Part shown: positions 1 through 61,383 of the stretch, piece after piece
Position numbering within the stretch: position 1 is the first letter of the stretch
Layout of the letters: each line of letters starts with the position of its first letter
Virus record (IMG/VR): IMGVR_UViG_3300036833_000473
Span: 1-61,383 of that record
From: a virus
Lineage: Duplodnaviria > Caudoviricetes
Length of the DNA stretch: 61,383 nucleotides
Strand: one strand, 5' to 3'
Notes under the pieces: model-generated
Database searches by the model: none
Seen by the model: the letters and a program-made list of their open reading frames with translations, nothing else
Told to the model about the DNA's origin: nothing
Made by a program: the position numbers and the translations under genes

Positions 1-12
1 TCCTGCCAGAGT

Positions 13-138
13 CCGTCCGAGGGCTTCCTGCCGCTCCGGCACCTGGGTTCCGAGGGCGCCAACAACCTGAACAACGGACTCTGGCAGGAGGCCATTCGCC
101 AAAGTGAGCTCCCGGGCGGAAGCGCAGCCGCCACTGCT
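13..138 (+). repeat. Terminal overlap copy 1 (circularity signature)
   Basis: Identical to 61258-61383; bases 1-12 do not match and are probably an assembly tip. Confidence 0.95.
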
Positions 139-1917
139 GTGGCCAAAACCGGCGCCCGTCCGCCCACGGCAGAATTTTGGCATGACGCCATGTCGCTACC
201 GCAGCGGGCGCGCTACTGGTATGAATTGTCGGGCGAAAGTTTCACCGGCAAGCACATGGATCTCCCGTCCGAGCTCCAGCCTGGCTTCATCGACAATGTT
301 GCCGGCACCTCTGGCGGCGCGAAACCCTACACCAACCTCAAGCGGGCCATTGGCAGCTATGCGGAAAACTTACAGAATCAGCCGATCTATACGGACCTGC
401 GCGACCCGGTGTCAGTGCGCAATGCCTTGAGCCCGGCGCAGCTCGAATCTCTCAAGTACGGCAACTTTTCTAACACCATGCAGTACGTCAGCGGCCTGAG
501 CGACCGGCCGCCCCTGACCACTAACGACGTGCAGGTCGCCGACATGTTCGGCGTCAAGGGCAGCGACATCGGTAAGAACCCGGTCCTGTACGAAGTCATG
601 AGCCGCTACTTCAACAAGCTGCGCGACGCACAGAACTCCTTCCTCCCGGAAGGCGCCCAGCCCTGGGAATCGTGGCAGGCGCAGGCCCCGGGATGGGTTC
701 ATCAGCGCATCCTGAAAGATCCGACTTCCAAATATGACGATTACGCCATGGTGTTTCCCAAGATCATTCAGGAGTTGAATGATGCCGGTGTGCCCACCCC
801 GGGCGGCAAGGTGACTACAGACACGCTGATGGACCCGCGCACGCCCAATGTCATGTCGGGAACGCGCGAGCGGTTCATGGGAACGCCCACCGGAACGGTG
901 GAGTTCGCCACCCAGCGTACGCCTGAGGGAGCGGCAGCCTCTCAGATGCGGACCCAGCTCGATCAGCTCGATCCCAATCTTCCCTGGGTGCGCGACGCCA
1001 AGGCAAAATATGAGCAGATCCAGCGCAACGCCATGACCGACTTTGCCGCGCGGCATGACGGCGATCCCAGCCTGGTTTCTCAGCTGATGAGCCATCTTAC
1101 CGGCCGCAAATTAGATGTCTCACGCCTGGAGTGGAATGGCTACGGCACTTACGAGGGCGACATTAACCCCAACCTGCGCATCCCCATGGGCGGTACCGGC
1201 AGCCAGGGCTTTGTCAGCCTGACCAAGCCCCAGCGCGAGGCGTTCCTCTCCATCCTGGGCCAGGATCTGAACCAGGACGCCATGGCCGCATCCCACTTCA
1301 CCACCATGCCTGATGAGCAGGCCCACGCAGCTCACACTTATTCTGTTTTCATGCGGCGCTTCGATGGGCAGGTAGACCAACCCGCGATCCAGGAATTCAG
1401 CCGCCAGGTCGGCTACCCCGTGAACGTCTCGCAGACTCCCAACGGGGTTCTGGTAGACGTGAATATCGGAGGCGCCAAGACCCGGCCCACCTATGAGCAA
1501 GTCGCGAACGCCGCCAATGCAACCTTCGGCAGCGATCCCAACGTCCAAGAAATGGGATTCATCCCTCGCAGCTACGATAGCGATTACGTACATAATAGTA
1601 ATTATCAGGAGAAAATCGATGCCCATAGGACGACTGCTCAGCCTGGAGGAAGCCGACGCGCTGGGAATCCCCCGTCAAACGTCCGTAATCTCCAGCGTAT
1701 CCGGAAAGCCATCCAAGCCGTCGCCAAAAGCCGCGACGCCGAATTCGCCAACTGGACGCAAGCCGCCCAAGCGCGACTAGCGAAACCGGTAAAAGCGCCG
1801 CCCCCGCCGCCAGAGGCGACTTTGCCTCCTGGCGGTGCACACGGCGGCCTGGCGGCCTCCATTCTGGATCGAAATCCCTCGCGGGAATCAGTTCTGCGAT
1901 CCCTCTACCAACCGTGA
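139..1917 (+). CDS. C-terminal part of a large internal virion/ejection protein that starts at 58747
   Basis: In frame with the open frame running off the right end through the terminal overlap; WY / K..F / T.D / QA.GW motif series. Confidence 0.85.
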   Translation: MAKTGARPPTAEFWHDAMSLPQRARYWYELSGESFTGKHMDLPSELQPGFIDNVAGTSGGAKPYTNLKRAIGSYAENLQNQPIYTDLRDPVSVRNALSPAQLESLKYGNFSNTMQYVSGLSDRPPLTTNDVQVADMFGVKGSDIGKNPVLYEVMSRYFNKLRDAQNSFLPEGAQPWESWQAQAPGWVHQRILKDPTSKYDDYAMVFPKIIQELNDAGVPTPGGKVTTDTLMDPRTPNVMSGTRERFMGTPTGTVEFATQRTPEGAAASQMRTQLDQLDPNLPWVRDAKAKYEQIQRNAMTDFAARHDGDPSLVSQLMSHLTGRKLDVSRLEWNGYGTYEGDINPNLRIPMGGTGSQGFVSLTKPQREAFLSILGQDLNQDAMAASHFTTMPDEQAHAAHTYSVFMRRFDGQVDQPAIQEFSRQVGYPVNVSQTPNGVLVDVNIGGAKTRPTYEQVANAANATFGSDPNVQEMGFIPRSYDSDYVHNSNYQEKIDAHRTTAQPGGSRRAGNPPSNVRNLQRIRKAIQAVAKSRDAEFANWTQAAQARLAKPVKAPPPPPEATLPPGGAHGGLAASILDRNPSRESVLRSLYQP

Positions 1918-1930
1918 TTCAGCGGGGTAT

Positions 1931-2161
1931 TTATTTCTTCTTCCGGTCGGCCTTGTTGCGGATCAGGCCGTCAGAGATGTCGATTAGCGCCTCGATCGAA
2001 GTGGCGTTGCGCTTGGTCAATTCATCCAGACTGGCGAGCCGCTTGTCGAGTTCAACGATGGCCTTAGAGTGCTCCAACATGAGCGCCCCCTGCTGCCGTT
2101 GAACCTCCACGGCTTCGGACAGGATTTGCCGGATTTCGTCGAACTGCTCTTCGTGTGTCAT
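1931..2161 (-). CDS. Small coiled-coil hypothetical protein
   Basis: Heptad pattern; ATGA overlap with upstream gene. Confidence 0.7.
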   Translation of the reverse strand: MTHEEQFDEIRQILSEAVEVQRQQGALMLEHSKAIVELDKRLASLDELTKRNATSIEALIDISDGLIRNKADRKKK

Positions 2162-2430
2162 GCCGCCGGCCCCTCGCTCTCCAATAGCTCTACCAGAGCC
2201 CGGACATGCTTTTCCATCTGGCGCTGACGGCGCTCTTCGGTCCGGCGGGCGCGTTCGGGGGCCACCTCGACGCCGGCGAACGCCACCTGGTGCAGCGCGC
2301 TGCGCAGGTAGTCGGGCAAGGGGATAGCCTCTCTCGCGGCGCCCTTCTCGAGCGCGCGGTAATCTTCCATGGGCACGAGCAGGTGCATCTGGCGCGCATG
2401 GAACAGTCGTTTGGGGCGGCCGCGGGACAT
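2158..2430 (-). CDS. Ribbon-helix-helix-like DNA-binding protein
   Basis: RGRPK basic start, strand MHLLVP then two helices (EDYRALEKGA, LPDYLRSAL); promoter upstream. Confidence 0.6.
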   Translation of the reverse strand: MSRGRPKRLFHARQMHLLVPMEDYRALEKGAAREAIPLPDYLRSALHQVAFAGVEVAPERARRTEERRQRQMEKHVRALVELLESEGPAA

Positions 2431-2442
2431 AAATGTTTGAAT

Positions 2443-2472
2443 ATTATGGCATTTTTATCACTGATAATTCAA
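2443..2472 (-). promoter_or_regulatory. Sigma70-like promoter with palindromic operator
   Basis: Minus strand TTGAAT-18-CATAAT; palindrome TTATCA-c-TGATAA at 2455-2467. Confidence 0.55.
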
Positions 2473-2522
2473 GGTTAGCAGAGAGTGCGGGAGATGGGTG
2501 GCGCGAGGGATATCATAGGGCC

Positions 2523-4049
2523 ATGGCCACAGCCCCGGCTCAGCTCGAGTACTTCGTCAAGAACTTCGACTTCCTGCCGCCGCACGTGCAGGCGGCGGTG
2601 CGCGAGCGCCTGGAGGGCGCAATCATCGGCGACCGGCCGGAAGAGGCGCGTAACAGCTTCCTGCCCTTCGTGCGCCGCGTCTGGCCGGGCTTTATCCACG
2701 GCCGGCACCACGACGTCATGGCGGACGCCTTCGAGCGCATTGAGAGAGGGGAGCTCAAGCGCTGCATCATCAACATGCCGCCGCGCTCGACCAAGAGCAA
2801 GCTGACCAGCGTCATGTTCCCCGCCTGGTACCTGGGGAAACATCCAGAGAAGAAAATATTCGAGGGCAGCCACACGGCATCGCTCGCCATGGACTTCGGC
2901 CGGGATCTGCGCAACCTGGTGCTGACGCCGGAATACCAGAAGGTCTTCCCGGGGCTGCGCCTGGCGCAGGACTCTCGCGCCGCGCACCGCTGGAGCACGC
3001 ACGTGGGCGGCGAGTACTTTGCCGTCGGCAAGACCGGCGGCGCCGCCGGCCGCGGCGGGGACCTGGTGATTCTCGACGACCCGCACAGCGAGCAGGATGT
3101 CCTGAAGAACGCCAAAGCCGAGTTCGAAAAGACCTGGAAGTGGTACCTGGCTGGTCCACGGCAGCGCCTGCAGCCCGGCGCGGCAATTCTGGTGGTCATG
3201 ACCCGCTGGGGCGAGATGGACCTCACCGGCCAGCTGATCAAGCAATACCTGGAAGACGAAAAAGAAGTCGAGCGCTGGGAAGTGATCGAGCTGCCGGCCA
3301 TCCTGCCATCCGGCGACGCGCTGTTCCCGGAATTCTGGAAGATCGAGGAATTGCGCGCCACGCGAGCCATCCTGCCGGTGGCACGCTGGCAGGCCAACTA
3401 CCAGCAGGCGCCGACCAGCGAGGAAGGCGCCATCATCAAGCGCGACTGGTGGCAGAACTGGGGCGAGCCCCTGCCACCCTTGTGCGAGTACCTGGTGATG
3501 AGCTGGGACACGGCCTTCTCTACTGGCGACAGCGCCTGCCGCAGCGCCTGCATCGTATGGGGCGTATTCCGGCAGAAAACCCACGAGGACCCGCCGCGCG
3601 TCAAGACCGGCATCATTCTGCTCGATGCCTGGGCGGCGCGCGTCAACTTCCCCGAGCTCAAAAAGAAAGTCAAAGAGCTCCACGCCCAGTGGAAGCCGGA
3701 CTCGCTCGTGATCGAGAAGAAGGCCTCCGGCGGACCCTTGATCCAGGAGCTCTTCCACGCCGGCCTCTATGCCCAGGAGATGAACCCCTCTCGCTCCCAG
3801 GACAAGGTGGCGCGCACCAACGCGGTGGCCGACCTGTTTGCGAGCGGCATGATCTGGGCCCCGCTCGGCCAGCGGTGGGTGGAGCAGGTACGGGAAGAGA
3901 TGGCGGCGTTCCCGCATGGCGAGTACGACGACCTGCATGATGCCGGGGTGTGGGGCCTGTTGCGGCTGCGGATGGGAAATTTAATTCACCTGGGAAGCGA
4001 TGAGGAGGATGAGGAATGGCAGCCGCGGCCGGCGCGGAAATTCTATTGA
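2523..4049 (+). CDS. terL: Terminase large subunit
   Basis: MPPRSTKS Walker A, LVILDDP Walker B, VMTRW motif, SWDTA / IEKKASG / YDDLHD nuclease motifs; start set at ATG 2523. Confidence 0.95.
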   Translation: MATAPAQLEYFVKNFDFLPPHVQAAVRERLEGAIIGDRPEEARNSFLPFVRRVWPGFIHGRHHDVMADAFERIERGELKRCIINMPPRSTKSKLTSVMFPAWYLGKHPEKKIFEGSHTASLAMDFGRDLRNLVLTPEYQKVFPGLRLAQDSRAAHRWSTHVGGEYFAVGKTGGAAGRGGDLVILDDPHSEQDVLKNAKAEFEKTWKWYLAGPRQRLQPGAAILVVMTRWGEMDLTGQLIKQYLEDEKEVERWEVIELPAILPSGDALFPEFWKIEELRATRAILPVARWQANYQQAPTSEEGAIIKRDWWQNWGEPLPPLCEYLVMSWDTAFSTGDSACRSACIVWGVFRQKTHEDPPRVKTGIILLDAWAARVNFPELKKKVKELHAQWKPDSLVIEKKASGGPLIQELFHAGLYAQEMNPSRSQDKVARTNAVADLFASGMIWAPLGQRWVEQVREEMAAFPHGEYDDLHDAGVWGLLRLRMGNLIHLGSDEEDEEWQPRPARKFY

Positions 4050-4066
4050 AACCTGACCTACGACTT

Positions 4067-4747
4067 CTCTCAGCTACCAGGCCGCCGAGCGGGCATTCCA
4101 GTGTTAAGGCCGGGTCTCAGTTACCGGGCCGCCGGGCAGGCACTGTGACCCAACAGAACAGGGGCGCCAATGGCGGTCTCAGCTTACCACGCCGCTGAGC
4201 AGGCATTACGGCACGAGGCGATTATCATCGGTTTCGTCCCAGCTACCACGCCGCTAGGCAGGCACTGCAGAACAAATGCCGAAACGGTCTCGAGCAACCA
4301 GGCCGCCGGGCTGGCACTGCGATTTTACACCATCTCCCAGCTACCACGCCGCTGAGCAGGCACTGCGACGATCACGCGCAATGAGCGCATAATCACGCAT
4401 CCACTGAGTCCCAGCTACCAAACCGCTGAGCGGGCATTGCGACTCGGACAAGAGAATCGATGCTGTCTCGTCTCAGTTACTAAGCCACCGAGCAGGCAAC
4501 TTCCAAGCCTCCGTTATCCGGGTCTCAGTTTCCAAGCCACCAAGCAGGCATTGCAACCCCGCAAGCGCGGTGCGGCGCGGATCCGGTACGTCATCTCGGT
4601 TACCAAGCCACCGAGCAGGCATTGCAACACGGCGTAACTATCTCAGCCACCAAGCCACTGAGCAGGCGCTGCAACCTCCCGTGAAAGATTGTAAGACGTC
4701 CCTGAAAGGCTGTCTCAGCTATCACGCCGCTGAGCAGGCACTGCAAC
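4067..4747 (-). CRISPR. CRISPR array, 12 degenerate 36-37-bp repeats and 11 spacers (10-38 nt)
   Basis: Repeats start at 4067, 4114, 4176, 4236, 4287, 4334, 4408, 4470, 4522, 4593, 4640, 4712; minus-strand consensus GTTGCAGTGCCTGCTCAGCGGCTTGGTAGCTGAGAC with 3' hairpin; 10 bp from the effector stop codon. Confidence 0.92.
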
Positions 4748-4757
4748 AGTCCCTATT

Positions 4758-6503
4758 CTATACTGTTGATCCCATGCCCTCCTCTCCCTCGCTTGGCGAG
4801 CGGTCCCCGGAACCCGGCAAAATCTCCGGACTATCTGACTGATTCTTCGTCGGTGCCGCCTTGCCGCTCGCCAGCAGATTGATGGCCGCATTATGGTCCT
4901 GATCCCAAAGCTCACCGCACTGACCGCAGCGGTGCAGCACGCTGGCCGCCTGGTCCCAGACCTCGGCGTGCCCGCAGGCGTGGCAGGTGGAAGTGCTGTA
5001 GGCCGCCGGCACGATGCGGACTTCAACTCCCTCGCGCTTACAGGCGTTCACTACCGCGCCGCGGAAGACCGAGGGACTGAGCATCTGGCGGTAGCTGCCA
5101 ATGGTTTTATTCTTTTCATCTTCCTTGGGCTCGGCCACCTGGCGCAGGTCGAACTTCTCGAGGATGACGGTGGCGTATCTAGCCGCCAATTGAGCGGCAA
5201 AGATGCGGTACTGCTCGCGCACGCGCAGGGTCATCTGGTCCTGCTGGTTGCGCCACCAGTTGGTGAGGTGCAAGTATTGCCTGCGCCAGCTGGTGGCGCT
5301 CGCAAATATCTGTGCGTCCTCGTCCAGGCGATGGTCGCCCCACCAGCGGATCAGGCTGGCCAGGCGGTCGCCGCTGCGCCATTGCGCCAGTGTCAGAGTG
5401 CGGCGTTGCCACTCGCTATCGAGCGACTGCCCGCCCAGCCACTTCACCAGCTCGGGCTGAAACTGGTCGCGCGCGCAGTCGGTAATGGAGCGCAGGTCGT
5501 TGACCTTTTTGAATTGCGCGATGTCGCTAGCAGGAACCAGCACCTCGCTATGGCTGCCCGCGTCATCCTGCCAGTAGGCCACACGGCCGCCGGCAGGCAG
5601 GAGGCGCCAGCCGATGTCGATGGCTACGGCAGCGCCGGGGTTCTTGACGGGAACCGGCGGCAGAGCCACGCTCACGTTCAACGCCCATTGCACCTTGCCG
5701 GCCAGCAGGCGCCGCGTGGCGCTGACGCTCTTGATGCGCGCCAGAGGCGGGATGTCGCGATGGTAGACGATGGGCAGGCTTACCCAGAGGGGCGTGCGGC
5801 TCTTCTCGCCGGAGCCGATACGCACGCGCGCGTAGCGCCACTTTTGTCCCGGGGTGGCACTGTCGATCTGGAAGAAGGTGTGCGGCCCCTCCACGCAGGC
5901 TTCCACGCTCGCGCCGTCAATGATCTGCGCCGTAAGCGTGCCCTCGCCGCGGAAAGAGCGGTACTTGAGCTCGCCCAGCTTGCGGCCGGTGTCGGCCGAC
6001 TGGATGACGGCGTTATAAGTCCCCCAGAACAGGCCCAGGCCCTTGGGGCCGGCCGCCCGCCGCGCGCGCTTAACGCGCCGGTTGCGCAGAGCGTTGAGCG
6101 CGTCCAACTGCTCCTGGCGCGCGGCGTGGCGCGCCTTCTGGGTGGCCTTCTGGTGCTCGAGCAGCATGCCGAGAGCGGAGCGTACCCGCGCCAGCTCGTC
6201 GTCGAGGTCGGGAGTCGCGACCTTGGTGCGGGCCTTCTGGCTCCGCGTCTTCTTCTCTTTCCAGAGCGCCTCCTTGCGTTCGCGCAGCTTCTCGATCTCC
6301 ACCTGCGCCTCGTCGCTCATGACGCGCCGGTAACCCGCGGTATGGTAGCGCTCGACGGTGACCAGCACGTTCCACAGGCGGCGCGCCAGGCGCATCTGCA
6401 CCAGCGCCTGGTCTTCGTTTAAGACGGGCGCGATGCGCGCGGGAACCGTGCCGTACTGGTAAACCATGGAACGCGTTTTCTGAGAGTCCTTCTGGTGTTT
6501 CAT
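4758..6503 (-). CDS. cas12m: Type V CRISPR effector, Cas12m (V-M/V-U1)-like, 581 aa
   Basis: LFWGTYNAV, FRGEGTLTAQI, RVRIGS, WVSLPIVYHR, RuvC-I AIDIGWR, RuvC-II ILEK, Zn finger CHAC..CGQC, RuvC-III DQDHNAAINL; adjacent array; RBS GAAAGG. Confidence 0.85.
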   Translation of the reverse strand: MKHQKDSQKTRSMVYQYGTVPARIAPVLNEDQALVQMRLARRLWNVLVTVERYHTAGYRRVMSDEAQVEIEKLRERKEALWKEKKTRSQKARTKVATPDLDDELARVRSALGMLLEHQKATQKARHAARQEQLDALNALRNRRVKRARRAAGPKGLGLFWGTYNAVIQSADTGRKLGELKYRSFRGEGTLTAQIIDGASVEACVEGPHTFFQIDSATPGQKWRYARVRIGSGEKSRTPLWVSLPIVYHRDIPPLARIKSVSATRRLLAGKVQWALNVSVALPPVPVKNPGAAVAIDIGWRLLPAGGRVAYWQDDAGSHSEVLVPASDIAQFKKVNDLRSITDCARDQFQPELVKWLGGQSLDSEWQRRTLTLAQWRSGDRLASLIRWWGDHRLDEDAQIFASATSWRRQYLHLTNWWRNQQDQMTLRVREQYRIFAAQLAARYATVILEKFDLRQVAEPKEDEKNKTIGSYRQMLSPSVFRGAVVNACKREGVEVRIVPAAYSTSTCHACGHAEVWDQAASVLHRCGQCGELWDQDHNAAINLLASGKAAPTKNQSDSPEILPGSGDRSPSEGEEGMGSTV

Positions 6504-6703
6504 ATAGCTAACCTTTCTTTCTTTTTCCCTTCGAGCATATGATGCTCGAGTCCGCCGAACTCGCCGGCCCAGTCGAGCAGGTTGGCGAGCCTCTGGCCGA
6601 CGAACTTGCGCGCGAGCGGCGCGGCCTTGACGATGACTCCATCGCGCGTAACCACCTCGATGGTGAACACGCGGCAGCTGATCCAATGCGTCAGTTCTTT
6701 CAC
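6500..6703 (-). CDS. Small phage hypothetical protein
   Basis: 4-bp overlaps with both neighbours. Confidence 0.7.
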   Translation of the reverse strand: MKELTHWISCRVFTIEVVTRDGVIVKAAPLARKFVGQRLANLLDWAGEFGGLEHHMLEGKKKERLAI

Positions 6704-6918
6704 AGCCAGGTCTCCACGATCACCGGATCGTCGCCGTAGTTGCGCGGGATACAGGTCAGCCCCTGCCCGGCCAGCATGGCGCGCAGAACAGCCAGGTCAT
6801 CGCTGAAGGCGACCAGACCGTCCGGGCGGTCGCCCTCCCAGGCGCGCACCACATACCAGTCCGGGAAATCGCGCGGATGGTCGTAGATGGTGTACAGGCG
6901 GACCTGCTCGACTTCCAA
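6700..6918 (-). CDS. Small phage hypothetical protein
   Basis: IYDHPRDFPDWYVVR...DDPVIVETW motif; coupled in operon. Confidence 0.7.
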   Translation of the reverse strand: MEVEQVRLYTIYDHPRDFPDWYVVRAWEGDRPDGLVAFSDDLAVLRAMLAGQGLTCIPRNYGDDPVIVETWL

Positions 6919-6919
6919 T

Positions 6920-7276
6920 TTACCCTTCCTCTGACTCTGGTAGAAATATTACCGCGGCTTTTTTCAGCCGCCGCAGATAATCCTGATCGGCGGTTTTGGA
7001 GGGCGCCCATCGAAAGCGGGCTCCGCCGAAAGTCTCCTCCACTTTCTCAAGCAAGCCACATTCAAAGAATTTCTTGGTATGGAGACTGACCGTTCGCCGA
7101 GGTCCTTTCAATTCGGTGGCAATGTCAAGATTGGAAAACCATCTGGTCCGACGAGCGCTGCTGAGCAGGTGGTAGACCTTAACTTCTGGCTCTGAGATCT
7201 GATCCATGCGCCAGACTGTACCACTACGTAGCATGGCTTGGAACGGCTTGGTATAGACAGGCGTATACGTCCTCAC
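6920..7276 (-). CDS. Winged-HTH protein
   Basis: WFSNLDIATELKGPRRTVSLH...GLLEK pattern. Confidence 0.6.
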   Translation of the reverse strand: MRTYTPVYTKPFQAMLRSGTVWRMDQISEPEVKVYHLLSSARRTRWFSNLDIATELKGPRRTVSLHTKKFFECGLLEKVEETFGGARFRWAPSKTADQDYLRRLKKAAVIFLPESEEG

Positions 7277-7461
7277 ACCGTTTCCTTCTTCACCAGGCGC
7301 TCCATCGGCACCCGGAAAACGACCACGTGCTGAGTCGCATCATGGCCGATCACCGTGGCTGCCTCCACTTCGATATCGCCCATGCCCATCAAATCGCCAT
7401 CGACCTCGCGCCACTCATGGTCGTCACCTGCCAGGCGGGTCATCACTTCGCGTACCGTCAT
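7273..7461 (-). CDS. Hypothetical protein
   Basis: Overlapping starts and stops in operon. Confidence 0.55.
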   Translation of the reverse strand: MTVREVMTRLAGDDHEWREVDGDLMGMGDIEVEAATVIGHDATQHVVVFRVPMERLVKKETV

Positions 7462-7795
7462 CCCGTGCTCCTTGCTTTCCCTCCGGCTTCAGCCAGTCTG
7501 TCGAAGAAGTCGGCCCATGGTGCTTGCCGGTCACCTCGGCGCGGAACTTGCGCAGATCGACCAGCAGGCCCGCCGCGTTCCCGGGATCGGCTCCGACATG
7601 CTCGATTACCCAGCGAAAGATGAAAGCATCGGTTTCCGCCGCCTCGGCGCACTCAATCATGGCCATGGCGTGCTCGCGCGCTTCGGTGGGATCCACCTGC
7701 GCGATGATCTTCTCGCCCAGGATCAACTGCACAAAGGGCTCGCCCTTGGAATTGATACCGCTCTGGTGCCAGAGAACGGGTGCGTCGCCGGTCAT
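7424..7795 (-). CDS. Hypothetical protein
   Basis: Protein-like composition; operon position. Confidence 0.65.
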   Translation of the reverse strand: MTGDAPVLWHQSGINSKGEPFVQLILGEKIIAQVDPTEAREHAMAMIECAEAAETDAFIFRWVIEHVGADPGNAAGLLVDLRKFRAEVTGKHHGPTSSTDWLKPEGKQGARDDGTRSDDPPGR

Positions 7796-8040
7796 GATTG
7801 TTCCTCACGTTCCTGCGTGATGGCATGGTGCATGGCGGCCAGCAGGCGGATCTCGTCGCGCACGCGCGCCTCCCGGCGCACGCCGCCGGCCAGCAGCCAG
7901 CAGTTGGCGGCCCAGACCAGGCAGGCGATGGCGACCGGGTAATTGCGGCCCGCGAAATTCACGATGGCGCATCCCAGGTTGCCCGCCATCAGCAGGCGCG
8001 CCAGCCAGATGCCGATACGGATATCGCGGTCCATACTCAC
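7792..8040 (-). CDS. Small membrane protein
   Basis: Two hydrophobic segments. Confidence 0.6.
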   Translation of the reverse strand: MSMDRDIRIGIWLARLLMAGNLGCAIVNFAGRNYPVAIACLVWAANCWLLAGGVRREARVRDEIRLLAAMHHAITQEREEQS

Positions 8041-8348
8041 CCCATCCCAACCCGGCCCAGGCGCTGCTCCACATAGACCGCGCGGCCGGCGTCATCGAGC
8101 ATGCTGCCGTCGGGCTCGATATGGAAGGCGGCGCGCAGATGGGCGTCGAAGATGAAGCCCGCAAACGGGCCGGCCAGGTCGCCCGTGGTGTCCAGCTGTA
8201 CGATCCCGGCCTGGCTGGCGTGGGCGATCGCCTCGGCCGCTGTGGTGAAGATGCCGTCGAACTCGACCATGCATCGCCTGGCGACGCCCCGCTGCGGGCT
8301 ATTCAGCACCACGCGGTCGCCGGGCTTCAGCTGGTTGACGTCGATCAC
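8037..8348 (-). CDS. Hypothetical protein
   Basis: GTG start at 8348 abuts the upstream stop. Confidence 0.55.
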   Translation of the reverse strand: MIDVNQLKPGDRVVLNSPQRGVARRCMVEFDGIFTTAAEAIAHASQAGIVQLDTTGDLAGPFAGFIFDAHLRAAFHIEPDGSMLDDAGRAVYVEQRLGRVGMG

Positions 8349-8563
8349 TAGGCCCTCTCCTCCACAAACGGTATCAGGTAGCTCGGATGCCCATGGTGCT
8401 CGGGCGCGTACAGGAAGCAGCCCGGCGCATGGATCCAGAAGTACTCGTCGCAGGTGCGGCAGTAGTCCATGGCGGGATGGTGGCCGCAACGGACGCAACG
8501 GCGGCGCGTGTGAGCGAGCGCGAGCAGTTCGGCGATTCCGGCGTCATCGAGTACGGGCATCAA
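8348..8563 (-). CDS. Small Cys/His-rich protein
   Basis: CVRC..CRTC. Confidence 0.55.
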   Translation of the reverse strand: MMPVLDDAGIAELLALAHTRRRCVRCGHHPAMDYCRTCDEYFWIHAPGCFLYAPEHHGHPSYLIPFVEERA

Positions 8564-8701
8564 TTTCTATGACTCCTTTCCGGGTCGCCCGCAGGCCCTG
8601 CCAGCCTGCGTAGAAACCGAATCTACCCAGCCAGAACTCGATCGACCACTGGCGGCGCAGGTAAATGACCAACGCCCTCCCCGCTCTCCTGAATCCAATT
8701 C

Positions 8702-8935
8702 TCATGCCCACGGCCGCCTCCAGTCGGGATGAAACCGCTGCCGGTACGGCTCGCGCACGGTGCGGTTGTAATCGGCCACCGCCTCGTCGTAAGACTCCTG
8801 CGCCGCCTGGTAGGCCTCACCATGATAGTCGCCGCCGGTGTCGCTCCAGATCCACTCCATCTCCAGACGCAGGGCCTCCACCCGCCCGAATGCCAGGAGA
8901 ATGGGATCGCGCCTCATCCAGGGTTCGATCTGCAT
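8702..8935 (-). CDS. Hypothetical protein
   Basis: RBS GAGG; operon position. Confidence 0.55.
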   Translation of the reverse strand: MQIEPWMRRDPILLAFGRVEALRLEMEWIWSDTGGDYHGEAYQAAQESYDEAVADYNRTVREPYRQRFHPDWRRPWA

Positions 8936-8954
8936 TCTTATAGCACCTCAGTCA

Positions 8955-9152
8955 TCAGATCGCAGACCCGCTTATGTTCCCGCTCGCGCTGGATTTTCTC
9001 CCCAACTTTTCATGATCCCTTAGGGCAGTGTTAATCGCGTGAATCAAGAATGCCTGCTGACTTATGTCCAGGTGAAAGCAAATCGTGCGCAGGCGATCAC
9101 GCATGTCTTTATCCATGCGAATCGTCGTCTCGTATCTTTTCCCTGAGCTCAG
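8955..9152 (-). CDS. Arc/RHH-like DNA-binding protein (start uncertain)
   Basis: TTIRMDKDMRDRLRTICFHLDISQQAFLIHAI. Confidence 0.5.
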   Translation of the reverse strand: MSSGKRYETTIRMDKDMRDRLRTICFHLDISQQAFLIHAINTALRDHEKLGRKSSASGNISGSAI

Positions 9153-10075
9153 ACCTTTACCTCGTAGTCGCGCGGCGGCACCTCCCCGCGCGCCTTCGTC
9201 CCGCGCGTGGTCATCGGGGTCCACACCAATTGATGGTACTTCCCGAATAAGCCCGCGCCCTGCCGGTAGTCGCGGAAATGCCCGCGGCAGATATGAAGCG
9301 CCTTCGCCAGGCCCACCTCGCCACTGCGACCTTCGCGGCGCAGAATCTGCTTCAACGGCTCGATCACCAGCGTCTTGTATTTCACCGGCCAGTGGCCGGT
9401 GCGCTCGTGGTACTTCTTGGCAAGCGGCAGAGGCATGCGCTCGTCCTGCTGCACCACGTTGTGGCAGTGCAAAAACGAGATGGCGAGCAAGGACGGGTGC
9501 AGCCACGTCATGAGCGCTTTCATCAGCCCTTCCTCTTGCGGAGTCGCCCAGCTGTGCATGGAAGGCGCGCCGAGCAGTGCGCCGGCCTCATCGATCGCCG
9601 TGGCGATGGTGCCGTGCGGCCCCTGAATGGCCGCGCCATGTTGGCCGTAGTCCACGAACAGCTCGGCGACCATCACCCAGTGCGCGCCCGCTGGAATGTC
9701 CTCGCCGACCGCGTCTTTCGCAAGACCGGCCAGGAACAGCACGCCTATGCGGCCCCTGGAGATGCCCAGGTGGCTGATGTCGCTGTCGCCGCACTGCTTG
9801 CTGTGGATGCGCGTGGCGAGCTTGTGCTCCATCCAGAACGCTGCGAACGGCGGCGCGATGTTGGGGAAGTCCTTATTGAAGCTCCAGACCTCCTGGTCAC
9901 TAGTCTCATAGTAAAAGCGGGCCACGTTGTCGATCAAGATCACCGGCAGCGGCTCACGCAAGAGCTCGATGGTGCGCCGTGCGTGAGCGCCCCAGTCGCT
10001 CTCGCGGTAGGCAGCCACGAAGCGGGGCATCTCAAGCTTGGGAGCGACGCGTAAGTCGTCGATCAGGCGGGGCAT
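9149..10075 (-). CDS. Hypothetical protein with C-terminal HxxRGH..W.P motif
   Basis: LHICRGHFRDY...LVWTP, resembling the tail of the adjacent AcrVA2-like gene. Confidence 0.75.
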   Translation of the reverse strand: MPRLIDDLRVAPKLEMPRFVAAYRESDWGAHARRTIELLREPLPVILIDNVARFYYETSDQEVWSFNKDFPNIAPPFAAFWMEHKLATRIHSKQCGDSDISHLGISRGRIGVLFLAGLAKDAVGEDIPAGAHWVMVAELFVDYGQHGAAIQGPHGTIATAIDEAGALLGAPSMHSWATPQEEGLMKALMTWLHPSLLAISFLHCHNVVQQDERMPLPLAKKYHERTGHWPVKYKTLVIEPLKQILRREGRSGEVGLAKALHICRGHFRDYRQGAGLFGKYHQLVWTPMTTRGTKARGEVPPRDYEVKV

Positions 10076-10103
10076 TCAAGGCTTCTCCGTTGATGCAGTG
10101 GCA

Positions 10104-11246
10104 TCACATCACCCTGTGGACGGTAGGGATGATCTCACCATCCGGCCCCACAGCTACCGCAATTGGCGGAATCCACTTTACGATCAACTCTCGCGGCGGC
10201 ACTTCCGGCTTGCCGACCGTAGCCTTTGGCCCGGTCCAGAATGAGTGCCAGTGCGCCCGCCGAATGTGTGGCCGCGGACTCGCGTGAGTGCCGCCACCGT
10301 CGCCGCCGTGCCCTATGGCGCTGGCAGCGGCGCGCAACGTAGCGCCGATCCGGAACGCCACCTCCCAGACCTGCGGCGCATCCGAGACGAAGGTGCGTAC
10401 GCCGCCGCGCCTTGTCTTCTTGGTGATCGACTTCCGCAGGCCGCGCAATGGGTCCTGTGCTCTGATTTCTGCGGAGGTGGAGCAAAGATAAACCGCGAGG
10501 CTCAACAGTGGCTCCAATACCTCTCTGACCGACTGCGGCAGAAGCACTCTCTCGCATTCCTCGCGACTTCCAAGGCTTTCCACAAATCTCTCAGAGAACT
10601 GATACCCCGCCGGGTGCTTGGCGCGAATCTTAGCGTCCATCGCTGTCAGGCACTGGAGTAAATCGCTGCCCTCGCGAAGCTCAAGCGTGTAGGGCGCAAG
10701 CCCAATGCGATCAGCGTTGATGCGATCAACAGAGCCAAAGTCTAAAGCCATCATGAGCGCTGGGCCTTCGCCGGAATGATTCATGTGAGCGAAGAAACCG
10801 TATGCTTCTTGGCCGGGGTGGTCGCTGGACCGTAGAAGGCGCGGCTCGGGAAACGCCACATAGACGCACCAAGCAGGCAGCCGGTGTAATACGTCGATGG
10901 GGAGCTTGCCTTCGATTGGAGTTTTCCACAATTCTTTGAAGACTGTCTCATCGAAAATGTAGATGTCTTTGGTGATGCGCCAACTGCCAAGGGTGGCGAG
11001 GAAAGCGCCTTCCATGTTCAGGAAGCCGAAGTCTCGCGCGCCGCCAAGAGCAATAATTCCCTTAGCGCCGCCCCACGGCAAATAGCACCACGGCGGCCAC
11101 TCGAAACGTTTACTTATCTCGTCGCGGTTGGCGCGCAACCTGTCCACATGCTTCCAGACGCCGGGATAGCGTTGCGCAAATGCGGTCACCAATTTCACCG
11201 GCCGCCTGACCCTTTCTTCAGTCGATTCCAAAGGCCATTTGGTCAT
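10104..11246 (-). CDS. AcrVA2/FinQ-family protein (anti-CRISPR-like)
   Basis: GSWRITKDIYIFDE, LPAWCVYV, YLCS, WEVAFRIG, PRPHIRRAHWHSFWTG, KWIPPIAV in the order recalled for AcrVA2. Confidence 0.78.
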   Translation of the reverse strand: MTKWPLESTEERVRRPVKLVTAFAQRYPGVWKHVDRLRANRDEISKRFEWPPWCYLPWGGAKGIIALGGARDFGFLNMEGAFLATLGSWRITKDIYIFDETVFKELWKTPIEGKLPIDVLHRLPAWCVYVAFPEPRLLRSSDHPGQEAYGFFAHMNHSGEGPALMMALDFGSVDRINADRIGLAPYTLELREGSDLLQCLTAMDAKIRAKHPAGYQFSERFVESLGSREECERVLLPQSVREVLEPLLSLAVYLCSTSAEIRAQDPLRGLRKSITKKTRRGGVRTFVSDAPQVWEVAFRIGATLRAAASAIGHGGDGGGTHASPRPHIRRAHWHSFWTGPKATVGKPEVPPRELIVKWIPPIAVAVGPDGEIIPTVHRVM

Positions 11247-11466
11247 GCGGCGCGCCTCGCTCCTGCGACAAGTCGCAGATCTCCTCAAAGGTTAAAAGCT
11301 TCTGGACGTCCGCGCCCTGCGCCAGGGTGTTGCGGAAGGCCTGATACTCGCTCTCGCGCATCACCAGCTCGCCGGTCAGGGCGAAGCTCACCAGATCATC
11401 GGAGACGTAGACCCTCGCGTGGACATGGCTACCCAACCGTTTGGAATGGATGCGTAGCCCGATCAC
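11218..11466 (-). CDS. Hypothetical protein
   Basis: GTGA overlap with upstream small ORF. Confidence 0.55.
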   Translation of the reverse strand: MIGLRIHSKRLGSHVHARVYVSDDLVSFALTGELVMRESEYQAFRNTLAQGADVQKLLTFEEICDLSQERGAPHDQMAFGID

Positions 11467-11615
11467 GCCGCACCCCGCATGGGAAGCCCGCGGCGCCGCA
11501 GGCAGGCCCAGCAAGCATAGTGCTCCATCCAGGCCTGGATGGCGTAATCCCACACCAGCACCAGATGCAGATGCGCGTGGTCGAGGGCCAGGTGGCAGTC
11601 GAAGCACGAGCGCAT
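11463..11615 (-). CDS. 50-aa Cys/His peptide (not in ORF track)
   Basis: MRSCFDC...CWAC...MRGAA; TAATG and GTGA couplings. Confidence 0.5.
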   Translation of the reverse strand: MRSCFDCHLALDHAHLHLVLVWDYAIQAWMEHYACWACLRRRGLPMRGAA

Positions 11616-11947
11616 TACGCCGCTCCTCGCATAGCAATCACCTTGCCTTTGCGCTTCAACGGGTCGGCGATCCCGTACGCGATCGGGTCGAAGTAAGCCG
11701 TCAGATGCAGAGTCGGGTTCTTGCGCCAGATCTCGGTACTCAGGAAGTCATAATACGAGTTGCGGCCCTCGCGGGTAATGTGAAAGCCTTTGCCGGGGCG
11801 GTAGCTGACGTACTTGCGGATCAGCATGGAACGGAAGGGCCGCTGGTCGAAGCGCCCGGCTTCCTCGAGGCTCATGAAGAAGTCCGTCGGCTGCTCGCCG
11901 AAAGCTTTCAGCATGGTGTATTGCAGGTTGGACAGTTTGATGGTCAT
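11615..11947 (-). CDS. Hypothetical protein, wHTH-like
   Basis: GFHITREGR motif; ATGA overlap. Confidence 0.6.
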   Translation of the reverse strand: MTIKLSNLQYTMLKAFGEQPTDFFMSLEEAGRFDQRPFRSMLIRKYVSYRPGKGFHITREGRNSYYDFLSTEIWRKNPTLHLTAYFDPIAYGIADPLKRKGKVIAMRGAA

Positions 11948-12342
11948 GCGGCCGGCCTCTCTTTCATTTTTGCCTGTCTGCCTGCCAGCATTTTCGCCAG
12001 CCGCTCCTTTCGTTTGCGCGGCGACATCGCAGCCCATTCTTTTTGACGCTGGCGGCCAAGGGCGGTACTCTGGACCGACGTGCGTGGTTTGGCCTCGCCG
12101 CGCGCGACCGCCATGCGCCGCCTCATCTCCGTGCTGCGCTCCTCGGGCGTCAGAGACGCCCAGCTCGCGCCGCCGCGCGGGCTTTTGGGTTCAGGCTGCG
12201 CGCCGCTCTCCTGTACGTGGGCCAGCAGGGCGCGCATTTCGTCCAGCTTGGCCTGCATGACCTCAATGGTGTACTGCATGCCGGGCAGCAGGGCGGCGAC
12301 GCCCATGGCCGCGTAGCGGTTCTGTTCGGGGTTGACCTTCAT
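11944..12342 (-). CDS. Basic hypothetical protein
   Basis: Two WAxLT/MSP.ER-type repeats; RBS AAGGA; TATAAT upstream. Confidence 0.65.
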   Translation of the reverse strand: MKVNPEQNRYAAMGVAALLPGMQYTIEVMQAKLDEMRALLAHVQESGAQPEPKSPRGGASWASLTPEERSTEMRRRMAVARGEAKPRTSVQSTALGRQRQKEWAAMSPRKRKERLAKMLAGRQAKMKERPAA

Positions 12343-12504
12343 CGCATTTCCTTCGCACTCCTTTTCCAACCCGAGCCTAAAACGGGTTTCGAAGCTTTCG
12401 AAGGCCATTATACGCATTCCGGGAAATAAAGCGACAGGAAATTCAAGTTTTAAGAATATTTGAATTCAGGCAGGGGTATTTAACCGGACAACCGGACAAT
12501 CGGT

Positions 12505-12786
12505 TCAGCGCGGCAGCATGGCCACGCTGGCTGTGCCGGCCTGGTCGCTAGCGACCCAGACACCGGAGCTCACGTCAGTGCCGCCCATGACAGGAAGGGT
12601 GATCGTCTGGCCGGTGGCCAGCGCGAAGCTGGTGGCGTTGGCGCCCACCGTATTGGCGTTCGAGATATAGAGGTGCCCCGGGCCGTCGTTATAGATCTCG
12701 AAGAAGTAGTGCGCCGTGCCCGGCGGGAGCAGCTGCACGGGCGTGGTGGCCACCAGGGTGACGGTATTGTAAAGACCGAGCGTCAT
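12505..12786 (-). CDS. Small beta-rich virion-like protein
   Basis: T/V/G-rich strands. Confidence 0.65.
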   Translation of the reverse strand: MTLGLYNTVTLVATTPVQLLPPGTAHYFFEIYNDGPGHLYISNANTVGANATSFALATGQTITLPVMGGTDVSSGVWVASDQAGTASVAMLPR

Positions 12787-12789
12787 GAC

Positions 12790-13314
12790 TCAACTCCACT
12801 GCAGCGCGCAGCGCATGAACAGCAATATGAGCAGGGCGCTCCCGGCGGTATTGCCGTAGCCGGTCACGGTCAGCCATGCCTGGAACGGGTTGGGGTCGAT
12901 TTCAAACGGCAGCGTGCCGGTTACCGGGACGATCCCGGTGGTGTGGATTGCACCAAAGCCGTCGGCGGCCAGAATGTCGTTGCGGCCGCTCCCGGTGCCC
13001 AGCTGGAACGACGTGTCCTGCGTGCCGCCGGCGAAGCTCGCGTAGACCATGTTCACCGCCCACAGGAGCACGCTCTCCCTCGGGAACTGCATCGGCAAAG
13101 AAAAGCTGCCCATGGTGTAATCGACGAGCAGCGGGAGAGAGAGCAGCGCCGCCCCGGGCACGTAAGGATCGCTCTGGCGCCCGCAGACGAGGGGGCCAGG
13201 AAAGCGCGTGGCCCGCTGACCGGCGGAGAGAATGATCTGGTTGATGCTGGTCGGCGTGTAGCCGAGCAGAGGTGGGTTACTAGCCAGTTCGGCCGGAATG
13301 GGCGGAGCGCTCAA
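12790..13314 (-). CDS. Putative capsid decoration-like protein
   Basis: TTG start after AAAGGAG; TATAAT at 13343-13348; similar to 51766-52386. Confidence 0.6.
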   Translation of the reverse strand: MSAPPIPAELASNPPLLGYTPTSINQIILSAGQRATRFPGPLVCGRQSDPYVPGAALLSLPLLVDYTMGSFSLPMQFPRESVLLWAVNMVYASFAGGTQDTSFQLGTGSGRNDILAADGFGAIHTTGIVPVTGTLPFEIDPNPFQAWLTVTGYGNTAGSALLILLFMRCALQWS

Positions 13315-13459
13315 GAGTGTCTCCTTTGTCCTTTGCCTAGCGATTATACCGCGGCGGATAAAAATGGGTGCGGAAATGGCTTGCGCCGCCGGGGAGAAAG
13401 GTCGCCAAAGCCCGGCGGCGCAAGAGAATCGAAAAGGGGCTGTCCAAATCTGTCTGAAT

Positions 13460-13651
13460 TCAGTGTAGCGCTTCCGCCATGCACAAATGCCCGCGCTTGG
13501 CGGCGAGCCAGCGCGTATAGCGGCCACAGGGGCAGCGGTCCGGCAGGCGCGGACGGCCGGCGCCGGCACCACTACCGGGCTGCTGACGCGCCTGGCGCGC
13601 CCAACTCTGGCGCTGGCGCTCGGTGGTGCCGGTCCAGCGGGTGCGCTTCAT
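13460..13651 (-). CDS. Hypothetical protein
   Basis: CPCG..HLC; coupled to upstream ORF. Confidence 0.5.
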   Translation of the reverse strand: MKRTRWTGTTERQRQSWARQARQQPGSGAGAGRPRLPDRCPCGRYTRWLAAKRGHLCMAEALH

Positions 13652-13806
13652 AGCGTGTCCTCACAGGCTTCACACCGCACTGGCCGGCCGAGGTAAAGCT
13701 GCCGGGCCTTCAGCTCGGCCGCGGTCACGGTGAACTTGTGCGTGCAGGCGAGCGTAACCAGCCAGTAGGTGCCGAAGCGGTGCATGGCGGTGATGGGGGA
13801 TTTCAT
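13648..13806 (-). CDS. 52-aa Zn-ribbon-like protein (not in ORF track)
   Basis: RBS GGAGG; LACTH...CEAC. Confidence 0.55.
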   Translation of the reverse strand: MKSPITAMHRFGTYWLVTLACTHKFTVTAAELKARQLYLGRPVRCEACEDTL

Positions 13807-13848
13807 GGTTTTACCTCCTAATGCGTGCCGGGGTTGTGAACCGGCCCT

Positions 13849-13873
13849 CCCGCATTACCCCCGCTAATGCGGG
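13849..13873. terminator. Intergenic hairpin
   Basis: CCCGCATTA / TAATGCGGG inverted repeat, no clear U-tract. Confidence 0.35.
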
Positions 13874-13886
13874 GTCACTCTGCGAT

Positions 13887-14075
13887 TTAGTTGTTGAATT
13901 TGATTTGCTGGTCGCGCACCTTATCCGAGTCGCGCAACAACATGAAGTGCTGAATTTCCCCCGCCAGTTGCGCCACCCGGACAGCCCAGAACGCCGTCTG
14001 TGTAGCCTTCAGGCGCTCCATGGCCTTCTCGAGCTCCGCCATCCGCGACTGGATTCTCCTTTCGTTCCACGTCAT
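13887..14075 (-). CDS. Hypothetical protein
   Basis: ATGA overlap. Confidence 0.55.
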   Translation of the reverse strand: MTWNERRIQSRMAELEKAMERLKATQTAFWAVRVAQLAGEIQHFMLLRDSDKVRDQQIKFNN

Positions 14076-14374
14076 TGCGCCACCCCGTCATGCGGCAGGC
14101 GCCGGCCGTCTGCATCATGGCCGATGCCGAACAAGGGGCAGCTGTGGCGCGAGTGCTCGCCGGTCAGGCACTGGTACACGCCCTCGCGCACGAACTGCAT
14201 GGGCTGCCGGCAGCTGGGGCAGGTGGGCGGCGGTTGCCGAACGAACGTGTCACCGGGCCGGCTGCGCGGGGACATGCAGAACGCTGCCGAATTGCCGCTG
14301 GCAGGCCGGTGGTTCGCATGAGCCTCGCCGCACATGGCGCATTCCTCGAACTGATCTTTAGTCTGGTCGGTCAT
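14072..14374 (-). CDS. Cys-rich hypothetical protein
   Basis: RBS AAGGAG; CAMC, CPSC. Confidence 0.55.
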   Translation of the reverse strand: MTDQTKDQFEECAMCGEAHANHRPASGNSAAFCMSPRSRPGDTFVRQPPPTCPSCRQPMQFVREGVYQCLTGEHSRHSCPLFGIGHDADGRRLPHDGVAQ

Positions 14375-14445
14375 AAGTCTCCTTGGGTATCTCCCGTCGC
14401 CATCGCGGCGATTCGGCCGGCCCCCGCCGGCCATCGTCAGGGGAG

Positions 14446-14766
14446 TTAGAAGGGCACGTCGTCGTGGTCATCGACCACTGGTGCCGGCGCGCAACCATGC
14501 ACTGGGTTAGCGTCCAGGTAGCGGTCGAGCGGGGTGCGCAGGTAGCCCACGCCACGCTCCGCGGCCTGCTCGGCCAGGCAGTCGCCGTAGGCCGCCTCAT
14601 CGTCCAGCAGCGCCCCGCGGGCCACTTCCGGCAGGCCGTAGCGGTGCAGCAGGCGCCACAGCTCGCGCGGCGTCAGGTAGCGCGCGGTGAAGGTCATGGC
14701 GTTAGCGCGGCGGAGGGCCGCCTGGCGGGCGGCCTCCTCGGCGGGGGTGGAGGTGAAGTATGTCAT
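14446..14766 (-). CDS. Hypothetical protein
   Basis: RBS AAGGAGG; acidic DDVPF tail. Confidence 0.6.
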   Translation of the reverse strand: MTYFTSTPAEEAARQAALRRANAMTFTARYLTPRELWRLLHRYGLPEVARGALLDDEAAYGDCLAEQAAERGVGYLRTPLDRYLDANPVHGCAPAPVVDDHDDVPF

Positions 14767-14767
14767 G

Positions 14768-15190
14768 TTATTTTGCCTCCTTTTTCAGGCTGCGGCGCAG
14801 GGCCGCGGTCACGTCCTCGATGCTCTGCTCGGTGGCATCCAGCCGGCGCAGGCGCTCTTCCATGGCGGTCAGCCGCGGCAGCAGGTCCACGCGGCCCTGG
14901 GTGGTCAGCGACGGCCAGGCCATCCAGCCAAGCTTGACGCCTTCGGTCAGGTCGCGCCGGCCCATGGCGTTGATCCCGGGGAAGGTCTCACTGGCTTCCT
15001 TCAGCGAGAAGCGCACCAGCCAGGAAGGCCCAAAGCCGTTGCGCACCTGCTGCAGGCTGGCGGTGTCCACGCCAAAGGGGTATATGCCGCTCATCCAGGA
15101 CTCCCTAAGCTGGCTCTTCCAGGTGCGTCCATGAAGGCGCGCGAAGTCTTTGAGCGCCTGTAACTGCTCGGTGGTTGGTGTCTGTGTCAT
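14768..15190 (-). CDS. Hypothetical phage protein
   Basis: HGRTWKSQL..WM...LQQVRNGFGPSWL motif. Confidence 0.7.
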   Translation of the reverse strand: MTQTPTTEQLQALKDFARLHGRTWKSQLRESWMSGIYPFGVDTASLQQVRNGFGPSWLVRFSLKEASETFPGINAMGRRDLTEGVKLGWMAWPSLTTQGRVDLLPRLTAMEERLRRLDATEQSIEDVTAALRRSLKKEAK

Positions 15191-15434
15191 CTTGTGTCCT
15201 TGTTCGTCCGTCTTACTTCCCAAGTTACTAAGACGCGGGTAGATCGCAATTTGTTACATAAGACTTTGAAGGTTTTTTGTAAGTAGGGGTGAAATGCGTT
15301 GTAAGTCTGAGTAAGTAGGCTGGTTAGTTGGTTTCACCCAGGCAGGGCTTGCGAGGGTGAAATGGCGGTGGTAGACTTTCAGGCACCCAAATGATCCCAA
15401 TTTCCCCAAACTGACACACAAGGAGAAACCAATC

Positions 15435-15881
15435 ATGATGCCTCTCGAGTTCGCCCGCGACGAATGCGCCAACTGGGACAAAGGAGCCTGCCTCGGCGTG
15501 AGGGTCGGTTCTTTGGCCTGCCACCCCAAACGGACCGCCAGCGGCCAGAGCCAGACTCTGAACGGCCATCCCCTCAGCGCGCATTCGCTGCCGGAATGCG
15601 TACTGAAGCAGGACCAGAAGTGCGAATATTTCGAGCGCCTGGTGCTGCCCCTGGCCAACCACGGGGACCCGGACTTCCTCGATGCACGCCGGACGTACGA
15701 AAAGATCCATGCACTGGCCGCGATGAAAGCCACGACGTGCGTTTGCGGCCAGTCGAGGGCGCCGCACAAGCGGTTTTGCGTGGAGTGCCGGGACAAGCAT
15801 CGCCGGAAGAGTAACCGTGAAGCCAAGAATCGAGAGCGGCTGTCAGCAGTTAAGGCAAAAAATGACCCTGTAAGTGCCTGA
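15435..15881 (+). CDS. Cys-rich hypothetical protein
   Basis: RBS AAGGAG; CANW, CEYFE, CVCG..CVEC. Confidence 0.7.
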   Translation: MMPLEFARDECANWDKGACLGVRVGSLACHPKRTASGQSQTLNGHPLSAHSLPECVLKQDQKCEYFERLVLPLANHGDPDFLDARRTYEKIHALAAMKATTCVCGQSRAPHKRFCVECRDKHRRKSNREAKNRERLSAVKAKNDPVSA

Positions 15882-15971
15882 AAATAAAGAGGCGGGTTTG
15901 GGCCAAAGGATGGGGGTGCTGTAGTGGTATCAGATTTGCCAAAACAGGGCTTAACTGCTGACTAAACCCGC

Positions 15972-16502
15972 TTATTCAGCCGGCTCGCTTTTCGTGTTTT
16001 CCGTCACAAACGCCTCCGGCTCGGCCGCTTCCTCGGCCACGGCCTCCACGATCGCCGGCTGGGGCGCGGAGAGCGCTTTGCGGTAGAGCTGGCTGAGGTC
16101 GTGGAAGAGCTCGGCACGTGGCGTGTCGCCGGGCAGCGCGATGGCTTCGCGCTTCTCGGCGTAGCTGGTGAGCCAGTCCGAAGCGCGCATGGCAATCACT
16201 TCATCGGCACTTTGCGACAGGCGCACCATGGTGGCGACGGCATGGGCACGGAGCTTGGCGGGGTTCTCTGCATCCGGGAAGATGCGCAGCTGGATGTCTT
16301 CGGCGAGCAGGCGAGATACTTCGGCCTTGACTTTCGGGGACCGTGCGGCACGCTTAGCGTTGGTTTGTATGGATTCACGTTTGCCTTTGTTATTGGGATA
16401 CGCCTTAGCATAGGCTTTCTCTTGAGATAAACCCGACGCCAGGCCAGCGGCAAATACGCGCTGGGAGACCCGCGGGTTTTTCGGTCCTGTTTGTGCTCCC
16501 AT
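15972..16502 (-). CDS. Terminase small subunit-like protein
   Basis: QRVFAAGLASGLSQEKAYAKAYP...AARSPKVKAEV, typical TerS N-terminus. Confidence 0.65.
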   Translation of the reverse strand: MGAQTGPKNPRVSQRVFAAGLASGLSQEKAYAKAYPNNKGKRESIQTNAKRAARSPKVKAEVSRLLAEDIQLRIFPDAENPAKLRAHAVATMVRLSQSADEVIAMRASDWLTSYAEKREAIALPGDTPRAELFHDLSQLYRKALSAPQPAIVEAVAEEAAEPEAFVTENTKSEPAE

Positions 16503-17474
16503 GTGCTAGATCCTAACGCAATTAAGGTCGGGAGGGGTAGTCCCGCCGACCCCCTGATTAACCAGGACAGCCTTGTCCGAAATAGGCATTATCGGATTGA
16601 AGACTCCGATATCCACCATGGCCGTCTGGGTGTTTATAAGGCGCATTCTCGCACCCTAGCCGCGGGAAGCGCAACGCACCTGGTAGAGCGCCATATTGAG
16701 ACCCGCTTCTCCGCAATAGACACCCCAACAGGTTGTGGTCGGCCGATTCCAGGCCGCCGTTTCACCCCTCGAGGAACGTTAAGTGGCTGATAGCACGACA
16801 GTTAACACGCATTGAAGAGTTGACATAATAACGTATTATCGGAAGCCGCGGTATGGTTTCGCACGATTTTGTTTCGGACCGTTTGGTCCGTTTCGTTTTT
16901 TCGCGCCGTTTCCCACGGCCGGCTCGGTAGGCGTTGGGCGTAAGCGTAGACGATGCCTCGAGCCTGCTGGTGCTGCCTGCACGCCTGGAGAGCCCGCCAG
17001 GGCCGCGGCCGCGCACCCCACCGGGTACGGAGCCCCCGCTGCGCGGGAGGCCCTGCGCCGCGGAGCCGGCGCGACTTCCCCAACCACGTCCCACGTCCCA
17101 CGTCCCAAGCCCCAAGCCCCCCCGGTCCTCCCATATATACGGGGGAGACCATTTTCTTCGCAGCACGAAACATAAAATTTTAAAGTCCTACCAGTGCTAC
17201 CAGTCATACCATATGCATATATAAGGCGCGCGTGCGCATTGCGAGCTAAGTTTTGTTTCTTCGCAGTACAAAAAAAAAGAGTTCCCCGTATATATAGGGG
17301 GCCCCCAGGCGCAGAAACGGGGCCCGGCGAGTGTGAAAGTGATGTGCAATTTTTCAGTACTAAAATATACAATTTATAAACCCGTAAAGACGATACGCAA
17401 TTTCTGGGTACCCTGCCCCCCCCGTGGGCAGCCGAAAGGAGAGGTAGGGGTGTAGCGCGGCAGGTTTCTGAAGT

Positions 17475-19265
17475 CTAGCCCTCGTACACCAGCTTCCCGT
17501 CTCGCGGTGTCGCGGTTCGGAATACCTGTCCCCATGCCATCGAGGCTCTTCCTGCCGGCTCGGCCAGGATGAGTTTCTTGCGCGCCCGGCTCATGCCGAC
17601 GTAGAAGAGGCGGATGGCCTCATCGGTTCCGCTCAGCTCCTCGCTGGCCGGGCTGACGTCGGGGAACAGGATCACCGTGTCGGCTTCTCCGCCCTTCACG
17701 CTGTGAATAGTGCCTACGATCACTTTGGGGGTCTCGCTCAGGCTTTCCACGCCTTTGCCCCAGATGAGGCTGAGCGGCAGGTCGAAGTGGTTGAACTCGG
17801 TGTCCGGTAATAGCTCGCCCCACCAGTGGGCGAGCGCGCCCTGGCCCTTCTCGAAGGCGGTGAGCAGGTCCACCAGCCGGTTTTCCACGAACAGGCTGGC
17901 CAGGTCGCTCATCTCGATAGCCTTCTCCGGGGCGAGCTGATGGAGCCGCTCGCGCGCCCCGCTCATTAGCAGGGAGATGTTGTTGGGTAGGGCGCCGGTC
18001 CACTGCGCGAGCTCCCGCGCCCGCCAGGGCCGCTCCCTCCCGTTGCGGCCCTCCGCTCCGATAAAGGGGCCGAGGAGTGCGCGCAGGATGGATACCGGCC
18101 GGTCCGGGGTGCTCGCGTCCAGCGGGTTCCAGGCCTGCTGGTGGATTCGGTAGGGGTTGTGGAAGGGAATCTCGTGGTCGCTCAGGTCGGTGAGCAGGGG
18201 TCGCAACATGTAGGCGCATGTGGCCAGCAGCATCACCGTGCGCCCCCCGGTGATTTCGCCCCAAATGGCGTCGGTGATGCCGGGTACCGGGTCCTTCCAG
18301 GTGCCAAAGCCGAATTCCACGCTGCCTGCGGCGTCGCGCGGCCGGTAGTGCTTTTCCTGGCGCCGCGCGCCCAGCTGGCGGATCCACTGGTTGACCGCGC
18401 GGTGCACCATGAGGGGCAGGCGGTGGCTTTGCGTCAGGATGACTTTGTGGGTTTCGGGTAGATTCTGGTCGAGCAGGCTGCGCGGGCTGGCGCCAGTCCA
18501 CGAAAAAATGCACTGGTCGTCGTCCCCCGCGGAGAGAAAGTACTCGGCATGGTTACCCCATTGCCGCAGGAGCTTCCACTGCTGCGGCGTCAGGTCCTGG
18601 GCCTCATCGATGAACAGGGCCTGCGGCCGGCCGGGAGCGATCTTGAAGTTCTCGATCGCCAGGTCGATCAGGTCGGGAAAGTCGTAGACCTTGTGTTGCT
18701 GTTTGAATTGTTGCCACCGGGCATAAATTTCCCGCGCGTCGCTCGGCCACAGCTCCATCGGGAGCAATAGGCCGCGCATGCGGTGGATGCTCTCGAGCCA
18801 GTCGCCGCGCTGACTTACCGGGTCGTCGCCGGTCAGTTCGCGGTGACTGCGCAGCTTGCCGATGCGCAGTTGGGGGTGGAGGTTGTTCCACAGCCGGATC
18901 ACGTCCGCGTCGTCGGTCAGCTTGGGTTTGCCGAGCGCGCGGTAGCAGTGGGCGTGCAGCGTGCCGATGGTTTCTTCGGCAATCGGCAGACCGCGGCCGG
19001 CGAGCTCGACTGCGGCAGCTTTGCTGAAGCTCGTGATCAGGAGCGCCTTCGGCCCCAGGCGTTCGAACTCCTGGCGGATTTTATATTCGACCGCGGTGGT
19101 CTTGCCGCAGCCCGGGGCGCCGTAGAGCTGATATTCGTTGGTGATGGAGTGGTCCTGTTGTCCAACCTGGTCAAGGGCGGCAGCCGTTTTCGGGTCGATC
19201 GGTTTGGCGGGAATTCTGCCGAGGGCTTCGGTGAAATCTTCCGGCTGCCAGCTGGGTGCGCTCAT
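17475..19265 (-). CDS. UvrD/Rep-like SF1 helicase
   Basis: GAPGCGKTT, GTLHA, IDEAQD, GDDDQ, TIHSVKGGEAD, YVGMSRA. Confidence 0.92.
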   Translation of the reverse strand: MSAPSWQPEDFTEALGRIPAKPIDPKTAAALDQVGQQDHSITNEYQLYGAPGCGKTTAVEYKIRQEFERLGPKALLITSFSKAAAVELAGRGLPIAEETIGTLHAHCYRALGKPKLTDDADVIRLWNNLHPQLRIGKLRSHRELTGDDPVSQRGDWLESIHRMRGLLLPMELWPSDAREIYARWQQFKQQHKVYDFPDLIDLAIENFKIAPGRPQALFIDEAQDLTPQQWKLLRQWGNHAEYFLSAGDDDQCIFSWTGASPRSLLDQNLPETHKVILTQSHRLPLMVHRAVNQWIRQLGARRQEKHYRPRDAAGSVEFGFGTWKDPVPGITDAIWGEITGGRTVMLLATCAYMLRPLLTDLSDHEIPFHNPYRIHQQAWNPLDASTPDRPVSILRALLGPFIGAEGRNGRERPWRARELAQWTGALPNNISLLMSGARERLHQLAPEKAIEMSDLASLFVENRLVDLLTAFEKGQGALAHWWGELLPDTEFNHFDLPLSLIWGKGVESLSETPKVIVGTIHSVKGGEADTVILFPDVSPASEELSGTDEAIRLFYVGMSRARKKLILAEPAGRASMAWGQVFRTATPRDGKLVYEG

Positions 19266-19592
19266 TTAAGATTCCCCTCTCTTGCTGGTGCCTTGACTTT
19301 CGGGACCACAGTCGGTCTCGATCGCAATATCCAGTATGGTCTGTACAATCGCGTACCAGTCGTCGTCTTTGAATTGAGGAATGAAATGCCGGAGGTGGCT
19401 ACTGGCGACGATTTTGCGGAATCGTTGCTGATCGAGCAGGTTTTCGATTCCGCCCAGCCAGATCGTGGTGCCGTCGGTCAGATCCAGCCGGCAGTTGGTA
19501 TTGTTGTGCAATTTGCGCAGGAGCGGGATGTTGCAGCCTAGCTTTGCCGCATCGTGAAGCCTCTCTACGAGTGTCTTGGGTGTTTCGTTCAT
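19266..19592 (-). CDS. Hypothetical protein paralogous to a primase C-terminal segment
   Basis: DLTDGTTIWL...F+.++W similar to primase DLADGRSIWL. Confidence 0.65.
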   Translation of the reverse strand: MNETPKTLVERLHDAAKLGCNIPLLRKLHNNTNCRLDLTDGTTIWLGGIENLLDQQRFRKIVASSHLRHFIPQFKDDDWYAIVQTILDIAIETDCGPESQGTSKRGES

Positions 19593-21367
19593 TTCGGATC
19601 TCCTTCTCTTGTTTTGGTGTATTTGGCAAATGGAAAATTACTTGCCGGCAGCAGCCAGCGGCTTTGTTCCTGGATATTAGGGCCACGAACTCGCTTACGC
19701 GTGGCGCCGATTAAGCGCAGCGCCTGCGTGATGGCGTTGAGGGAGAGTTTCTGGTTGGCGTTGCGTTCCAGCCAGCTCATGAGATGCAGCGGGCTGACGG
19801 CTACCAGTCCTTCGATGAGGGTCGGCAGGTTCCGGTTTTGGAACGGTTGCCCGTCAATTTCGGGGATAAAGGGGTTTTTATTCAGGTATTGGTCCAGCTG
19901 GATGCGCATGTTGCCGGCGGCATGGTTCTCCGGGCCGCCGTCGATCTTAATCAGGGCGTCCAGCATGTTCTGCGCGAGGATTGACCATTCGGCGCGTTTG
20001 AAGGGGCGCAGAAAGTGCTCGAGTTCACTGGTGGCGAGGGCTAGGCGCAGCGCGTCCTGGTTAATCAGCGTGTGCGTGTCTTTCAGCCAGATCGACCTGC
20101 CATCGGCCAGGTCCAGTGTGTAGCTTGGGTTGTCGCCGGTGATTTTGCAGATCCTCAGCAGTGGCGGGATCTCGAGGTCGCGGCCTGCCTGGCCGGCGAG
20201 CCGTGCCTTCGCTATCGCTGGATCGGCCGGTGGCGGCGCGCTCGCTGCGGCCGCCTCGGGAGGTGCTGCGGCATCTGGCGCCGCCTTCTGTGCGGGCGCT
20301 GCCGTGCTGTTACCGGCTTCTTCTTCGGTCTCCTCGATTTCTTTTTCGCTGGCGGCGATGCCCCCGGTGGTGATGGAGCCGCGGGTGGCGCCCTTGGACA
20401 GGGTGAGCAGGTAATAATTCAATTTGGTGCGTGCCGGTCGCCCGTCCTTGCGGCGGTGCTGGACGATTAGGTCGATAATTTGTTGCGGCGCTAATTTCAC
20501 GTCGAAACCGAAGTCGGTGAGCGCCATGTCGTAGCCGGATTGCGTGCTGTCCTTCAGGTCGGTGCGCTGGCGGAGCCAGGTCCGCCGGAAGCGCTCGTTG
20601 CCCTCGAGCCACAATTCAATCTGCTCGGGTGGCAGCGCGGCGTCCAGGTTCACCCTCAGGTCGCCATTATTCTGGAATACTGCTGGTTTAGGTGCGGCGT
20701 CCTCCTGCGGAATCCCCATCTGGTCGAGGTACCACGCAAGCTCGCTCAGGTTATAGCGCGCGTCGCGCTGCTCGAGTACGGTGACGGGCCTAGGGTCTCC
20801 GGGGTCCTTGTAGTTGCGCGTGCCGGGGATGCGCATCACGCGCGCCAAGTCGCTCAGCCGGTCGAGCGCCCAGCCGCGCGCGGCCGCGCGCAATCCCAGC
20901 AGGGTCTGCCAGCGGTGGACGATGCGCGCTGCGGCGGTGCGCTCCTCGGCGCTGCCGAAGCGCGCGATCTCGCGCAAGAGCCACCAGGCGTGACACCCGT
21001 GACCGGTATCCACAATGAGCGACGGTGGAAATTCCGCGGGTATCACGCTGAGCGCTTCGGCGAGCGTGGCGGGCAGCGCCTTCTTCGGATGGATCGGTCC
21101 TGCCAGGTCGAAGTCCTGCCAGACGCCAGCGATCGCGGTGATCTCTTCCGACGGGCATCGGAAGTGTTTCCCGCGGTCGCTGGCGCTCAGGCCGACGCCC
21201 AGGTAGCAGTCCAGGTGCAGCGAGCCGGCGATCACCTGAGCGGCCTGGTTGAGGTTTTGGCGCCAGTGAGACAATTTGAGCGTGTCGCCCTGGTGCGTCC
21301 AAATGAGTACGTAATCGTCTGGGGGCTTGTCTGCCCACAGTAGGTACAAGAATTCGAGGGGCGTCAT
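19589..21367 (-). CDS. RepB-like AEP-family DNA primase
   Basis: WQDFD, VDTGHGCHAWW, DLARVMRIPGTRNYK, SGYD helical domain. Confidence 0.85.
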   Translation of the reverse strand: MTPLEFLYLLWADKPPDDYVLIWTHQGDTLKLSHWRQNLNQAAQVIAGSLHLDCYLGVGLSASDRGKHFRCPSEEITAIAGVWQDFDLAGPIHPKKALPATLAEALSVIPAEFPPSLIVDTGHGCHAWWLLREIARFGSAEERTAAARIVHRWQTLLGLRAAARGWALDRLSDLARVMRIPGTRNYKDPGDPRPVTVLEQRDARYNLSELAWYLDQMGIPQEDAAPKPAVFQNNGDLRVNLDAALPPEQIELWLEGNERFRRTWLRQRTDLKDSTQSGYDMALTDFGFDVKLAPQQIIDLIVQHRRKDGRPARTKLNYYLLTLSKGATRGSITTGGIAASEKEIEETEEEAGNSTAAPAQKAAPDAAAPPEAAAASAPPPADPAIAKARLAGQAGRDLEIPPLLRICKITGDNPSYTLDLADGRSIWLKDTHTLINQDALRLALATSELEHFLRPFKRAEWSILAQNMLDALIKIDGGPENHAAGNMRIQLDQYLNKNPFIPEIDGQPFQNRNLPTLIEGLVAVSPLHLMSWLERNANQKLSLNAITQALRLIGATRKRVRGPNIQEQSRWLLPASNFPFAKYTKTREGDPK

Positions 21368-21933
21368 GTGTCGTTATTCGCTTTCACATAATCAGCGCCC
21401 ACCCGGCGGGTGGGCGGGCGTTTCGGCGGCCGGTGTTCTTTGGTGATCCGCCACCCGTCGATGGGTGCCCCGAACCACATTTCCGCGGTGGCGCGGGCGT
21501 GGCGGGCGTAAGGGGTGGCGAACTTTTTCCGATACTCCTTGGGCTGCCAGATCAGCCACCGTGGACCAGTGCGCCGCAAAATAACCTCGATCGCAGTGGT
21601 ACTTGTGGTCTCCGTGCCTGTGCCGCTCAGCATGGCGGTGACTTCGTCGCACCCATCTAGCGGATCCGGCGGGGGCGGTGTCCAGGCGGGATCGATCAGC
21701 CCCACCGGGAAGGTCGCCATATCGCGGAAGCGTTCCCCGTCCCAGTAGGTAATCGTGGCGTCATCCATCTCCGCGTCGGCCGGGATGTCGGCCAGCTCGA
21801 CCAGTGGGGCGCCGAGCTCCTGGGCAATTTCTTCCCGGCTCTTCCCGGCGAGAGCCATGGGATAGCGGATGGACTCGCGGGCATGTTGTTGAAAACGGCG
21901 TAGCCGTGCCAGGCTGTAGAGGCGTTCGGCCAT
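21364..21933 (-). CDS. Hypothetical protein
   Basis: Operon position; ATGA overlap. Confidence 0.65.
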   Translation of the reverse strand: MAERLYSLARLRRFQQHARESIRYPMALAGKSREEIAQELGAPLVELADIPADAEMDDATITYWDGERFRDMATFPVGLIDPAWTPPPPDPLDGCDEVTAMLSGTGTETTSTTAIEVILRRTGPRWLIWQPKEYRKKFATPYARHARATAEMWFGAPIDGWRITKEHRPPKRPPTRRVGADYVKANNDT

Positions 21934-21954
21934 TGCGTGTACTCTTTCGGTTTC

Positions 21955-21990
21955 GCCTCAGCTATCAGGCCGCTGAGTAGGCATTACTGG
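21955..21990 (-). repeat. Solitary CRISPR-repeat copy A
   Basis: gcctcagctatcaggccgctgagtaggcattactgg; CTCAGC/GCTGAG stem as in the array. Confidence 0.85.
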
Positions 21991-22035
21991 TCTGAGCAGC
22001 TCGAGTGCTTCCCGGGCATTATGCACCACGCCCGT

Positions 22036-22071
22036 GCCTCAGCTATCAGGCCGCTGAGTAGGCATTATCGG
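22036..22071 (-). repeat. Solitary CRISPR-repeat copy B (81 bp from A)
   Basis: gcctcagctatcaggccgctgagtaggcattatcgg; overlaps the VRR-NUC stop codon. Confidence 0.85.
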
Positions 22072-22359
22072 TCGGAGCAGTTCGAGTGCTTCGTGTGCAT
22101 TATGCACTACGCCTGCAATAGCGCCGGCACACCGCCACTCTTTCAGGCGCGCCGTTTGCAGGGGCGTAGGGATGTTTCCGGGCCTCTTGACTTCAAGCTC
22201 AAAATGGCGGCCGGCGACCACTCCGTACAGGTCGGGATCGCCGGCTGTGCCGAGCGCGGTTCCCCAGCGCTTGCGCACCACCAGGCCCGGAATTTGCCTT
22301 AGGGCCTTTACGATCGCGCGCACCAGCGAGCTTTCCCGCGCTGGGGCAGGGCGCGCCAT
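22039..22359 (-). CDS. VRR-NUC domain nuclease
   Basis: ESSL, GDPDL, LEVKRPG..TPLQ. Confidence 0.88.
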   Translation of the reverse strand: MARPAPARESSLVRAIVKALRQIPGLVVRKRWGTALGTAGDPDLYGVVAGRHFELEVKRPGNIPTPLQTARLKEWRCAGAIAGVVHNAHEALELLRPIMPTQRPDS

Positions 22360-22363
22360 AGTT

Positions 22364-23134
22364 TTATCGCGTGGTCTCTTCGGCCGTGTAGTCGGTCGCG
22401 TCGATCATCGCTGGGGTGAGCAGCTCCTTCATCTTTTGGTGGTATGGCTTGAGCGCGCGCACTTCCTTCTCCCCCAGGCGCCGGGAGAGAGAAAGCACCA
22501 GCCGCGCGTAGGCGATGCCGCCCTCGTTGTTGGCCTTCTCGAGCGTGAGCCGGGTGATGGTGGCCCAGTAGGGGATCTGCGCGCTCAATAGCTGCATGTT
22601 GTATTGCGTAAACGCCTTGAGCGAGGTAGGCGGCACGCTCAACAGGTGCGGCAGAATTTCGCCGGGTCGCAGCAGGAGCAGTTGGCGGATGTCTTTGCAG
22701 GCTTGCCCGGCGCCGGGGTTGCCGTTGGGCAATACCGCGGTGCCGAACTGGGCGTAGTGGCAGTCGGCGCAGCGGCCGCCGGGATCGCCGATGCCGACCA
22801 GGCCGTCTTTCGAGGTGCAGTCCGGGGGCTTGTGGCCGCCTGAAAAGTTGCCTCTCCAGAACAGGCGTGCCGAGCGGAAGGCGGTCAGGATGCCTTCGAG
22901 CTCCTTTTCGGGCTGCTCGCCGGCGAGAGTCTGTACCCGGAAGGCCAGGCTGCCGCCGCTTGGCATCTGAATGCGGGGAAAGTTGAGAATTGAGAAATTG
23001 GGGCTGAGGCTTTCATTGAGCAGCTCGATGGTGCTCTGGCTGCTTTCCGGCCGCAGCAGGGCGTAGGGTTCGACCATCTCGGGGTCTTTACCGAGAGTGG
23101 CGAGGTCTTGTGGGGGTTGTGCTTGTTTTGGCAT
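22364..23134 (-). CDS. Putative ssDNA-binding replication protein
   Basis: FPRI, PPDCTS.DG, CADC..QFG, ACK, PPTSLK motifs; acidic tail. Confidence 0.6.
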   Translation of the reverse strand: MPKQAQPPQDLATLGKDPEMVEPYALLRPESSQSTIELLNESLSPNFSILNFPRIQMPSGGSLAFRVQTLAGEQPEKELEGILTAFRSARLFWRGNFSGGHKPPDCTSKDGLVGIGDPGGRCADCHYAQFGTAVLPNGNPGAGQACKDIRQLLLLRPGEILPHLLSVPPTSLKAFTQYNMQLLSAQIPYWATITRLTLEKANNEGGIAYARLVLSLSRRLGEKEVRALKPYHQKMKELLTPAMIDATDYTAEETTR

Positions 23135-23227
23135 AATAGTTGACATTCCTTTGTTGGTTAGTGGGTGTTTGACTAATCGCTGCGTCTCTGGAAGGGACGC
23201 AGCGAAAAATTGGGACTGTCCCGTCCC

Positions 23228-23263
23228 GTCCCGAGTATCAAGCCCTCGGGCAGGCATTTCAAC
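23228..23263 (-). repeat. Solitary CRISPR-repeat copy C
   Basis: gt-cccgag-tatcaagcc-ctcggg-caggca-tttcaac: same 36-nt layout, covaried stem. Confidence 0.85.
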
Positions 23264-23753
23264 GCCATGTTTTTAACACCTGGACGCGGTATGTGGGTTC
23301 GATGCGCACCACCTTGGCGAGCTCCGGCGGCAGCATCGACAAAGTGTTTTCGATGGAGCCCGCGTTTTCCTCGAGCTGGCGCACATAGGTGGTGAGCGAC
23401 TTGGTGGAGTACACCTCTTTGACGTAATGTGCCAGCCCGCATTCTTTGAGCGCTTCGATCACCTGCTCGTCGGTGGCGTGCGCCGCCGGATAGATCCACG
23501 GCTCGCGGTGTGGCGAAAGCGTGTAGCCTTCGATCTTGATCTTCTGGTACCCGCCCTCTCCGAAGTAGCTCAGCACCTGCGGTTCGAGCAGGCGCAGGCG
23601 GGCTTCGACCGCGCGGGTTTCGGCGGCCAGCTCGCGCTTGCGGATGGTCAGGCGGACCAGGTCGGTGAAGGCCTGGTGCTCGGGAGTTTCCTCTACTAGC
23701 TGATGATCATTGGGGAACAGCATTGCCTTTAACCTCGCTAAGGACACTTTCAA
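23259..23753 (-). CDS. Hypothetical replication-module protein
   Basis: Coiled-coil start; operon position. Confidence 0.7.
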   Translation of the reverse strand: MKVSLARLKAMLFPNDHQLVEETPEHQAFTDLVRLTIRKRELAAETRAVEARLRLLEPQVLSYFGEGGYQKIKIEGYTLSPHREPWIYPAAHATDEQVIEALKECGLAHYVKEVYSTKSLTTYVRQLEENAGSIENTLSMLPPELAKVVRIEPTYRVQVLKTWR

Positions 23754-25116
23754 TCAGGTCGGCGCGCCGCTCGAGCGCGCCCTCAATAATCTCGTCAATG
23801 GAGTTTCGGATGGTAAGGTGGTAAAACACAACCGGCCGTTTCTGTGGCGGCCGGTGGATACGAGCTCTGCTTTGCACGTAGTCGGTCAAAGAAAATCCGA
23901 ATGAGTAGTAGATACCGATGCGTGCGCGGGTGAGCGAGATGCCCACGCCGCCGGCCTGGATTTGCACGGCGAGCACGCTGGGCCCGTCGCTTGTACTCGT
24001 CTGCCACAGCTTGAGCTCATCCACGTTCCCACTTAGCTCGGCCGAGGTGCGGCCGGCTTTCTGAGCGGCGCGGTGAATGGCCTTGAGATCGCTTCTGAAG
24101 CGCGCGAAGATGACCACGGCTTCGTCCGGGTCCAGATCTTCAAGCAAGTCTTCCAGCAGATCTTCTTTGCGGGTATCGACCTGGTGCTCGAATCCTTCGT
24201 CGTCTTTGAGAGTGCCGCCGGTGATCTGTTGCAGGCGCAGCAGGCGCACTAGAGCATTGGCCGCGGTGACTTCCTTGCCTTCTTCGATCCAGGCCAGGAG
24301 GTCGCGTTCCATGTCGGCGTAGAGCCTGGCGGCGCGTTCCCCGAGGCCGACAGTAAGTACCTGGTCGAGCTCGGGCGGCAGTTCGAGCACTTCGTCGGTG
24401 ACGCGATAGGCAATCGAATAGAACTTACGGTTGAGCTCTTCGAGCTCTTTATATCCTTTTATCTCTTTATCGTAATAGCCGCCCATGATGGCGTGGCGCA
24501 GCTTGAAGCTGCCAAACGTCGGATCGAGGACACTGGGATCGAGGAAGCGGAACTGGCCCCAGATGTCGAGCGGGTTGTGTGCCATGGGCGTGCCGGTGAG
24601 CGCCAGGCGGTAGTGGGCGCGCAGGCCCAGCTGGCCGAGAAAGCGCGAGTTGCGCGAGGATGCCTCTTTGCATTTGTGGCTTTCGTCTGCGATGACGAGC
24701 GGCCATGCGTTGATGAGTGCCCAGTGGGCGAACGGCTCTGCTCTGCCGGACTCATAGTTGATGCAGATGGCCAGGCGTTTCCGGCGTGCCGTGGCCCAGG
24801 CCAGCGCGTTGCGCGCCCGCTCGGTCTTCTCGGCGATCGTGCCGGAGCGGTCGTCGAGTGCAAGGAATTCATACGGTACGCTGGCGAACTGTGCAAACTG
24901 TGCACGCCAGACTTCCACCACGCGCAGCGGGCAGAGAATCAGAACGGGCGACAGGTTGAAATCGCAGGTAAGATCAATGGCAATTTTTGACTTGCCGCAG
25001 CCCATGGCTAGTGCTAGTAGTGCCCCGTGCCGGCCGCTTTTCCACAGCCTCTCCACAAAGTGATAAGCTGCGACCTGGTGCTTCCAGCTGGCCACTGGCG
25101 TGCGTACGCAATTCAT
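23707..25116 (-). CDS. SNF2-family helicase
   Basis: MGCGKS, ADESH, ALTGTP, GGVGISLT, QSRARIHR. Confidence 0.92.
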   Translation of the reverse strand: MNCVRTPVASWKHQVAAYHFVERLWKSGRHGALLALAMGCGKSKIAIDLTCDFNLSPVLILCPLRVVEVWRAQFAQFASVPYEFLALDDRSGTIAEKTERARNALAWATARRKRLAICINYESGRAEPFAHWALINAWPLVIADESHKCKEASSRNSRFLGQLGLRAHYRLALTGTPMAHNPLDIWGQFRFLDPSVLDPTFGSFKLRHAIMGGYYDKEIKGYKELEELNRKFYSIAYRVTDEVLELPPELDQVLTVGLGERAARLYADMERDLLAWIEEGKEVTAANALVRLLRLQQITGGTLKDDEGFEHQVDTRKEDLLEDLLEDLDPDEAVVIFARFRSDLKAIHRAAQKAGRTSAELSGNVDELKLWQTSTSDGPSVLAVQIQAGGVGISLTRARIGIYYSFGFSLTDYVQSRARIHRPPQKRPVVFYHLTIRNSIDEIIEGALERRADLIESVLSEVKGNAVPQ

Positions 25117-25379
25117 GTCTTGATCCCTGCGCGCTGTGCGGCTATACTCAGCGCCAGTAGCAGTGTGAGGTCTTCGGGGCGGGGTGGCGTAAGCGGGTGA
25201 GAAGTATAATACGTGAGCACTCTGAGTACTTGACCTCCCAGGTCGGGGGCTAAGTACAACTCTATGAGTGCCAGCACTAACGGGTCATGGTAGTAAATCG
25301 CGGATTCGGGTAAGCTTTGTCTCGGCTTCTCGACTGCCGAGCAGGTATCGGTAGAAGATTGTGACTTACACATCGTCAT
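25113..25379 (-). CDS. Hypothetical protein (start uncertain)
   Basis: ATGA overlap with helicase. Confidence 0.45.
   Translation of the reverse strand: MTMCKSQSSTDTCSAVEKPRQSLPESAIYYHDPLVLALIELYLAPDLGGQVLRVLTYYTSHPLTPPRPEDLTLLLALSIAAQRAGIKT
25319..25354 (-). repeat. Solitary CRISPR-repeat copy D
   Basis: gt-ctcggc-ttctcgact-gccgag-caggta. Confidence 0.65.
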
Positions 25380-25449
25380 ACGTTTGTCCTTTATCCGGCT
25401 TAAGCCGGTGTGTGACTGTGACGACTGGTTTATTTCGGATTGTCAATTC

Positions 25450-25487
25450 GTCTCGGCTTGCTATGGCCGCCGAGCGGGCATTGAGGT
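25450..25487 (-). repeat. Solitary CRISPR-repeat copy E
   Basis: gt-ctcggc-ttgctatggcc-gccgag-cgggca-ttg. Confidence 0.78.
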
Positions 25488-25491
25488 TTTT

Positions 25492-25520
25492 ATTCTTGAC
25501 CTTGCAACCCAAATTGTCAA
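25492..25520 (-). promoter_or_regulatory. Candidate promoter of the replication operon
   Basis: TTGACA-17-AAGAAT on the minus strand. Confidence 0.5.
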
Positions 25521-25601
25521 CTTCAAAAATATTGGGTGCGGGAGCGTCTGGCGGAATACACACCGACCAGTTTTTAAACTGCTTGCAAAGGAGTGGTACT
25601 T

Positions 25602-26165
25602 ATGTCCAACAAAGGTTCCAAATCGGGTTCCAAGGCAGCGCCTTCGAAGAAAGTCGCGAAAGTCAAGAGTAATCGCGGGCGCAAATTAGAAAAAGTTCAA
25701 ATCAGTGTGCGGCTGGATAAGCCGTGCATGGATGTTCTTTACCGCCTGGTCAAGACGGAAGGCTATCGCATCACCGATCTTCTCGAGCGCGGCGCCATTT
25801 ACGTGTTGAGAGAAGAGATGGGCGAGTCGCCGGAGATGAAGGCCTTGCGCTTTATGATCGGCGAGATGCCGGCCAAGTCTCAGCGGAGACTGGTGTGCTG
25901 TTTCACATATTTTTGTTTGACTCAGGATTTTTCTATTACCGAGCGTCACGTTGAGGAGATGATGAACGGGATTCTCGATGCCTGGGAGCACGATCCACGT
26001 CACGAGAGATCGCTGCTGGAGTTCTACGCGCAGATGCGGGACAAGCGTAGCAAGGGTGGGGGCGAAGATGGGGATGGGAATGGGGACGGTGGCGGTTCCT
26101 CTGGTTCGCCTTCGGGAATGGCTTCGCCCAGTACCGTGGTTGCTTCTTCTCCAGGCCAAATGTAA
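25602..26165 (+). CDS. Putative transcriptional regulator (RHH-like)
   Basis: RBS AAAGGAG; KVQISVRLDK...ITDLLERG; divergent from replication operon. Confidence 0.6.
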   Translation: MSNKGSKSGSKAAPSKKVAKVKSNRGRKLEKVQISVRLDKPCMDVLYRLVKTEGYRITDLLERGAIYVLREEMGESPEMKALRFMIGEMPAKSQRRLVCCFTYFCLTQDFSITERHVEEMMNGILDAWEHDPRHERSLLEFYAQMRDKRSKGGGEDGDGNGDGGGSSGSPSGMASPSTVVASSPGQM

Positions 26166-26272
26166 ATAACAGTTGCAAAAAATACGGGTTGCTCATCAGT
26201 TTCGCCCAGTACCGTGGTCGCTTCTTCTCCAACGCCAAATGTGAATAAACAGTTGCAAAAGATACGGGTTGC
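26123..26272 (+). repeat. Imperfect tandem duplication, 78-bp period
   Basis: ttcgcccagtaccgtggt...gttgcaaaa.atacgggttgc at 26123 and 26201. Confidence 0.9.
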
Positions 26273-26751
26273 CTGCCAGATTTATGGTTTGATTCTTGAT
26301 AGTAATCGGAAGATAGGTCCACTATTCTCCAGGGTGATTTCTATGGATTTGACCCGGTCGTCATTTTCTCCCAGTTTGGTCACGAAAGCGGCCGACCAGC
26401 GTGCCCTGCAATATCTTAAAAGCAGGCTGGGTGATCGCGAAACTCCTCTTGGCCGCAGCGGCCTGATCCGCATGCTGTTGGATATTTGCAGCCCTGAGGA
26501 ACTCATTGCCGAGGTTCTGGCTTGCGCCATGTCTGGTACCGTAGCTGCGCCTGCGGTGGCGCGTGCCGGTCCCTATCATTGAGGGGATTGGGATGCTCGA
26601 TGCAAATTTCGTGGAAGGGCGTGTTTCTGTTGAGCCCGTTGCTCGCCGTGCGCTTCTCGCGAGCGGCTGTGCGCCGCGGCCTGAAGTTCGCCATACGTTT
26701 TTCCCAAAAATCCTTTAATCGGGTGCCTGATCAGCTATAATTCCGTGCAAG

Positions 26752-26907
26752 ATGCTTAGTACGCCGCGGCGCGCCGCCAAGGTGCGCCAGACGATGCACG
26801 AATTCAAAGCGGGAACCTTGCACAGCGGTTCTAAAAAGGGCCCGGTGGTGCGCAACCGCAAGCAGGCCGTAGCCATCGCATTGAGCTCTGCGCGGAGGGG
26901 GAAATAG
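26752..26907 (+). CDS. DUF6496-like small basic protein (not in ORF track)
   Basis: MHEFKAGTLHSGSKKGPVVRNRKQAVAIALS; TATAAT at 26736-26741. Confidence 0.75.
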   Translation: MLSTPRRAAKVRQTMHEFKAGTLHSGSKKGPVVRNRKQAVAIALSSARRGK

Positions 26908-27603
26908 ATGGCTGCTCCCCCTCCCGTCTGGCCCACTTTCGACACGGTTGAAATCGCTCAAGAAGCATCGGAACGCGCCGGAATTGAATTCCGTTCCGGC
27001 TATAGTTTGCGCACTGCCCGTCGTGCGTTGGAGCTTTTGTCGATTTCCTGGGCCAACCGCGGCCTGAACCTGTGGAGCATCGACGGGCCGACTGCGGTCA
27101 ATCTCACAGTCGGCCAACCTCAGTACCCGATCCCGAGCGACACCGTGGACCTGATCGAGCACCTGATCCGCACCACCACTTCCGGCGCCGATTCCGACCT
27201 GCCCTTGAGCCGGGTCACTCTGGACGAATACGCGGCCATCCCCAACAAGCTGGCTCAGGGCCGCCCCTCGCTGATCCAGATCCAGCGCCTGATCAATCCG
27301 TACCTTAACCTCTGGCAGGTGCCGCCGGACAGCACTTCCTATCAGCTGGTCTACTGGCGGCTGCGCCGCTTGGCGCCGCTGGGAGCGGGCGGCACCGGCG
27401 TGCCCGATATCCCCTGGCGCTTCGTGCCGGCCATCATCGCCGGCGTGGCCTATCAGATGGCGCTCAAGAGCACCGACCCCAATGCCGTGCCGCGCATTCA
27501 GATGCTGCACGATGCCTACGAGGAAGAGTTCCAGCTGGCGAGTGATGAGGACCGTGACCGCAGTAGTTTCAGGTTCGTCCCTGGAGGTTACCCCTTCCTA
27601 TGA
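26908..27603 (+). CDS. Head-tail adaptor-like virion protein
   Basis: TARRALELL..WANRGLNLW, DIPWRF, EDRDR motifs. Confidence 0.7.
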   Translation: MAAPPPVWPTFDTVEIAQEASERAGIEFRSGYSLRTARRALELLSISWANRGLNLWSIDGPTAVNLTVGQPQYPIPSDTVDLIEHLIRTTTSGADSDLPLSRVTLDEYAAIPNKLAQGRPSLIQIQRLINPYLNLWQVPPDSTSYQLVYWRLRRLAPLGAGGTGVPDIPWRFVPAIIAGVAYQMALKSTDPNAVPRIQMLHDAYEEEFQLASDEDRDRSSFRFVPGGYPFL

Positions 27604-28007
27604 GCCGCGGCAATAAATTTGCGCAGGGAAAATTTTCTTGGGGTATATGTGATATTTGCGGTATACGGACCCGTTACTCTGAATTACGCGGGACCACGGT
27701 ACGCGGACGACGCACGGGGTTATTGGCCTGCAGAACGGATTGGGACCCCGACCACCCCCAAAACTTTCTCGACCGCTACGTCACCACCGATGCGCAGGCC
27801 TTGCGCAACGCGCGCCCCGACACCGGCCTCGCGGCCTCGCGCGTCATGTACCCGCCGGGCAACTGGACCAACGGCCGGCCCCCCGCCTGGGAGACGCTGT
27901 CGCCGGCAGAGCAACAGAGGTTCCTGGACTTTTACCAGGTGGCTTATCGCAGATGGGTAGACCGGCGTGACGACCTCACCCCGGATTTGGGAGGAGAAAC
28001 GCAATGA
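27600..28007 (+). CDS. Conserved Zn-binding phage protein
   Basis: GICDICG...WDPDHPQ...DAQALRNARPD. Confidence 0.7.
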   Translation: MSRGNKFAQGKFSWGICDICGIRTRYSELRGTTVRGRRTGLLACRTDWDPDHPQNFLDRYVTTDAQALRNARPDTGLAASRVMYPPGNWTNGRPPAWETLSPAEQQRFLDFYQVAYRRWVDRRDDLTPDLGGETQ

Positions 28008-29305
28008 TGTTACGCGGCAGACCGCGCACGCGGCATTTCCAGGGCGGAGGGGCGACCGGCGGGATTCCCGGCGGGCTCACTCCGCAACAGCAGATGGCGG
28101 CGCTGGGACAGGGCATGCCGGCGCCCACGCCAGTAAGCATGGGCCCGCCGCCTGGGGGAGCTTCATTGGGCGCTCTGCCTCCTGGCGCAGGGATGCCGCC
28201 CGGCGGAGGGATACCGCCTGGATTGATGGGCGGCGCCCCGCCCGTGATGTCGCCCGGCGGCGCCGGCCTGCCGCCCATGATGCCTCCCGGCATGGGCCCG
28301 GGAAGCCCTCCGCCCATACCGCCGGCGGCTACCGCGCCGATGGCACCGGGTGCGGGGGCTCTCGGCCGCCTTGGCATGCCGGGCGGTATGCCCGGACGCG
28401 GCCTGAACCCGGCCATGATCCAGCAGATGGCGCGGATGCGCGGCATGCAGGGCGCGCCCGGCGGGGGCGGAATGCTGCCGCAGGCGGCCGCGCCGGTCAT
28501 ACCCGCCGCGCCGGTGCCGGCGCCCCCGGCGGGCAACGCCGCGCTGATGGGCGGCATTCCCGCCATGGCCCGGGGCGGCCGCGTGCGGCGCGACGACGGG
28601 GATGCCGACGACATGCCCGTGACCAAGAAGGCCAAAGGCGGCGTGCTGCGCCGCCGGCCGCCGAAGCCGCCGAAGATGAAGAAGGCTGTCGCTACGGCGC
28701 CCCCGGTGCCGGACGAGCTCGATGATACGGCTCCGGCCACGGCTCCGGCCGCAGCTCCGCCGGCACCTCCTTCGCCAGTGCCGGCCATGCCTCTGCGGCG
28801 CGGCGGCAAGTTCATCCAGGAAGCCATCAAGAAGCCCGGTGCCCTGCGCAAATCGCTGGACGTCAAGAAGGGCGAGAAGATTCCGGAGAAGAAGCTCGCG
28901 AGCGCGGCGCACGCGCCGGGCAAGCTCGGCAAGCGGGCGCGCTTTGCGGAGTTCCTGGACAAGGTGCGCCCCGGCAAGAAGGCCAAGGGCGGCGCGTGCG
29001 ACGACAAAGACAAGATGGGCAAGGGAGGCGAGTGCAAGAAGATGGCCGCCGGCGGAGCCGCCAAGGACCGCCGCGGTTTTCCCAACGTGATCAAGCCGCC
29101 CGCGCCTAAAATCGCTGCCGCCAAAGGCGGCAAGCGGGCGGCCGAGCCGGGTTCTCCGCGGACCGGCGGGGATCCCGGCAAGGCCGGAGCGCGCAAGGGC
29201 ATCGCCCGCAAGGGCGCGCGCTTCATCGGAACGTTTGCCGAAGGAGGCAAGGTCAGGGGCTGCGGAGCTGCCGAGAAGGGGTGCAAGTTCTCCGGCATCT
29301 ATTGA
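28004..29305 (+). CDS. Low-complexity P/G/A/K-rich internal head protein
   Basis: IQEAIKKPGALRKSL..GKRAR module; many xxGG motifs. Confidence 0.7.
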   Translation: MMLRGRPRTRHFQGGGATGGIPGGLTPQQQMAALGQGMPAPTPVSMGPPPGGASLGALPPGAGMPPGGGIPPGLMGGAPPVMSPGGAGLPPMMPPGMGPGSPPPIPPAATAPMAPGAGALGRLGMPGGMPGRGLNPAMIQQMARMRGMQGAPGGGGMLPQAAAPVIPAAPVPAPPAGNAALMGGIPAMARGGRVRRDDGDADDMPVTKKAKGGVLRRRPPKPPKMKKAVATAPPVPDELDDTAPATAPAAAPPAPPSPVPAMPLRRGGKFIQEAIKKPGALRKSLDVKKGEKIPEKKLASAAHAPGKLGKRARFAEFLDKVRPGKKAKGGACDDKDKMGKGGECKKMAAGGAAKDRRGFPNVIKPPAPKIAAAKGGKRAAEPGSPRTGGDPGKAGARKGIARKGARFIGTFAEGGKVRGCGAAEKGCKFSGIY

Positions 29306-29313
29306 GGACTCTG

Positions 29314-29943
29314 ATGACGTACGTCGAGCTGCGCGCGGCGATCCAGGAGTACAGCGAGGACTACGAGGCGAGCTTCGTGAACAACATCGATACGTTCATC
29401 CGGCTCGCCGAAAGCCGCATCCTGCTGCGCGTCAGGCTGCCGCGCTTCCGCAAGGACGCCACCGGCGCCGCCATCGCCTCCCAGGCGCAGCTGCCGGTGC
29501 CGAGCGACTTCCTGGCGCCGGACTCGGTGATCGTAGTCAACGGCACGAGCCTGGTGCCCCTGATCAACAAAGACCCGGAGTTCCTGGCCGAGTGCTACCC
29601 GGACTCGAGCGTCACGGCCATCCCGCGGTTCTATTCGCAGCTCAACGAGCTGACGCTCCTGCTCGGGCCGGCGCCGGACCAGAGCTACCCGTTGCGGCTC
29701 GGCTATTTCTACCAGCCGCCTTCGATCGTGGACGCGGGCGTCAGCTGGCTGGGCGACCACTTCGGCCACTCGCTATTGACCGGCAGCTTAGTCGAGGCCG
29801 GCACTTACATGAAGACCGAAGACGCGCTCTGGCAAAGGTACTTCACCCAGTTCGAGGCGGACCTAAAGATGGACCTCGAATATGCTAAAGGCCGCACTGC
29901 CAAAGATCTCTACCAGGATCCGGACACGAGGTTGAAAGTATGA
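29314..29943 (+). CDS. Head-tail adaptor / tail tubular A-like protein
   Basis: MTYVEL..AIQEY, FIRLAESRI, LGPAPD, SWLG. Confidence 0.72.
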   Translation: MTYVELRAAIQEYSEDYEASFVNNIDTFIRLAESRILLRVRLPRFRKDATGAAIASQAQLPVPSDFLAPDSVIVVNGTSLVPLINKDPEFLAECYPDSSVTAIPRFYSQLNELTLLLGPAPDQSYPLRLGYFYQPPSIVDAGVSWLGDHFGHSLLTGSLVEAGTYMKTEDALWQRYFTQFEADLKMDLEYAKGRTAKDLYQDPDTRLKV

Positions 29944-30359
29944 TCTCCGGCTCCACGCTCTGCACCAGCTTCAAGCGCGAGCTGCTGACGGGAGTGCATG
30001 ATTTCCTGACGCAGACCTTCCGCCTCGCGCTCTACGGGGAAACCGCAAGCCTGGACGCCACCACTACGGTCTACGTTCCCGGCGGGGAAATCAGCGGCCC
30101 GGGCTACACCGCCGGGGGCCAGATCCTGACCAGTCCCCAGGTGCTGCAGGTGGCGAACGTAGGCTATGCCACCTTTGCCGACGCCATCTGGCCGAACGCG
30201 AGCCTCACGGCTTTCGGCGCCCTGCTGTACAACGACACGATGCAGCAGCGTGCCGTCGGGGTGCTCAACTTTGGCGGGCCGCGGGCCAGCAACAGCGGGA
30301 ACTTCCGCGTCATGTTTCCGCCGCCCGGCCCGGGGACGGCACTGGTGCGTATCGCATGA
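29940..30359 (+). CDS. Tail-associated protein
   Basis: CTSFKRELL.GVHDF..FRLALY, GYTAGG. Confidence 0.7.
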   Translation: MISGSTLCTSFKRELLTGVHDFLTQTFRLALYGETASLDATTTVYVPGGEISGPGYTAGGQILTSPQVLQVANVGYATFADAIWPNASLTAFGALLYNDTMQQRAVGVLNFGGPRASNSGNFRVMFPPPGPGTALVRIA

Positions 30360-30517
30360 GCCCGCCCGGCAACATCAGCGTCATCGCCCAGGTCGCCTTC
30401 CCGCCGCTGACCGGGGCCATCGGCGGGGTGACGGTCGAGTCGCTGTGGCAGGAGCCGGTACGGATCGAGCCGCGCTGGCGCGCCACACCGCGGCCGGTCC
30501 GCGGAGTCTGGAGGTAG
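30356..30517 (+). CDS. 53-aa hypothetical protein
   Basis: Fills the gap with ATGA coupling. Confidence 0.45.
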   Translation: MSPPGNISVIAQVAFPPLTGAIGGVTVESLWQEPVRIEPRWRATPRPVRGVWR

Positions 30518-30518
30518 T

Positions 30519-31973
30519 ATGTCGTCGCCGACGTTTACTCCGAACTTAGGTTTGATCCTGTTACCCACGGGCAGCCAGGCCGGCACCTGGGGCACCACCA
30601 CCAACGGGACCATCGGCTTTATCGATACGGCCACGGACGGCAGCCTCTCGGTGGCGCTCTCGGCCTCCAACAGCTTCACGCTGACCACCAACCAGAACGC
30701 GGCATCTAATGGCCATAACAAAGTTGTGGAGTTTACCGGCACGATCACGGCCGACGTCAGCATCAACATCGCGCCGGTCACGGCGCAGAAGCTGTACTTC
30801 ATCCAGAACCACACCATCGGCGGCTTCAACCTGATCGTGCAGCAGGGCTCCGGGCCGGTCTACCGGATCCAGGCCGGCCACTCGGCGATCGTCTACTGTA
30901 ACGGCGCCGGGGCCACCGCGGCGGTCTTCGGCGTCACGAGCGACCTGCAGGTGGACACGTTATTGGTCAGCACTTCGCTGATGGTGCAGGGCACGTTCAA
31001 CATCTCTGGCGCTTTGACGTCGTCGCAGCCGGCCACCTTCAGTGGCGGCGTGACCATCTCGCCCAGCCTGGCGGTCAATCTGGGCAGCGACGCGCCGTAT
31101 GACATGTACTACCGCAGTGCCGCCGGCAGCGTGGCGCGCCTGCCCAACGGCGGCGCGGGCCAGTTCTTACAAGCCACCGCCGCCGGTCCGCAGTGGGCCA
31201 CGGTGAACACGAGCATCGGCATCGGCACCCCGATCGTGAGCGGGGTGGGTTGGGGGCTGTTGTATGTGGACTCGGGCGCCACCTTGCGGCAGAGCCCCCA
31301 GTTCAATGTAGTTCCGGGCGTTGGAATGGGAGTCGGCTTCATGCCGACGCACACCCTGCATGTCGGCGGACTTCTCGCGGCGGAGTGCTGGATCGACGGC
31401 GCCGCAACCAGCGTGCGGCGCATGATCCTGGCCACTGCCAGTGTCGCGCGCGCGGCGCTCGGCCTGACCACCGACGCGGAGAGCGGCGGCAGCGCCGGCA
31501 GCAATCTCGCGATTCAAAGCTTCAACGACGCGGCGAGCATCGCCAACACGCACCTCGCTGGGTTCCGCGCCACCGGGCACACCACCATCGGTGCCTATGC
31601 GGACCTGGGCGGGGTTTTCAATGTGTATAACCAGCTGGCGCCAGCCACGCCGGCGGTGATCGTGCGCGGGATCAGCGGCCAGACCGGCGACCTGCAGCAA
31701 TGGCAGAATTCGGCCGGCGGTGTGGTGGCGCACATCGATGCCGGCGGCAATCACTATACTGCCGGCGGCTATTACACGTCGGGCGGCGTCGTCATCAACG
31801 CGTCCGGGCAATTCGTCAGCGGCGCGGGTATAGATATGCACGGCGCCGTGATTGTCTGCAGCGAGTATGCCATTTACGACACCAGCAACATCCGCCACGA
31901 CGGCTTCACCGGGCAGGTGCAGGTGGTGGGCGGCACGGCCAACTGCATCAACGGCATCATCGTGAGGAACTAA
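30519..31973 (+). CDS. Tail fibre-like protein
   Basis: GTWGTTTN start; G/S/T-rich beta repeats; DLQQWQNS. Confidence 0.75.
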   Translation: MSSPTFTPNLGLILLPTGSQAGTWGTTTNGTIGFIDTATDGSLSVALSASNSFTLTTNQNAASNGHNKVVEFTGTITADVSINIAPVTAQKLYFIQNHTIGGFNLIVQQGSGPVYRIQAGHSAIVYCNGAGATAAVFGVTSDLQVDTLLVSTSLMVQGTFNISGALTSSQPATFSGGVTISPSLAVNLGSDAPYDMYYRSAAGSVARLPNGGAGQFLQATAAGPQWATVNTSIGIGTPIVSGVGWGLLYVDSGATLRQSPQFNVVPGVGMGVGFMPTHTLHVGGLLAAECWIDGAATSVRRMILATASVARAALGLTTDAESGGSAGSNLAIQSFNDAASIANTHLAGFRATGHTTIGAYADLGGVFNVYNQLAPATPAVIVRGISGQTGDLQQWQNSAGGVVAHIDAGGNHYTAGGYYTSGGVVINASGQFVSGAGIDMHGAVIVCSEYAIYDTSNIRHDGFTGQVQVVGGTANCINGIIVRN

Positions 31974-31978
31974 AGCGC

Positions 31979-34900
31979 GTGACCACCATCTACGACAACA
32001 CGCTAACTTACGCCAACGGGCAGCCGGCCAACGGCAAGGTGGTGATCCGCTGGGACGCGTTCACTTTTGGCGGCGTCAGCATCGTCGGTGGCATGTTGGA
32101 CAGCGACATCGTCAACGGGCTGCTCGATGTTCAGCTGGCCGCCAACGTCGGCGCGAAGCCGGAGGGCAGCTACTACACGGCGAGTTATGAGTTAGAAAAC
32201 GGCGCGGTCTACGAAGAGGCCTGGGCCGTGCCGGCTCTGCCGCAGGTTACGCTGGGCCAGATCAAAATCGGCTGGCCGCCTACCCCGAGTTACTTCATCA
32301 ATCCCCTGCAGCTGACCAGCGCCGGCGCGCAGGGCGGCATGTTCCTGCAATGGAGCGGCACGGCCTGGTTCCCCGGCTACACGACTACGATCAATATCGA
32401 TCCGAACTACATCAAGATTGGCATCACCGGAACCCCCGACACCGACCTCACCGTCACCGGCAGCCCGGTGAAGCTGGGCGACGGGGTGCTGATCAATGTC
32501 CCCGACGCCGGCCCGACCTCGCGCGGCGTGGTGACTACGGGCGCTCAGACTTTCGCGGGGACAAAGACTTTTTCGGGTGTGGCCGTTACCGGCAGCTTTA
32601 CCTATACGGGGAGCGCGGCGAACTTCGTCTTCCCCGGGATTCAATTCCAGACCGCCTCGGCCACCGCCACCTATCCGGCCGTGAATTTCGTGGCCGGCCC
32701 CAACACGACGATCGTGGGCGCGACCAACCCCGCCAATAACCGGTTCGACATTCAATTCGGTTTTACCGGGATTCAGTTTCTCCAGAACGGCACCGTGATC
32801 GGCACCCAGCCGGGACTCAATCTCGTTGCCGGCGCCGGCATAGTAATCAATGGCGTGAACAACTCCGGCAGCGGCCGGGCGGACATCACCATCAGCTCGA
32901 CCAGCGTCGGCGCGGTGAGTTCCGTCTTCGGGCGGACCGGCGCAGTAGTGGCGGCCACGGGCGACTATACGGTCGCCCAGGTAACCGGCGCGGTGCCCAG
33001 CACGCGGCAGGTCCTCACGGGCTTGGGGTTGCAAGGCGGCGGAGCCCTGAGCGCGGATGTCACCCTATCCGTCCTGGGCGAGACGACCACTCAGCTCATC
33101 CGGGCGTCCCTCGCGGGTACGCTCGCCGGGACGCGGCCGCAGCTGAACTTCATCGCCGGCGCGGGGCAGACGATCAACGTCGCCGACAACCCCGGAGTGA
33201 ATCGTATCGATATTACGATCAGCTCGAGCGGCACCGGCCCTGCTACGAACAGCATCTATGCGGTCAACGGGGCAGCCATCGGCACCCGCCCCGAGCTCAA
33301 TCTGATCGCCGGAAGCGGCACGACCCTGGCGGGCGTGGATAACTCTGCCGGTAACCGGGTGGACGTCACCGTGACGGCGACGGCAGTCGGCGGCGTTACA
33401 TCGGTTTTTACCCGCACCGGAGCGGTGGTGGCGGCGATCGGCGACTATACGGCGGCGCAGGTCACCAACGCTGTCGATACCACGCAAGCCTACGCGAACC
33501 CGGCGTGGATCACGAGTTTCGCCTGGAGTAAGATCACTGGTGCACCGGCTACTGGCGTGAGCAGCGTATTCGGACGCAGCGGCGTGGTGGTGGCCGTGGC
33601 CGGAGACTACACGGCGGCGCAGGTCACCAACGCGGTTTCCACTGCCGGCAGTTACTCCGATCCCACTTGGCTCACTGCGCTTGGCTGGGGCAAGATCACC
33701 GGCGCGCCGGCGTTCCTCGTGGACCCCACAACCACCAAGGGCGATCTGATCGTACATGGAACGACGACGACACGCCTGCCCGTCGGCACCGACAATTGGC
33801 TGCTGGTCGCCGACAGCACGCAGGCCCTCGGCGTGAAGTGGGCGGCTTCAGCGGGCGGCTATTGGGTGGGCGGCAGCGGCGGGGCGATCTACTATAACGG
33901 TGGCAACGTCGGCATTGGGGCTGCTGCGCCCTATAGCCGCTTGCATGTGAGAAGCGGAGCCGCCGGTCCCGCTGCCGCCCTGAACGCAGACACTGTCGTT
34001 TTTGCGGAGAGTGCAACCAACGCTTACTATGAGATCTGCGCTGCAACCACCAAACAGGCGGGACTTGTAATCGGGAGCAATGGCCAAGTCAATACCTCAA
34101 ACATAATCGATATTTTCGACGGGGCAAATCACCAGCTTCAGATCGCTACCAACTTGGCTGGTTCATATCTGACCTTATTCACGGCGGGCCTTGAGCGCAT
34201 GCGCATCACGAGCGCGGGCAACGTCGGCATCGGGACGGCGAGCCCCACCGGCAGCGTTCATGCTGCGAGGGCAGATGGCTCATACCAATTTATATTGGAA
34301 CGCTCTGGTAGTACGGACCCCCATGTTTATGGGCTTGCGGTGGCCGGGACTGCTGGAAATCCCGCGCTGACCTTAAATGATATTACGGCGGGTGCAACTA
34401 GGTTGGTTATCACCTCGGCGGGCAACGTCGGCATCGGGATGGCGAGCCCACTGGCTCCGCTGCATGTTGTAAATCCAGGAGTAGCCGGAACTGAAGTGCA
34501 GCAGTGGGATGTGTTTTCTGGCGTTACCACTGTGCTTCGTTCCAATTCTGGGAGTGCTTGGCCGGAATTTGGCACGACAACCAATCATGGACTAAATTTT
34601 CTTACGAATGCGACGCTTCGCATGCAGATTACTAATGCCGGCAACGTCGGCATCGGGACGGCGAGCCCCAATCAGGCACTCCAGGTGGCGGGCAACGTCA
34701 ATATCAGTGGCCAGTATTTGATCAACGGTGTGCCGATTACCGGCACCGGCAACAGCAGCGTTGCTATAGCAAATATAAGTGGGACGTTGACATTAACTAC
34801 CGGCTGGCAGGCGATACCCGGTTGCACGATTACGGTTTCACGGGCAGGCCGTTATCTCGTGACGGGGAATGCTCAACTGTTTTTCACGGGCACAGGTAGT

Positions 34901-35110
34901 GCTTATCTAACCTGTGCAGTGAACGGTGGTGCCCAAACCGTCGCAGAAGTTTCTAATCCATATAACAATCAGTTATACACTTACATTCCTCAGTGCTGGG
35001 TATTCCAGCTGAATGCCAATGACGTATTGGCTTTATGGTCCTATAGCTCAGGGGCTTGTACTGTAACCAATAGCACGCAACTCTTGGCGCAATGGGTTTC
35101 CGTATCGTAG
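31979..35110 (+). CDS. Long tail fibre / receptor-binding protein
   Basis: 3x VSSVFGRTGAVVA..GDY, TTKGDL, 4x GNVGIG repeats; GTG start after GAGGA. Confidence 0.82.
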   Translation: MTTIYDNTLTYANGQPANGKVVIRWDAFTFGGVSIVGGMLDSDIVNGLLDVQLAANVGAKPEGSYYTASYELENGAVYEEAWAVPALPQVTLGQIKIGWPPTPSYFINPLQLTSAGAQGGMFLQWSGTAWFPGYTTTINIDPNYIKIGITGTPDTDLTVTGSPVKLGDGVLINVPDAGPTSRGVVTTGAQTFAGTKTFSGVAVTGSFTYTGSAANFVFPGIQFQTASATATYPAVNFVAGPNTTIVGATNPANNRFDIQFGFTGIQFLQNGTVIGTQPGLNLVAGAGIVINGVNNSGSGRADITISSTSVGAVSSVFGRTGAVVAATGDYTVAQVTGAVPSTRQVLTGLGLQGGGALSADVTLSVLGETTTQLIRASLAGTLAGTRPQLNFIAGAGQTINVADNPGVNRIDITISSSGTGPATNSIYAVNGAAIGTRPELNLIAGSGTTLAGVDNSAGNRVDVTVTATAVGGVTSVFTRTGAVVAAIGDYTAAQVTNAVDTTQAYANPAWITSFAWSKITGAPATGVSSVFGRSGVVVAVAGDYTAAQVTNAVSTAGSYSDPTWLTALGWGKITGAPAFLVDPTTTKGDLIVHGTTTTRLPVGTDNWLLVADSTQALGVKWAASAGGYWVGGSGGAIYYNGGNVGIGAAAPYSRLHVRSGAAGPAAALNADTVVFAESATNAYYEICAATTKQAGLVIGSNGQVNTSNIIDIFDGANHQLQIATNLAGSYLTLFTAGLERMRITSAGNVGIGTASPTGSVHAARADGSYQFILERSGSTDPHVYGLAVAGTAGNPALTLNDITAGATRLVITSAGNVGIGMASPLAPLHVVNPGVAGTEVQQWDVFSGVTTVLRSNSGSAWPEFGTTTNHGLNFLTNATLRMQITNAGNVGIGTASPNQALQVAGNVNISGQYLINGVPITGTGNSSVAIANISGTLTLTTGWQAIPGCTITVSRAGRYLVTGNAQLFFTGTGSAYLTCAVNGGAQTVAEVSNPYNNQLYTYIPQCWVFQLNANDVLALWSYSSGACTVTNSTQLLAQWVSVS

Positions 35111-35170
35111 GATGCGGTTCGGGAAACTGGAACGGACGTTCGAAGGTTTTCGAAGAAAGGATGAACTAAG

Positions 35171-35524
35171 ATGATGCCTCCTCCTATAATAAGTCCACGG
35201 GACAGTATCATACCTATCCCACCTGCTACCACATTAAGCCAGGAGCAGTCTGCCGCACTAATGTCCGACATGACATTTCGCGGTCGGATCAAAGTGGCCT
35301 GTTTGAAATACGCCGATAGCATTTCGATCTCAAGCGTTGCAGTGTCATCCCATACTGCAAGCGTGAAGTGGGCGTTTCGATGTTTTCAGATGCCGGATAC
35401 AGTTGCGGGGGAGGTGCAGTCGCCAACTGTCATGGATGATAAGGTGCAGGCGGCGGGTTCAGCCGTGACCGACCCGGACCTGCAGAGCGCGGTAGAGGCG
35501 ACTGTCGGCAAGATAATCTCGTGA
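35171..35524 (+). CDS. Hypothetical tail-fibre-associated protein
   Basis: RBS AAAGGA; position after fibre gene. Confidence 0.65.
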   Translation: MMPPPIISPRDSIIPIPPATTLSQEQSAALMSDMTFRGRIKVACLKYADSISISSVAVSSHTASVKWAFRCFQMPDTVAGEVQSPTVMDDKVQAAGSAVTDPDLQSAVEATVGKIIS

Positions 35525-35543
35525 TTTCTTAAAGGAGGAGTTT

Positions 35544-35909
35544 ATGGTTTTGTTTTTGGATCACTGGCAGCGGTTGAGCGTCATCGCCCTGCTGGGCGTG
35601 CAGCGCGCCACCGTGGCGGAAATGCGCACGTTCTGGCGATTGCAGGATCTACTAGCCCTCTCCGACGCGGAGAAGGAGGCCATCGACTACCGGGTGGTCG
35701 TTGAAAATAATCTGGAGCAGTTCCAGTGGAACCGGGCCAAGAGCCTGCCGGCCAAGCAATACGAAGTCAGTGAGGCCGAAGCGGCCCGCATAAGGCGCTG
35801 CCTGGAGGAATGGCCGCAGTTCTTCACCGCGGTCGATCGCCAGTGGCTGGAGCCGCTGCTCGAGCAGCTGGCCGACGTGAAGGCCCAGCCGGTGGCCGTA
35901 CAGCGATGA
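35544..35909 (+). CDS. Hypothetical protein
   Basis: RBS AGGAGG. Confidence 0.7.
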   Translation: MVLFLDHWQRLSVIALLGVQRATVAEMRTFWRLQDLLALSDAEKEAIDYRVVVENNLEQFQWNRAKSLPAKQYEVSEAEAARIRRCLEEWPQFFTAVDRQWLEPLLEQLADVKAQPVAVQR

Positions 35910-37843
35910 TCCAGAAGCTCCAGTTCCGCCCCGGGATCGTGCGCGAGCTGACCGACTACGCCAACACCGGCGGCTGGTACGACGCGGACAAAGTGCGTTT
36001 CAGAGCTGGCTGCCCGGAGAAGATCGGCGGCTGGCAGGCGGTGACGCCCGAAATTTTTCAGGGCAGCTGCCGCCAGCAGCACGAGTGGAGCACGCTCGCC
36101 GGAGTGCGCTATCTGGCGCTCGGGACTCACCTGAAGCTTTATATCCTGTGGGGTTCGGCTTATTACGACATCACGCCGATCCGCGCCACCTTCGGGCCCC
36201 TGCCGGCCGACACGGCCTCGGGCGGCGGTACGGTAGGGCCGTTCCTGACTTACCTGCGGCCCAACCAGATTGAGGTGCACGTGCCGGCCCACGGCCCGGC
36301 GGCCCCCGGCGATTTCGTGACGTTCTCGGGAGTGACGACCCCGGTCGATGTGTATCCCGTGGCCGAGCTGAACGGCGAGTTCCAGGTGGTCAGCGTGCCC
36401 GACAGCGACCACATCGTGATCGCCGGCACCGAAACCATGACCAACCCGGGAATCACCGGCGGCGGCGCCGGGGTGAACGCGACTTTCCAGATCGAGGTGG
36501 GAGCGGACGTGGCCATCATCGGCACCGGTTGGGGCGTGCCGCCCTGGGACGGCTACCAGGACCCGCCGATGACCAGTGCGCAGGCCACCGGCTGGGGAAC
36601 CAGCTTCGACCCGACCCTGTTGAGCCCGGCAGGCTATGACGTCAACCAGATCCGCCTCTGGGACCTGGACAACTTCGGCGAAGACCTGGTGGCCAACATC
36701 CGCCAGGGGCCGATTTACTACTGGCACCAGGCGCTCGGCCTGAACTCGCGCGCGCTGCCGCTGACGCAGAGCGTCACGGTGCCCAACCCGCCGGGCGCGG
36801 ATATTGTTTTTACGCCCGACAATCCGCCGAACTTCGCCACGCAGATTATCGTGAGCCCCAACGACCGGCATCTGATCGCGCTCGGCTGCGATGACATTGG
36901 CGCGACCGCGGCCGACCCCATGCTGGTGCGCTGGTCGGACGCGGAGAGCGCCTACACCTGGACGCCGACGCGTTCCAATTCCGCCGGCAGCCAGCGGCTC
37001 AGCCTGGGTTCGTTCATCGTTTGCGGCCTGCGCACGCGCCAGGAGATTCTGATCTGGACCGATTTAGGGCTGTGGAGTATGAAATACATTGCCACGCCCT
37101 ATATCTTTGGTTTCGATGTCGTGTCGGAGGGGCTGAGTATCATCGGGCCGAATGCCGGCATCAACGCGGCCAACGTGGTCTTCTGGATGGACCGCGGCAT
37201 TTTCTACAGCTATACCGGCCAGGTCCAGGAGTTGCCGTGCACCGTCAAGGACTACGTCTTTTCCAACCTGAATTACACGCAGCAGTACAAGATCTTCGCC
37301 GCGCACAACCATGCTTTCAGCGAAGTCCTCTGGTTCTATCCGAGCGCCGCCAGCAATGAGAACGATTCTTACGTGCTTTACAACTACGTCGATCAGACCT
37401 GGTCGATCGGCACGCTGGTGCGCACCAGCTGGCTCGACATGGGACGCAGCAATTACCCGACGGCAACCGACACCTTCGGCATTCTCTACTTCCACGAGCT
37501 GGGCGACGATGCCGGACCCGACCCGCTGGTGGCATATGTGGAAAGCTCCGACCTCGACGACTCGGGCGGCGACAAGTTTCTCTTCATGAGCCGCCTGTTG
37601 CCCGACGTCCTGTTCCGCGGCAACTCGCCGACCCAGACCGTGGGCGTCACCATCCTGGCCCGCAACACGCCGGGCTCGCTGAAGCAGACCGCCGCGCAGA
37701 TGACGATCGCACCCACCACGGTGCAGAAATTTGTCCGCGTCCGTGCGCGCCAGCTTTCGGTGCGCGTGGAAAGCGACGCTTTGGGCGTGGGCTGGCGCCT
37801 GGGAACTCTGCGCGCCGACCTGCAGCCGGACGGGCACCGCTGA
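35906..37843 (+). CDS. Tail nozzle / DNA stabilisation protein (P22 gp10-like role)
   Basis: GWYDADKVRFR.G.PEKIGGW, WDLDNFGEDL, VRWSD, WRLG.LR.D..PDG.R. Confidence 0.75.
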   Translation: MIQKLQFRPGIVRELTDYANTGGWYDADKVRFRAGCPEKIGGWQAVTPEIFQGSCRQQHEWSTLAGVRYLALGTHLKLYILWGSAYYDITPIRATFGPLPADTASGGGTVGPFLTYLRPNQIEVHVPAHGPAAPGDFVTFSGVTTPVDVYPVAELNGEFQVVSVPDSDHIVIAGTETMTNPGITGGGAGVNATFQIEVGADVAIIGTGWGVPPWDGYQDPPMTSAQATGWGTSFDPTLLSPAGYDVNQIRLWDLDNFGEDLVANIRQGPIYYWHQALGLNSRALPLTQSVTVPNPPGADIVFTPDNPPNFATQIIVSPNDRHLIALGCDDIGATAADPMLVRWSDAESAYTWTPTRSNSAGSQRLSLGSFIVCGLRTRQEILIWTDLGLWSMKYIATPYIFGFDVVSEGLSIIGPNAGINAANVVFWMDRGIFYSYTGQVQELPCTVKDYVFSNLNYTQQYKIFAAHNHAFSEVLWFYPSAASNENDSYVLYNYVDQTWSIGTLVRTSWLDMGRSNYPTATDTFGILYFHELGDDAGPDPLVAYVESSDLDDSGGDKFLFMSRLLPDVLFRGNSPTQTVGVTILARNTPGSLKQTAAQMTIAPTTVQKFVRVRARQLSVRVESDALGVGWRLGTLRADLQPDGHR

Positions 37844-38100
37844 TGGCGCGCCAGGTCAAACAGACGCTGCCCCAACCGCCGGCGGTCTACGACCAGGAGT
37901 ATATCGCGCGCCTGGCCAATGCCATCAATTCTTATATGTTCCAGGCGCAGGCGCTCGGCGAGGTGGTCGCCGGCCGGTTCATCATGACCGACCAGGTTAC
38001 GACCACCGTCGGCGCGGTAGTCGGAACCCTGTACCTGGTGGAATACCCGGCCGGTTCCGGCCAGCATTTCCTAAGCGTAGTAAAGGCGACCGATCCATGA
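37843..38100 (+). CDS. Hypothetical virion protein
   Basis: LPQPP.VYDQ.Y. Confidence 0.6.
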   Translation: MARQVKQTLPQPPAVYDQEYIARLANAINSYMFQAQALGEVVAGRFIMTDQVTTTVGAVVGTLYLVEYPAGSGQHFLSVVKATDP

Positions 38101-38123
38101 AACGAATTGAGGGGGACTGAGGG

Positions 38124-39056
38124 ATGAAACTTTCCGGATACACCAATCCAATCCGCAGCTTCGAGCGCAAGATGGCGCCCGACTACCCCAGCCGCGAGTT
38201 CCGCGACCCCGGCCTGCGCAGCGAGCGCTCTAGCGGCCTCGGCTCGCTGCACCACACCATGCCCCACCTGCGGCGCCTGACGGCGATCCACCTGCAAGGC
38301 GGCGGCGCGCTCAACCCGGTAGGCCAGGCTTACGCCAGTGCGCGGCCCAACCTGTACAACCCGGACCCGATGCACCGGCGGATCCTGGGCATCGACAAAC
38401 AGCTCGCGCAGCAGTACCGCAATCCGGCTTACACGGCGATGCCGCTTTCGGGCGCGCAGCTGCCTTATGCCGAAGGTGGCGAGGCCCCGGATGAAAGCCA
38501 GGCGCCGGACGAAGTCGAGCAGCTGATGGAGCCCGACGACCAGCTTTCCCCCGAGGAAGAGCAATTGAAACAGGTGGTGGTGGAAGCTCTTGCCGCGCTC
38601 GACGGCCAGCACCCGGATCCCAAGGAGGCGCTCGCCCACTTCATCGATACGTTCGGCCCGCTGGCCTTGCGCGACCTGCAGGAGATCGCCAGCCAGCGCG
38701 ATTCCGAAAACCAGGGGAACGCGCAGGGCGAAGAGGAAGAGGAAGGCGGCCTGCCGCCTGGCGGCGGGGGCGACGAGGGCGAGGCCGAGGGCGGCCTGCT
38801 CGAAGGGCCGGGCTCGGGGCAGAGCGACGACATCCCGGGCACCACGCCTTCGGGGAGGCCGGTGCGGCTCTCCGACGGCGAATACGTAATTGACGCGCCC
38901 ACGGTAGCTGCGTTGGGCGATGGGTCGAGCCGTTCTGGGGCGCGCCGTCTGGATGCCATGCGGGAGGAAATCCGCCGTCAGTCTTATGGCCACAACAAAC
39001 AGGCTAAGCCCATGAAAAAGGGCGGTCAGACGGTGGTGATCAAGCTTGGAAAATAA
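38124..39056 (+). CDS. Internal virion protein
   Basis: GPGSGQSDDIP...RLSDGEYVI...LGDGSS.SGARRL motif. Confidence 0.7.
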   Translation: MKLSGYTNPIRSFERKMAPDYPSREFRDPGLRSERSSGLGSLHHTMPHLRRLTAIHLQGGGALNPVGQAYASARPNLYNPDPMHRRILGIDKQLAQQYRNPAYTAMPLSGAQLPYAEGGEAPDESQAPDEVEQLMEPDDQLSPEEEQLKQVVVEALAALDGQHPDPKEALAHFIDTFGPLALRDLQEIASQRDSENQGNAQGEEEEEGGLPPGGGGDEGEAEGGLLEGPGSGQSDDIPGTTPSGRPVRLSDGEYVIDAPTVAALGDGSSRSGARRLDAMREEIRRQSYGHNKQAKPMKKGGQTVVIKLGK

Positions 39057-39261
39057 ACTCGTGCGGCGCCTGGATTACGTTTACGACAAGCTGCTGAAGG
39101 AGAAAATCGAGGATCTCAAGACGGATTTGGCGGGTAGCTCGGCCAAGGATTACGCCGGCTATCAGTACCTTTGTGGTCAAATTCATGGTATACGTTTTGC
39201 GATGGAATCTTTAATCGAGTTGCGCGAGCGCTCCGGGGTGGAGGAGGATCAGGACTCGTGA
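39046..39261 (+). CDS. Small head-module protein
   Basis: DYAGYQYLCGQIHGI; lies upstream of GroES. Confidence 0.65.
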   Translation: MENKLVRRLDYVYDKLLKEKIEDLKTDLAGSSAKDYAGYQYLCGQIHGIRFAMESLIELRERSGVEEDQDS

Positions 39262-39653
39262 CTCTGGTGAAAATTGACTGGGTCCCCGAGGCGGAAAGTA
39301 TTGCCGGCGTACTCGAGCCGGCAGGTTACCGTGTGCTGCTCCGCATTCCGAATCTCGAAGCGCAGATGAAAAAGCACGCCAACATCATCATGCCGGACGG
39401 GACCAGGCAGGCCGAAGAGGCGGCGCAACTGGTGGGCCAGGTGATTTCTCTGGGGCCGGACGCCTATGCGGACAAGGCCAAATTTCCGACCGGGCCCTGG
39501 TGCAAGCGGGGTGACTACGTCATGTTCCGCATGTACGCCGGAACGCATTTTTTGATGGGAGATCCGCCCCACCAGGTGCATTACCGGTTGATCAACGACG
39601 ACACCGTGCAGGCCGTGGTGCGCGGCGATCCCACCGAAATCGAAAGAGCGTAG
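39258..39653 (+). CDS. groES: Co-chaperonin GroES-like protein
   Basis: PAGYRVL, VISLGPDAY, GDYVMF..YAGT, RLINDD. Confidence 0.85.
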   Translation: MTLVKIDWVPEAESIAGVLEPAGYRVLLRIPNLEAQMKKHANIIMPDGTRQAEEAAQLVGQVISLGPDAYADKAKFPTGPWCKRGDYVMFRMYAGTHFLMGDPPHQVHYRLINDDTVQAVVRGDPTEIERA

Positions 39654-39655
39654 GC

Positions 39656-40642
39656 ATGGCTGACGAAGAGAAAGAACAAACCGGGACCGAAGAAGACGGC
39701 GGCATCACCGTGGAGGTAGCCGAAGAGAAGGGCGGCAAGCCCTCTCTCAGCGACGAAGAGATCGGCAAGCTCGAGAGCGTGCCGGCCGAGGATGAAATCG
39801 GCAAGTACACCAAAGATGCGCAGCGGCGCATCAAGAACCTGCATATTGCGGGCGAGGAATGGCGCCGGCGCAGCCGGCAGGCGAGCAAGGACGCGGCTAC
39901 GGCGACCTCGCTCGCCGAGCAGCTCTACCGCGAAAACCAGGAACTCAAACTTCAGCAGGGGCGCAGTGAAGCTGCCCTGATCGCGCAGGCCGTGGCGCGT
40001 GCCGAGGCGCAGCTGGCGCAGGCCCGGTCTAAAGCCAAGACTGCTTATGCCACGCAGGATCCCGATCAGATGGTGGCGGCCAACGAGGAAGTCGCCCGCT
40101 TCGTGGCGGAAGCCGATCGCCTGCGGCTGCTGAAGCCCGCTGAAGCTACCGGTGGCCCTCCTGGCGCGCCCGGTGCGGAGGCAGTTCCCGCGCCGCCGGT
40201 GCCGCGCCCGGTTAGCGATCGCGTCAGGGGTTGGATCGAGAAGAACCCCTGGTTCGGCAAGGCGGGCGAAGAAGAGATTACCGGCTTTGCGCTGGGTGTC
40301 CACCAGAGTCTCGAAAAGCAGGGTGTCACTGAGGAAGGCGACCCCGAGCAGTACTGGAATACGATCAACCGGCGTTTGAAGGAGAAGTTTCCCGAACGCT
40401 TCCAGGCGCCGGGGCGCACCGCGGTCACTAGCGTGGAAGAGCCGCGCCGGCCGGTGGCGGTCACTGCCGGCACGCGCACCAACGGCAGCGCGGGTGAGCC
40501 CCTGCGCGGCCGGCGCACCGTGGTGCTCAGCGAGAGCCAGGTGCGCATCGCCAAGGCACTCGACTTGACCAACGAGCAATATGCGGCGCAGCTGGTCAAA
40601 GAAGAGCAGAAACTGGAGCGGGAAAAGGGGAGGGTGCAGTGA
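39656..40642 (+). CDS. Scaffolding protein
   Basis: Acidic coiled coil, W.EKNPWFG, LSESQ..IAK.L.LT.EQYA. Confidence 0.7.
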   Translation: MADEEKEQTGTEEDGGITVEVAEEKGGKPSLSDEEIGKLESVPAEDEIGKYTKDAQRRIKNLHIAGEEWRRRSRQASKDAATATSLAEQLYRENQELKLQQGRSEAALIAQAVARAEAQLAQARSKAKTAYATQDPDQMVAANEEVARFVAEADRLRLLKPAEATGGPPGAPGAEAVPAPPVPRPVSDRVRGWIEKNPWFGKAGEEEITGFALGVHQSLEKQGVTEEGDPEQYWNTINRRLKEKFPERFQAPGRTAVTSVEEPRRPVAVTAGTRTNGSAGEPLRGRRTVVLSESQVRIAKALDLTNEQYAAQLVKEEQKLEREKGRVQ

Positions 40643-40751
40643 ACCTTCCGCCAAAAGATTTTCCTGCCGGCCAACTTGAGGAGGCAGTGTATCGCGCGGT
40701 TGGCCACTGCTTGCAGGAATGGGATAAGGCAAAGACAGGAGGGACGGTGTT

Positions 40752-41255
40752 ATGAATCTTCAGCCAAATGATCGCGCGCCGCGGGAAACCGGATCCCGCG
40801 AAAGCGAATCGCGCGAGGAGGCATGGACCGTGCCCTCCGCTTTGCCGGATCCCCATCAGCGGCCTGGGATGGTGCACCGCTGGGTGCGCACGTCCTCGAT
40901 GGGCCAGGCTGATCCGATCAATTACTCTCAGTCCGTCAGGGAGGGATGGAGCCCCGTTGTGGCGGCCGAATATCCCGAACTGAAAGTCCTGTCCGACCAT
41001 GGAACGCGCTGGCCGGACGGGGTGGAAGTGGGAGGCCTGCTGTTGTGCAGCGCGAATGCGGCTCACATGAAGGCTCGCCGGGAGCACTACCGCCTAATGA
41101 CGCTCGCCCAGATGAAATCGGTCAACGATCAGCTCGAGGCCGAAGAGGACCCGCGCCTGCGTACGATGTTCCGGAAGCACGAGACCACGGTGACCCGCGG
41201 CTTTGGCCCACAGGTGCGCGCGCGCAATGGGCCACCACCGAAACTCGATGAATAG
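40752..41255 (+). CDS. Conserved head-module protein
   Basis: W..PS.LP, HRWVR, REGW.PV, GGLLL. Confidence 0.7.
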   Translation: MNLQPNDRAPRETGSRESESREEAWTVPSALPDPHQRPGMVHRWVRTSSMGQADPINYSQSVREGWSPVVAAEYPELKVLSDHGTRWPDGVEVGGLLLCSANAAHMKARREHYRLMTLAQMKSVNDQLEAEEDPRLRTMFRKHETTVTRGFGPQVRARNGPPPKLDE

Positions 41256-41301
41256 CTGCGTCCAACGCTTGCGCGGCTAGCGATTTCAGGAGAACACCGC
41301 A

Positions 41302-41913
41302 ATGAGTGCCGTTGCCGGCCCTTACGGTCTCAGGATCGCGAGGATGCTGGGAGATACGCCTTTCTCGGGCGGCATGCACACCCTGCCCCTCACGGTCAAC
41401 CAGACCACTGGCCTTTTTTTCGGGGATCCTGTCGGACTTGTGGGCGGCCAGCCGGTGCCAATTACGGCCAGCCCCACGACCGCCATCGGCCCCAACAGCC
41501 CCATCGGAGTCTTCATGGGGTGCTCTTATCAGGATCCGGTCCGCGGATTCGTCAACTCCCAGTTCCTGCCGGCCAACCTGATCTCTGGCGGTGCCACCAG
41601 CGTCAGGATCAAGATCGCCGACTCTCCGTTCGTGGTGATGCAGATTCAGGCCAACGGATCGGTTCCGGCTACCGCGGCCGGCATGAACGCCGCGCTGGTG
41701 ATCAGCCCCGGCAGCACCGTGACCGGCAACAGCACGGTGGCGCTGGCCGTCGCGCCCGCGGCCACGGCCACTCTTGCCGTGCGTATTTACGATTTCGTGT
41801 ACAATGCGGCCCCTTCGCCGGGCGCGAGCTCCATGCCTGGCGACCCCTTCACCGATTGCCTGGTGGTCTGGAATTTCGGCGTCCACCGGTATCTCAACAG
41901 CACGGGACAGTAA
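41302..41913 (+). CDS. Capsid-associated protein
   Basis: PYGLR, FFGDPV, GVFMGCSY; directly upstream of the capsid gene. Confidence 0.65.
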   Translation: MSAVAGPYGLRIARMLGDTPFSGGMHTLPLTVNQTTGLFFGDPVGLVGGQPVPITASPTTAIGPNSPIGVFMGCSYQDPVRGFVNSQFLPANLISGGATSVRIKIADSPFVVMQIQANGSVPATAAGMNAALVISPGSTVTGNSTVALAVAPAATATLAVRIYDFVYNAAPSPGASSMPGDPFTDCLVVWNFGVHRYLNSTGQ

Positions 41914-41922
41914 GGAGGACTT

Positions 41923-42840
41923 ATGGCTATTTCTAGAGCACAACTGATGAAAGAGCTGGTCCCCGGACTCAACGCGCTGTTTGGTCTCGAATACGCACGC
42001 TACCAGGAAGAGCACAAGGAGATCTTCACCATTGAGAGTTCCGAGCGCTCCTTTGAAGAGGAAACCAAAGTCACCGGTTTCGGACCTGCGCCGGTAAAGC
42101 CGGAAGGCGAGGCCACGCAGTACGACGAGGCCCAGGAAACCTACACGGCGCGCTATACCCACGAGACCATCTCGATTGGCTTCAGCTTGACCGAAGAGGC
42201 TTTCGAAGACAATTTGTACGACTCGCTCAGCAAGCGCTACACCAAGGCGCTCGCGCGCAGCATGGCGCACACCAAGCAGGTCAAGGGCGCGGCCATTCTG
42301 AACAACGCCTTCAACGCCGCCTTCCCCGGCGGCGACGGCGTGTCGCTCTGCAACCTGCAGCATCCCCTGGTCATGGGCGGCGCTTACAACGCCAACGTGC
42401 CTTCGACCAACGCTGACCTCAACGAGACCTCGCTCGAGAACGCCGCCACGACCATCGCACTGTGGCTCGACGACCGCGGCCTGCTGATCGCTGGCAAGCC
42501 CCGCAAGCTGATCGTTCCGGCCGGCCTGGTCTTCACCGCCACGCGCCTCCTGCGCAGCCAGTACCGTACGGCCACCGCTGACAACGATATCTCGGCGATC
42601 TACACCAACGGCACCATTCCCGAGGGGTACGCGGTGAACCACTGGATCACCGATCCCAAGGCCTGGTACATCTGCACAGACATTCCTAACGGGCTGAAGA
42701 ATTTCACCCGCGTGCCCCTGCAGACCAAGGACGACCCGGACTTCGACACCGGCAACCTGCGTTACAAGGCGCGCGAACGCTACTCGTTCGGCTGGAGCGA
42801 TCCGCTGGGTATCTACGGCTCGCCCGGGGGCGGCGGGTAA
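41923..42840 (+). CDS. Major capsid protein
   Basis: MAISRAQLMKELVPGLNALFGLEY...YKARERYSFGWSDP. Confidence 0.9.
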   Translation: MAISRAQLMKELVPGLNALFGLEYARYQEEHKEIFTIESSERSFEEETKVTGFGPAPVKPEGEATQYDEAQETYTARYTHETISIGFSLTEEAFEDNLYDSLSKRYTKALARSMAHTKQVKGAAILNNAFNAAFPGGDGVSLCNLQHPLVMGGAYNANVPSTNADLNETSLENAATTIALWLDDRGLLIAGKPRKLIVPAGLVFTATRLLRSQYRTATADNDISAIYTNGTIPEGYAVNHWITDPKAWYICTDIPNGLKNFTRVPLQTKDDPDFDTGNLRYKARERYSFGWSDPLGIYGSPGGGG

Positions 42841-42912
42841 ACCGCATCGCCGGTGGGCAGCCGGCCGGCGCTAAGGGATCCCGAGAGCGGCTGCAGAAAA
42901 GGAAACCAAACG

Positions 42913-43374
42913 ATGGCACGAGGATATTTCGCAAGAATTACGCCGCTAGGTGGCGGCGGACGCCCGGATCAAGGACTTCCAGGAGAGCCGGGATACCCCG
43001 ACCAGGGGCTTCCGGGAGTTCCGCCAGAAGTATGGCCTGGCGAAGAAAGGCCAAGCCACCCGATTGTTCTGCCTCCACTTCCGGGGGTTTGGCCGCCTGC
43101 GGGAAAGCCTTCACTTCCAATCGTGATTCCACCGGAGATTTGGCCTGGGCCGCCCGTAGGGGAAGTAAGCCCTCCGATCTATATTCCAATCGGCCCGGAC
43201 AACACTCTGCCTCCGAACGTAGGCATTTGGCCGCCGCTTCCTCCCGATATCGGCCTGGAAGGAAAGGTGGCCATTTTGATTTACGTCGTGGGTGTCGGCA
43301 AAAGGTGGTTCATCGTGGATGTGCCGCCGCCGGCCGTCAATCCGACTCCCCCTCCCCGCCCTCAGCCTAAATGA
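42913..43374 (+). CDS. Proline-rich protein
   Basis: PDQGLPG x2, HPIVLPP, xWP repeats; RBS AAAGGA. Confidence 0.7.
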   Translation: MARGYFARITPLGGGGRPDQGLPGEPGYPDQGLPGVPPEVWPGEERPSHPIVLPPLPGVWPPAGKPSLPIVIPPEIWPGPPVGEVSPPIYIPIGPDNTLPPNVGIWPPLPPDIGLEGKVAILIYVVGVGKRWFIVDVPPPAVNPTPPPRPQPK

Positions 43375-43413
43375 CTGCAGGGCCTTAGGCTTCGCCTCAA
43401 AAGGTAGTACGCG

Positions 43414-43444
43414 AAACGCGGACGTGAAAGCGTCCGCGTTTTTT
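43414..43444 (+). terminator. Rho-independent terminator
   Basis: AAACGCGGACG-tgaaag-CGTCCGCGTTT plus T-tract, between convergent genes. Confidence 0.8.
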
Positions 43445-45965
43445 ATTGGGGCGGAACTTCGGGCGGCGCCGCGCTGGCGGCATCCTGCGCCATCTGGTTT
43501 TCCTTGAGAATGCGCTCCTCGGCGCCGGCGGCATGATCAAGCAGCGCCTTGTGCCGCTCGGTATTGGTGTCGGCCAAGTGGCGCGCCTGCGCGGCCTGCT
43601 CGCTGATCAGGTGGCGCGTCGATTCGGCCTGCACTTCCATCTGCGTGCGGCGTTCCTCGCTCGCCATCTGCGCGGAGGCGATCTGCCCCTTCTGCTGCGT
43701 GCGCGCACTCTCGAGCTGCAGCTTCGCCTGGTCGGTCTGCGCCTTCTGGTCCGCTGTCTTCTGCTTCAATTGCAGCTCGGCTTGCTGCTGCTGCACCAAG
43801 GGGTCCTGCTGCGCCTGTTGCGCCTGTTGCGCCTGCTGCGCCTGCTGGTTGATCCCGGTGAGCTTCTGTGCCGCGGCGGCGATCACGCTCGACAACTGCT
43901 CTTCCACTTCCGGGGGCAGTTTGGCGCCGAGCGGCGGCAGAGGCACGCCCATCTGCTGCTCGATTTCCCGGCGGTACTGGAAGGCCAGGTGCTCGTTGAG
44001 GTGCGCGTAGGAGGCCGACTGAATCGAGGGCGACAGCGGGTTCTGCGCCATGGCGGCCTTCATCTTGGGGTCGTCGGAATTGATCAGGCCCATGTGGACG
44101 ACGATGTGGCTGGCGTGATCCTGCCACTGGAAGGCCTTGACCGGCTTAGAGGTGAGCAGCGCCATGTTCTCCGCCACCGGGTCCATGGGCTCGACCGCGC
44201 TCTTGTCGGGCACGATCTGGTCGGCGTTGTCGATGCCCAGGACTTCCAGCATGGAGCGGTGCAGCAAGGGTAAGTTATAAAGTTGCGGCGCCTGGTTACT
44301 GAGCTGCAGCGCGGCCTGGTATTCCATCACGCGCTGCGCCATGGTGGAAGCGGCCGGGTCGCTCACCGGGACAATGGAAACCGACTGGTGGTAGTCGTTG
44401 TACTTCGCCGAGCGTGGCACATGGTTGGGCGGATCGTAGTCGTAGTCGCCGCCGGTGTGGTCGCGGATCAGCTCGGCCACGATGGCGAGCTCCCTGCCGA
44501 GCGCGGTGTGCATGCGCGACTGCACCGCGGTGATGACTTCGGTGGCGCGCTCGATCAAGGCCAGCATGGTGCCGACCGGCGCGTTCTGCGTGGATGCGCT
44601 CAGGTCGAGATCGGCGATCGAGGCGAAGCTCTTGCCCTCATCGACCAGCATCTGCAGCAGCTGAAAAAGAACGGCGCTCGGCTCTTTGTACGGCAAAAAC
44701 GCAATCGAGTCCAGGATCTTGCCGGCGGCCACGTCCACGTCGCGGAACTCGCCTGGCTGAATCGGATCGGCGTCTCCTTTAATGCGCAGGGTGCGCGACT
44801 TCAAGCCGCCGGGCAAATTACTCAGCGTGCCGGCGTCCACCAGCTGGCGCAGAATCGACGTCGAGGAGTGGCCGATGCCGCCAATCAGATGGATCAGGCC
44901 AAGGCCGTACGGACCCTTCCAGGGAACGTAGCGGTAGTGCACCCAGTTGAGCGTCTTGGCGTGTTCCAGGTCGCCCTGCCGCCAGTTGCGGTAGATCGAC
45001 AGAATCCGGTTGCTGTCCGATTCGAGCGTGATCACGTAGGGCAGCGGCTCGCCGTTCTCGAGAATCAAATCTGTGGTGACCTCCCACAGAGTGATCAGCT
45101 CGCTGCGGCTGTACGAGGGCGAGACGCCGCTCAGGCGGACCACCTTCTCTTCCAGGCTGTCCATCTCCACGGGCGAGCGGTTGAGCGCAATGTCGCGATA
45201 GAAGCCGATGGCCTGCAGGCGCCGTACATCGCCATAAGACTTCCTCATGACGTGGGTGTAGCGCGGACAGGTTTCTAAATTGGGAAACCCGAACGGCATC
45301 AGAAAATCGTTGGCCGGCACGAACTGTGCCACCGGCCGCTTGAGCAATGGATCGAAGCAGACTTTCTTGAAGGCCGAGCCATCGACGGGCAAGGCGAACA
45401 GCAATTGTTCGCTTTCGTCGCGATATTCCAGCATTTTGTCGGTCAGCCAGTAATTCAGATCTGAAGCTACCCTTTTGGCTTGCTGGATTTTCAGCTCATT
45501 ACTCTCGCCCACCACCTTGGCATTCGCCGGGCCTTCCGGTGGAAACAGGCGCGTGATCGATTTCGATTGAAATCGGACAGCGGCCTCCAAAATCATCGGG
45601 TGCACCACGCCGCAGGCACCGGGCCAGGGCATCTGCCGGTCTTCGTCTTTGATGCCCAATAAATCCATGCCTTTGGTGAGCGCGTCTTCCCAGTCGCGCC
45701 GGCTCGATTTGTCTTCATCCACGGCAAAGCGCAGATCGCTCGCGATGCTGCCGAGCAAATTATCTGGTAAATACTCCGCCAGGTTGGCGCCGAAGGGCGC
45801 CTTCTCAAGAGCGCGTTCCTCGGCGGGGCCGTCCAGCGAAACCTCGACCGAGCCGTCGGGGAGTTCTACACTGGCGCCATTGGGCGGTGGAGTTAAATCG
45901 AGAACCGCGCTGGCCAGGCCATGGTGAGCGCCATTGGGGGGCGAGAGTAAGGGCCGGTCAAACAT
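43443..45965 (-). CDS. Portal protein
   Basis: FGANLAEYL, PWPGACGVVHP, GSAFKK, LRQLVDAGTLSNLPGG, PVGT.LALIE; Q-rich barrel tail. Confidence 0.88.
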   Translation of the reverse strand: MFDRPLLSPPNGAHHGLASAVLDLTPPPNGASVELPDGSVEVSLDGPAEERALEKAPFGANLAEYLPDNLLGSIASDLRFAVDEDKSSRRDWEDALTKGMDLLGIKDEDRQMPWPGACGVVHPMILEAAVRFQSKSITRLFPPEGPANAKVVGESNELKIQQAKRVASDLNYWLTDKMLEYRDESEQLLFALPVDGSAFKKVCFDPLLKRPVAQFVPANDFLMPFGFPNLETCPRYTHVMRKSYGDVRRLQAIGFYRDIALNRSPVEMDSLEEKVVRLSGVSPSYSRSELITLWEVTTDLILENGEPLPYVITLESDSNRILSIYRNWRQGDLEHAKTLNWVHYRYVPWKGPYGLGLIHLIGGIGHSSTSILRQLVDAGTLSNLPGGLKSRTLRIKGDADPIQPGEFRDVDVAAGKILDSIAFLPYKEPSAVLFQLLQMLVDEGKSFASIADLDLSASTQNAPVGTMLALIERATEVITAVQSRMHTALGRELAIVAELIRDHTGGDYDYDPPNHVPRSAKYNDYHQSVSIVPVSDPAASTMAQRVMEYQAALQLSNQAPQLYNLPLLHRSMLEVLGIDNADQIVPDKSAVEPMDPVAENMALLTSKPVKAFQWQDHASHIVVHMGLINSDDPKMKAAMAQNPLSPSIQSASYAHLNEHLAFQYRREIEQQMGVPLPPLGAKLPPEVEEQLSSVIAAAAQKLTGINQQAQQAQQAQQAQQDPLVQQQQAELQLKQKTADQKAQTDQAKLQLESARTQQKGQIASAQMASEERRTQMEVQAESTRHLISEQAAQARHLADTNTERHKALLDHAAGAEERILKENQMAQDAASAAPPEVPPQ

Positions 45966-46200
45966 TCAAAGAAAAGGCGGCGGGGAGTCTAGCGTCCCGC
46001 CGCGCTAAATGTCTCCAACAAAGCCAATCAAGGCTCGCCTCATTGTAGCCTTCACGGCTGTGGATTTCCCTGTGGAAAATCTGTGCAAATCAAGCAAAGT
46101 TGGGGGCTGTTGAAATCTGTGCAAATTTAGGAAATCTTTGAGGCTTAACTGGCTTCGTGATGGAACATGCACTCGATTGCTATATGAGCTGAAAAAGGTG

Positions 46201-46230
46201 TTGACATAAATCGAGTGGCAGAGTCAGAAT
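46201..46230 (+). promoter_or_regulatory. Sigma70-like promoter
   Basis: TTGACA-18-CAGAAT upstream of ATG 46247. Confidence 0.55.
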
Positions 46231-46246
46231 CAAGTCCAACAATCCA

Positions 46247-46510
46247 ATGCAAACAAGAGAAGTAGCGGTGGAAGCGCCCCCTTTGGAGCGATTCTACAGT
46301 GTGCGAGAAATTATGAAGCTATGGGGACTAAGCGCACCCATGGTACGCCGGGCTTTTGAGATCAGCCCCGGGCAGCCCCGTCCCGGTGTGATGCGCCTGA
46401 GCGAGCGTTCTTACATGCGGATCCCGGCCTCCGTGGTTCTCGAGGTGATGGTGGAGCGCGGTTGCCGGCCGGAGCAGGCGGCCCGCATGTTGCGGCAGTT
46501 GGAGCACTAG
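46247..46510 (+). CDS. Excisionase-like HTH protein
   Basis: ERFYSVREI..LWGLS...MRIPASV. Confidence 0.65.
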   Translation: MQTREVAVEAPPLERFYSVREIMKLWGLSAPMVRRAFEISPGQPRPGVMRLSERSYMRIPASVVLEVMVERGCRPEQAARMLRQLEH

Positions 46511-46813
46511 ATGCAAATCAATTCAGTCCACGGTTCTCAAATTTTACGGACACCCGATGAAATCCGGCGCGCGCATGACCTCCTGGTCGGCTCGCTCGCA
46601 GTGCTGCTCAAGGCTATGGAGGATTCCGGCACCTGCGCTACAACTCCCAGCGAGTTTTACGACAATCCCGTCACCTGTCAGATGGAAGCATCGGCGGACG
46701 TCTTGTGCTGGATTTTGGGATGCGATGAGGACCACGAGTTTGTGCGGCGCCTGGAACACCTCGAGCACACGATGCAAGACTATGGCTACCAGCTGGTAGA
46801 GAAGGAGGTGTGA
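46511..46813 (+). CDS. Hypothetical protein
   Basis: DVLCWILG motif; operon position. Confidence 0.6.
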   Translation: MQINSVHGSQILRTPDEIRRAHDLLVGSLAVLLKAMEDSGTCATTPSEFYDNPVTCQMEASADVLCWILGCDEDHEFVRRLEHLEHTMQDYGYQLVEKEV

Positions 46814-46954
46814 ATGATGACGATCCACGACATTTGCCTGATTCTGGCGCTGATTTTCTTTGGTCTGGGGGCAGTCGAGATTCGGCCCCCGCACGGCAAT
46901 CTGACCGCCGCCGGCTTATTCTTTTTGACAATTGCGCTGCTGGTCCGCGCATGA
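46814..46954 (+). CDS. 46-aa two-TM membrane protein (not in ORF track)
   Basis: RBS AAGGAGG; ICLILALIFFGLGAV...AAGLFFLTIALLV. Confidence 0.65.
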   Translation: MMTIHDICLILALIFFGLGAVEIRPPHGNLTAAGLFFLTIALLVRA

Positions 46955-47011
46955 CGTTTCGCGCCTTACTGATTGACTCGGCGAATCCGACGGAGCGGCT
47001 GGTGGGCACTC

Positions 47012-47359
47012 ATGTTCAGCGGAGAAACCTACGAACCCGGCGAAGACCGCGACCGGCTGCTGCGTCAGTTGTGGCGCGTCTTTTACCTGATGAAGGACGC
47101 CCACTGGCGCACGCTGTTTGAGATTCAACAATTAACCGGCGACCCCACGCAGAGCGTTTCCGCGCGGCTGCGCGACTTTCGCAAAGAGCGCTTCGGCTCG
47201 CACGCCGTCAATCGGCGGAGGATCGGGCCGGGGCTATTTGAATACCAGCTGGTTGCCAGCGGCTGCGCGCCGCTGGCAACTGAAAGGAGCACGGGCTCCC
47301 ATGGAACTAACAGCTCCGACCACAATCACGATGGTGAACATACCGGTGGATCAGATTGA
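47012..47359 (+). CDS. wHTH protein
   Basis: WRTLFEI...SVSARLRDFRK..FG.H.V.RR. Confidence 0.7.
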   Translation: MFSGETYEPGEDRDRLLRQLWRVFYLMKDAHWRTLFEIQQLTGDPTQSVSARLRDFRKERFGSHAVNRRRIGPGLFEYQLVASGCAPLATERSTGSHGTNSSDHNHDGEHTGGSD

Positions 47360-48257
47360 CCTGGGCGACCGCCGGCGTACAGACCTAGGCAATATTGCGA
47401 GCCTGGCCGAAGGCATCCGCCGGGTGGGCCTGCTTGAGCCGATCCTGGTCGATCGCAACGGAAGCGAGCGCTACCGCCTGGTCTTTGGCGAACGCCGCCT
47501 GCGAGCGGTCGAGATGCTTCAGCAGGCAACCATCCGCGCCCAGCTGCGCGAGCATCTGAGCGACGAAGCTTTCCGTGCGATCGAACTCGAGGAAAACGAA
47601 AATCGTAAGGCACTTACCGAAGGCGAGCGGGCGCGCACCTTCGAGAGCAGCAGGAAGTTAGTCGAGAATGCCAAGAAGGCGGCAGAGGTTTTGGCACAAA
47701 ATGTTCCAAAACCTCCCAGCGGTGAAAGGGGCGGCCGGCCAGCCAAGCCGACATCGACGCGCGCAGTGGCTGCTGCCCTGGGGGTGAGCCGGACGGATGT
47801 CCATCGTGCCGAGCAGCACGTCGAGACTGTCGAGCGCCTGCCCTGGATGAAGGGCTGGAAGCAGGCGCAGGTGCTGGCCGTACGTGACCGTCTGGAGGAT
47901 CTCAACGAGCACGAGCAGCAGCAGGTCGCGCGCATTCTTGGCTGCGCGCCGGCATGGAAGCCGGCCGCGGCCATCGAGCTGGTGGAAAAGATCGTTGCCA
48001 AGCCGCGCAAAGAGCGGGAGCAGCTATACGCGCTCTCTACGAGTCCCGACCCCGCGGACCGGGCGCGTGCCCTGGCCAAGGCCAAGGAAGTACCCCCGCC
48101 GCCCGACCCGCGGGTGGATAAGATCGCCGCTGCCATCGCCAGCCTGAATGAAGCCGTGGTGCCCTACCCGACGGCAGTTTTCGCGCCGCGGCTGACCATG
48201 ATCATCGCGCAGCTGCGCGACATCCAGGCTGGGATCCAATCGCAGCCGAGGCTGTGA
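47301..48257 (+). CDS. ParB/Srx N-terminal domain protein with HTH
   Basis: GLLEPILV, LVFGERRLRA, ELEENENRK. Confidence 0.85.
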   Translation: MELTAPTTITMVNIPVDQIDLGDRRRTDLGNIASLAEGIRRVGLLEPILVDRNGSERYRLVFGERRLRAVEMLQQATIRAQLREHLSDEAFRAIELEENENRKALTEGERARTFESSRKLVENAKKAAEVLAQNVPKPPSGERGGRPAKPTSTRAVAAALGVSRTDVHRAEQHVETVERLPWMKGWKQAQVLAVRDRLEDLNEHEQQQVARILGCAPAWKPAAAIELVEKIVAKPRKEREQLYALSTSPDPADRARALAKAKEVPPPPDPRVDKIAAAIASLNEAVVPYPTAVFAPRLTMIIAQLRDIQAGIQSQPRL

Positions 48258-48260
48258 AGT

Positions 48261-48674
48261 ATGTGGGGAAGTCCGCAGGAAGCAGATCAATGGATCAAGC
48301 AGTGGCGGGAAGAGCGCGCGCGAGAGGAGGCATGGCGGCAGGAGGAGGGGCGACGCCAATGGGAGCGGCGCCAGGCGGCGGAGCGCGCCGCCAGAGCCCG
48401 CGAACTGCAACGCCAGAAGGAAGAGGAATTTGAGCTCGCCAATGGCCCGATTGCGGACGACTTCACACTCAGCCCCAAAGAGAGTGCGATGTGGGTCGCG
48501 GCTAATGAGGGGCGATGCCAGCAGCAGCTATTGGAGCAGGCCTGCCGCTATATGGACCGGTTGGAGCGCCGGTGCCCATGGGCGAGTTTCTCGCAGATGG
48601 ATTTCATCCCCCACGTGGCATTTCCTCTGGCGGTGCTTTGGGCTAACAGGCGGGCAGCAAGGAGGTTAAGATGA
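48261..48674 (+). CDS. Hypothetical protein
   Basis: Charged helix; operon position. Confidence 0.5.
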   Translation: MWGSPQEADQWIKQWREERAREEAWRQEEGRRQWERRQAAERAARARELQRQKEEEFELANGPIADDFTLSPKESAMWVAANEGRCQQQLLEQACRYMDRLERRCPWASFSQMDFIPHVAFPLAVLWANRRAARRLR

Positions 48675-48925
48675 TGACGCAACCATTTGAGCAGCGCGCT
48701 GACTTTATGGAGCGGCACTACACGGTGGGCGAGCTTGCCAAAGCCTGGCACATGTCGCCCAATACCATACGCCCGCGGTTCCTGAGGAGAGCTGGCGTGA
48801 TCAAATACGGAACGTCGATTCTGCGTAAAAACCGCAAGCGCACGCATCAATCGCTGCGCATTCCGGAATCGGTGGCGCGGCAGGTATATCGGGAATTGAC
48901 GGGGAAGGATTGGGGGGCCTCCTGA
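48671..48925 (+). CDS. Excisionase-like HTH protein
   Basis: ERHYTVGELAKAWHMSPNTIR...LRIPESV; convergent with integrase. Confidence 0.7.
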   Translation: MMTQPFEQRADFMERHYTVGELAKAWHMSPNTIRPRFLRRAGVIKYGTSILRKNRKRTHQSLRIPESVARQVYRELTGKDWGAS

Positions 48926-48952
48926 ATTTGAAGGCCCCTAGGGGAAAAGAGT

Positions 48953-50161
48953 TCAGCTGGCGAGTGGCAGGTGGTAGTCCAGGATCCGCGTGGACTGGCT
49001 CATGCGCTCACGATAACCGGGAACGAGGTTCAGATAGTGGTTCGCCGTAATCTTGACGTCGCTATGGCCGAGCATCTTGGAGACGACGAAGAGGTTCTCG
49101 CCGCCGCTTGCCACCAGCATATTGATCGCGAAAGTATCGCGGAAGCGGTGGCAGGCGCCAGGCAGGCCGGCAAGAGCGAGAGCCTTCACCACGAGCGCGG
49201 TCGTTTCGCGGATGGCTGTCAGATATCGGCCCGCTCCCAGTTCTTCGGAAAAATTGCCGCCCGCGTTGAGGACGGCCAGCGCCTTGCGGTAGTCGCCCTC
49301 GGGTTGGAAGAAGAAGGCACCAGATCCCGGCAGCTGCCTCAGGGCTTCGACCGCAGCGAGGTTCAACTCGATGGGCAGGCCGATACGCTTGCGGGTTTTG
49401 ATCACCACGAAATCCAGGATGCGGTCCGCGCTGATCGAGGCGCGCTGCGCGAAGGTCGCATCCGAGATGCGCATGCCGCTATACACCATCAGCAGGATGA
49501 GGGCGCGGGTGCGATCCCGGTCGGCTTCCGGCATAAGCCCGATTGCCTGGATGACTTTCGCCAGGTCGGCGTGGCTGAAGGCCTCCCGTGCGTGCCCGGA
49601 GGGCTTGGAGAACGTCAGGGCCTTTTTGGCGGCTGGCGACTTCACGATCCAGTCCATTTCCTTGGCGTAGTTGAAGAACACGCGCAGATGCGTCAGGCGG
49701 CCGATCTTGGTGCGCTGCTCCCATTCGCGCCCGTACTCGCTGAAGTATTGCTCGAAGAGGTACGGCTCGACGGCGCGCAGTTCGACCACCCCGTGGGCTT
49801 CGGCGAAGCGGCGAAAGTGGCCGACGGCGGTGGTATAGAGTTTGACCGTATTGGGTGCCTTTCCGCTTTTGGCCTTAAGGAATTTGGCTTCGGCTTCGGC
49901 GATGCTCATCACGCCAGTGGTGATAGCTTGCGCCACGCCGCCTCCATCGGGGGAGTGCGGGTTCAGCATCTCGCGGATCTTGAGTTCTGCCATGCCGAGC
50001 GAGCGAGTGCTCAGGCTCTCGCGAATATACTTGCCGGCAATTCGGCCTTGTACCCAGAGTGGGCAATCGCAGGCAAGGTCCTTCGCCGTGCAGGCCGGAG
50101 CGTGGCGCCGGTAAGGGGTCAGGTGGTCGCGCTTTTTGCGTGGGGTTTGGGTGTTGGACAT
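48953..50161 (-). CDS. int: Tyrosine integrase
   Basis: SGMRISD, K, HRFRDT, LGH, HY catalytic motifs. Confidence 0.93.
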   Translation of the reverse strand: MSNTQTPRKKRDHLTPYRRHAPACTAKDLACDCPLWVQGRIAGKYIRESLSTRSLGMAELKIREMLNPHSPDGGGVAQAITTGVMSIAEAEAKFLKAKSGKAPNTVKLYTTAVGHFRRFAEAHGVVELRAVEPYLFEQYFSEYGREWEQRTKIGRLTHLRVFFNYAKEMDWIVKSPAAKKALTFSKPSGHAREAFSHADLAKVIQAIGLMPEADRDRTRALILLMVYSGMRISDATFAQRASISADRILDFVVIKTRKRIGLPIELNLAAVEALRQLPGSGAFFFQPEGDYRKALAVLNAGGNFSEELGAGRYLTAIRETTALVVKALALAGLPGACHRFRDTFAINMLVASGGENLFVVSKMLGHSDVKITANHYLNLVPGYRERMSQSTRILDYHLPLAS

Positions 50162-50373
50162 GAGGTCAGTATAGCCCATTCCCACACATGAAATTCGTAC
50201 GGTATTTTTGAGGTTATTGAAAACAGGAAGGTTAGCGTGTACGAAAATACTAGAAGGTCTTCTTCAAATTGCATTTACAATCTACGATATATCTTTAGTA
50301 TCAATATCTTAGCAGTCACCATAATCACCATTTATCCCATCCATTGTACAACCTTGTACGCCCGGAGGTCCCC
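50162..50373. other. Candidate attP region
   Basis: AT-rich non-coding stretch beside int with four GTAC-core boxes. Confidence 0.45.
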
Positions 50374-50535
50374 ATGGCCCAAATAACCTACGACCCCGAG
50401 TGCGAAAAGTTGGCGGCTTACTTCCTCTCGGGTGAGCCGGCGCACGGCCGCAAGGAACGAATCCAGGACTTGGCCGGTGTGATTCAGCGGGCCATCGAAG
50501 CCTGGATCGAGGAGAAGAGCTTATGGCACCGCTAA
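50374..50535 (+). CDS. Small hypothetical protein
   Basis: RBS GGAGG; YDPEC..LA.YFL...LA..IQ.AIE.W. Confidence 0.65.
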   Translation: MAQITYDPECEKLAAYFLSGEPAHGRKERIQDLAGVIQRAIEAWIEEKSLWHR

Positions 50536-50571
50536 GTCCCAGCTACTGGGCCGCTAAGCAGGCATCACCAA
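50536..50571 (-). repeat. Solitary CRISPR-repeat copy F
   Basis: gt-cccagc-tactgggcc-gctaag-caggca; stem closes with G.U only on the minus strand. Confidence 0.78.
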
Positions 50572-50890
50572 CAGAAAAGGGCGGCCCGCGTCCGGGTCGC
50601 CCGTTTCTGGATCATCACGCGCTGTTTGGTGGCAACCAGCAAGATGATGCTATACCGGACGACGACGACGATCAAGAGGAATTCTGCACCTGCTGGCGTT
50701 ATGGTGATTTCGAGGACGTCTCTGGCTGCCCGGTGCACGACCCGCGGGTGAAGAGGGAGGAGTGATGGACAAGATGCAAATGTACGCCCTGGCCCATCCG
50801 TTAGCCAGGGCTGGTGGGTTGAGTGCTGAACCCTTCCGTATTCTGCGCCTGCCGTGGTCGATCATTCTCACCGTCAACAAGTGACTGACG

Positions 50891-51190
50891 GTGAATTTCG
50901 GGCGGCCAGTTTGGCACGCCTCGATTGCCAGGGTTTCCAGGGCCGGGCTGATTGCGACCCTGCGCTGGGGCGCGGGCGTGACACGCGAGGCCAGGCGGCA
51001 GCTGATCCACACTCTCGATGGCGTGGGGCAGGAACCGACCGTGCTGTCGATGCGGGGCCTCGCGCTGCACATGCGGCGGTCGCTTGCCCCGGCGGAAGTG
51101 GAGACGCTTGATCCGGCGTGGCTCGCCATCCCGGCGCGCGATGAATTCAGCGAGGATGGCGAGGGCAGTGAGATTGCGATGGAGTTGTGA
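50891..51190 (+). CDS. Hypothetical protein
   Basis: PVWHASI...HMRRSL. Confidence 0.5.
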   Translation: MNFGRPVWHASIARVSRAGLIATLRWGAGVTREARRQLIHTLDGVGQEPTVLSMRGLALHMRRSLAPAEVETLDPAWLAIPARDEFSEDGEGSEIAMEL

Positions 51191-51196
51191 ATGCGA

Positions 51197-51250
51197 TTGA
51201 GGCTTTTGAGGCTTTTGAGGCTTTTGAGGCTTTTGAGGCTTTTGAGGCTT
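51197..51250 (+). repeat. Perfect 9-bp tandem repeat (TTGAGGCTT)x6
   Basis: Directly visible. Confidence 0.95.
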
Positions 51251-51262
51251 TTCGACGCGTGA

Positions 51263-51530
51263 TTAACGCTTTTCCTTCCGCCAGTCACAGACGAACAGGG
51301 GCGTCAGCTCGCCCACGTAGGAGCCCACCACGTTGAAGTCCATGAACTCCTCGGCCTCCTGCTCCCCCATATGGTCGCGCCGCATCAGGATGCGCACGCA
51401 CTTACGGTAGTCGTAGGCCGCCACCGGCTCGCGGCAGGCACCGACGACGACGCCACCCCTCGAAGCCGTCGGCCAACAGAACGTCTTCGTAGTTTTCCTG
51501 CAGCTTTTCCAGGATTTCGGCTGGGGTCAC
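51263..51530 (-). pseudogene. Frameshifted phage hypothetical gene
   Basis: LLADGFE and AYDYRKCVRILM..EAEEFMDFNVVGSYVGELTP lie in different frames; break near 51455. Confidence 0.6.
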
Positions 51531-51766
51531 CTGGGGGTGCCGCTAGAGAGCGCTCCGCTCGCGCACAACATGGCCGTTTGCAGCTCATTGAGCGCGCAGT
51601 CGCGCTGGTGGCAGTCGGGGCAGAGCTCGACGATCAGGTGTGCCAGTTCCCGCGCCGCGCCGCGCAGGCGGGCATAGCTCTCGAGTTCCGGCGCGGTGAG
51701 CGCGCGGTCAGAGTATTGGCTGTCGATCTTCTCGAGCAGCAACTTGTCGGTGGCGCTGAAGGGCAT
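51527..51766 (-). CDS. Acb2/Tad1-like hairpin protein (possible cyclic-nucleotide sponge)
   Basis: Y..R.LT..E...ARELA..I...CP..RDCALNELQTAM. Confidence 0.55.
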   Translation of the reverse strand: MPFSATDKLLLEKIDSQYSDRALTAPELESYARLRGAARELAHLIVELCPDCHQRDCALNELQTAMLCASGALSSGTPR

Positions 51767-52386
51767 CAGTAGCGGACCTGGTAACTCCGCAGGTACATCA
51801 GGAACAGGGTAGCCGTGCCGAGCGTGGTGCCAACGCCAGCCGTGTACGTCAGGAAGAGCGGGGCGCCGGGCACGATCTTGTTCGTCTCTATGGCGTTGTT
51901 GGCCACGGTCAGATCGTACGACACGATGTCCACCGCCCCGGAAGAAGTGCCGAAACCGGCCACCGGCGTAGTGCCGTTGAAGGCGGTGACGTTCAGGCAG
52001 CCCATGGTAACCACCAGGTCGTTGGCTCCTTCGGGCAGATTGACCGGCACGCTGAAGCTCGCTTGCGGCGCGCTGAAGGTCCAGCGCTTGGCGAGCGAGG
52101 CTACGCCGTCAAAGCCTCCTTGCGGGTTGCCGCTGACCAATGGCGCGAAGGTGGTGGTCGAGATGGGCGCGTTAGTGGGCGGCGGTGCGAAAACCGCCGT
52201 CTGCGCGGGCAACGCGGCCAGCTCCCCGGGCTGTCCGGCCGGTTCGGCTGGTTCCTCGGGAAGCGGAGCCGGTTCTTCGGACTGTTGTTCTTCGGAATGC
52301 TGCGCCGGTTTCTCGGGCTGCTCGGCCGGCTCCTCGAGGACCGCGACCGCTCCGCCTTCATGCGTCTTATGTTTTCTCGTGGCCAT
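51766..52386 (-). CDS. Putative capsid decoration-like protein with acidic N-terminal linker
   Basis: TTFAPLV, VTAFNG, GTSSGAVDI, GTATLFLMY. Confidence 0.6.
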   Translation of the reverse strand: MATRKHKTHEGGAVAVLEEPAEQPEKPAQHSEEQQSEEPAPLPEEPAEPAGQPGELAALPAQTAVFAPPPTNAPISTTTFAPLVSGNPQGGFDGVASLAKRWTFSAPQASFSVPVNLPEGANDLVVTMGCLNVTAFNGTTPVAGFGTSSGAVDIVSYDLTVANNAIETNKIVPGAPLFLTYTAGVGTTLGTATLFLMYLRSYQVRY

Positions 52387-52404
52387 GCTAGAGTGTAATC
52401 CAGA

Positions 52405-52896
52405 ATGGCTGAAGTGTTCCAGGTCGGTCGCGCCTATCTGCCCTACCTGTGGGGCGACTGGCAGCGCATCCTGAAACGTGAGCCCCTGGGAGGGGATCTG
52501 ATCGGCCTGCATCGCCGGCTGATGCTCGGTGAAGAGACCGCCTGGATCGTGCTGGCCCCTGACGACCCTCACACGGTAGCTCTGATTCTCACCCGTCACA
52601 CGCCGGCGCGCCTCCTGATTCATCTGGTTGGCAGCCGCCGGCGCATCGAGAGTTGGATCGACAACGCGGTTGAGCGACTGAGCGCCTATGCGCGGCTGCT
52701 CGGCTGCCAGGAGCTGCGTATCCTCGCGCGCAAGGGCTGGAAAGAATACGCCGCGCGCTTTACGCGGGAGCCGGGCCTGAAGGTCCTCTTCAGCCGCGAC
52801 CGGCCGACGCGGCTGGGCCATGGATGGCAAAACACGGTAGGCCGCTACCGGGGGGTGGAGACATGTTCCCGTCCGCTGCGAACGATAGCGATCTGA
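52405..52896 (+). CDS. GNAT-like virion-module protein
   Basis: LLIHLVG...YARLLGC..L...RKGW. Confidence 0.6.
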   Translation: MAEVFQVGRAYLPYLWGDWQRILKREPLGGDLIGLHRRLMLGEETAWIVLAPDDPHTVALILTRHTPARLLIHLVGSRRRIESWIDNAVERLSAYARLLGCQELRILARKGWKEYAARFTREPGLKVLFSRDRPTRLGHGWQNTVGRYRGVETCSRPLRTIAI

Positions 52897-53849
52897 TTCA
52901 ACTGCTGCGCACGGCGCTACAGGATCCGACCAAAGCCGCGGCTCTGCGCCAGGCGCTCGCCACCCAGGGCGGCCCGCCGACCTTGCAGAACACGCTACAG
53001 GCAGCGGGCCTCGCGGCGCAGAAGAGCAACAGCCCCATCGGATCGCTGGCCGGCGCGCTGGCCGGCGCAGGCGCCAATTACTTCAAGCGCAGCCGGAAAA
53101 AGCCGGGGACCGTGCAATCGACGGGTGACGCGGACCGCGGCGGCAACTATAGCAGTACCGACACCGGCGGCGGCGGTCCTATGGGCAGCGGAGGCGGCGG
53201 AGGAATTACCGGCGGCGCTACCGCGGCGGACGTCAAGGCCATTCCCAACACCGGTACGCCGATTCCCGGCAATCTGCAAATGGGTCAGGACAGGTACGGC
53301 AACGACATCCACTCTAACGACGGCGGCGCCACCTGGGTCAGCCTCTCGGGCGCGCCGGTTGCTGGGCCGGCCTATAACCCAACCAACATCGGCACGGTGG
53401 GCGGCGGTGGCGCCCCAACGGGCGGGTTTGCTTCGGGGGACTTCGGCGGCGAGTTCAGTGGCAATGCAGGCAGCAATATGAGCGGAGCTGGCCAGCTGGA
53501 AGACCTCGGATCCGCCGGAGACTTCGGCGGCGAGTTCGCTAAGGGCGGCATGGTGAAACCGAAAGTCCCTAAGAAGGCTATTCTGCTGCGCCGCCCCGGC
53601 GGCAAGATGGCCATCCCGGTGATCTCGACCACGATCGTCATCGCCAGGCACAAACCGGAAAAGAAGGGCGAGAAGAAAGCCCATGGCGGAGTGAAGCTCG
53701 AGCCGCGCAAGCCCGAGGCCATTCCACCGAAGCACGGCCCGGGCAACGGCGATGTCGAAGGCGCGCCCTTCCGCAAAGGCGGCCGGGTGCAGGTGCCGCG
53801 GGGCAGCGGGATTGCGCAGCGCGGCAAGCGTTTCAGCGGAATCTTTTGA
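52863..53849 (+). CDS. G-rich internal virion protein
   Basis: RBS GGAG; FAKGG, FRKGG; C-terminal RG.G.A.RG..FSGIF. Confidence 0.65.
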   Translation: MFPSAANDSDLIQLLRTALQDPTKAAALRQALATQGGPPTLQNTLQAAGLAAQKSNSPIGSLAGALAGAGANYFKRSRKKPGTVQSTGDADRGGNYSSTDTGGGGPMGSGGGGGITGGATAADVKAIPNTGTPIPGNLQMGQDRYGNDIHSNDGGATWVSLSGAPVAGPAYNPTNIGTVGGGGAPTGGFASGDFGGEFSGNAGSNMSGAGQLEDLGSAGDFGGEFAKGGMVKPKVPKKAILLRRPGGKMAIPVISTTIVIARHKPEKKGEKKAHGGVKLEPRKPEAIPPKHGPGNGDVEGAPFRKGGRVQVPRGSGIAQRGKRFSGIF

Positions 53850-53938
53850 AGAGTAGAATAAGCGCAGGCTAAGACTCCGCTAGAGAGTCAGGACCAAAGA
53901 AAAAGCCAATCAACGGTTCACCGAAGTTGTGGTGAACA

Positions 53939-56305
53939 ATGGGTCTTTTCTCTCCCAGCCCGGCGACCAGCACTCAGACCTCTACCTCCACCACCAACTA
54001 CAATCCCAACGCCGCCTCGATGGCGCAATGGGGCAACATCCTCGGCACCGCCGGCGGCCTGGCCAATTACCTCGTCAATAACAACCAGAACTATCCCGGC
54101 CAGGCAGTGGCTCCTCCAACCGACCTGATGAGCCAGTACTGGCAGCAGTCGGGCCAACTGCAGGCGCCCGGCATGCAGGGCTTCCAGCAGGGCATGACCG
54201 ACATCGGCCAGGGTATCGCCAATCAGTACGTCAACCCGAACACCATCAGCCTGAACCAGAATTACAACTTCCAGCCGGGGCAGCTGAACTTCGCCAACCC
54301 GTTTGCCGGCGGCACGCCGAACGTCAGCGCGCCCGGCGGGGTGAGCGGTCTCGCGTCGTACTACCAGGTCAACCCGCAGCAGGTGCAAAGCGGCACGGTG
54401 CAGGCGCAGCAGGTGCAGGCGCCCGGCGCCATCAACCCGATTACCGGGCTGATGCAGGTGGCGGGCCCGCAGCTCCAGAACTACCAGATGGGGCCGGCCG
54501 CCAACGTCAATGCGCCGAATTTGAAAGACTTCACCATGCAGGCGGCCGGCAACGTGGCTCCGCAGGCGCAGGTAGGCGCGCAGTCCTGGACCGACCCGGG
54601 CACCGCGGCGTCCTACATGTCGCCGTATACGCAGCAGGTCGTTACTGCGCAGCAGGCGTACGCCACCCAGGCCGCGCAGCAGCAGCAGCAGCAGGAAGCG
54701 GCGCAGGCCACGCAGGCCGGTGCGTTTGGTGGCACGCGGGAAGCTGTTCAGAAAGCCATCAACGACCAGTCTTATCAAATGCAGCTTGGCCAGATTCAGG
54801 CCCAGGGTTTGCAGAACGCCTACCAGCAGGGCCAGCAGCAGTTCAACACCCAGCAGCAGCTCGGCATGCAGGGCCAGCAATTCAACGTGCAGCAGGGTCT
54901 CCAGGCGCAACTGGCCAACCAGCAGGCGCAGCAGCAGGCCAACGTGCAGAACCTCTCCGCCTATCTGCAAACCCAGGGCTTGGGCGCGCAGACCGGACTG
55001 CAAGCTGCCCTGGCGAACCAGCAGGCCGGCCTTACCGTGGGCCAGCAGAACCTGGGGGCCAACCTGCAGACTCAGAACCTGGGGGCAACTCTCGGTCAGC
55101 AGGCCCAGCTGGCCAACCAGCAGCAGGGACTGCAGAGCGCGATCGCCAACCAGCAGGCCCAGGAGTTCGGCGCCGGGCAGCAACTGCAGGCCTCTCTCGC
55201 CAACCAGCAGGCCGGCTTGCAAGCCGGCATCTTCAATACGCAATCCGGATTGCAGGCGGCTTTGGCCAATCAGCAGGCGGGCATCCAGACCGGCCTGGCT
55301 GCGCAGCAGATGGGATTGCAGGGCGCGCAGTTCAACGCGGGGCAGGGCTTGCAGGCCCAGCTGGCCAACCAGGCGGCGCAGATGCAGGCCATGGGCATGC
55401 AGTACCAGGGCGGCCTGCAGGGCGCCCTGCAGACGCAGAACCTCGGCTTCCAGGGCCAGGTCCAGGGCGCGCAGATGGGATTGCAGGCGCAGCAGGCGCA
55501 GGAGCAATTGCGCCAGGCGCAGCAGGGCATGAACATGCAGGGCCTCGGCCAGGCGGCCGGCATCTACGGCCAGGCCGGCCAGCTGGGATTGCAGGGCTTC
55601 CAGGCCGGCCTGCAGGGCAACGCCGCCTTGCAGCAGGGCGCCATGTCTCAACAGGGCTACCAGCAGCAGCTTGCTGACCAGGCTTACCAGCAGTGGCTGA
55701 TGAACCAGCAGGCGCCGATGCAGGCGATGAGCTGGCTCGCGCAGCTGCAGGGCATGCAGCCGCTGCCCTACAGCCAGACGACCGCCGGAACTCAGACCGG
55801 AACCCAGATGCCGGCGCAGCCGTCGATGGGCGGCCAGATCATCGGCGGCATCCTGGGCGGCCTGGGCAGCTTCCTGGCCAAGGGCGGCGAAGTGGAAAGC
55901 GACAACGACGCCACGCGGCGCGTGCTCGACCGCCTCCTGCGCCATCGCGGCGGCCTCGACGCCGCGCTCAGCACGCACTCCGGCGGCGGCAGCTCGATTC
56001 CCTTCGCCGCGGGAGGCCTGGGCGACCTGAGCGATCCGTCGCTGGCCGACGAGCTGGTGGATCCCTCGGGCGAGTACTCCTCGAGCGGCATCCGCGGTGA
56101 GATCGCTTCCCGCCTGGGCGGCGCGCCCGGCAACTGGCTCTCGCCGCATACCCCGCGCAACACGCCGCCGCCGGCGATCAGTACGGCCATGACTACGCGC
56201 AACCCGGAACTGTGGCACGCCCTGGTGCAGGCCGGCGCTTCCGGCCGGCGCAGCGGCCCGCGCGTTCCGCGCGGCGCTGGCTTAGGAGCGTTCGCCGATG
56301 CCTGA
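53939..56305 (+). CDS. Q-rich DNA-ejection/pilot-like protein
   Basis: YMSPY.QQV, AGAFGG.R, many LANQQA repeats. Confidence 0.75.
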   Translation: MGLFSPSPATSTQTSTSTTNYNPNAASMAQWGNILGTAGGLANYLVNNNQNYPGQAVAPPTDLMSQYWQQSGQLQAPGMQGFQQGMTDIGQGIANQYVNPNTISLNQNYNFQPGQLNFANPFAGGTPNVSAPGGVSGLASYYQVNPQQVQSGTVQAQQVQAPGAINPITGLMQVAGPQLQNYQMGPAANVNAPNLKDFTMQAAGNVAPQAQVGAQSWTDPGTAASYMSPYTQQVVTAQQAYATQAAQQQQQQEAAQATQAGAFGGTREAVQKAINDQSYQMQLGQIQAQGLQNAYQQGQQQFNTQQQLGMQGQQFNVQQGLQAQLANQQAQQQANVQNLSAYLQTQGLGAQTGLQAALANQQAGLTVGQQNLGANLQTQNLGATLGQQAQLANQQQGLQSAIANQQAQEFGAGQQLQASLANQQAGLQAGIFNTQSGLQAALANQQAGIQTGLAAQQMGLQGAQFNAGQGLQAQLANQAAQMQAMGMQYQGGLQGALQTQNLGFQGQVQGAQMGLQAQQAQEQLRQAQQGMNMQGLGQAAGIYGQAGQLGLQGFQAGLQGNAALQQGAMSQQGYQQQLADQAYQQWLMNQQAPMQAMSWLAQLQGMQPLPYSQTTAGTQTGTQMPAQPSMGGQIIGGILGGLGSFLAKGGEVESDNDATRRVLDRLLRHRGGLDAALSTHSGGGSSIPFAAGGLGDLSDPSLADELVDPSGEYSSSGIRGEIASRLGGAPGNWLSPHTPRNTPPPAISTAMTTRNPELWHALVQAGASGRRSGPRVPRGAGLGAFADA

Positions 56306-58745
56306 CCTGGTGCAGCAGGCCAATGCCTTGAAGCGGCTGCCGGACCAGGCGCTGCAGAGCGAGCTGGCGAATCCGACCGGCGCCGTGCCGGGCTACCTGG
56401 TGCTCGCCGAGGCGCAGCGCCGCGCGACCCTGCGCTCCGGCGCGCAGCAGAACCAGACGCAGCCCGGCTCGGTCTACGACGACCTGGTGCGCGGCATGAA
56501 CCCGGCCGCGCCGCCGCCCACCCAAGCGCCAGGGCCGCCCGGCATGACGCCCGCGCCGCAGGGCCTGGGCGCGCTCGGCAGCACGCCGCCGCCGGGGAAC
56601 TTCAAGCCGCCACAGCCAGCGGGTATGGCCGAGGGCGGCGAGGTGGACGACGGCGATGATTTCGGCGACGACGACGCCACCATGAGTTCCACCGGCAGCG
56701 CCTCACGCGCAATGCCCGGCAGCGAGTTCGATCCGTACATCAACGACAGTGCGCAGCGCTATGGCGTTCCCGCCGACTTCGTGCGCCGTGTGGTTAAGGC
56801 GGAAAGTAACTTCAATCCCCGGGCGCAGTCCCCCAAGGGGGCCATGGGTCTGATGCAGGTTCTGCCTGGCACGGGGCGCGATATGGGCGTAACGAATCTC
56901 GCCGACCCGCAGCAGAACATCGACGCCGGGACGCATTACCTGCGCTATCTGCACGACCGCTATGGTGACTGGCAGACGGCAACGGCGGCCTACAACGCTG
57001 GCATGGGCAGGGTGGACAAATATGGCGGCGTGCCGCCGTTCAGGGAAACCAGAAACTACCTCAAGGCAGTCCAGCCGCCGACCGAGGAGACCGCCACGGC
57101 CGCACCGGCACCGCCCGTGAATCCGCAGCCGAGTCTCGCGCCGGACGCCACGCCCACGGCTGCCCCGCTACCCGAGCCGCCCATCCCAGGCGCGCCTCCG
57201 CCGCTACCGGACGTATTAGGCGGAACCATTCCGCTTCCACCGATCGCTCCGCCAGCTGCCCAGCCCGCAGTTCTCACCGCCCAGCCCACCATGGAGCAGA
57301 CGATTCGTGGTCTGGTGCGAGAGAACTTCCCTGACCTCGATCAGAGTGGGATCCGCTCGAAGGTGGCGGAGCTCGAAGCTCAGGCGGCCAAGCTCGGTAA
57401 AAAGAGCTTCGGGAGAATGTTGTCCGATTTCGGCTGGGGCATGGCATCCGCCACCGCCCCCGTGGGCATCTTCGGCCAGATCGGCGCCGGCGGCGCGGCG
57501 ATGAACAAGGCGCAGGAAGCGCGCGAGGATCAGGCGCGCAAGATGCAGCTCGAGCTGCTGGGCGTGGATGCCAGCCTGGACAAGCAGGTCCAGACACACC
57601 AGGAAGCCATCGCCAAGGCGACGGAAACTGCAGCCTTGCAGATGCAGAAACAGCAGACGGCGCAACAGTCGCAGACCACGAAAAACCGGCTCAAGGGGCG
57701 CAATATTGTGGGTTACCAGGATGTAACCGACACGGTGCCGGTGGGGTATGAGGCCGTGCCGGACCCGGACAACCCCGGCAAGCAATACATCGTCACGCCT
57801 GGCCAGATGCTGGTCTCGGCGGATCTCGCCAGGCTTACCAGGGGACTCTACAAGGAGGGGGACAAGATCCCTTACTCGGTGGGTCAGGGCCTGATGACAA
57901 AGCTCGCCACCATTAAGCAGGGCGGCCCGAATGCAATTCAGGTGGCTGCCGGGATCGCCGGGCTGGATCTCAACGACCAGAGCCGGTGGAGTCCCGCTGA
58001 CTGGCAGAAGATCGAGGACATCCAGAAACCGCAGGTCAAATTCAGCCCTGCGCAGATCGATGCCTTTGCGCAGGATTACGCGACTACCGGCAAACTGCCC
58101 AATCTCGGCATGGGCACCAGCGGCGTGAATGCGCGCCAGGCCATCCTGGGGAAGGCGGCAGATATCGTGCACGGCCAGGGCACCACGCTCGCTAGCCTCC
58201 GGGCCTCCGGGTTATCGGACATGGATGCCTTAAAGAAACTGACAGCCATGCAAACCTCGGTAGAGGCGTTTGAAGGCACGGCTAACGCCAACCTGGATCA
58301 AATGCTATTGACCGCCAAGCCACTGATTGATTCGGGATCACCTTGGATCAATAAGCCCTTGCGTGAGGTTCAGACTGAGGGCTTCGGTGATAAAGAGCTG
58401 GCTGCTTACAGGGCGGCGCGCCAGGTCGCCTTGACCGAAATCGCCAAGGTAACCAACAACCCAAGCCTGTCCGGCCAGCTTTCTGATAGCGCTCGAAAAG
58501 AAGTAACGGAGCTGCTCCCGGAGAACGCGACCCTAGGGCAGATCTACAGCGTTGCCAAAATCCTGAAGCAGGACATGGCCAACCGCCACCTGTACCTGCA
58601 GAACGAGAGGGAGAAGCTGCAGCAGCGCCTGGGTACTCCGATCACCACGCCGGTCACCCCTCCTCTGGCCCCGGTGAAGGACGCGCATCGCACTTACCAG
58701 GGACGCGATTACGTGTTTGACGGAAAGCAATGGGTCGGTCAGTAA
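56298..58745 (+). CDS. Internal virion protein with lytic transglycosylase (SLT) domain
   Basis: AESNFNP.AQSPKGAMGLMQ, NIDAG.HYL, AAYNAG, PPFRETRNY. Confidence 0.88.
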   Translation: MPDLVQQANALKRLPDQALQSELANPTGAVPGYLVLAEAQRRATLRSGAQQNQTQPGSVYDDLVRGMNPAAPPPTQAPGPPGMTPAPQGLGALGSTPPPGNFKPPQPAGMAEGGEVDDGDDFGDDDATMSSTGSASRAMPGSEFDPYINDSAQRYGVPADFVRRVVKAESNFNPRAQSPKGAMGLMQVLPGTGRDMGVTNLADPQQNIDAGTHYLRYLHDRYGDWQTATAAYNAGMGRVDKYGGVPPFRETRNYLKAVQPPTEETATAAPAPPVNPQPSLAPDATPTAAPLPEPPIPGAPPPLPDVLGGTIPLPPIAPPAAQPAVLTAQPTMEQTIRGLVRENFPDLDQSGIRSKVAELEAQAAKLGKKSFGRMLSDFGWGMASATAPVGIFGQIGAGGAAMNKAQEAREDQARKMQLELLGVDASLDKQVQTHQEAIAKATETAALQMQKQQTAQQSQTTKNRLKGRNIVGYQDVTDTVPVGYEAVPDPDNPGKQYIVTPGQMLVSADLARLTRGLYKEGDKIPYSVGQGLMTKLATIKQGGPNAIQVAAGIAGLDLNDQSRWSPADWQKIEDIQKPQVKFSPAQIDAFAQDYATTGKLPNLGMGTSGVNARQAILGKAADIVHGQGTTLASLRASGLSDMDALKKLTAMQTSVEAFEGTANANLDQMLLTAKPLIDSGSPWINKPLREVQTEGFGDKELAAYRAARQVALTEIAKVTNNPSLSGQLSDSARKEVTELLPENATLGQIYSVAKILKQDMANRHLYLQNEREKLQQRLGTPITTPVTPPLAPVKDAHRTYQGRDYVFDGKQWVGQ

Positions 58746-58746
58746 T

Positions 58747-61383
58747 ATGCCGCAGAACACCAGTACGCCTCCGCCAGATACCCTGCCAGCCAACTTCTTT
58801 GATCCGCCACCCCAGACCAAGACCTCCGAAGGAAAAGCAGCTTCGGGAGAAAAGCCTCCCGATACGCTGCCTTCTGATTTCTCTTTCGCAGAGCCAACTC
58901 CGCCCGTTACGCCGCCAACGGACACCGTCAAGCAGGCAACACCTCCGCCCATGCCCTTCTCGGAACCAGGATCGGGTGACCGGTCGAAGCCCTTTCCAAA
59001 TCCGCAAGGTTCCGGGTTCGTGGCATCCCTTGCGAACAATCCGGCCGTGCAGGCAGGGACTGAATTTGGTAGTGGCCTCGGTAGTGGCCTCTGGAGCGAA
59101 ACCAATCCCGCCACGATCCTGGGCGGGCTGGCGCAGGCCACAGCACACCCCATTGACACGGTCAGGAATATCGCCGCTGGGCATACCGCAACGCTCGGTA
59201 GGGCCATCGATGCCTGGAACCGGGGCGATAAGGCAGAGGCCGCACGCCACTTGGTGGATTATATGATCCCGGTAGTCGGCCCGCATATCGACATGATGGG
59301 CGATCTGGCGGCAAGCGGGCATCTGGCAAACGTGGCACACGCTGCAGGTCAGGCCATCGGCTTTGCCGCTCCTGCCGCGTGGAGCATGCGCACAGCTGCG
59401 CCCGCTGCGGAGTCCGTGGCGGGTGCCCGCGTGCCGCTGGAGCCAGCGGCTACCCCCGCCGAGACCGCGGCCGAGGTTGCCAAGTTTTCTACGCCGGAAA
59501 CCGCACTGCAGGATTTCATCAAGGCGCGCAACGTGGAAGCGGCCAAGGGGACTTATCAGGCCGCCAGCCCGCACATGAAGCAGACCATGCAGCAGCAGTT
59601 CATCATGCAGACCATGAAGGAGGCTGGCGGGGATGCAGAGAAATTCGGCGAGCTGATAGATCGGTCTAAAAGCGCGTTTCCGCTGGAAGACCACCAGATG
59701 TTTGATGGCGCAAAGAACGCTATGCTGCACGAAAGTGCCACGCAGGCGGCCGCCAATGCCGCCGGCAAGGCGCTGCCGTTTGCGGAAATCGCAAGTCTCT
59801 TGCATGTTCCGGGTGCCCACGTTTTCACGCCCGTGCTGGCAGGGGCCAAGATCGTCGGCAGACTGATGGAATTCGGCGCCGGACGCAAGGCCCTGAGCAC
59901 CCTGGGCACGCTAACGCCAGGCACCCCGCAGTTCAGCGCGGTATGGGAAGCGGCCAAGAAGGCGGCCAGCGCCACCGTGCCTGCCGCGCAGGCTCTGGGT
60001 AAAACCACCGCGCCTACCACCGTGAACGTGCAGGGAGCCAAACAGTGGCAGCCGGAATTCTCGCAGGGCGGCAGCGTGGCCGAGCGGCTGCGCCACAACA
60101 CCCTGCGCGCCCTAATGGCGGCGCGCCCAGTCAGCATGGGCCTTGGCAGCATCGGTGATCCGGTTCACGTGCTTGCTGACGCCGGCCGCCACGATGAAAA
60201 TCGTCATAACGAACGAAATGACCGGAAAGGCGAAGCAGGCCGCAAAAACCAGGGCGGCCACGGGCAACATCACCGCGTACAGGAGGGTTATCCAGAAGCC
60301 CCAGCGGCCCAAGCAGTAGCAAATGCCCAAAACCAGGGCGCAGAAGAAAATGATCATCAGATTGCCAGCCATATCAGCCATAAGTTATCTGACGCTCCCC
60401 GCTCCCACCTTGTTGCTCCCCAAGGGGTGAAACGCGCCTCTGGCGGCCCCCTCGATCATCTCGAGCGCCGCGCCTTCGATCGCAACGTGGTGCTCAACGG
60501 TCTGCGCGGCTATGCCGACGGCGGCGACGTAAAGGCCGACGACGACCAGACCATCCAGCTCGGCGCGCAGCCGGGCCAGTTCGGTACCCCCACCAAGCCG
60601 CTCAAGCTGCCTGAGGCCCCCCGGCGCTTTCAGCCGGACTTCAAGAGCGGTCCTCTCGGTCTGGTGAACCCCGAGGCAGGCGTGGAGAACATAGTCGAGG
60701 GCGCCAGGAAAATGTGGGCGCCCTCGGGGACTACTGCCGCCGATCCGGCCTTCTGGGATACCAAGGCGTCGGGCGCCGCCCAGACGCTGCGTGGCCTCGG
60801 TACCTTCGGGGCGTTGGCCGCGCCGCTCAGCTTCCCTGCCATGGTAGCCGCGCCGGCCGAGGCGCTGGGCAGTGTGGCGGGCGGCCTGGGAGCGTCCTAC
60901 GCCACCCAGAAAGCAGCTGAGGCCGCAGGCGTACCAGCAGGCCAGGCAGAGCTGGTCAGCAACCTGGCCGGCATCTACGGCGGCGGGCTCGGCAGCCAGC
61001 TTACGCCCGAGCAGCTCGCCAGCGGCGCGCGGACAGTTGCTAGGGCTCCGGGCACCGTGCGGGACCTCATCAATCAGCTCGAATACACTGGCGGCGATCC
61101 GGAGCGCGGCTCGATCAGCCCCAAGCCGACCAGGGACGTAAAAGCCCGCTCGCTTGAAGATCTCAACCAGCGCATACCGGATGCGCAGCGTGTCGCCTCG
61201 AGTGACCCCACGCGCCTCGTTAATGGTCAGCCGTTTTCATCGGTCGATCTCGACGCGCCGTCCGAGGGCTTCCTGCCGCTCCGGCACCTGGGTTCCGAGG
61301 GCGCCAACAACCTGAACAACGGACTCTGGCAGGAGGCCATTCGCCAAAGTGAGCTCCCGGGCGGAAGCGCAGCCGCCACTGCT
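58747..61383 (+). CDS. N-terminal 879 aa of large ejection protein (continues at 139-1917)
   Basis: ATG directly after previous stop; frame runs open to window end; absent from ORF track. Confidence 0.85.
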   Translation, partial: MPQNTSTPPPDTLPANFFDPPPQTKTSEGKAASGEKPPDTLPSDFSFAEPTPPVTPPTDTVKQATPPPMPFSEPGSGDRSKPFPNPQGSGFVASLANNPAVQAGTEFGSGLGSGLWSETNPATILGGLAQATAHPIDTVRNIAAGHTATLGRAIDAWNRGDKAEAARHLVDYMIPVVGPHIDMMGDLAASGHLANVAHAAGQAIGFAAPAAWSMRTAAPAAESVAGARVPLEPAATPAETAAEVAKFSTPETALQDFIKARNVEAAKGTYQAASPHMKQTMQQQFIMQTMKEAGGDAEKFGELIDRSKSAFPLEDHQMFDGAKNAMLHESATQAAANAAGKALPFAEIASLLHVPGAHVFTPVLAGAKIVGRLMEFGAGRKALSTLGTLTPGTPQFSAVWEAAKKAASATVPAAQALGKTTAPTTVNVQGAKQWQPEFSQGGSVAERLRHNTLRALMAARPVSMGLGSIGDPVHVLADAGRHDENRHNERNDRKGEAGRKNQGGHGQHHRVQEGYPEAPAAQAVANAQNQGAEENDHQIASHISHKLSDAPRSHLVAPQGVKRASGGPLDHLERRAFDRNVVLNGLRGYADGGDVKADDDQTIQLGAQPGQFGTPTKPLKLPEAPRRFQPDFKSGPLGLVNPEAGVENIVEGARKMWAPSGTTAADPAFWDTKASGAAQTLRGLGTFGALAAPLSFPAMVAAPAEALGSVAGGLGASYATQKAAEAAGVPAGQAELVSNLAGIYGGGLGSQLTPEQLASGARTVARAPGTVRDLINQLEYTGGDPERGSISPKPTRDVKARSLEDLNQRIPDAQRVASSDPTRLVNGQPFSSVDLDAPSEGFLPLRHLGSEGANNLNNGLWQEAIRQSELPGGSAAATA
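60112..60381 (-). CDS. Nested antisense membrane protein
   Basis: 89 aa with about 60 contiguous hydrophobic residues; fully inside the + strand ORF. Confidence 0.6.
   Translation of the reverse strand: MADMAGNLMIIFFCALVLGICYCLGRWGFWITLLYAVMLPVAALVFAACFAFPVISFVMTIFIVAAGVSKHVNRITDAAKAHADWARRH
61258..61383 (+). repeat. Terminal overlap copy 2
   Basis: Identical to 13-138. Confidence 0.95.

Follow-up and report, generated by a model that had tools for sequence, protein, structure and literature searches.

The locus at positions 4067–6503 of the window (the whole 61,383-bp IMG/VR virus record that was analysed, CheckV 95% complete) is a real type V-M CRISPR-Cas12m cassette, probably with a working array of inherited guides and a binding-only effector. 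Its carrier is a temperate soil phage, and the record holds genes for the terminase, the portal, and structural and lytic tail proteins, as well as an integrase gene (Pfam PF00589, E 1e-11). The system is of a known type, but its state is unusual: the array is worn down and non-adaptive, and lone repeats are scattered over the genome. Virus-borne V-M systems are common yet have seldom been described, and this one is a well-supported addition.

Genomic setting of the cassette

The features of the locus are collected in Table 1. The initial annotation had described a gene for a 581-aa RuvC/zinc-finger protein at the end of an operon, coupled to its neighbour by an ATGA overlap, and this arrangement was confirmed: the ATG of cas12m (6503–6501) overlaps the TGA (6502–6500) of the 67-aa ORF, and the gene closes a long leftward block of replication genes. 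GC3 values pick the ATG at 6503 as the true start, being 0.39 in the upstream in-frame extension, 0.75 in the small ORF and 0.84 in cas12m. Neither the 67-aa nor the 72-aa ORF had a match in Pfam or PHROG. Judged from its sequence pattern, a terminator-like hairpin (6971..6954) may separate the last three genes and the array from the rest of the block as a distinct transcription unit; the scan behind it was a pattern match only, with 6 sites against 3.3 expected.

Table 1. Features of the cas12m locus and repeats elsewhere in the window
Feature	Position	Strand	Basis or remark
Large terminase gene, convergent with the array	2433..4049	plus	Pfam Terminase_6C, E 1e-7
CRISPR array, 12 diverged repeats of 36–37 nt	4067..4747	minus	all 12 recovered by covariance model
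Array repeats 1–6	4747–4712, 4675–4640, 4628–4593, 4557–4522, 4505–4470, 4443–4408	minus	
Array repeats 7–12	4369–4334, 4323–4287, 4271–4236, 4212–4176, 4149–4114, 4102–4067	minus	
cas12m, 581 aa	4758..6503	minus	translation; profile, sequence and fold matches
67-aa ORF, no known family, ATGA overlap with cas12m	6500..6703	minus	GC3 0.75
72-aa ORF, no known family, GTGA overlap with the 67-aa ORF	6700..6918	minus	GC3 0.85
Terminator-like hairpin, directly before the cassette of three genes	6954..6971	minus	consensus scan
Repeat-like unit, second copy of an 81-nt duplication	21955..21990	minus	21.3 bits, E 0.0098
Repeat-like unit, first copy of the 81-nt tandem duplication	22036..22071	minus	20.2 bits, E 0.017
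Lone repeat, best family-model match in the window	23228..23263	minus	41.8 bits, E 2.4e-7
Lone repeat in the same leftward-operon leader as the next	25319..25354	minus	25.3 bits, E 0.0012
Lone repeat in the leftward-operon leader	25450..25487	minus	23.8 bits, E 0.0026
Lone repeat near the integrase gene	50536..50571	minus	25.9 bits, E 0.0009

The gene stops with TAG at 4760–4758, and the array indeed begins 10 bp further on, after a gap at 4757–4748. It abuts the gene so closely that there is no leader between the two, and at its far end the terminase stop lies 17 nt past the last repeat. The expected lack of a tracrRNA was borne out at the sequence level, the best plus-strand match of the repeat model in the window having an E-value of 0.32, and no inverted repeat copy was found near the array. 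According to PMC11013384, Cas12m works without a tracrRNA. As the initial annotation had also stated, cas1, cas2 and cas4 are not recognisable: no Pfam match at E ≤ 1 was obtained in the 95% complete record, and the same searches were positive in 9–10 of 14 control genomes.

Identity of the effector

By sequence, profile and modelled fold, the 581-aa protein is a Cas12m, which upholds the type V-M resemblance proposed earlier from motifs. Its closest solved chain is PDB 23vw, “CRISPR-associated DNA-binding protein Cas12m” (577 aa; E 4e-83 over residues 24–548), whose D, E and D motifs align with those of the window protein, and Cas12m2 (PDB 8hio) matched at E 2e-21. The PADLOC profile Cas12u1 aligned at E 5.6e-93 to residues 12–547, covering profile positions 3–530 of 533. 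The AF2 model (pLDDT 86.6) has long helices at residues 30–151, corresponding to the Cas12m fold with a long helical insertion in REC. In Foldseek the top four matches of the model were all Cas12m (TMq 0.66–0.80), subsequent ones falling to about 0.4, and Cas12f or TnpB folds, with a TM of about 0.4, stand far below the Cas12m structures at 0.76–0.80. The RuvC triad is D296/E449/D536, invariant across 40 aligned clade members, and the CxxC...CxxC zinc ribbon consists of C507, C510, C526 and C529. The protein is full length and retains all residues invariant in its clade.

Compared with MmCas12m2 (PDB 8hhl/8hio) and GoCas12m (PDB 8pm4), the protein has the same fold (TMq 0.74–0.80) and a similar size, and the systems have in common an array directly 3′ of the gene and the lack of a tracrRNA and of adaptation genes. 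In contrast, the window protein is only 21% identical to them, and its triad is D-E-D instead of their H-D-D. Cas12m proteins with D-E-D, H-D-D and N-D-D triads are all reported to bind double-stranded DNA without cutting it and to process their own pre-crRNA (PMC11013384). The first-described type V-M members have an inactivated RuvC site (H-D-D or N-D-D), and some others a D-E-D triad; the D-E-D triad of this Cas12m does not speak against membership and may allow nuclease activity.

Repeats, units and RNA fold of the array

A covariance model built from 49 repeats (the first repeat of the window array plus 48 from other loci) recovered 12 of the 12 array repeats at E 5e-7 to 0.07. In comparison, Tandem Repeats Finder detected no array in the window. 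The repeats are heavily diverged, with a mean column identity of 81%. The fully conserved columns fall in the handle, and variability is greatest in the five bases that open the repeat. The repeat ending had been described as a hairpin followed by AC. The first part stood, a 6-bp hairpin and two further bases closing each repeat, while AC itself is present in only 8 of the 12, with T or G replacing the final C in the remaining four; in repeat 8 one pair is broken and there is a bulge.

The end-to-end periods are 72, 47, 71, 52, 62, 74, 47, 51, 60, 62 and 47 nt, which leaves spacers of 36, 11, 35, 16, 26, 38, 10, 15, 23, 26 and 11 nt between 36-nt repeats. Eight of the 11 units are thus below the family norm of 70–79 nt. 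The three shortest, of 47 nt, equal a 29-nt handle plus 18 nt, and no unit is shorter than that. The repeat divergence and the short spacers (10–38 nt) had both escaped the initial annotation. Unlike V-M systems of plasmids and chromosomes, this one is on a phage, its repeats are diverged and most of its units are shorter than usual.

The repeats can form the Cas12m handle of two crossing stems, pairing positions −28..−26 with −17..−15 and −23..−18 with −8..−3. These correspond to stems of the PmCas12m crRNA, the second of which is placed at −23..−20 with −6..−3 (10.64898/2026.03.26.714355), so a pseudoknotted handle at the same positions is common to this array and type V-M as described there and in PMC11013384. 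In the 12 array repeats, 94.4% of the pseudoknot cells are paired, against at most 55% in slid controls. Covariation within these 12 alone was not above that of shuffles, 101 of 500 of which did as well. Among 49 distinct repeats of related loci, 93.4% of the cells pair, 129 of them with double changes, a score reached by none of 500 shuffles (slid controls at most 45%). When the 12 repeats were taken together with six others, 97.5% of the cells paired, with double changes in eight of the nine pairs. Since the array's own covariation does not exceed the shuffles, fold selection inside this array is supported mainly by the slid controls and the wider family.

Proposed mode of action

Because no leader is present, the array would be read through from cas12m. 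The effector itself would cut the transcript about 29 nt from the 3′ end of each repeat, and each crRNA would then consist of the 29-nt handle and the next 18–45 nt. By analogy with characterised Cas12m proteins, the complex would bind PAM-flanked double-stranded DNA without cutting it and would block transcription or replication; rival phages or plasmids, met in the lysogen or during infection, are the likely targets. The guides would be inherited, not acquired, and without Cas1-Cas2 the repeats would have drifted apart under selection on the RNA fold. The units would have shrunk as well, none falling below about 47 nt, i.e., the handle plus the approximately 17-nt duplex used by Cas12m; for PmCas12m the reported optimum is a 17-bp heteroduplex (10.64898/2026.03.26.714355). 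Finally, the six lone repeats would probably supply native sequences to the same Cas12m. An array in this state may offer a view of long inheritance without adaptation, in which the repeats drift and the RNA fold stays.

Repeats outside the array and guide targets

Searching the whole window with the covariance model revealed six further repeats (E 2e-7 to 0.017), every one on the minus strand; the best plus-strand match had an E-value of 0.32. The best of them (23263..23228) occupies a non-coding gap, and two hairpins come after it, a small one with a U-run and one of 10 bp; the repeat forms nine of nine pseudoknot pairs with a stem sequence unlike that of the array, at a fold z-score of −3.7. 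GC3 is 0.47 over 23257..23100, and PHROG 23155 aligns to the overlapping ORF only from residue 87. Two repeats belong to the leader of the leftward operon: 25487..25450, 4 nt past a promoter-like TTGACA-N17-AAGAAT (25520..25492), and 25354..25319, upstream of the SNF2 helicase gene (25116..23707) and overlapped by an ORF with a GC3 of 0.58. The units of the tandem duplication differ in their surroundings. The first (22071..22036) overlaps the last 10 codons of the endonuclease gene 22359..22039 (PHROG 93 aligned to residues 7–99) and ends in GGC, not GAC, and the second (21990..21955) ends 21 nt before an ATG at 21933. The sixth repeat (50571..50536) comes after a terminator-like hairpin, abuts the stop of the plus-strand ORF 50344–50535 and is located about 350 nt upstream of the integrase gene.

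Relatives have repeats away from the main array in five of ten whole records. The 202-kb phage G009 has ten, at least six of them preceded by a −10-like box, and two followed within 13 nt by a ribosome site and an ATG. The idea that lone repeats are always co-oriented with local genes was dropped, six of the ten in G009 being antisense to the flanking genes.

The spacer searches suggested by the initial annotation yielded no target for any guide. In the phage itself, the 12 array and six lone-repeat guides gave chance-level matches only, whether searched by blastn-short (best 15 of 16 nt, E 0.075) or by seed prefix (best 12 nt, about 0.13 expected over the 18 guides). The array region matched 27 of 50,697 phage records, all at E ≥ 3, and eight of 72,556 plasmid records, the best at E 0.7. 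The guides had no match outside repeat sequence in 167 related loci (1.26 Mb). In the reverse search, relatives' loci produced seven short matches to the window outside cas12m and the array, none of which, by coordinates, seemed to lie in the relatives' arrays. The idea that short spacers are common to relatives was abandoned after a guide search of 82 loci.

These data bear on the possibility, which we regard as rather unlikely, that Cas12m mainly controls the phage's own transcription units via the lone repeats, the array being secondary. Such control could operate by RNA processing, by hiding ribosome sites or by roadblocks on the phage's own DNA. The uniform strand of the six repeats, their places behind a promoter-like site, ahead of a start codon and upstream of the integrase gene, and the similar settings in relatives all favour it, and gene-regulating standalone repeats or mini-arrays are known inside cellular cas loci (bioRxiv 10.1101/2023.03.03.530964). 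Nevertheless, no lone-repeat guide has a seed match beyond chance, and binding to its own flank would need the 3′ end of the repeat to act as PAM, which no Cas12m PAM in the reports consulted suggests. Moreover, the antisense repeats of G009 mean that a simple leader model does not fit all cases, and two of the six window repeats end in GGC, as opposed to the A at −2 in all 49 family repeats.

A related and equally tentative idea is that in these related phages Cas12m works with a genome-wide set of lone repeats in addition to its array, each lone repeat turning the adjoining native sequence into a guide, either as a switch over the phage's own units or as an omega-RNA-like weapon. If so, the units under the switch would include the leader of the early operon, the region of the integrase gene and the starts of genes, and the weapon would bind relatives in which that sequence is present but the repeat is missing. 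Array growth without Cas1-Cas2 would then be illustrated by the 81-nt duplication (22071..21955), in which a gene end is copied together with its repeat, and the 46–50-nt units of relatives would reflect selection for shortening as far as the length of the mature crRNA. Like Racrs and regulatory crRNA-like RNAs (PMC10651486; bioRxiv 10.1101/2023.03.03.530964), the window has single repeats outside arrays, some behind promoter-like sites. Unlike those Racrs and regulatory mini-arrays, they match the phage's own effector and lie far from the cas locus. Genome-wide lone repeats for a phage's own effector were not described in the literature searched, though the Cas12m loci listed in PMC11013384 and the solitary repeats listed in PMC10651486 may include relatives of this locus or lone repeats of the V-M type. 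Should they be functional, the repeats of the window would be a sign of RNA-guided control of genes, or of rivalry, within phage genomes.

Wear of the array and its lower size limit

It is unlikely that the locus is a decaying relic whose unused array erodes neutrally, with cas12m intact because decay is recent or the protein has another role. The divergence of the repeats, the prevalence of units below the family norm, the lack of targets and the non-significant covariation within the 12 repeats would all be expected of such a relic, and the distal array parts of three relatives (L001, L002 and L105) show the same erosion. There is also a minor contig variant in which the array is 133 nt shorter (4204 to 4338; depth 2.6 versus 12.3), a weak hint of ongoing deletion from an alignment at 80% likeness. 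Against decay stand the excess of paired pseudoknot cells over the slid controls, the concentration of conserved columns in the handle with the variable bases at the repeat start, the absence of units below handle plus 18 nt, and the full-length gene with its clade-invariant residues.

Compact arrays of relatives argue in the same direction. In two of them (L032 and L033) conservation of the repeat starts only at about −29 or −30. The 36 compact units of L032, with periods of 44–50 nt in 33 of 35 units, are nearly uniform in length, which random decay would not lead one to expect; in L033 the periods are mostly 46–51 nt. Among the 635 periods of 72 distinct related arrays, none was under 40 nt and two were 40–43 nt. 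In L002 three of 39 periods were 40–43 nt (periods of L002, L032 and L033 were sorted by hand), so the lower bound on unit size is not absolute, and with only 11 units the bound in the window array could be due to chance. A floor of about handle plus 17–18 nt would be a natural read-out of the minimal Cas12m guide, of use for compact multiplexed guide arrays.

Array counts in the family are crude: the de novo detector reported arrays in 107 of 156 sources, duplicates included, settled on an incorrect motif for the window itself, and for some loci produced consensus strings that were short. The covariance model at E ≤ 0.001 missed the arrays of G006 and G007.

Decoy RNAs and TnpB

We consider it very unlikely that the lone repeats, and perhaps the eroded array, serve as RNA decoys that soak up the Cas12m of the host, plasmids or rival phages. 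Lone repeats behind promoters are a Racr hallmark (PMC10651486), V-M systems are common on plasmids (PMC11656645), and the repeat at 23263..23228, with its deviating stem and following hairpins, has no obvious guide. However, lack of association with cas genes was part of the definition of Racr candidates in PMC10651486, whereas a matching effector and array are present in this phage, and decoys would compete for the phage's own Cas12m too.

The counter-case named in the initial annotation, an IS-borne TnpB with omega RNA in place of a CRISPR system, is refuted by the profile, sequence and fold comparisons: the C-terminal RuvC and zinc-ribbon part does weakly match TnpB models (NCBIfam NF040570, 57 bits; Pfam PF07282, E 6e-13), but NF040570 covers only residues 406–545 and stays below its cut-off of 100 bits, the IS607 and IS200 models reach 30 and 25 bits against cut-offs of 350 and 425, full-length matches go to Cas12m, TMq is 0.33–0.43 against 0.66–0.80 for the four Cas12m structures, and a 12-unit repeat array stands 3′ of the gene. 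The likeness to TnpB consists of the RuvC and zinc-ribbon core and of a guide taken from a lone repeat's native flank, which recalls omega RNA logic.

Relatives and known phage systems

The reading as a V-M cassette with inherited guides gains from a related phage (terminase 61% and portal 67.5% identical), which has a different cas12m (31% identical) and array at the same place beside the terminase; this counts for the cassette nature of the locus. When the ORFs of loci L001–L159 were compared with the window, the flanking genes in common were the terminase, the portal and one more with L119, and one with L157. A weak terminase match (25% identity) occurred in L107, L108, L109, L121, L154 and L139, and an SNF2 match in L070 and L136. 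No other of these loci had common flank genes, apart from cas12m and its antisense shadow.

The sense of rarity conveyed earlier was too high, as 51 IMG/VR contigs encode relatives of this Cas12m. In GTDB genomes there are only distant relatives (at most 33% identity, in MAGs of many phyla), and for this reason no host could be named. Phage-borne Cas12m is therefore not unique, given these contigs, one GenBank phage and a 2026 preprint. The preprint describes MvCas12m of myxophage MV-1 (10.64898/2026.09.14.751636), which, like the window system, is phage-encoded beside an array, has a D-E-D triad, lacks cas1/2/4 and a tracrRNA, and had no protospacers found. As far as that description allows comparison, MvCas12m differs in its 610 aa, its one consensus repeat and its 8 spacers. 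The preprint calls it the first phage Cas12m, but relatives also occur in the 51 contigs and in the GenBank phage KX853510, which was deposited years earlier.

The latter, virus Rctr197k, carries a full-length homologue (30% identity, 96% coverage, E 5e-57) annotated as “similar to transposase”, followed by an annotated CRISPR array of 36-nt repeats that close with the same hairpin and AC. It differs in being a 197-kb phage with a mostly regular array (periods 71–76 nt) and identical repeats near the gene. The search for sequencing runs listed no RNA run with the sequence. Of the two DNA runs compared, one, a probable source run, contained the full stretch, and a second soil run contained fragments of a relative's cas12m, about 95% alike.

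Phage genome and organization of the cas12m locus

The window record (linear, 61,383 bp, 62.7% G+C), which comprises the entire IMG/VR record, is a tailed phage, probably a temperate one since it encodes a tyrosine integrase (PF00589, E 1e-11). A leftward gene block, spanning approximately 25.1 to 4.7 kb and including an SNF2 helicase, an endonuclease, a primase-polymerase and a UvrD helicase, has cas12m and the CRISPR array at its distal end. The architecture described in the initial annotation was confirmed: the start codon of cas12m (ATG) shares bases with the TGA of a small upstream ORF, and the first repeat, of 12, starts ten bases past the TAG stop. The small ORF encodes 67 aa and itself overlaps a 72-aa ORF via GTGA. 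The GC3 value of an in-frame upstream extension was 0.39 versus 0.75 for the small ORF, confirming the start at ATG 6503. At the other end, the terminase gene runs towards the array and stops 17 nt short of its last repeat. The reported absence of adaptation genes was also borne out, with no Cas1, Cas2 or Cas4 found in this record of 95% CheckV completeness. A Type-P5 twister ribozyme was recognized amid the small leftward genes; it matches the model over its full length with 57.2 bits (E 3e-9), the gathering score being 37.6. Where the leftward and rightward gene blocks diverge, a sequence of about 70 nt was noticed by eye in two copies of the same orientation, which are possibly operator-like.

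Features of the window and dispersed repeats of the jumbo phage G009
Record	Feature	Position	Strand	Remark
Window	Large terminase	2433-4049
Window	cas12m	6503..4758	-	581 aa
Window	cas12m stop codon	4760-4758	-	TAG
Window	End of last array repeat	4067	-
Window	Array segment omitted in a contig variant	4204-4338
Window	Type-P5 twister ribozyme	13828-13884	-
Window	81-nt tandem duplication	21955-22116	-	Endonuclease gene end plus repeat
Window	Repeat-like pair	22071..22036 and 21990..21955	-	Within the duplication
Window	Lone repeat	23263..23228	-	41.8 bits, top match in the window; non-coding gap
Window	Lone repeat	25354..25319	-	Leftward operon leader, shared with 25487..25450
Window	Lone repeat	25487..25450	-	Leftward operon leader, 4 nt past promoter-like TTGACA-N17-AAGAAT
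Window	Direct copies of about 70 nt	about 26125-26270
Window	Virion structural protein	35810-37843
Window	Portal	43443-45965
Window	Tyrosine integrase	48953-50185	-
Window	Lone repeat	50571..50536	-	After a terminator-like hairpin, abutting a plus-strand ORF stop
Window	Lytic tail protein	56298-58745
G009	Ten lone repeats	5222, 7620, 46773, 53583, 72751, 105824, 124139, 136027, 136827, 174582

Identity and distribution of the effector

The only Pfam match of the 581-aa protein was a Cas12f1-like TNB domain, and the NCBIfam TnpB models covered its C-terminal part only, with scores far below the cut-offs. The PDB sequence search was topped by chain 23vw, named Cas12m (E 4e-83, residues 24-548), followed by Cas12m2 and another Cas12m at E about 1e-21, with TnpB appearing from E 3e-6. 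The PADLOC Cas12u1 profile matched nearly end-to-end (E 5.6e-93). An AlphaFold model based on an alignment of 40 relatives (pLDDT 86.6) gave Cas12m structures as the top four Foldseek matches, with TMq of 0.66-0.80 compared to about 0.4 for Cas12f and TnpB. The identification as Cas12m made from the sequence was therefore right, and a TnpB identity is refuted. The initial interpretation is supported in part, for identity and architecture, with early timing and the purpose of the system standing as proposals. In 40 clade members the RuvC residues D296, E449 and D536 are invariant, and the cysteines of the zinc ribbon, four in number, nearly so; in an alignment with MmCas12m2 the three RuvC positions face H, D and D, respectively. 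Cas12m proteins of the D-E-D, H-D-D and N-D-D types are reported to bind dsDNA without cutting it, to be independent of tracrRNA and to process their own pre-crRNA (PMC11013384).

A word-based protein search with E <= 1e-10 returned 57 proteins. Some 47 of these are metagenomic and 45-65% identical, several being encoded on contigs of 26-87 kb. In IMG/VR, 51 viral contigs of up to 202 kb encode relatives whose best segment is 23-65% identical, one match being partial, and in the GenBank phage Rctr197k a gene with transposase-like annotation, 30% identical, adjoins an annotated CRISPR. In the species-representative genomes only distant relatives occur, at most 33% identical. Type V-M is described as enriched on plasmids and found in some prophages too (review, PMC11656645), viral effectors from a landfill virome cluster with Cas12m (PMC12607003), and a September 2026 preprint presents a myxophage Cas12m as the first in phage (10.64898/2026.09.14.751636). 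Given these relatives and reports, phage-borne Cas12m is a kind already known, to which the window system adds another member.

Comparison of ORFs with those of the window revealed no conserved flanking genes among the relatives, with one exception. L119 (an IMG/VR contig of 13,652 bp; positions 3566-10327) belongs to a related phage, its terminase and portal being 61 and 67.5% identical to those of the window. The same spot adjoining the terminase is occupied there by a different cas12m (31% identical) with its array, which suggests exchange of the cas12m cassette at a hotspot.

Array repeats, RNA fold and unit size

The 12 array repeats are unusually diverged, with a mean column identity of 81% and 11 of 36 positions fully conserved; conservation falls in the part forming the crRNA handle, and variation is greatest in the first five bases. 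Counting back from the 3' end, the repeat is compatible with two crossing stems (-28..-26 with -17..-15 and -23..-18 with -8..-3), which are those reported for PmCas12m (preprint 10.64898/2026.03.26.714355). In a set of 49 distinct repeats taken from related loci, 93.4% of the cells were paired and 129 cells had changed on both sides, a score reached by none of 500 shuffles. The 12 window repeats together with six others had 97.5% of cells paired, with double changes in eight of the nine pairs. For the 12 alone the value was 94.4%, against at most 55% in slid controls, but the changes were mostly wobble and 101 of 500 shuffles equalled the observed pairing, so selection on the RNA fold within this one array is likely, although not proven. 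In the probable source run, one contig variant omits 133 nt of the array, or about two units (depth 2.6 versus 12.3), and in a second low-depth piece the stretch from 4170 to 4445 is replaced; as the two aligned at 80% likeness, they give a weak hint of array variants. In another locus, L011, the array repeat recurs as an exact copy upstream of the cas12m relative (105-140).

Measured end-to-end, the window array has periods of 72, 47, 71, 52, 62, 74, 47, 51, 60, 62 and 47 nt, leaving guides of 18-45 nt between the 29-nt handles. No protospacer for any guide was found in the phage itself, in phage and plasmid records or in the fetched loci. A survey of 72 distinct arrays adjoining related genes, made with a crude detector, yielded 635 periods of up to 100 nt: none under 40 nt, 2 of 40-43 nt, 23 of 44-52 nt, 76 of 53-66 nt, 12 of 67-69 nt, 509 of 70-79 nt and 13 of 80-100 nt. 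Two relatives, L032 (2853-4535) and L033 (7755-9089), have compact arrays throughout, each adjoining a Cas12m relative; after sorting by hand, 33 of 35 periods in the former were 44-50 nt and most in the latter 46-51 nt. Conservation of their repeats begins only at about -29 or -30, and the repeat is therefore a bare 29-nt handle with spacers of 17-21 nt. Judged from sequence, their periods (mostly 44-51 nt) would equal the mature crRNA length. For PmCas12m, a heteroduplex of 17 bp and best performance with 17-nt guides have been reported (preprint 10.64898/2026.03.26.714355).

The three shortest window units (47 nt) have the compact unit size of L032 and L033, and we infer that an inherited array may have been eroded down to a functional minimum and never below it. 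The 11 units of the window are a small number for such a floor of handle plus 17-18 nt, and one relative, L002, has 3 of 39 periods at 40-43 nt; the putative floor merits a bench test.

Lone repeats outside the array

The repeat model, a covariance model of the 49 repeats, was run across the entire window with filters off and recovered all 12 array repeats plus six more, all on the minus strand (E 2e-7 to 0.017); on the plus strand its best match reached only E 0.32. The top-scoring lone repeat keeps nine of nine pairs with a different stem sequence, and its 3' flank has a small hairpin that carries a U-run and, after it, a strong hairpin. Both copies in the tandem duplication end in GGC, position -2 being A in all 49 family repeats, and the second ends 21 nt ahead of the next start codon. 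This duplication may be a vestige of arrays growing through such copying instead of through Cas1-Cas2. The repeat at 50571..50536, which precedes the integrase gene by about 350 nt, could be part of an attachment site.

Two roles of lone repeats have been described, one as RNA anti-CRISPRs (PMC10651486) and the other as regulators in cellular cas loci (bioRxiv 10.1101/2023.03.03.530964), both in settings unlike that of the window phage, which also encodes the matching effector. The literature searched, supplementary material aside, contained no description of lone repeats accompanying a phage's own Cas12m, and these merit a bench test.

The same model was applied to ten whole records of relatives, five of which had repeats away from the main array: two in G001, one of them the best match of that record, two in G004, a mini-array in G005, a second array in G008 and ten dispersed lone repeats in G009. 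No extra repeats were found over the whole of G002, G003 and G010, while G006 and G007 gave no match at threshold, though another detector found arrays in loci from both. G009, the IMG/VR record of locus L126, is a jumbo phage of 201,946 bp with a Cas12m relative and an array. At least six of its ten lone repeats have a -10-like box on the 5' side, 7-8 nt upstream in most; two have a ribosome site and an ATG no more than 13 nt downstream, and six lie antisense to the genes around them.

What the first reader, a model, noticed from the sequence alone, without database searches (positions are those of the whole stretch)
4067..4747. Every array repeat differs, yet the hairpin is preserved
Seen: no two of the 12 repeats are identical. 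Stem variants (CUCAGC/GCUGAG, CUCGGU/ACCGAG, CUUGGU/ACUGAG, CCUAGC/GCUGGG) pair fully with G.U allowed on the minus strand in 10 of 12; many fail on the plus strand. The 5' GCC and loop GGC, a possible pseudoknot, are nearly invariant. Inference: this is a fixed, selected guide cassette, not a decaying array. Sequence divergence would also limit recombinational loss and hide it from CRISPR finders.
Basis: partly seen in the sequence, partly recalled or inferred. Interest (0 to 1): 0.78.

Follow-up and report, generated by a model that had tools for sequence, protein, structure and literature searches.

The report
Phage Cas12m guide array, all repeats different
A soil phage carries a DNA-binding Cas12m gene followed by twelve guide-RNA units whose repeats all differ in sequence yet keep the fold that Cas12m needs, which suggests a set of old guides that are each still kept in working order.

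Summary
Window 4067-4747 contains 12 repeats of 36 nt and no two are identical. Read on the minus strand, 10 of 12 keep a fully paired 6-bp stem; on the plus strand only 3 of 12 do. The GCC/GGC triplets are almost invariant.

The array is the crRNA array of a type V-M effector. The minus-strand ORF 4758-6503 ends 10 nt before the first repeat and matches a solved Cas12m at E 4e-83. The stem and GCC/GGC pseudoknot occupy the same positions as in published Cas12m crRNAs.

The window is a whole, 61-kb temperate phage record. It has no Cas1, Cas2 or Cas4.

Five more repeat units, and a sixth marginal one, lie elsewhere in the genome, all on the minus strand. They sit at gene ends or directly behind a promoter-like site.

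Compensatory change is significant over all 18 copies, and in an independent locus, L033.

Other Cas12m loci, several on viral contigs, show the same kind of array. There the unit period shrinks to about 46-48 nt, which equals a 29-30-nt scaffold plus a 17-18-nt guide.

I read this as an ageing, non-adaptive array whose units are each kept functional. No targets and no expression data were found. I rate it a new variant of a known kind.

The parts
4758..6503 (-). cas12m, the type V-M effector (581 aa). Its stop codon lies 10 nt upstream of repeat R1.
   Evidence: PDB sequence search: 23vw_A 'CRISPR-associated DNA-binding protein Cas12m', E 4.4e-83, query residues 24-548; Cas12m2 8hio, E 2.4e-21. 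Pfam PF07282 Cas12f1-like TNB, E 5.6e-13. D296, E449 and D536 are invariant in 39 aligned relatives.
4067..4747 (-). Array of 12 diverged 36-nt repeats (R1 at 4747-4712 through R12 at 4102-4067), with 10-38-nt spacers. The segments between 29-nt scaffolds measure 43, 18, 42, 23, 33, 45, 18, 22, 31, 33 and 18 nt.
   Evidence: (each repeat E 3e-9 to 1e-6).
25450..25487 (-). Solo repeat unit directly behind a sigma-70-like site (TTGACA, 17 nt, AAGAAT; 25520-25492). The stem is CUCGGC/GCCGAG and the loop is 2 nt longer.
   Evidence: Model hit E 6e-4; promoter scan 10 of 12 matches; sequence.
25319..25354 (-). Marginal solo unit. The stem is intact and one pseudoknot pair is changed on both sides (A-U), but another pseudoknot pair is broken.
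   Evidence: Model hit E 0.62.
23228..23263 (-). Solo unit with a wholly different but paired stem (CCCGAG/CUCGGG). It contains the stop codon of ORF 23259-23753 and is followed by a terminator-like hairpin (23227-23212).
   Evidence: Model hit E 3.9e-6.
22036..22071 (-). Solo unit overlapping the last ~9 codons and the stop of an endonuclease ORF (22039-22359, minus strand). It is the first copy of an 81-nt tandem duplication.
   Evidence: Model hit E 2.7e-4; TRF period 81, 2.0 copies, 21955-22113; PHROG 93 endonuclease, E 8.6e-16, residues 7-99 of 106; sequence.
21955..21990 (-). Solo unit, second copy of the 81-nt duplication. It ends 21 nt upstream of the ATG at 21933, so the sequence in the guide position holds that gene's ribosome-binding region.
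   Evidence: Model hit E 1.5e-4.
50536..50571 (-). Solo unit between convergent small ORFs, about 350 nt upstream of the integrase gene (48953-50185, minus strand).
   Evidence: Model hit E 3.4e-6.
2433..4049 (+). Terminase large subunit, convergent with the array. It is context, not part of the system.
   Evidence: Pfam Terminase_6C, E 1.3e-7. A related phage (L149: terminase 78%, portal 71% identical) has neither cas12m nor repeats.

Best explanation
This is the crRNA array of a phage-borne type V-M (Cas12m) system. It reads on the minus strand and is most likely co-transcribed with cas12m.

Each repeat folds into the Cas12m scaffold. A 3-bp pseudoknot forms between GCC at -28..-26 and GGC at -17..-15. 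A 6-bp stem forms between -23..-18 and -8..-3. By homology with characterised Cas12m, the protein cuts the precursor near the 5' end of each repeat. It keeps about 17 nt of downstream sequence as guide and binds PAM-flanked DNA without cutting it, which blocks transcription or replication.

The phage has no adaptation genes, so the array is not being renewed. The units have aged: each repeat has its own substitutions, and spacers and the dispensable 5' repeat tail have been shortened. Selection has nevertheless kept the scaffold of each unit, and at least 17-18 nt after it, intact.

Shown: identity of the effector, strand, scaffold geometry, structure-preserving divergence, absence of Cas1/2/4, and recurrence of this array type at other Cas12m loci.

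Inferred: processing, DNA binding without cleavage, and that the guides are in use. The likely use is against rival mobile elements or host genes while the phage is resident.
For: Effector. PDB 23vw_A Cas12m, E 4.4e-83. 47 relatives at 45-65% identity, all but three carrying PF07282. The D-E-D triad aligns with PmCas12m, which its authors report binds but does not cut dsDNA. Bigelyte 2024 reports the same for D-E-D, H-D-D and N-D-D variants (passages).

Scaffold. The PmCas12m crRNA pairs -28..-26 with -15..-17 and -23..-20 with -3..-6, and its mature crRNA is ~33 nt of repeat plus ~17 nt of guide (passages). In Cas12m2 the 5' bases -36..-30 are disordered and the heteroduplex is 17 bp (passages). 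The positions are the same here. The disordered tail is the most diverged part (26 of 84), and the pseudoknot triplets the least (0 of 36 and 1 of 36).

Strand. All 18 copies are on the cas12m strand. 10 of 12 repeats pair fully on that strand, against 3 of 12 on the other.

Covariation. 18 copies: 97.5% paired, 12 double-change cells, 0 of 500 shuffles reach these values. RNAalifold gives the same stem. Random placement of the observed stem changes expects 5.4 of 12 intact hairpins against 10 observed, p 0.0024; for 18 copies, 8.3 expected against 16 observed.

No anti-repeat. No plus-strand match below E 3.7. No Cas1, Cas2 or Cas4; the record is rated 95% complete.

Length floor. Three segments between scaffolds are exactly 18 nt and none is shorter. 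In nine other diverged arrays, 6 of 162 unit periods are below 46 nt and 42 fall at 46-48.

Recurrence. L033 (Cas12m 32% identical): 99.1% of cells paired, 23 double-change cells, 0 of 500 shuffles. L082 (53% identical, 54-kb viral contig): 20 identical cas-proximal repeats, then diverged, compensated distal repeats with spacers of 12-18 nt. In five irregular loci, 133 of 134 model hits lie on the cas12m strand.
Against: - On the 12 array repeats alone the shuffle control is not significant (94 of 500). Most changes are transitions that G.U tolerates.
- Neighbouring units share variants (neighbour similarity p about 0.04), so the events are not independent.
- R8 and R11 have broken pairs or an indel.
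- No protospacer was found: not in the phage itself, not in 50,697 phage or 72,556 plasmid records (all E >= 0.7), not in IMG/VR for two 20-mers, and not in the 2.3 Mb of loci held.
- There are no RNA data.
- In three short units, part of the 17-nt guide position is repeat-tail sequence (for example S2 followed by GTTGCA), so those may be crippled guides.
- The survey of other loci used a model trained on this repeat family. It therefore gives no measure of prevalence.
Confidence: 0.72

Rival explanations
1. Neutral relic. This is a dead CRISPR array left by an ancestor and decaying without function. The hairpins survive only because too little time has passed and because transitions are buffered by G.U pairs.
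For: Spacing is irregular and spacers are truncated to 10-16 nt. R8 and R11 are damaged. No targets were found. The shuffle control on the 12 repeats alone is weak. L140 shows that cas12m itself can decay while repeats remain.
Against: cas12m is intact and keeps all family-invariant residues. Divergence is 31% in the dispensable tail but 0-3% in the pseudoknot triplets. Random placement of the same substitutions would break about half of the hairpins (p 0.0024). Solo copies carry multiple double compensatory changes. The 17-18-nt floor recurs in nine other arrays.
Confidence: 0.15
2. RNA decoys (RNA anti-CRISPR, or solitary repeat units). The repeats mimic a host Cas12m system and soak up or misdirect the host's effector rather than serving the phage's own.
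For: [quoted passage not shown] Solo units here lie outside the cas locus. Several have poor guide candidates behind them, such as a terminator hairpin or an RBS.
Against: The phage encodes its own intact Cas12m directly upstream of the array and on the same strand. The array architecture, including the >= 17-nt guide-length floor, is what a guide cassette needs, not what a decoy needs. The host and its CRISPR content are unknown.
Confidence: 0.05
3. mRNA-processing or regulatory sites. At least the solo units may serve mainly as Cas12m binding and cleavage sites within phage transcripts, tuning expression of neighbouring genes rather than guiding DNA binding.
For: The solo units sit at gene boundaries and in the orientation of local transcription. 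Two contain stop codons of upstream ORFs. One lies 21 nt before a start codon. One follows a promoter-like site at the head of the leftward replication operon. cr-like standalone repeats with regulatory roles are known in other CRISPR types (passages).
Against: This does not explain the 12-unit array next to cas12m. No complementarity was found between solo-unit guides and phage promoters: the longest 5'-anchored match is 12 nt, within the shuffled range. It is entirely inferred.
Confidence: 0.08

Closest known systems
Type V-M (formerly V-U1) CRISPR-Cas12m: MmCas12m/Cas12m2, GoCas12m and PmCas12m (PDB 8hhl, 8hio, 23vw)
   Same: The effector is homologous (E 4e-83 to 23vw_A). The repeat is 36 nt, with pseudoknot and stem at the same numbered positions. 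There is no anti-repeat or tracrRNA and no adaptation genes. The array sits downstream of the effector on the same strand. The subtype is described as enriched on plasmids and present in some prophages (PMC11656645).
   Different: The characterised systems and many relatives (L005, L006, L013, L040, L020) have identical repeats with a ~72-nt period. Here all 12 repeats differ and spacers are 10-38 nt. Extra single units are also scattered over the phage genome.
MV-1 myxophage Cas12m locus (bioRxiv 10.64898/2026.09.14.751636)
   Same: It is a phage-encoded Cas12m with an adjacent array, no adaptation genes, no tracrRNA and no protospacers found (passages).
   Different: That locus is described with one consensus repeat and eight spacers, and a 610-aa protein with D305/E463/D555. 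This protein is 581 aa with D296/E449/D536, so it is a different phage. Repeat divergence is not discussed in the passages I read. Its claim of a first phage Cas12m sits beside 68 Cas12m-like loci on IMG/VR contigs.
Standalone cr-like repeats and viral mini-arrays (Shmakov et al. 2023, bioRxiv 10.1101/2023.03.03.530964)
   Same: These are single repeat-like units outside arrays that make cr-like RNAs. Viral mini-arrays are implicated in competition between viruses (passages).
   Different: Those elements are described mainly for type I and V-A, inside cas loci or in viruses lacking the effector. Here they are Cas12m-type, lie tens of kb from cas12m in a phage that has its own effector, and overlap gene ends.
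TldR: nuclease-dead TnpB-like, RNA-guided repressors with a fixed guide, some prophage-borne
   Same: The working idea is the same: a hard-wired guide plus a DNA-binding, non-cutting TnpB/Cas12-lineage protein carried by a mobile element.
   Different: TldR uses one long omega-type RNA, not an array of crRNA units. This protein scores as Cas12m, not TnpB (TnpB chains E >= 3e-6). It is a resemblance of function only.

Membership tests
Type V-M CRISPR-Cas (Cas12m) | Effector homologous to Cas12m, with a RuvC-like fold and a TNB zinc ribbon | tested here: met
   23vw_A E 4.4e-83 over residues 24-548; 8hio E 2.4e-21. PF07282 E 5.6e-13.
Type V-M CRISPR-Cas (Cas12m) | crRNA scaffold made of a pseudoknot plus a stem within a ~36-nt repeat, with a dispensable 5' end | tested here: met
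   The paired positions equal those published for PmCas12m and Cas12m2. Covariation is supported. The 5' tail is the most diverged part.
Type V-M CRISPR-Cas (Cas12m) | Single crRNA, no tracrRNA | tested here: met
   There is no reverse-complement (plus-strand) copy of the repeat below E 3.7 in the whole phage. Only anti-repeat complementarity was tested.
Type V-M CRISPR-Cas (Cas12m) | No adaptation module in the locus | tested here: met
   Cas1, Cas2 and Cas4 profiles give 0 matches in the 61-kb record, and the control genomes do give matches.
Type V-M CRISPR-Cas (Cas12m) | PAM-dependent DNA binding without cleavage; pre-crRNA self-processing | not testable with these tools
   Inferred from homologues. 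The D296/E449/D536 triad is present, as it is in PmCas12m, which is reported not to cut.
Canonical CRISPR array | Near-identical direct repeats | tested here: not met
   12 of 12 repeats are distinct; mean pairwise identity is 74%, minimum 61%.
Canonical CRISPR array | Regular spacing with spacers of uniform length | tested here: not met
   Periods are 46-74 nt and spacers 10-38 nt. Relatives have periods of 71-75 nt.
Canonical CRISPR array | Spacers match mobile elements | tested here: inconclusive
   No matches were found. However, bacterial genomes and the source metagenome could not be searched.
RNA anti-CRISPR / solitary repeat units | Repeat mimic carried without the cognate effector, acting on the host's Cas | tested here: not met
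   The cognate cas12m is present and intact next to the array. The host is unknown.
IS200/IS605 TnpB with omega RNA | A single long guide RNA overlapping the gene's 3' end inside transposon ends | tested here: not met
   There are twelve tandem crRNA-type units. TnpB chains score only E 3e-6 to 0.02, against 4e-83 for Cas12m. Transposon ends were not looked for.

The most novel reading that the evidence does not exclude
Some phage-borne Cas12m systems may have turned from adaptive memory into a hard-wired, multi-guide repression programme.

The array would then be a string of minimal crRNA genes, each a 29-30-nt scaffold plus a 17-18-nt guide, and each kept under its own purifying selection. 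Repeat divergence may be favoured because it removes the homology that deletes units.

Single units are additionally seeded across the genome, at a promoter-like site and at gene ends. These would make guides from the phage's own flanking sequence. At home such guides are harmless, because the repeat occupies the PAM position. In a related superinfecting phage that lacks the insertion, the same sequence could be targeted and silenced.
Probability: 0.3. Interest if true: 0.8.

Novelty: new variant of a known kind. Interest (0 to 1): 0.62.

Why it matters
CRISPR arrays are usually recognised by identical repeats, and degenerate repeats are read as decay. Here the repeats have drifted to 61-89% identity. 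Yet each unit keeps exactly the parts that Cas12m structures say are needed, and loses the parts that are dispensable.

If the units are active, three things follow.
- Mobile elements can hold fixed guide sets over long times without an adaptation module.
- Arrays of this kind may be missed by repeat-identity-based detection. That point was not tested here.
- Nature would offer ready-made sets of non-identical, functionally equivalent Cas12m repeats, and a minimal unit of about 47 nt. Both are what multiplexed CRISPRi constructs need to avoid recombination and synthesis problems.

The scattered single units would add a way of wiring guide production into a phage's own transcription programme.

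Tried and rejected
**Targets**
- Self-targets in the phage: the best hit has 3 mismatches in 18 nt with no PAM, and 5'-anchored exact matches are at most 12 nt, within the shuffled range.
- blastn of the array against the phage and plasmid collections gave only chance-level hits, E >= 0.7.
- Exact 20-mers of spacer S1 and of the promoter-driven solo guide gave 0 hits in IMG/VR.
- The guides against the 2.3 Mb of held loci gave nothing.

**Relatives**
- DNA search of 2433-6700 against phage records found no match.
- The two phages related by terminase (L149, L150) carry no repeats. L149's whole record also has none, and no cas12m was found in the 11.6 kb of it that I held. Conservation of the guides therefore could not be tested.
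- All-against-all comparison of Cas12m loci found only identical duplicates, or pairs with canonical arrays.
- An IMG/VR scan with a repeat-core pattern gave mostly chance single hits. Of the 80 loci listed, only L220/L229 (the same contig as L082) and L205 hold real units.

**Host**
- The one genome-contig scan was lost to machine failures. Host and chromosomal targets remain open.

**Expression**
- No RNA holder was listed.
- Laying the contigs of two soil DNA runs added nothing. One run is the probable source. The other holds fragments 95-97% identical to cas12m, with no contig over the array.

**Other**
- Whole-array MFE is not unusual (z 0.45), as expected for short local hairpins.
- The Mantel test of repeat distance against array position was not significant (p 0.27-0.35).
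- My impression that ORF 22039-22359 is VRR-NUC-like got no Pfam support. PHROGs calls it an endonuclease.
- Wu et al. 2022 is not held. Supplements were not opened; Bigelyte's Table S1 of 134 Cas12m loci may bear on how common such arrays are.

**Prior print**
- Full-text searches and passages read turned up no description of diverged or compacted Cas12m arrays. This is not proof that none exists.

Full report
**What is there**

The window is a complete virus record of 61,383 bp. It is a soil phage rated 95% complete, with 62.7% GC.

Between the terminase large-subunit gene (2433-4049, plus strand) and a minus-strand ORF (4758-6503) lie twelve copies of a 36-nt repeat. They occupy exactly 4067-4747. 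Read on the minus strand the consensus is GTTGCAGTGCCTG-CTCAGC-GGCKTGGTA-GCTGAG-AC.

No two copies are the same. The ten copies without an indel are 61-89% identical pairwise. Start-to-start distances are 46-74 nt, so the intervening spacers are 10-38 nt. Tandem Repeats Finder did not list the array.

**What it belongs to**

The adjacent ORF is a Cas12m. It matches the solved chain 23vw_A ('CRISPR-associated DNA-binding protein Cas12m') at E 4.4e-83 over residues 24-548. It matches Cas12m2 at E 2e-21, and TnpB chains only at E 3e-6 or worse. Pfam finds the Cas12f1-like TNB domain.

The large protein search returned 47 relatives at 45-65% identity. In an alignment of 39 of them, D296, E449 and D536 are invariant.

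The gene's stop codon is 10 nt upstream of the first repeat, on the same strand. No convincing separate promoter was found there, so co-transcription is the simplest reading.

The phage has an integrase (48953-50185). It also has a long leftward block of replication genes that ends in cas12m. Profiles for Cas1, Cas2 and Cas4 find nothing. A phage related by terminase (78%) and portal (71%) has neither cas12m nor repeats, so the cassette is accessory.

**The fold**

Published passages place the Cas12m crRNA scaffold as follows.
- In PmCas12m, -28..-26 pairs with -15..-17, and -23..-20 pairs with -3..-6. The mature RNA is ~33 nt of repeat plus ~17 nt of guide, cut after repeat base 2-3.
- In Cas12m2, bases -36..-30 are disordered, the scaffold is a pseudoknot plus a stem, and the heteroduplex is 17 bp.

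Numbering this repeat from its 3' end puts GCC at -28..-26, GGC at -17..-15, and the stem at -23..-18 with -8..-3.

Divergence follows the structure:

| Region | Deviations from consensus |
|---|---|
| Disordered 5' tail | 26 of 84 |
| Pseudoknot triplets | 0 of 36 and 1 of 36 |
| 5' stem arm | 15 of 72 |
| 3' stem arm | 8 of 72 |

The stem changes are largely compensated.

**Is the preservation more than chance?**

On the minus strand 10 of 12 hairpins are fully paired with G.U allowed; R8 and R11 are not. On the plus strand only 3 of 12 are fully paired.

With the 12 repeats alone the column-shuffle control is weak (94 of 500). The reason is that most changes are transitions that G.U absorbs. 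A different null is more telling. Placing the observed substitutions at random in the stem expects 5.4 intact hairpins against 10 observed (p 0.0024). That test treats units as independent, and neighbours are slightly more alike than average (p about 0.04).

The covariance model built from the 12 repeats finds five further copies in the phage at E 3e-6 to 6e-4, and one marginal copy at E 0.62. All are on the minus strand. They carry the strongest evidence. The copy at 23228 has the stem CCCGAG/CUCGGG, which is four pairs changed on both sides.

Over all 18 copies, 97.5% of cells pair. Five pairs show double changes (2 of 500 shuffles reach this). There are 12 double-change cells (0 of 500). 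Slid-partner controls give 9.6-52% paired. The alignment was fitted to the model. RNAalifold returns the same stem.

**The same thing elsewhere**

Cas12m relatives are common in metagenomes (330 stretches, 80 kept) and on IMG/VR contigs (68 loci).

Many have ordinary arrays with identical repeats and a 71-75-nt period: L005, L006, L013, L040 and L020.

Others look like this one, with every or nearly every repeat distinct and shorter, irregular periods. These are L001 (=L022, a 113-kb phage with terminal repeats), L033, L035 (=L037/L090/L091/L097), L036, L031, L116 and the distal part of L082. In five such loci, 133 of 134 model hits lie on the cas12m strand.

L033, whose Cas12m is only 32% identical, gives 99.1% paired cells and 23 double-change cells, with 0 of 500 shuffles reaching these values.

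L082 (53% identical, 54-kb viral contig) shows the process in one array. Twenty identical cas-proximal repeats carry 35-38-nt spacers. Distal repeats then diverge with compensation, and their spacers shrink to 12-18 nt.

The survey used models trained on this repeat family, so it says nothing about prevalence.

**A length floor**

Take the scaffold as the 29 nt that the structures show to be ordered. The segments between scaffolds in this array are then 43, 18, 42, 23, 33, 45, 18, 22, 31, 33 and 18 nt. Three sit at 18 and none is shorter.

Pooled over nine other diverged arrays, 6 of 162 unit periods are below 46 nt, 42 are at 46-48, and 23 are at the canonical 71-76. Forty-six to 48 nt is a 29-30-nt scaffold plus a 17-18-nt guide, which is the reported heteroduplex length.

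Random deletion would not stop there. I take this as the best indirect sign that the guides still matter. The caveat is that in three short units of this window part of the 17 nt is repeat-tail sequence.

**The scattered single units**

- 25450-25487 starts where a TTGACA-17-AAGAAT site (10 of 12 matches) would start transcription. It sits in the non-coding leader of the leftward operon, and the marginal copy lies ~95 nt further on.
- 23228-23263 contains the stop codon of the ORF upstream and is followed by a terminator-like hairpin.
- 22036-22071 overlaps the last codons and the stop of an endonuclease gene (PHROG 93, E 9e-16). An 81-nt tandem duplication has copied that gene's tail together with the unit. 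This placed the second unit (21955-21990) 21 nt before the next gene's ATG.
- 50536-50571 lies between convergent small ORFs upstream of the integrase.
- L082's phage also has single units far from its array.

Whether these make guides, mark processing sites in mRNAs, or both, is open.

**What I could not establish**

No guide has a match in any of these:
- the phage itself;
- cultured phage and plasmid records;
- IMG/VR, for two 20-mers;

No RNA run is listed. No close relative with the same array was found, so 'fixed' rests on the absence of adaptation genes and on the selection signatures, not on observed conservation.

The first 17 nt of the guides are 53-54% GC against 62.7% for the genome (p 0.014 for 12 guides, 0.001 for 18). 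That would fit intergenic or promoter targets, but it is only a hint.

**Verdict**

The element is a type V-M crRNA array, so its kind is known. Phage or prophage carriage of V-M is also in print.

In the texts I searched and read I did not find three things described:
- arrays in which every repeat has diverged while each keeps the scaffold;
- compaction to a minimal ~47-nt unit;
- seeding of single units through a phage genome.

I rate it a new variant of a known kind and moderately to highly interesting. The function of the guides is the open question.

Noticed in passing
window 13828-13884 (-): Rfam match to the type-P5 twister ribozyme (57.2 bits against a gathering score of 37.6; E 2.9e-9). 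It lies inside the leftward gene block of the phage.
   Followed up: no
window 21955-22113 (-): An 81-nt tandem duplication (89% matches) copies the last ~15 codons of an endonuclease gene together with a Cas12m-type repeat unit. The repeat supplies that gene's last codons and its stop codon.
   Followed up: partly
window 25100-25600: About 480 nt of lower-GC, non-coding sequence lies between the leftward helicase gene and a rightward ORF (25593-26165) that has no Pfam match. It holds the promoter-like site, two repeat units and a CCGGCTTAAGCCGG palindrome. It looks like the phage's divergent control region.
   Followed up: partly
L140 (IMG/VR contig of 36 kb), 5603-6109 and 9956-10034: Only fragments of cas12m remain (residues ~62-102 and 204-256; 56-65% identical). 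Yet four repeats with a ~72-nt period and two further units on opposite strands are still present. This is an example of the effector decaying before the repeats.
   Followed up: partly
L082 8906-9088: The same 38-nt spacer occurs twice in the identical-repeat part of this phage's array, at the units starting 8906 and 9051. L020 also has duplicated spacers.
   Followed up: no
window 51197-51252 and 43805-43847: There are perfect 9-nt tandem repeats: TTGAGGCTT x6.2 about 1 kb from the integrase, and CCTGCTGCG x4.8 inside the portal gene.
   Followed up: no
L084 / L100 (36-kb IMG/VR phages): Two near-identical phages (97.8%) differ by a ~150-nt shift inside the region downstream of cas12m. This suggests gain or loss of about two units in an array that my repeat model did not detect.
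   Followed up: no
window 6500-6503: The cas12m ATG overlaps the stop of a 67-aa upstream ORF (6500-6703, minus strand). This suggests translational coupling within the leftward operon.
   Followed up: no

Follow-up and report, generated by a model that had tools for sequence, protein, structure and literature searches.

A drifted repeat array beside the cas12m gene of a temperate soil phage as a putative type V-M guide array with eroded spacers

The repeat array that follows the cas12m gene of a temperate soil phage is read here, with slightly better than even confidence, as a fixed type V-M guide array which may still be able to bind Cas12m and from which dispensable sequence would have been lost. 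The window (the whole stretch of DNA that was analysed, 61,383 nt) is a phage record which is 95% complete. The array starts 10 nt past the stop codon of cas12m. At its other end, 17 nt separate it from the stop codon of the large terminase gene, which is convergent. It is composed of the following features.

4067..4747, minus strand: the complete array, made up of 12 drifted repeats of 36 nt and the 11 spacers between them, delimited from the sequence and the R1 covariance model
4712-4747, minus strand: repeat R1, 6 of 6 stem pairs Watson-Crick, 52.2 bits; then spacer 4676-4711 (36 nt)
4640-4675, minus strand: repeat R2, one G-U pair, terminal T; then spacer 4629-4639 (11 nt), with the next repeat head near consensus
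4593-4628, minus strand: repeat R3, two stem pairs altered on both sides and still paired; then spacer 4558-4592 (35 nt)
4522-4557, minus strand: repeat R4, two G-U pairs; then spacer 4506-4521 (16 nt)
4470-4505, minus strand: repeat R5, from the R1 model and the stem table; then spacer 4444-4469 (26 nt)
4408-4443, minus strand: repeat R6, from the R1 model and the stem table; then spacer 4370-4407 (38 nt)
4334-4369, minus strand: repeat R7, terminal G for C; then spacer 4324-4333 (10 nt), which makes this unit the shortest
4288-4323, minus strand: repeat R8, 38.5 bits; then spacer 4272-4287 (16 nt)
4236-4271, minus strand: repeat R9, from the R1 model and the stem table; then spacer 4213-4235 (23 nt)
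4176-4212, minus strand: repeat R10, 37 nt, with a loop one base longer; then spacer 4150-4175 (26 nt)
4114-4149, minus strand: repeat R11, stem weakened by two C-A mismatches (by eye); then spacer 4103-4113 (11 nt)
4067-4102, minus strand: repeat R12, the final copy, terminal G

The repeat array is not due to chance. A 28-nt repeat pattern gave four matches at no more than 3 mismatches, compared to none in 100 shuffles, and every repeat, with 3–17 core mismatches to R1, was recovered by the R1 covariance model at E ≤ 4.9e-7. The copies are only 65–88% identical to the reference copy, and Tandem Repeats Finder gave no report on positions 3000-6000, which suggests that the array is too irregular for ordinary repeat finders. 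The spacer lengths, from the cas gene outward, are 36, 11, 35, 16, 26, 38, 10, 16, 23, 26, and 11 nt, with a possible error of a few nucleotides where nhmmer placed the repeat boundaries in drifted copies. The initial annotation had listed the same lengths in the same direction, apart from an eighth spacer of 15 nt, which differs by the choice of boundary, and the interval that it gave, 4103-4711, fills precisely the space between the last repeat and the first. Of its interpretation, the analysis supports a class 2 type V array read on the minus strand, a repeat head of 7 nt free to vary, and an effector that would act by binding. The best local score between spacers was 8, while the shuffle mean was 8.5; the spacers are thus mutually unrelated, as would be expected from separate acquisitions rather than from duplicated units. 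What sets this array apart from one that still acquires spacers is that its repeats are not identical, the lengths of its spacers vary between 10 and 38 nt, and an acquisition module is absent.

The protein encoded next to the array was assigned by comparison with known families and structures.

4758..6503, minus strand: cas12m gene, 581 aa (protein P0002), with matches to Pfam Cas12f1-like_TNB and PDB 23vw_A

A longer, TTG-started frame that reaches 6686 is probably not in use. The Pfam match of P0002 (Cas12f1-like_TNB, PF07282, a TNB zinc ribbon) had an E-value of 5.8e-13, and its RuvC motifs and zinc-ribbon TNB domain follow the order of TnpB and Cas12 proteins. Residues 24-548 of the 581 match PDB 23vw_A, named CRISPR-associated DNA-binding protein Cas12m (E 4.4e-83), and the Cas12m2 structure was matched with an E-value of 2e-21. 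The RuvC triad D296/E449/D536, which is of the D-E-D type, aligns with the same residues in 23vw; in 21 homologues D536 is invariant, and D296 and E449 are nearly so. Judged by its sequence, P0002 is a full-length Cas12m of type V-M. The relatives of its clade are 45–65% identical and come only from metagenomes. The tested members of the family, including four D-E-D variants, bind DNA, and cutting was observed for none of them (PMC11013384). The analogy supports the view that P0002 would also act by binding DNA without cutting it, and we infer that PAM-dependent binding and self-processing of pre-crRNA may be carried over as family traits.

The genes cas1, cas2, and cas4 are absent from the 95%-complete record. 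This is consistent with the V-U1/V-M loci, from which acquisition genes are typically missing (PMC11013384), and it suggests that the array in this phage would be fixed. Cas1 is likewise absent in five related phage records, so that acquisition in trans is conceivable for the family. A search with the SNF2 helicase for close relatives of the phage gave at most 25% identity. Comparison with two DNA runs recovered the source contig, as well as a fragment of cas12m at about 95% similarity, but gave nothing on the array. The locus is similar to the described type V-M systems (MmCas12m2, GoCas12m, PmCas12m) in the full-length homology and the D-E-D triad of the effector, in the 36-nt repeat, which has a pseudoknot, a guide-adjacent hairpin, and its first 7 nt free, and in the lack of acquisition genes. 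It is different from them in that it is phage-borne, every repeat is drifted, the spacers are 10–38 nt instead of 33–41 nt long, and solitary repeat copies are scattered elsewhere in the phage.

The scaffold formed by the array repeats consists of a 3-bp pseudoknot stem and a 6-bp hairpin which ends 2 nt short of the spacer, and together with the unstructured 7-nt head this predicted architecture corresponds to the type V-M pattern. The hairpin was fully paired in 10 of the 12 repeats despite 26 stem substitutions. When these substitutions were placed at random, none of 20,000 placements reached 10 paired repeats, and the maximum was 8. Besides R11, the exception is R8, the stem of which is impaired by an extra base on the 3′ side and a mismatch (read by eye) and is not fully paired in a fixed register. 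Read on the minus-strand RNA, there are 10 G-U pairs and 3 A-C pairs, an excess which is present on one strand only. In an alignment of 18 copies, 96.9% of 162 cells pair, five of nine pairs contain compensating changes, and none of 500 shuffles matched the observed covariation, where the alignment had been fitted to the structure, and where the shared descent of the repeats inflates both the permutation and the shuffle tests, with an inherited compensated pair counted several times. On the plus strand, there was no antisense repeat-like (tracrRNA-type) match at E ≤ 0.5.

The copies diverged most in the 7-nt head (31%) and by 6% at positions 8-13, while the remainder of the core diverged by 13–25%, which is close to the value for the free head. 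The position of the most variable part fits the disorder of nucleotides −36 to −30 in the Cas12m2 complex (PMC10442227). The C at the end of the repeat is read base-specifically by Cas12m2 (PMC10442227), and it is missing in four or five of the array repeats. Overall, we infer that the scaffold is under selection. The quality of the scaffold was also considered as a correlate of spacer length; by eye, the bit scores before short and long spacers overlap, in a model which was built from the same repeat copies that it scores.

The lengths of the spacers can be compared with the length of the guide that Cas12m uses. The guide-target duplex of Cas12m2 is 17 nt long (PMC10442227). For PmCas12m, a 17-nt spacer was the best among those of 12–26 nt tested, the mature guide is about 17 nt long, RNA is cut at guide position 17-18, and one mismatch in the first 12 nt abolishes activity (10.64898/2026.03.26.714355). 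Since Cas12m uses 17 nt, spacers of 36 and 17 nt are expected to behave alike. The distances between consecutive repeat cores are 43, 18, 42, 23, 33, 45, 17, 23, 30, 33, and 18 nt, so that all 11 are at least 17 nt. The values of 17, 18, and 18 nt bear out the earlier remark that the shortest spacers reach 17–18 nt when the 7 nt of the next repeat are added. Not every head contributes unique sequence equally: the head after the spacer of R4 deviates at 7 of 7 positions, which leaves 23 unique nt behind R4, and the head after the spacer of R11 deviates at 4 of 7. At least 16 unique nt are present behind the scaffold in nine of 11 units, which, by analogy with the studied proteins, could plausibly guide. 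Units 2 and 7, with spacers of 11 and 10 nt and a near-consensus next head, are by the same analogy probably dead or very weak, while unit 11, with 11 nt and the partly drifted head, is borderline.

To place the short spacers in a wider context, 31 non-redundant related arrays with 272 spacers were compared. The same repeat family turns up behind the cas12m relatives of dozens of unrelated loci, with a regular spacing of 35–39 nt, and those arrays which have clean repeats consist of identical repeats and spacers of 33–41 nt. In the whole set, 218 of 272 spacers are 33–41 nt long, which agrees with the earlier view that three spacers of the phage array have an acquisition-like length. Spacers shorter than 30 nt were found in 47 of 106 units beside a repeat with at least 2 core mismatches, whereas the count for units between clean repeats was 1 of 166 (Fisher p 8e-22). 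Leaving out locus L005 gave 23 of 72 and 1 of 164, respectively. Short spacers were also more frequent in the cas-distal half of the arrays (27/115) than in the proximal half (12/105). The association of short spacers with repeats that are drifted and mostly cas-distal suggests that they were shortened secondarily and are not a designed class of guides. The drifted repeats of the relatives still fold, namely 55 of 59 with 2–5 mismatches and 18 of 24 with at least 6. Drifted tails with short spacers recur in L005, L006, L032, and L122, and in L006 the cas-proximal zone is clean and the distal zone drifted. Very short spacers are present as well, since 4 of the 48 short ones are below 10 nt. In ordinary CRISPR arrays the older, leader-distal repeats gather mutations, generally only the last one or two of them drift, and the spacer length stays constant. 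This is different from the phage array and from L005, L006, and L122, where long runs of repeats are drifted and keep their fold while the spacers have shrunk. The description of eroded spacers in type V-M arrays was not found in the part of the Cas12m literature that was covered.

Two simple rules were considered for the shortening. A strict floor of 17 nt between cores holds in the phage array and fails in L005, where distances of 10–14 nt were read by eye. A simple deletion was considered for L072 and L073, the sole near-identical pair of arrays which differ in one unit (19 nt and 38 nt, respectively); the spacers of the differing units proved unrelated, and no direct deletion event was seen in the set.

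The data can be explained by the following sequence of events, the first part of which is carried over from the family. The cas12m gene and the array would be made as a single transcript, which Cas12m would cut into units consisting of the scaffold and a guide of about 17 nt. The resulting complexes could occupy matching DNA next to a PAM and keep it silent while leaving it uncut, with rival mobile elements or host genes as the likely targets. In the fixed array, the repeats may have drifted over time while selection kept the scaffold, and small deletions may have taken the sequence not used by Cas12m, namely the far half of each original spacer, once about 36 nt long, and the 7-nt heads of the repeats, which are unstructured. 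The loss of this unused sequence would result in the irregular spacer lengths. If this is true, evolution has trimmed the guide units to the need of the protein, which would independently back the 17-nt guide rule obtained at the bench; drifted short-spacer tails of type V-M arrays would be kept by selection and not merely rot; and the array would offer natural, non-identical repeats that fold, which are useful for stable multiplex arrays.

To find what the guides could recognize, several sequence sets were searched. In the window, the longest exact matches were 9–12 nt, and there were 2 seed-anchored near-matches, compared with a mean of 2.1 for shuffled guides, in line with the initial annotation, which saw no self-target. 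The blastn search with the array returned no match among isolate phages and one Rhizobium plasmid match at E 0.7 among plasmids, which was dismissed. The three longest of the 11 spacers had 0 exact 22-mer matches in IMG/VR, and the best guide match in the related loci, which span 1.95 Mb, was a 15-mer that was not seed-anchored. Fresh spacers of L006 did not match isolate phages. The sole protospacer match among the relatives was that of the newest L021 spacer to sibling phages (35/38 nt, with a mismatch at position 2), a single case which is insufficient to define a PAM. Because no target was found for any guide in these searches, a current guiding function of the array is putative and unproven.

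The empty searches would also be expected if the array were a dead relic, that is, if the module came from an acquisition-capable donor and the whole array then decayed neutrally, with hairpins left over and no unit that guides. We consider this unlikely. Such decay does happen to modules of this kind, as suggested by L048, in which four repeats stand beside only the last 54 codons of cas12m, and it would account for the drift of all 12 repeats to 65–88% identity, for the damage to the stems of R8 and R11, and for five spacers below the 17 nt that Cas12m uses. It does not explain why the phage cas12m gene is intact with all its conserved residues, nor why 10 of 12 stems are still paired after 26 substitutions, which none of the random placements equalled. 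The concentration of the variation where the solved complex leaves the RNA unheld, and the intact and covarying stems of the solitary copies, also argue against it. If the array were dead, it would be an ordinary decaying module.

The solitary copies of the repeat outside the array are a more intriguing lead than the array itself. Five of them have E ≤ 4.4e-4 and one is weak, all are on the minus strand, and all six stems are fully paired, five by Watson-Crick pairs only and the one at 50536 with two G-U pairs.

21955..21990, minus strand: solitary copy, 44.3 bits, which ends 21 nt ahead of the ATG of ORF 21364-21933
22036..22071, minus strand: solitary copy, 42.9 bits, at the 3′ end of an endonuclease gene
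23228..23263, minus strand: solitary copy, 36.3 bits, E 1.5e-6, between two replication-module genes
25319..25354, minus strand: weak solitary candidate, 12.3 bits, E 0.39, with a perfect 6-bp stem and a drifted conserved head
25450..25487, minus strand: solitary copy, 25.3 bits, E 4.4e-4, stem perfect, loop of 11 nt
25492..25520, minus strand: promoter-like site, TTGACA, 17 nt, AAGAAT, 10 of 12 consensus positions
50536..50571, minus strand: solitary copy, 42.6 bits, about 350 nt upstream of the integrase gene at 48953-50185, which has the same orientation

The copy at 25450-25487 starts 5 nt past the promoter-like site and heads the minus-strand replication operon; the promoter-like call is a consensus match only, with 3 such sites in the region compared to 1.1 expected. 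In the copy at 23228-23263, four of six stem pairs are altered on both sides and still paired, and it is directly followed by a terminator-like hairpin (23227-23212), which is a consensus match near chance level. The copy at 22036-22071 is the first of two that arose when about 80 nt were duplicated in tandem, and that at 50536-50571 lies in antisense where a small ORF on the plus strand ends. In the relative L060, two repeat copies abut the start of cas12m, and another lies in frame within the gene.

The positions of these copies could suggest that the phage domesticated Cas12m for the control of its own genes, a speculative reading which we regard as quite unlikely. Cas12m would then serve as a DNA repressor through fixed minimal guides, in which the scaffold core and guides of about 17 nt, packed to 46–47 nt per unit, silence a set of DNA targets, and also act through planted scaffold copies as cis-acting RNA operators, where copies in phage transcripts let Cas12m cut or mask those messages. 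The sites concerned would be the start of the replication operon, the position 21 nt before a start codon, the integrase region, and the inside of cas12m in the relative. The presence of solitary scaffolds and of a matching effector in one phage raises the question of whether phages process or repress their own transcripts with CRISPR effectors.

Alternatively, the array and the solitary copies could provide scaffold without any guiding, either as decoys for a host Cas12m, in the manner of RNA anti-CRISPRs, or as cis operators or cut sites on phage transcripts, which in our judgment is distinctly unlikely. The six fully paired minus-strand copies fit this explanation, as do their placement after a promoter-like site, before a terminator-like hairpin, and ahead of a start codon, the copies at and inside cas12m of L060, and the RNA cut that PmCas12m makes at guide position 17-18. 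Viral solitary repeat units, moreover, are often found directly after a promoter (PMC10651486), and the phage resembles the RNA anti-CRISPRs and solitary repeat units described there in having single viral copies, one of them after a promoter-like site. Those units, however, mimic the repeats of the host and are not linked to cas genes, while this phage encodes the matching Cas12m. The promoter-like and terminator-like sites rest on agreement with a consensus that is near the chance level, and copies upstream of cas12m were rejected as a general theme, since of 150 loci just L060 and L141 have solid cases and L131 a weak one.

Another explanation concerns the short units, which the initial annotation took for regulatory guides mixed with full-length guides that cut. 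The contrast does not apply to the effector found here, which is a Cas12m of the non-cutting family, so that shortening would be needless for avoiding cleavage. Dedicated short guides, in which units of 10–16 nt would pair partially with a phage, host, or rival promoter for weak or reversible binding, are in our view very unlikely. The idea is favored by the existence, in other CRISPR types, of crRNA-like RNAs that regulate through limited pairing (10.1101/2024.12.27.630466), by the 17–18 nt made up of spacer and free head in the three shortest units, and by the fact that drifted repeats still fold. These RNAs are similar to the phage units in their drifted repeat and short guide, in binding without cutting, and in guides outside an array. 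Short guides are also known elsewhere, as Cas12k has a short delocalised crRNA and TnpB-like repressors use short guides. All these RNAs, however, match a promoter or attachment site partially, and no such match was present in the phage window, where seed-anchored matches were at chance. The shortness follows the drift of the repeats across the 31 arrays, which does not support short guides as a designed class, and the short units have the poorer scaffolds, with R8 and R11, the two repeats whose stems are impaired, each followed by a short spacer. Spacers of 10–11 nt also fall under the 12-nt mismatch-sensitive stretch of PmCas12m, which leaves too few matched nucleotides and makes it likelier that these units are crippled than regulatory.

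An array of packaging, replication, or protein-binding sites, to which the proximity of the large terminase gene end (17 nt) and the iteron-like irregular spacing could point, is extremely improbable, given that the same repeat family accompanies cas12m relatives, at a regular spacing of 35–39 nt, across dozens of unrelated loci, and that the one-strand excess of G-U pairs and the compensating changes indicate an RNA.

The reading as an eroded guide array can also be compared with two phage-borne type V systems. The array of Cas12r from the Thermus Lalka phages has degenerate repeats and contains one 6-nt spacer among those of 31–33 nt; a single repeat suffices for this protein, and a ruler sets its guide at about 18 nt (10.64898/2026.04.20.719267). 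As in the phage studied here, a type V effector is followed by a short degenerate array, and acquisition genes are absent. On the other hand, Cas12r belongs to another family, cuts DNA, and has its guide on the opposite side of the repeat, and most of its spacers are full length, many of them with matches. MvCas12m of the myxophage MV-1 is accompanied by an adjacent array with one consensus repeat and eight spacers (10.64898/2026.09.14.751636). The two loci share a phage-borne Cas12m of the D-E-D type with an adjacent array, the absence of cas1, cas2, and cas4, and the lack of any protospacer match found. They differ in that the cited passages on MvCas12m mention neither drift nor short spacers, and in the length of the protein, which is 610 aa for MvCas12m and 581 aa here. 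MvCas12m is presented there as the first phage Cas12m, while IMG/VR contains 51 loci with relatives of P0002.

The product of the gene adjoining the array (P0002, 581 amino acids) carries a Cas12f1-like TNB domain, and its residues 24-548 match PDB 23vw, a solved "CRISPR-associated DNA-binding protein Cas12m" (E 4e-83); the match to Cas12m2 has an E of 2e-21. In an alignment of 21 homologs, RuvC triad residue D536 was invariant and D296 and E449 were nearly invariant, and 23vw has the same residue at each of these three aligned positions. The gene is intact in the window. Its nearest relatives (45-65% identical) are all metagenomic, IMG/VR holds relatives at 51 loci (23-53% identical), and the top reference-genome match was 33% identical. 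By every feature testable in its sequence, the system is a member of type V-M.

The record is a single virus of 61,383 bases, estimated to be 95% complete, and the integrase that it encodes indicates that the phage is temperate.

Phage genes used to place the array
2433-4049, plus strand, large terminase (phrog_38, E 2e-97)
48953-50185, minus strand, tyrosine integrase (PF00589, E 1e-13)

The array sits between two convergent genes, with the terminase end 17 nt from one side; the minus-strand effector gene ends at 4758, and the first repeat lies 10 nt past its stop codon. A phage carrier of Cas12m is no longer novel, because a September 2026 preprint lays claim to the first phage Cas12m (10.64898/2026.09.14.751636). 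Acquisition genes were reported to be typically absent from V-U1/V-M loci (PMC11013384). No Cas1, Cas2 or Cas4 was found in the window record, and Cas1 was also absent from five related phage records, so this family presumably acquires spacers in trans.

The array consists of 12 copies of a 36-nt repeat on the minus strand, all with E ≤ 4.9e-7 in a covariance model trained on these same copies, and 65-88% identical to a reference copy. A 28-nt repeat pattern allowing up to 3 mismatches gave four matches versus none in 100 shuffles; Tandem Repeats Finder detected no array. Counted outward from the cas gene, the spacers are 36, 11, 35, 16, 26, 38, 10, 16, 23, 26, and 11 nt long, which confirms the list in the initial annotation; only the eighth spacer differs, by one base, through the choice of boundary. 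The spacers are mutually unrelated, which fits separate acquisitions rather than duplicated units. When the first 7 nt of each repeat (the head) are set apart from the remaining core, the inter-core distances are 43, 18, 42, 23, 33, 45, 17, 23, 30, 33, and 18 nt, all 11 of them at least 17 nt.

Some class 2 enzymes cut with full-length guides and only bind with truncated ones, and the initial annotation had proposed on this ground that the array may mix full-length guides with short regulatory guides. This proposal is not borne out by the Cas12m literature, which describes binding without cutting. Eight Cas12m orthologs, including four whose triad is D-E-D, were reported to bind PAM-flanked DNA without cutting it, to require no tracrRNA and to process their own pre-crRNA (PMC11013384). 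In the Cas12m2 complex base pairing with the target is limited to 17 guide nucleotides, the repeat is disordered at positions -36 to -30, and the remaining repeat forms a pseudoknot and a stem gripped by the protein (PMC10442227). The mature RNA of PmCas12m was described as about 33 nt of repeat joined to a guide of about 17 nt, the RNA being cut after repeat base 2-3 and again at guide position 17-18; the optimum spacer in the 12-26 nt range tried was 17 nt, and one mismatch within the first 12 nt abolished activity (10.64898/2026.03.26.714355). Repression was reported to need only a single 5′ scaffold (10.64898/2026.10.26.761838). On this published behavior, Cas12m guides are all expected to act by binding, the sequence past position 17 being trimmed off. 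As Cas12m binds without cutting and uses 17 nt, a contrast of cutting and binding by guide length does not apply here; the irregular spacer lengths noted initially stand, and most of the meaning proposed for them gives way to a simpler explanation.

At least 16 unique nt are present in 9 of the 11 units (each a repeat with the spacer after it). In unit 4 the 16-nt spacer is followed by a repeat head that differs at 7/7 positions and is thus unrecognizable, so that 23 unique nt lie downstream of that scaffold. Units 2 and 7 are probably crippled: their spacers (11 and 10 nt) fall short of the 12-nt mismatch-sensitive stretch, and the repeat heads that come next are near consensus.

To see how spacer length behaves across the family, all 171 fetched loci and the window were scanned with an nhmmer repeat profile, which gave 33 non-identical arrays of at least four repeats, or 31 without the window and one near-duplicate array, L073. 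The data showed that 218 of the 272 spacers in these 31 arrays are 33-41 nt long. Spacers below 30 nt occurred in 47/106 units beside a drifted repeat (at least two core mismatches to the commonest repeat of that array) versus 1/166 units with clean flanks (Fisher p 8e-22), and in 23/72 versus 1/164 when the largest contributor, L005, was excluded. They were also about twice as common cas-distally (27/115 in the distal half versus 12/105 in the proximal half). The closest phage relative, L006, whose effector is 53% identical, has a gene-proximal zone of twenty identical repeats with spacers of 35-39 nt, and beyond it drifted repeats with spacers of 26, 17, 18, 13, 12, 14, and 28 nt. Judged by sequence, the window array looks like the drifted tail of the L006 type without the fresh zone. 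The most extreme instance of this drift and shortening is the array of about 37-40 units at 4412-6800 in L005, a complete 113-kb phage, where the first nine spacers are 26-41 nt (all but one 33-41) and the later units are drifted and have 3-29-nt spacers. In phage Cas12r arrays, the repeats were described as degenerate and one spacer as 6 nt long (10.64898/2026.04.20.719267). A limited literature search found no type V-M array described as having a run of drifted, still-folding repeats and eroded spacers.

What the data show directly is the gene-array arrangement, the scaffold, the missing acquisition genes and the association of shortened spacers with drifted repeats. The most likely mechanism is a fixed, Cas12m-processed array eroded by small deletions. 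The array would be fixed, Cas12m would still bind its units and cut them out, and the deletions would shed sequence not used by the protein, namely the far half of each ~36-nt spacer and the free repeat head. The inter-core distances of at least 17 nt are consistent with loss of only such sequence. This floor is no general law, since some L005 units, read by eye, leave 10-14 nt from one core to the next and 4 of the 48 short spacers of relatives are below 10 nt. No deletion event was directly observed; the one informative array pair differs by unrelated spacers.

The evidence on whether the array is rotting or maintained is mixed. In favor of maintenance, all six hairpin pairs are kept in 10 of the 12 repeats despite 26 stem substitutions, and none of 20,000 random placements of the same substitution numbers reached ten paired repeats (maximum eight); among all 18 window copies 96.9% of 162 cells pair, with compensating changes in 5/9 pairs, covariation reached by 0/500 shuffles and pairing that falls to 20-50% on sliding the partner, though shared descent of the repeats inflates these tests and the 18-copy alignment was fitted to the structure. 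Read as minus-strand RNA, the stems hold ten G-U pairs versus three A-C mismatches. The repeats diverge most in their 7-nt head (31%) and least at positions 8-13 (6%), which mirrors the parts described as left free or held by Cas12m2 (PMC10442227). The drifted repeats of relatives still fold in 55/59 cases with 2-5 mismatches and in 18/24 cases with 6 or more. The intact state of cas12m likewise speaks for maintenance. Against maintenance, the stems of R8 and R11 (repeats numbered outward from cas12m) are damaged, and the terminal C is missing from several copies.

The search for targets of the array gave only chance-level seed-anchored near-matches in the window's own DNA, no target in isolate phages or in 1.95 Mb of related loci, a single dismissed plasmid match (E 0.7), and no IMG/VR match to the 22-mers of the three long spacers. 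Of the 258 unique spacers that relatives carry, a single one matched DNA outside an array: the newest, cas-proximal spacer of the related locus L021 (11768-11805) matches sibling phages at 35/38 positions (L008/L054, 17305-17338; L010, 14678-14711); guide position 2 is mismatched. The match suggests a role in phage-phage conflict for a different clade of the family, and perhaps escape.

A model search of the window found five more repeat copies (E ≤ 4.4e-4) and one weak candidate, all on the minus strand and outside the array.

Solitary repeat copies in the window (promoter-like and terminator-like calls are consensus matches close to chance)
25450-25487, minus strand, begins 5 nt past a TTGACA-17-AAGAAT promoter-like site at an operon head
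25319-25354, minus strand, weak candidate
23228-23263, minus strand, terminator-like hairpin directly after
22036-22071, minus strand, in the first copy of an ~80-nt tandem duplication
21955-21990, minus strand, in the second duplication copy, ending 21 nt ahead of a start codon
50536-50571, minus strand, ~350 nt upstream of the integrase gene

A minus-strand replication module, with genes for an SNF2 helicase, an endonuclease, a primase-polymerase and a UvrD helicase, contains the weak candidate and all but one of the five solid copies; the remaining one is close to the integrase. The stems are fully paired in all six, by Watson-Crick pairs only in five and with two G-U pairs in copy 50536; in copy 23228 four of the six stem pairs are swapped on both sides. 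Copies outside arrays were present in three of five whole related phage records searched. Such copies could serve as guide genes in their own right, as decoys, or as cis-acting sites at which the phage's messages are cut or masked. They resemble RNA anti-CRISPRs, described as viral solitary repeat units often right after a promoter (PMC10651486); unlike these, they are found in a phage that carries the matching effector. A limited literature search found no solitary scaffold copies described in an effector-bearing phage.

Several further features were noted. The tandem duplication (21955-22118) comprises the 3′ end of the endonuclease gene and its solitary repeat. The first 8 nt of the R9 spacer (4213-4235) and of the sequence after copy 21955 (21934-21954), both on the minus strand, are identical as read by eye; a rough estimate, made without a computed test, gives ~0.002 such coincidences among 153 guide pairs. 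Copies upstream of cas12m are rare overall among relatives. In L060, whose effector is 51% identical, two copies sit immediately ahead of the cas12m start codon, and a third copy with a partial second one lies in frame within a surface loop of cas12m, leaving the ORF open (repeat copies at 1172-1207, 443-478, and 518-553). The in-gene copy forms a 17-aa insert missing from 19/21 aligned homologs, and its partial duplication is of the same kind as in L171 (4951-4999, record G001), where the last 13 nt of a solitary copy's 3′ end are repeated after it. L048, a 36-kb phage record that is 99% complete, has two solitary copies placed head to head at 9956-10033 and retains only the last 54 codons of cas12m, adjoining a four-repeat array (5701-6109). 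Near the integrase of the window, a divergent small plus-strand ORF (~50376-50535) has its end under the solitary copy. A type-P5 twister self-cleaving ribozyme (13828-13884, minus strand; 57.2 bits versus a gathering score of 37.6) lies on the strand of the long minus-strand gene run that ends in cas12m.
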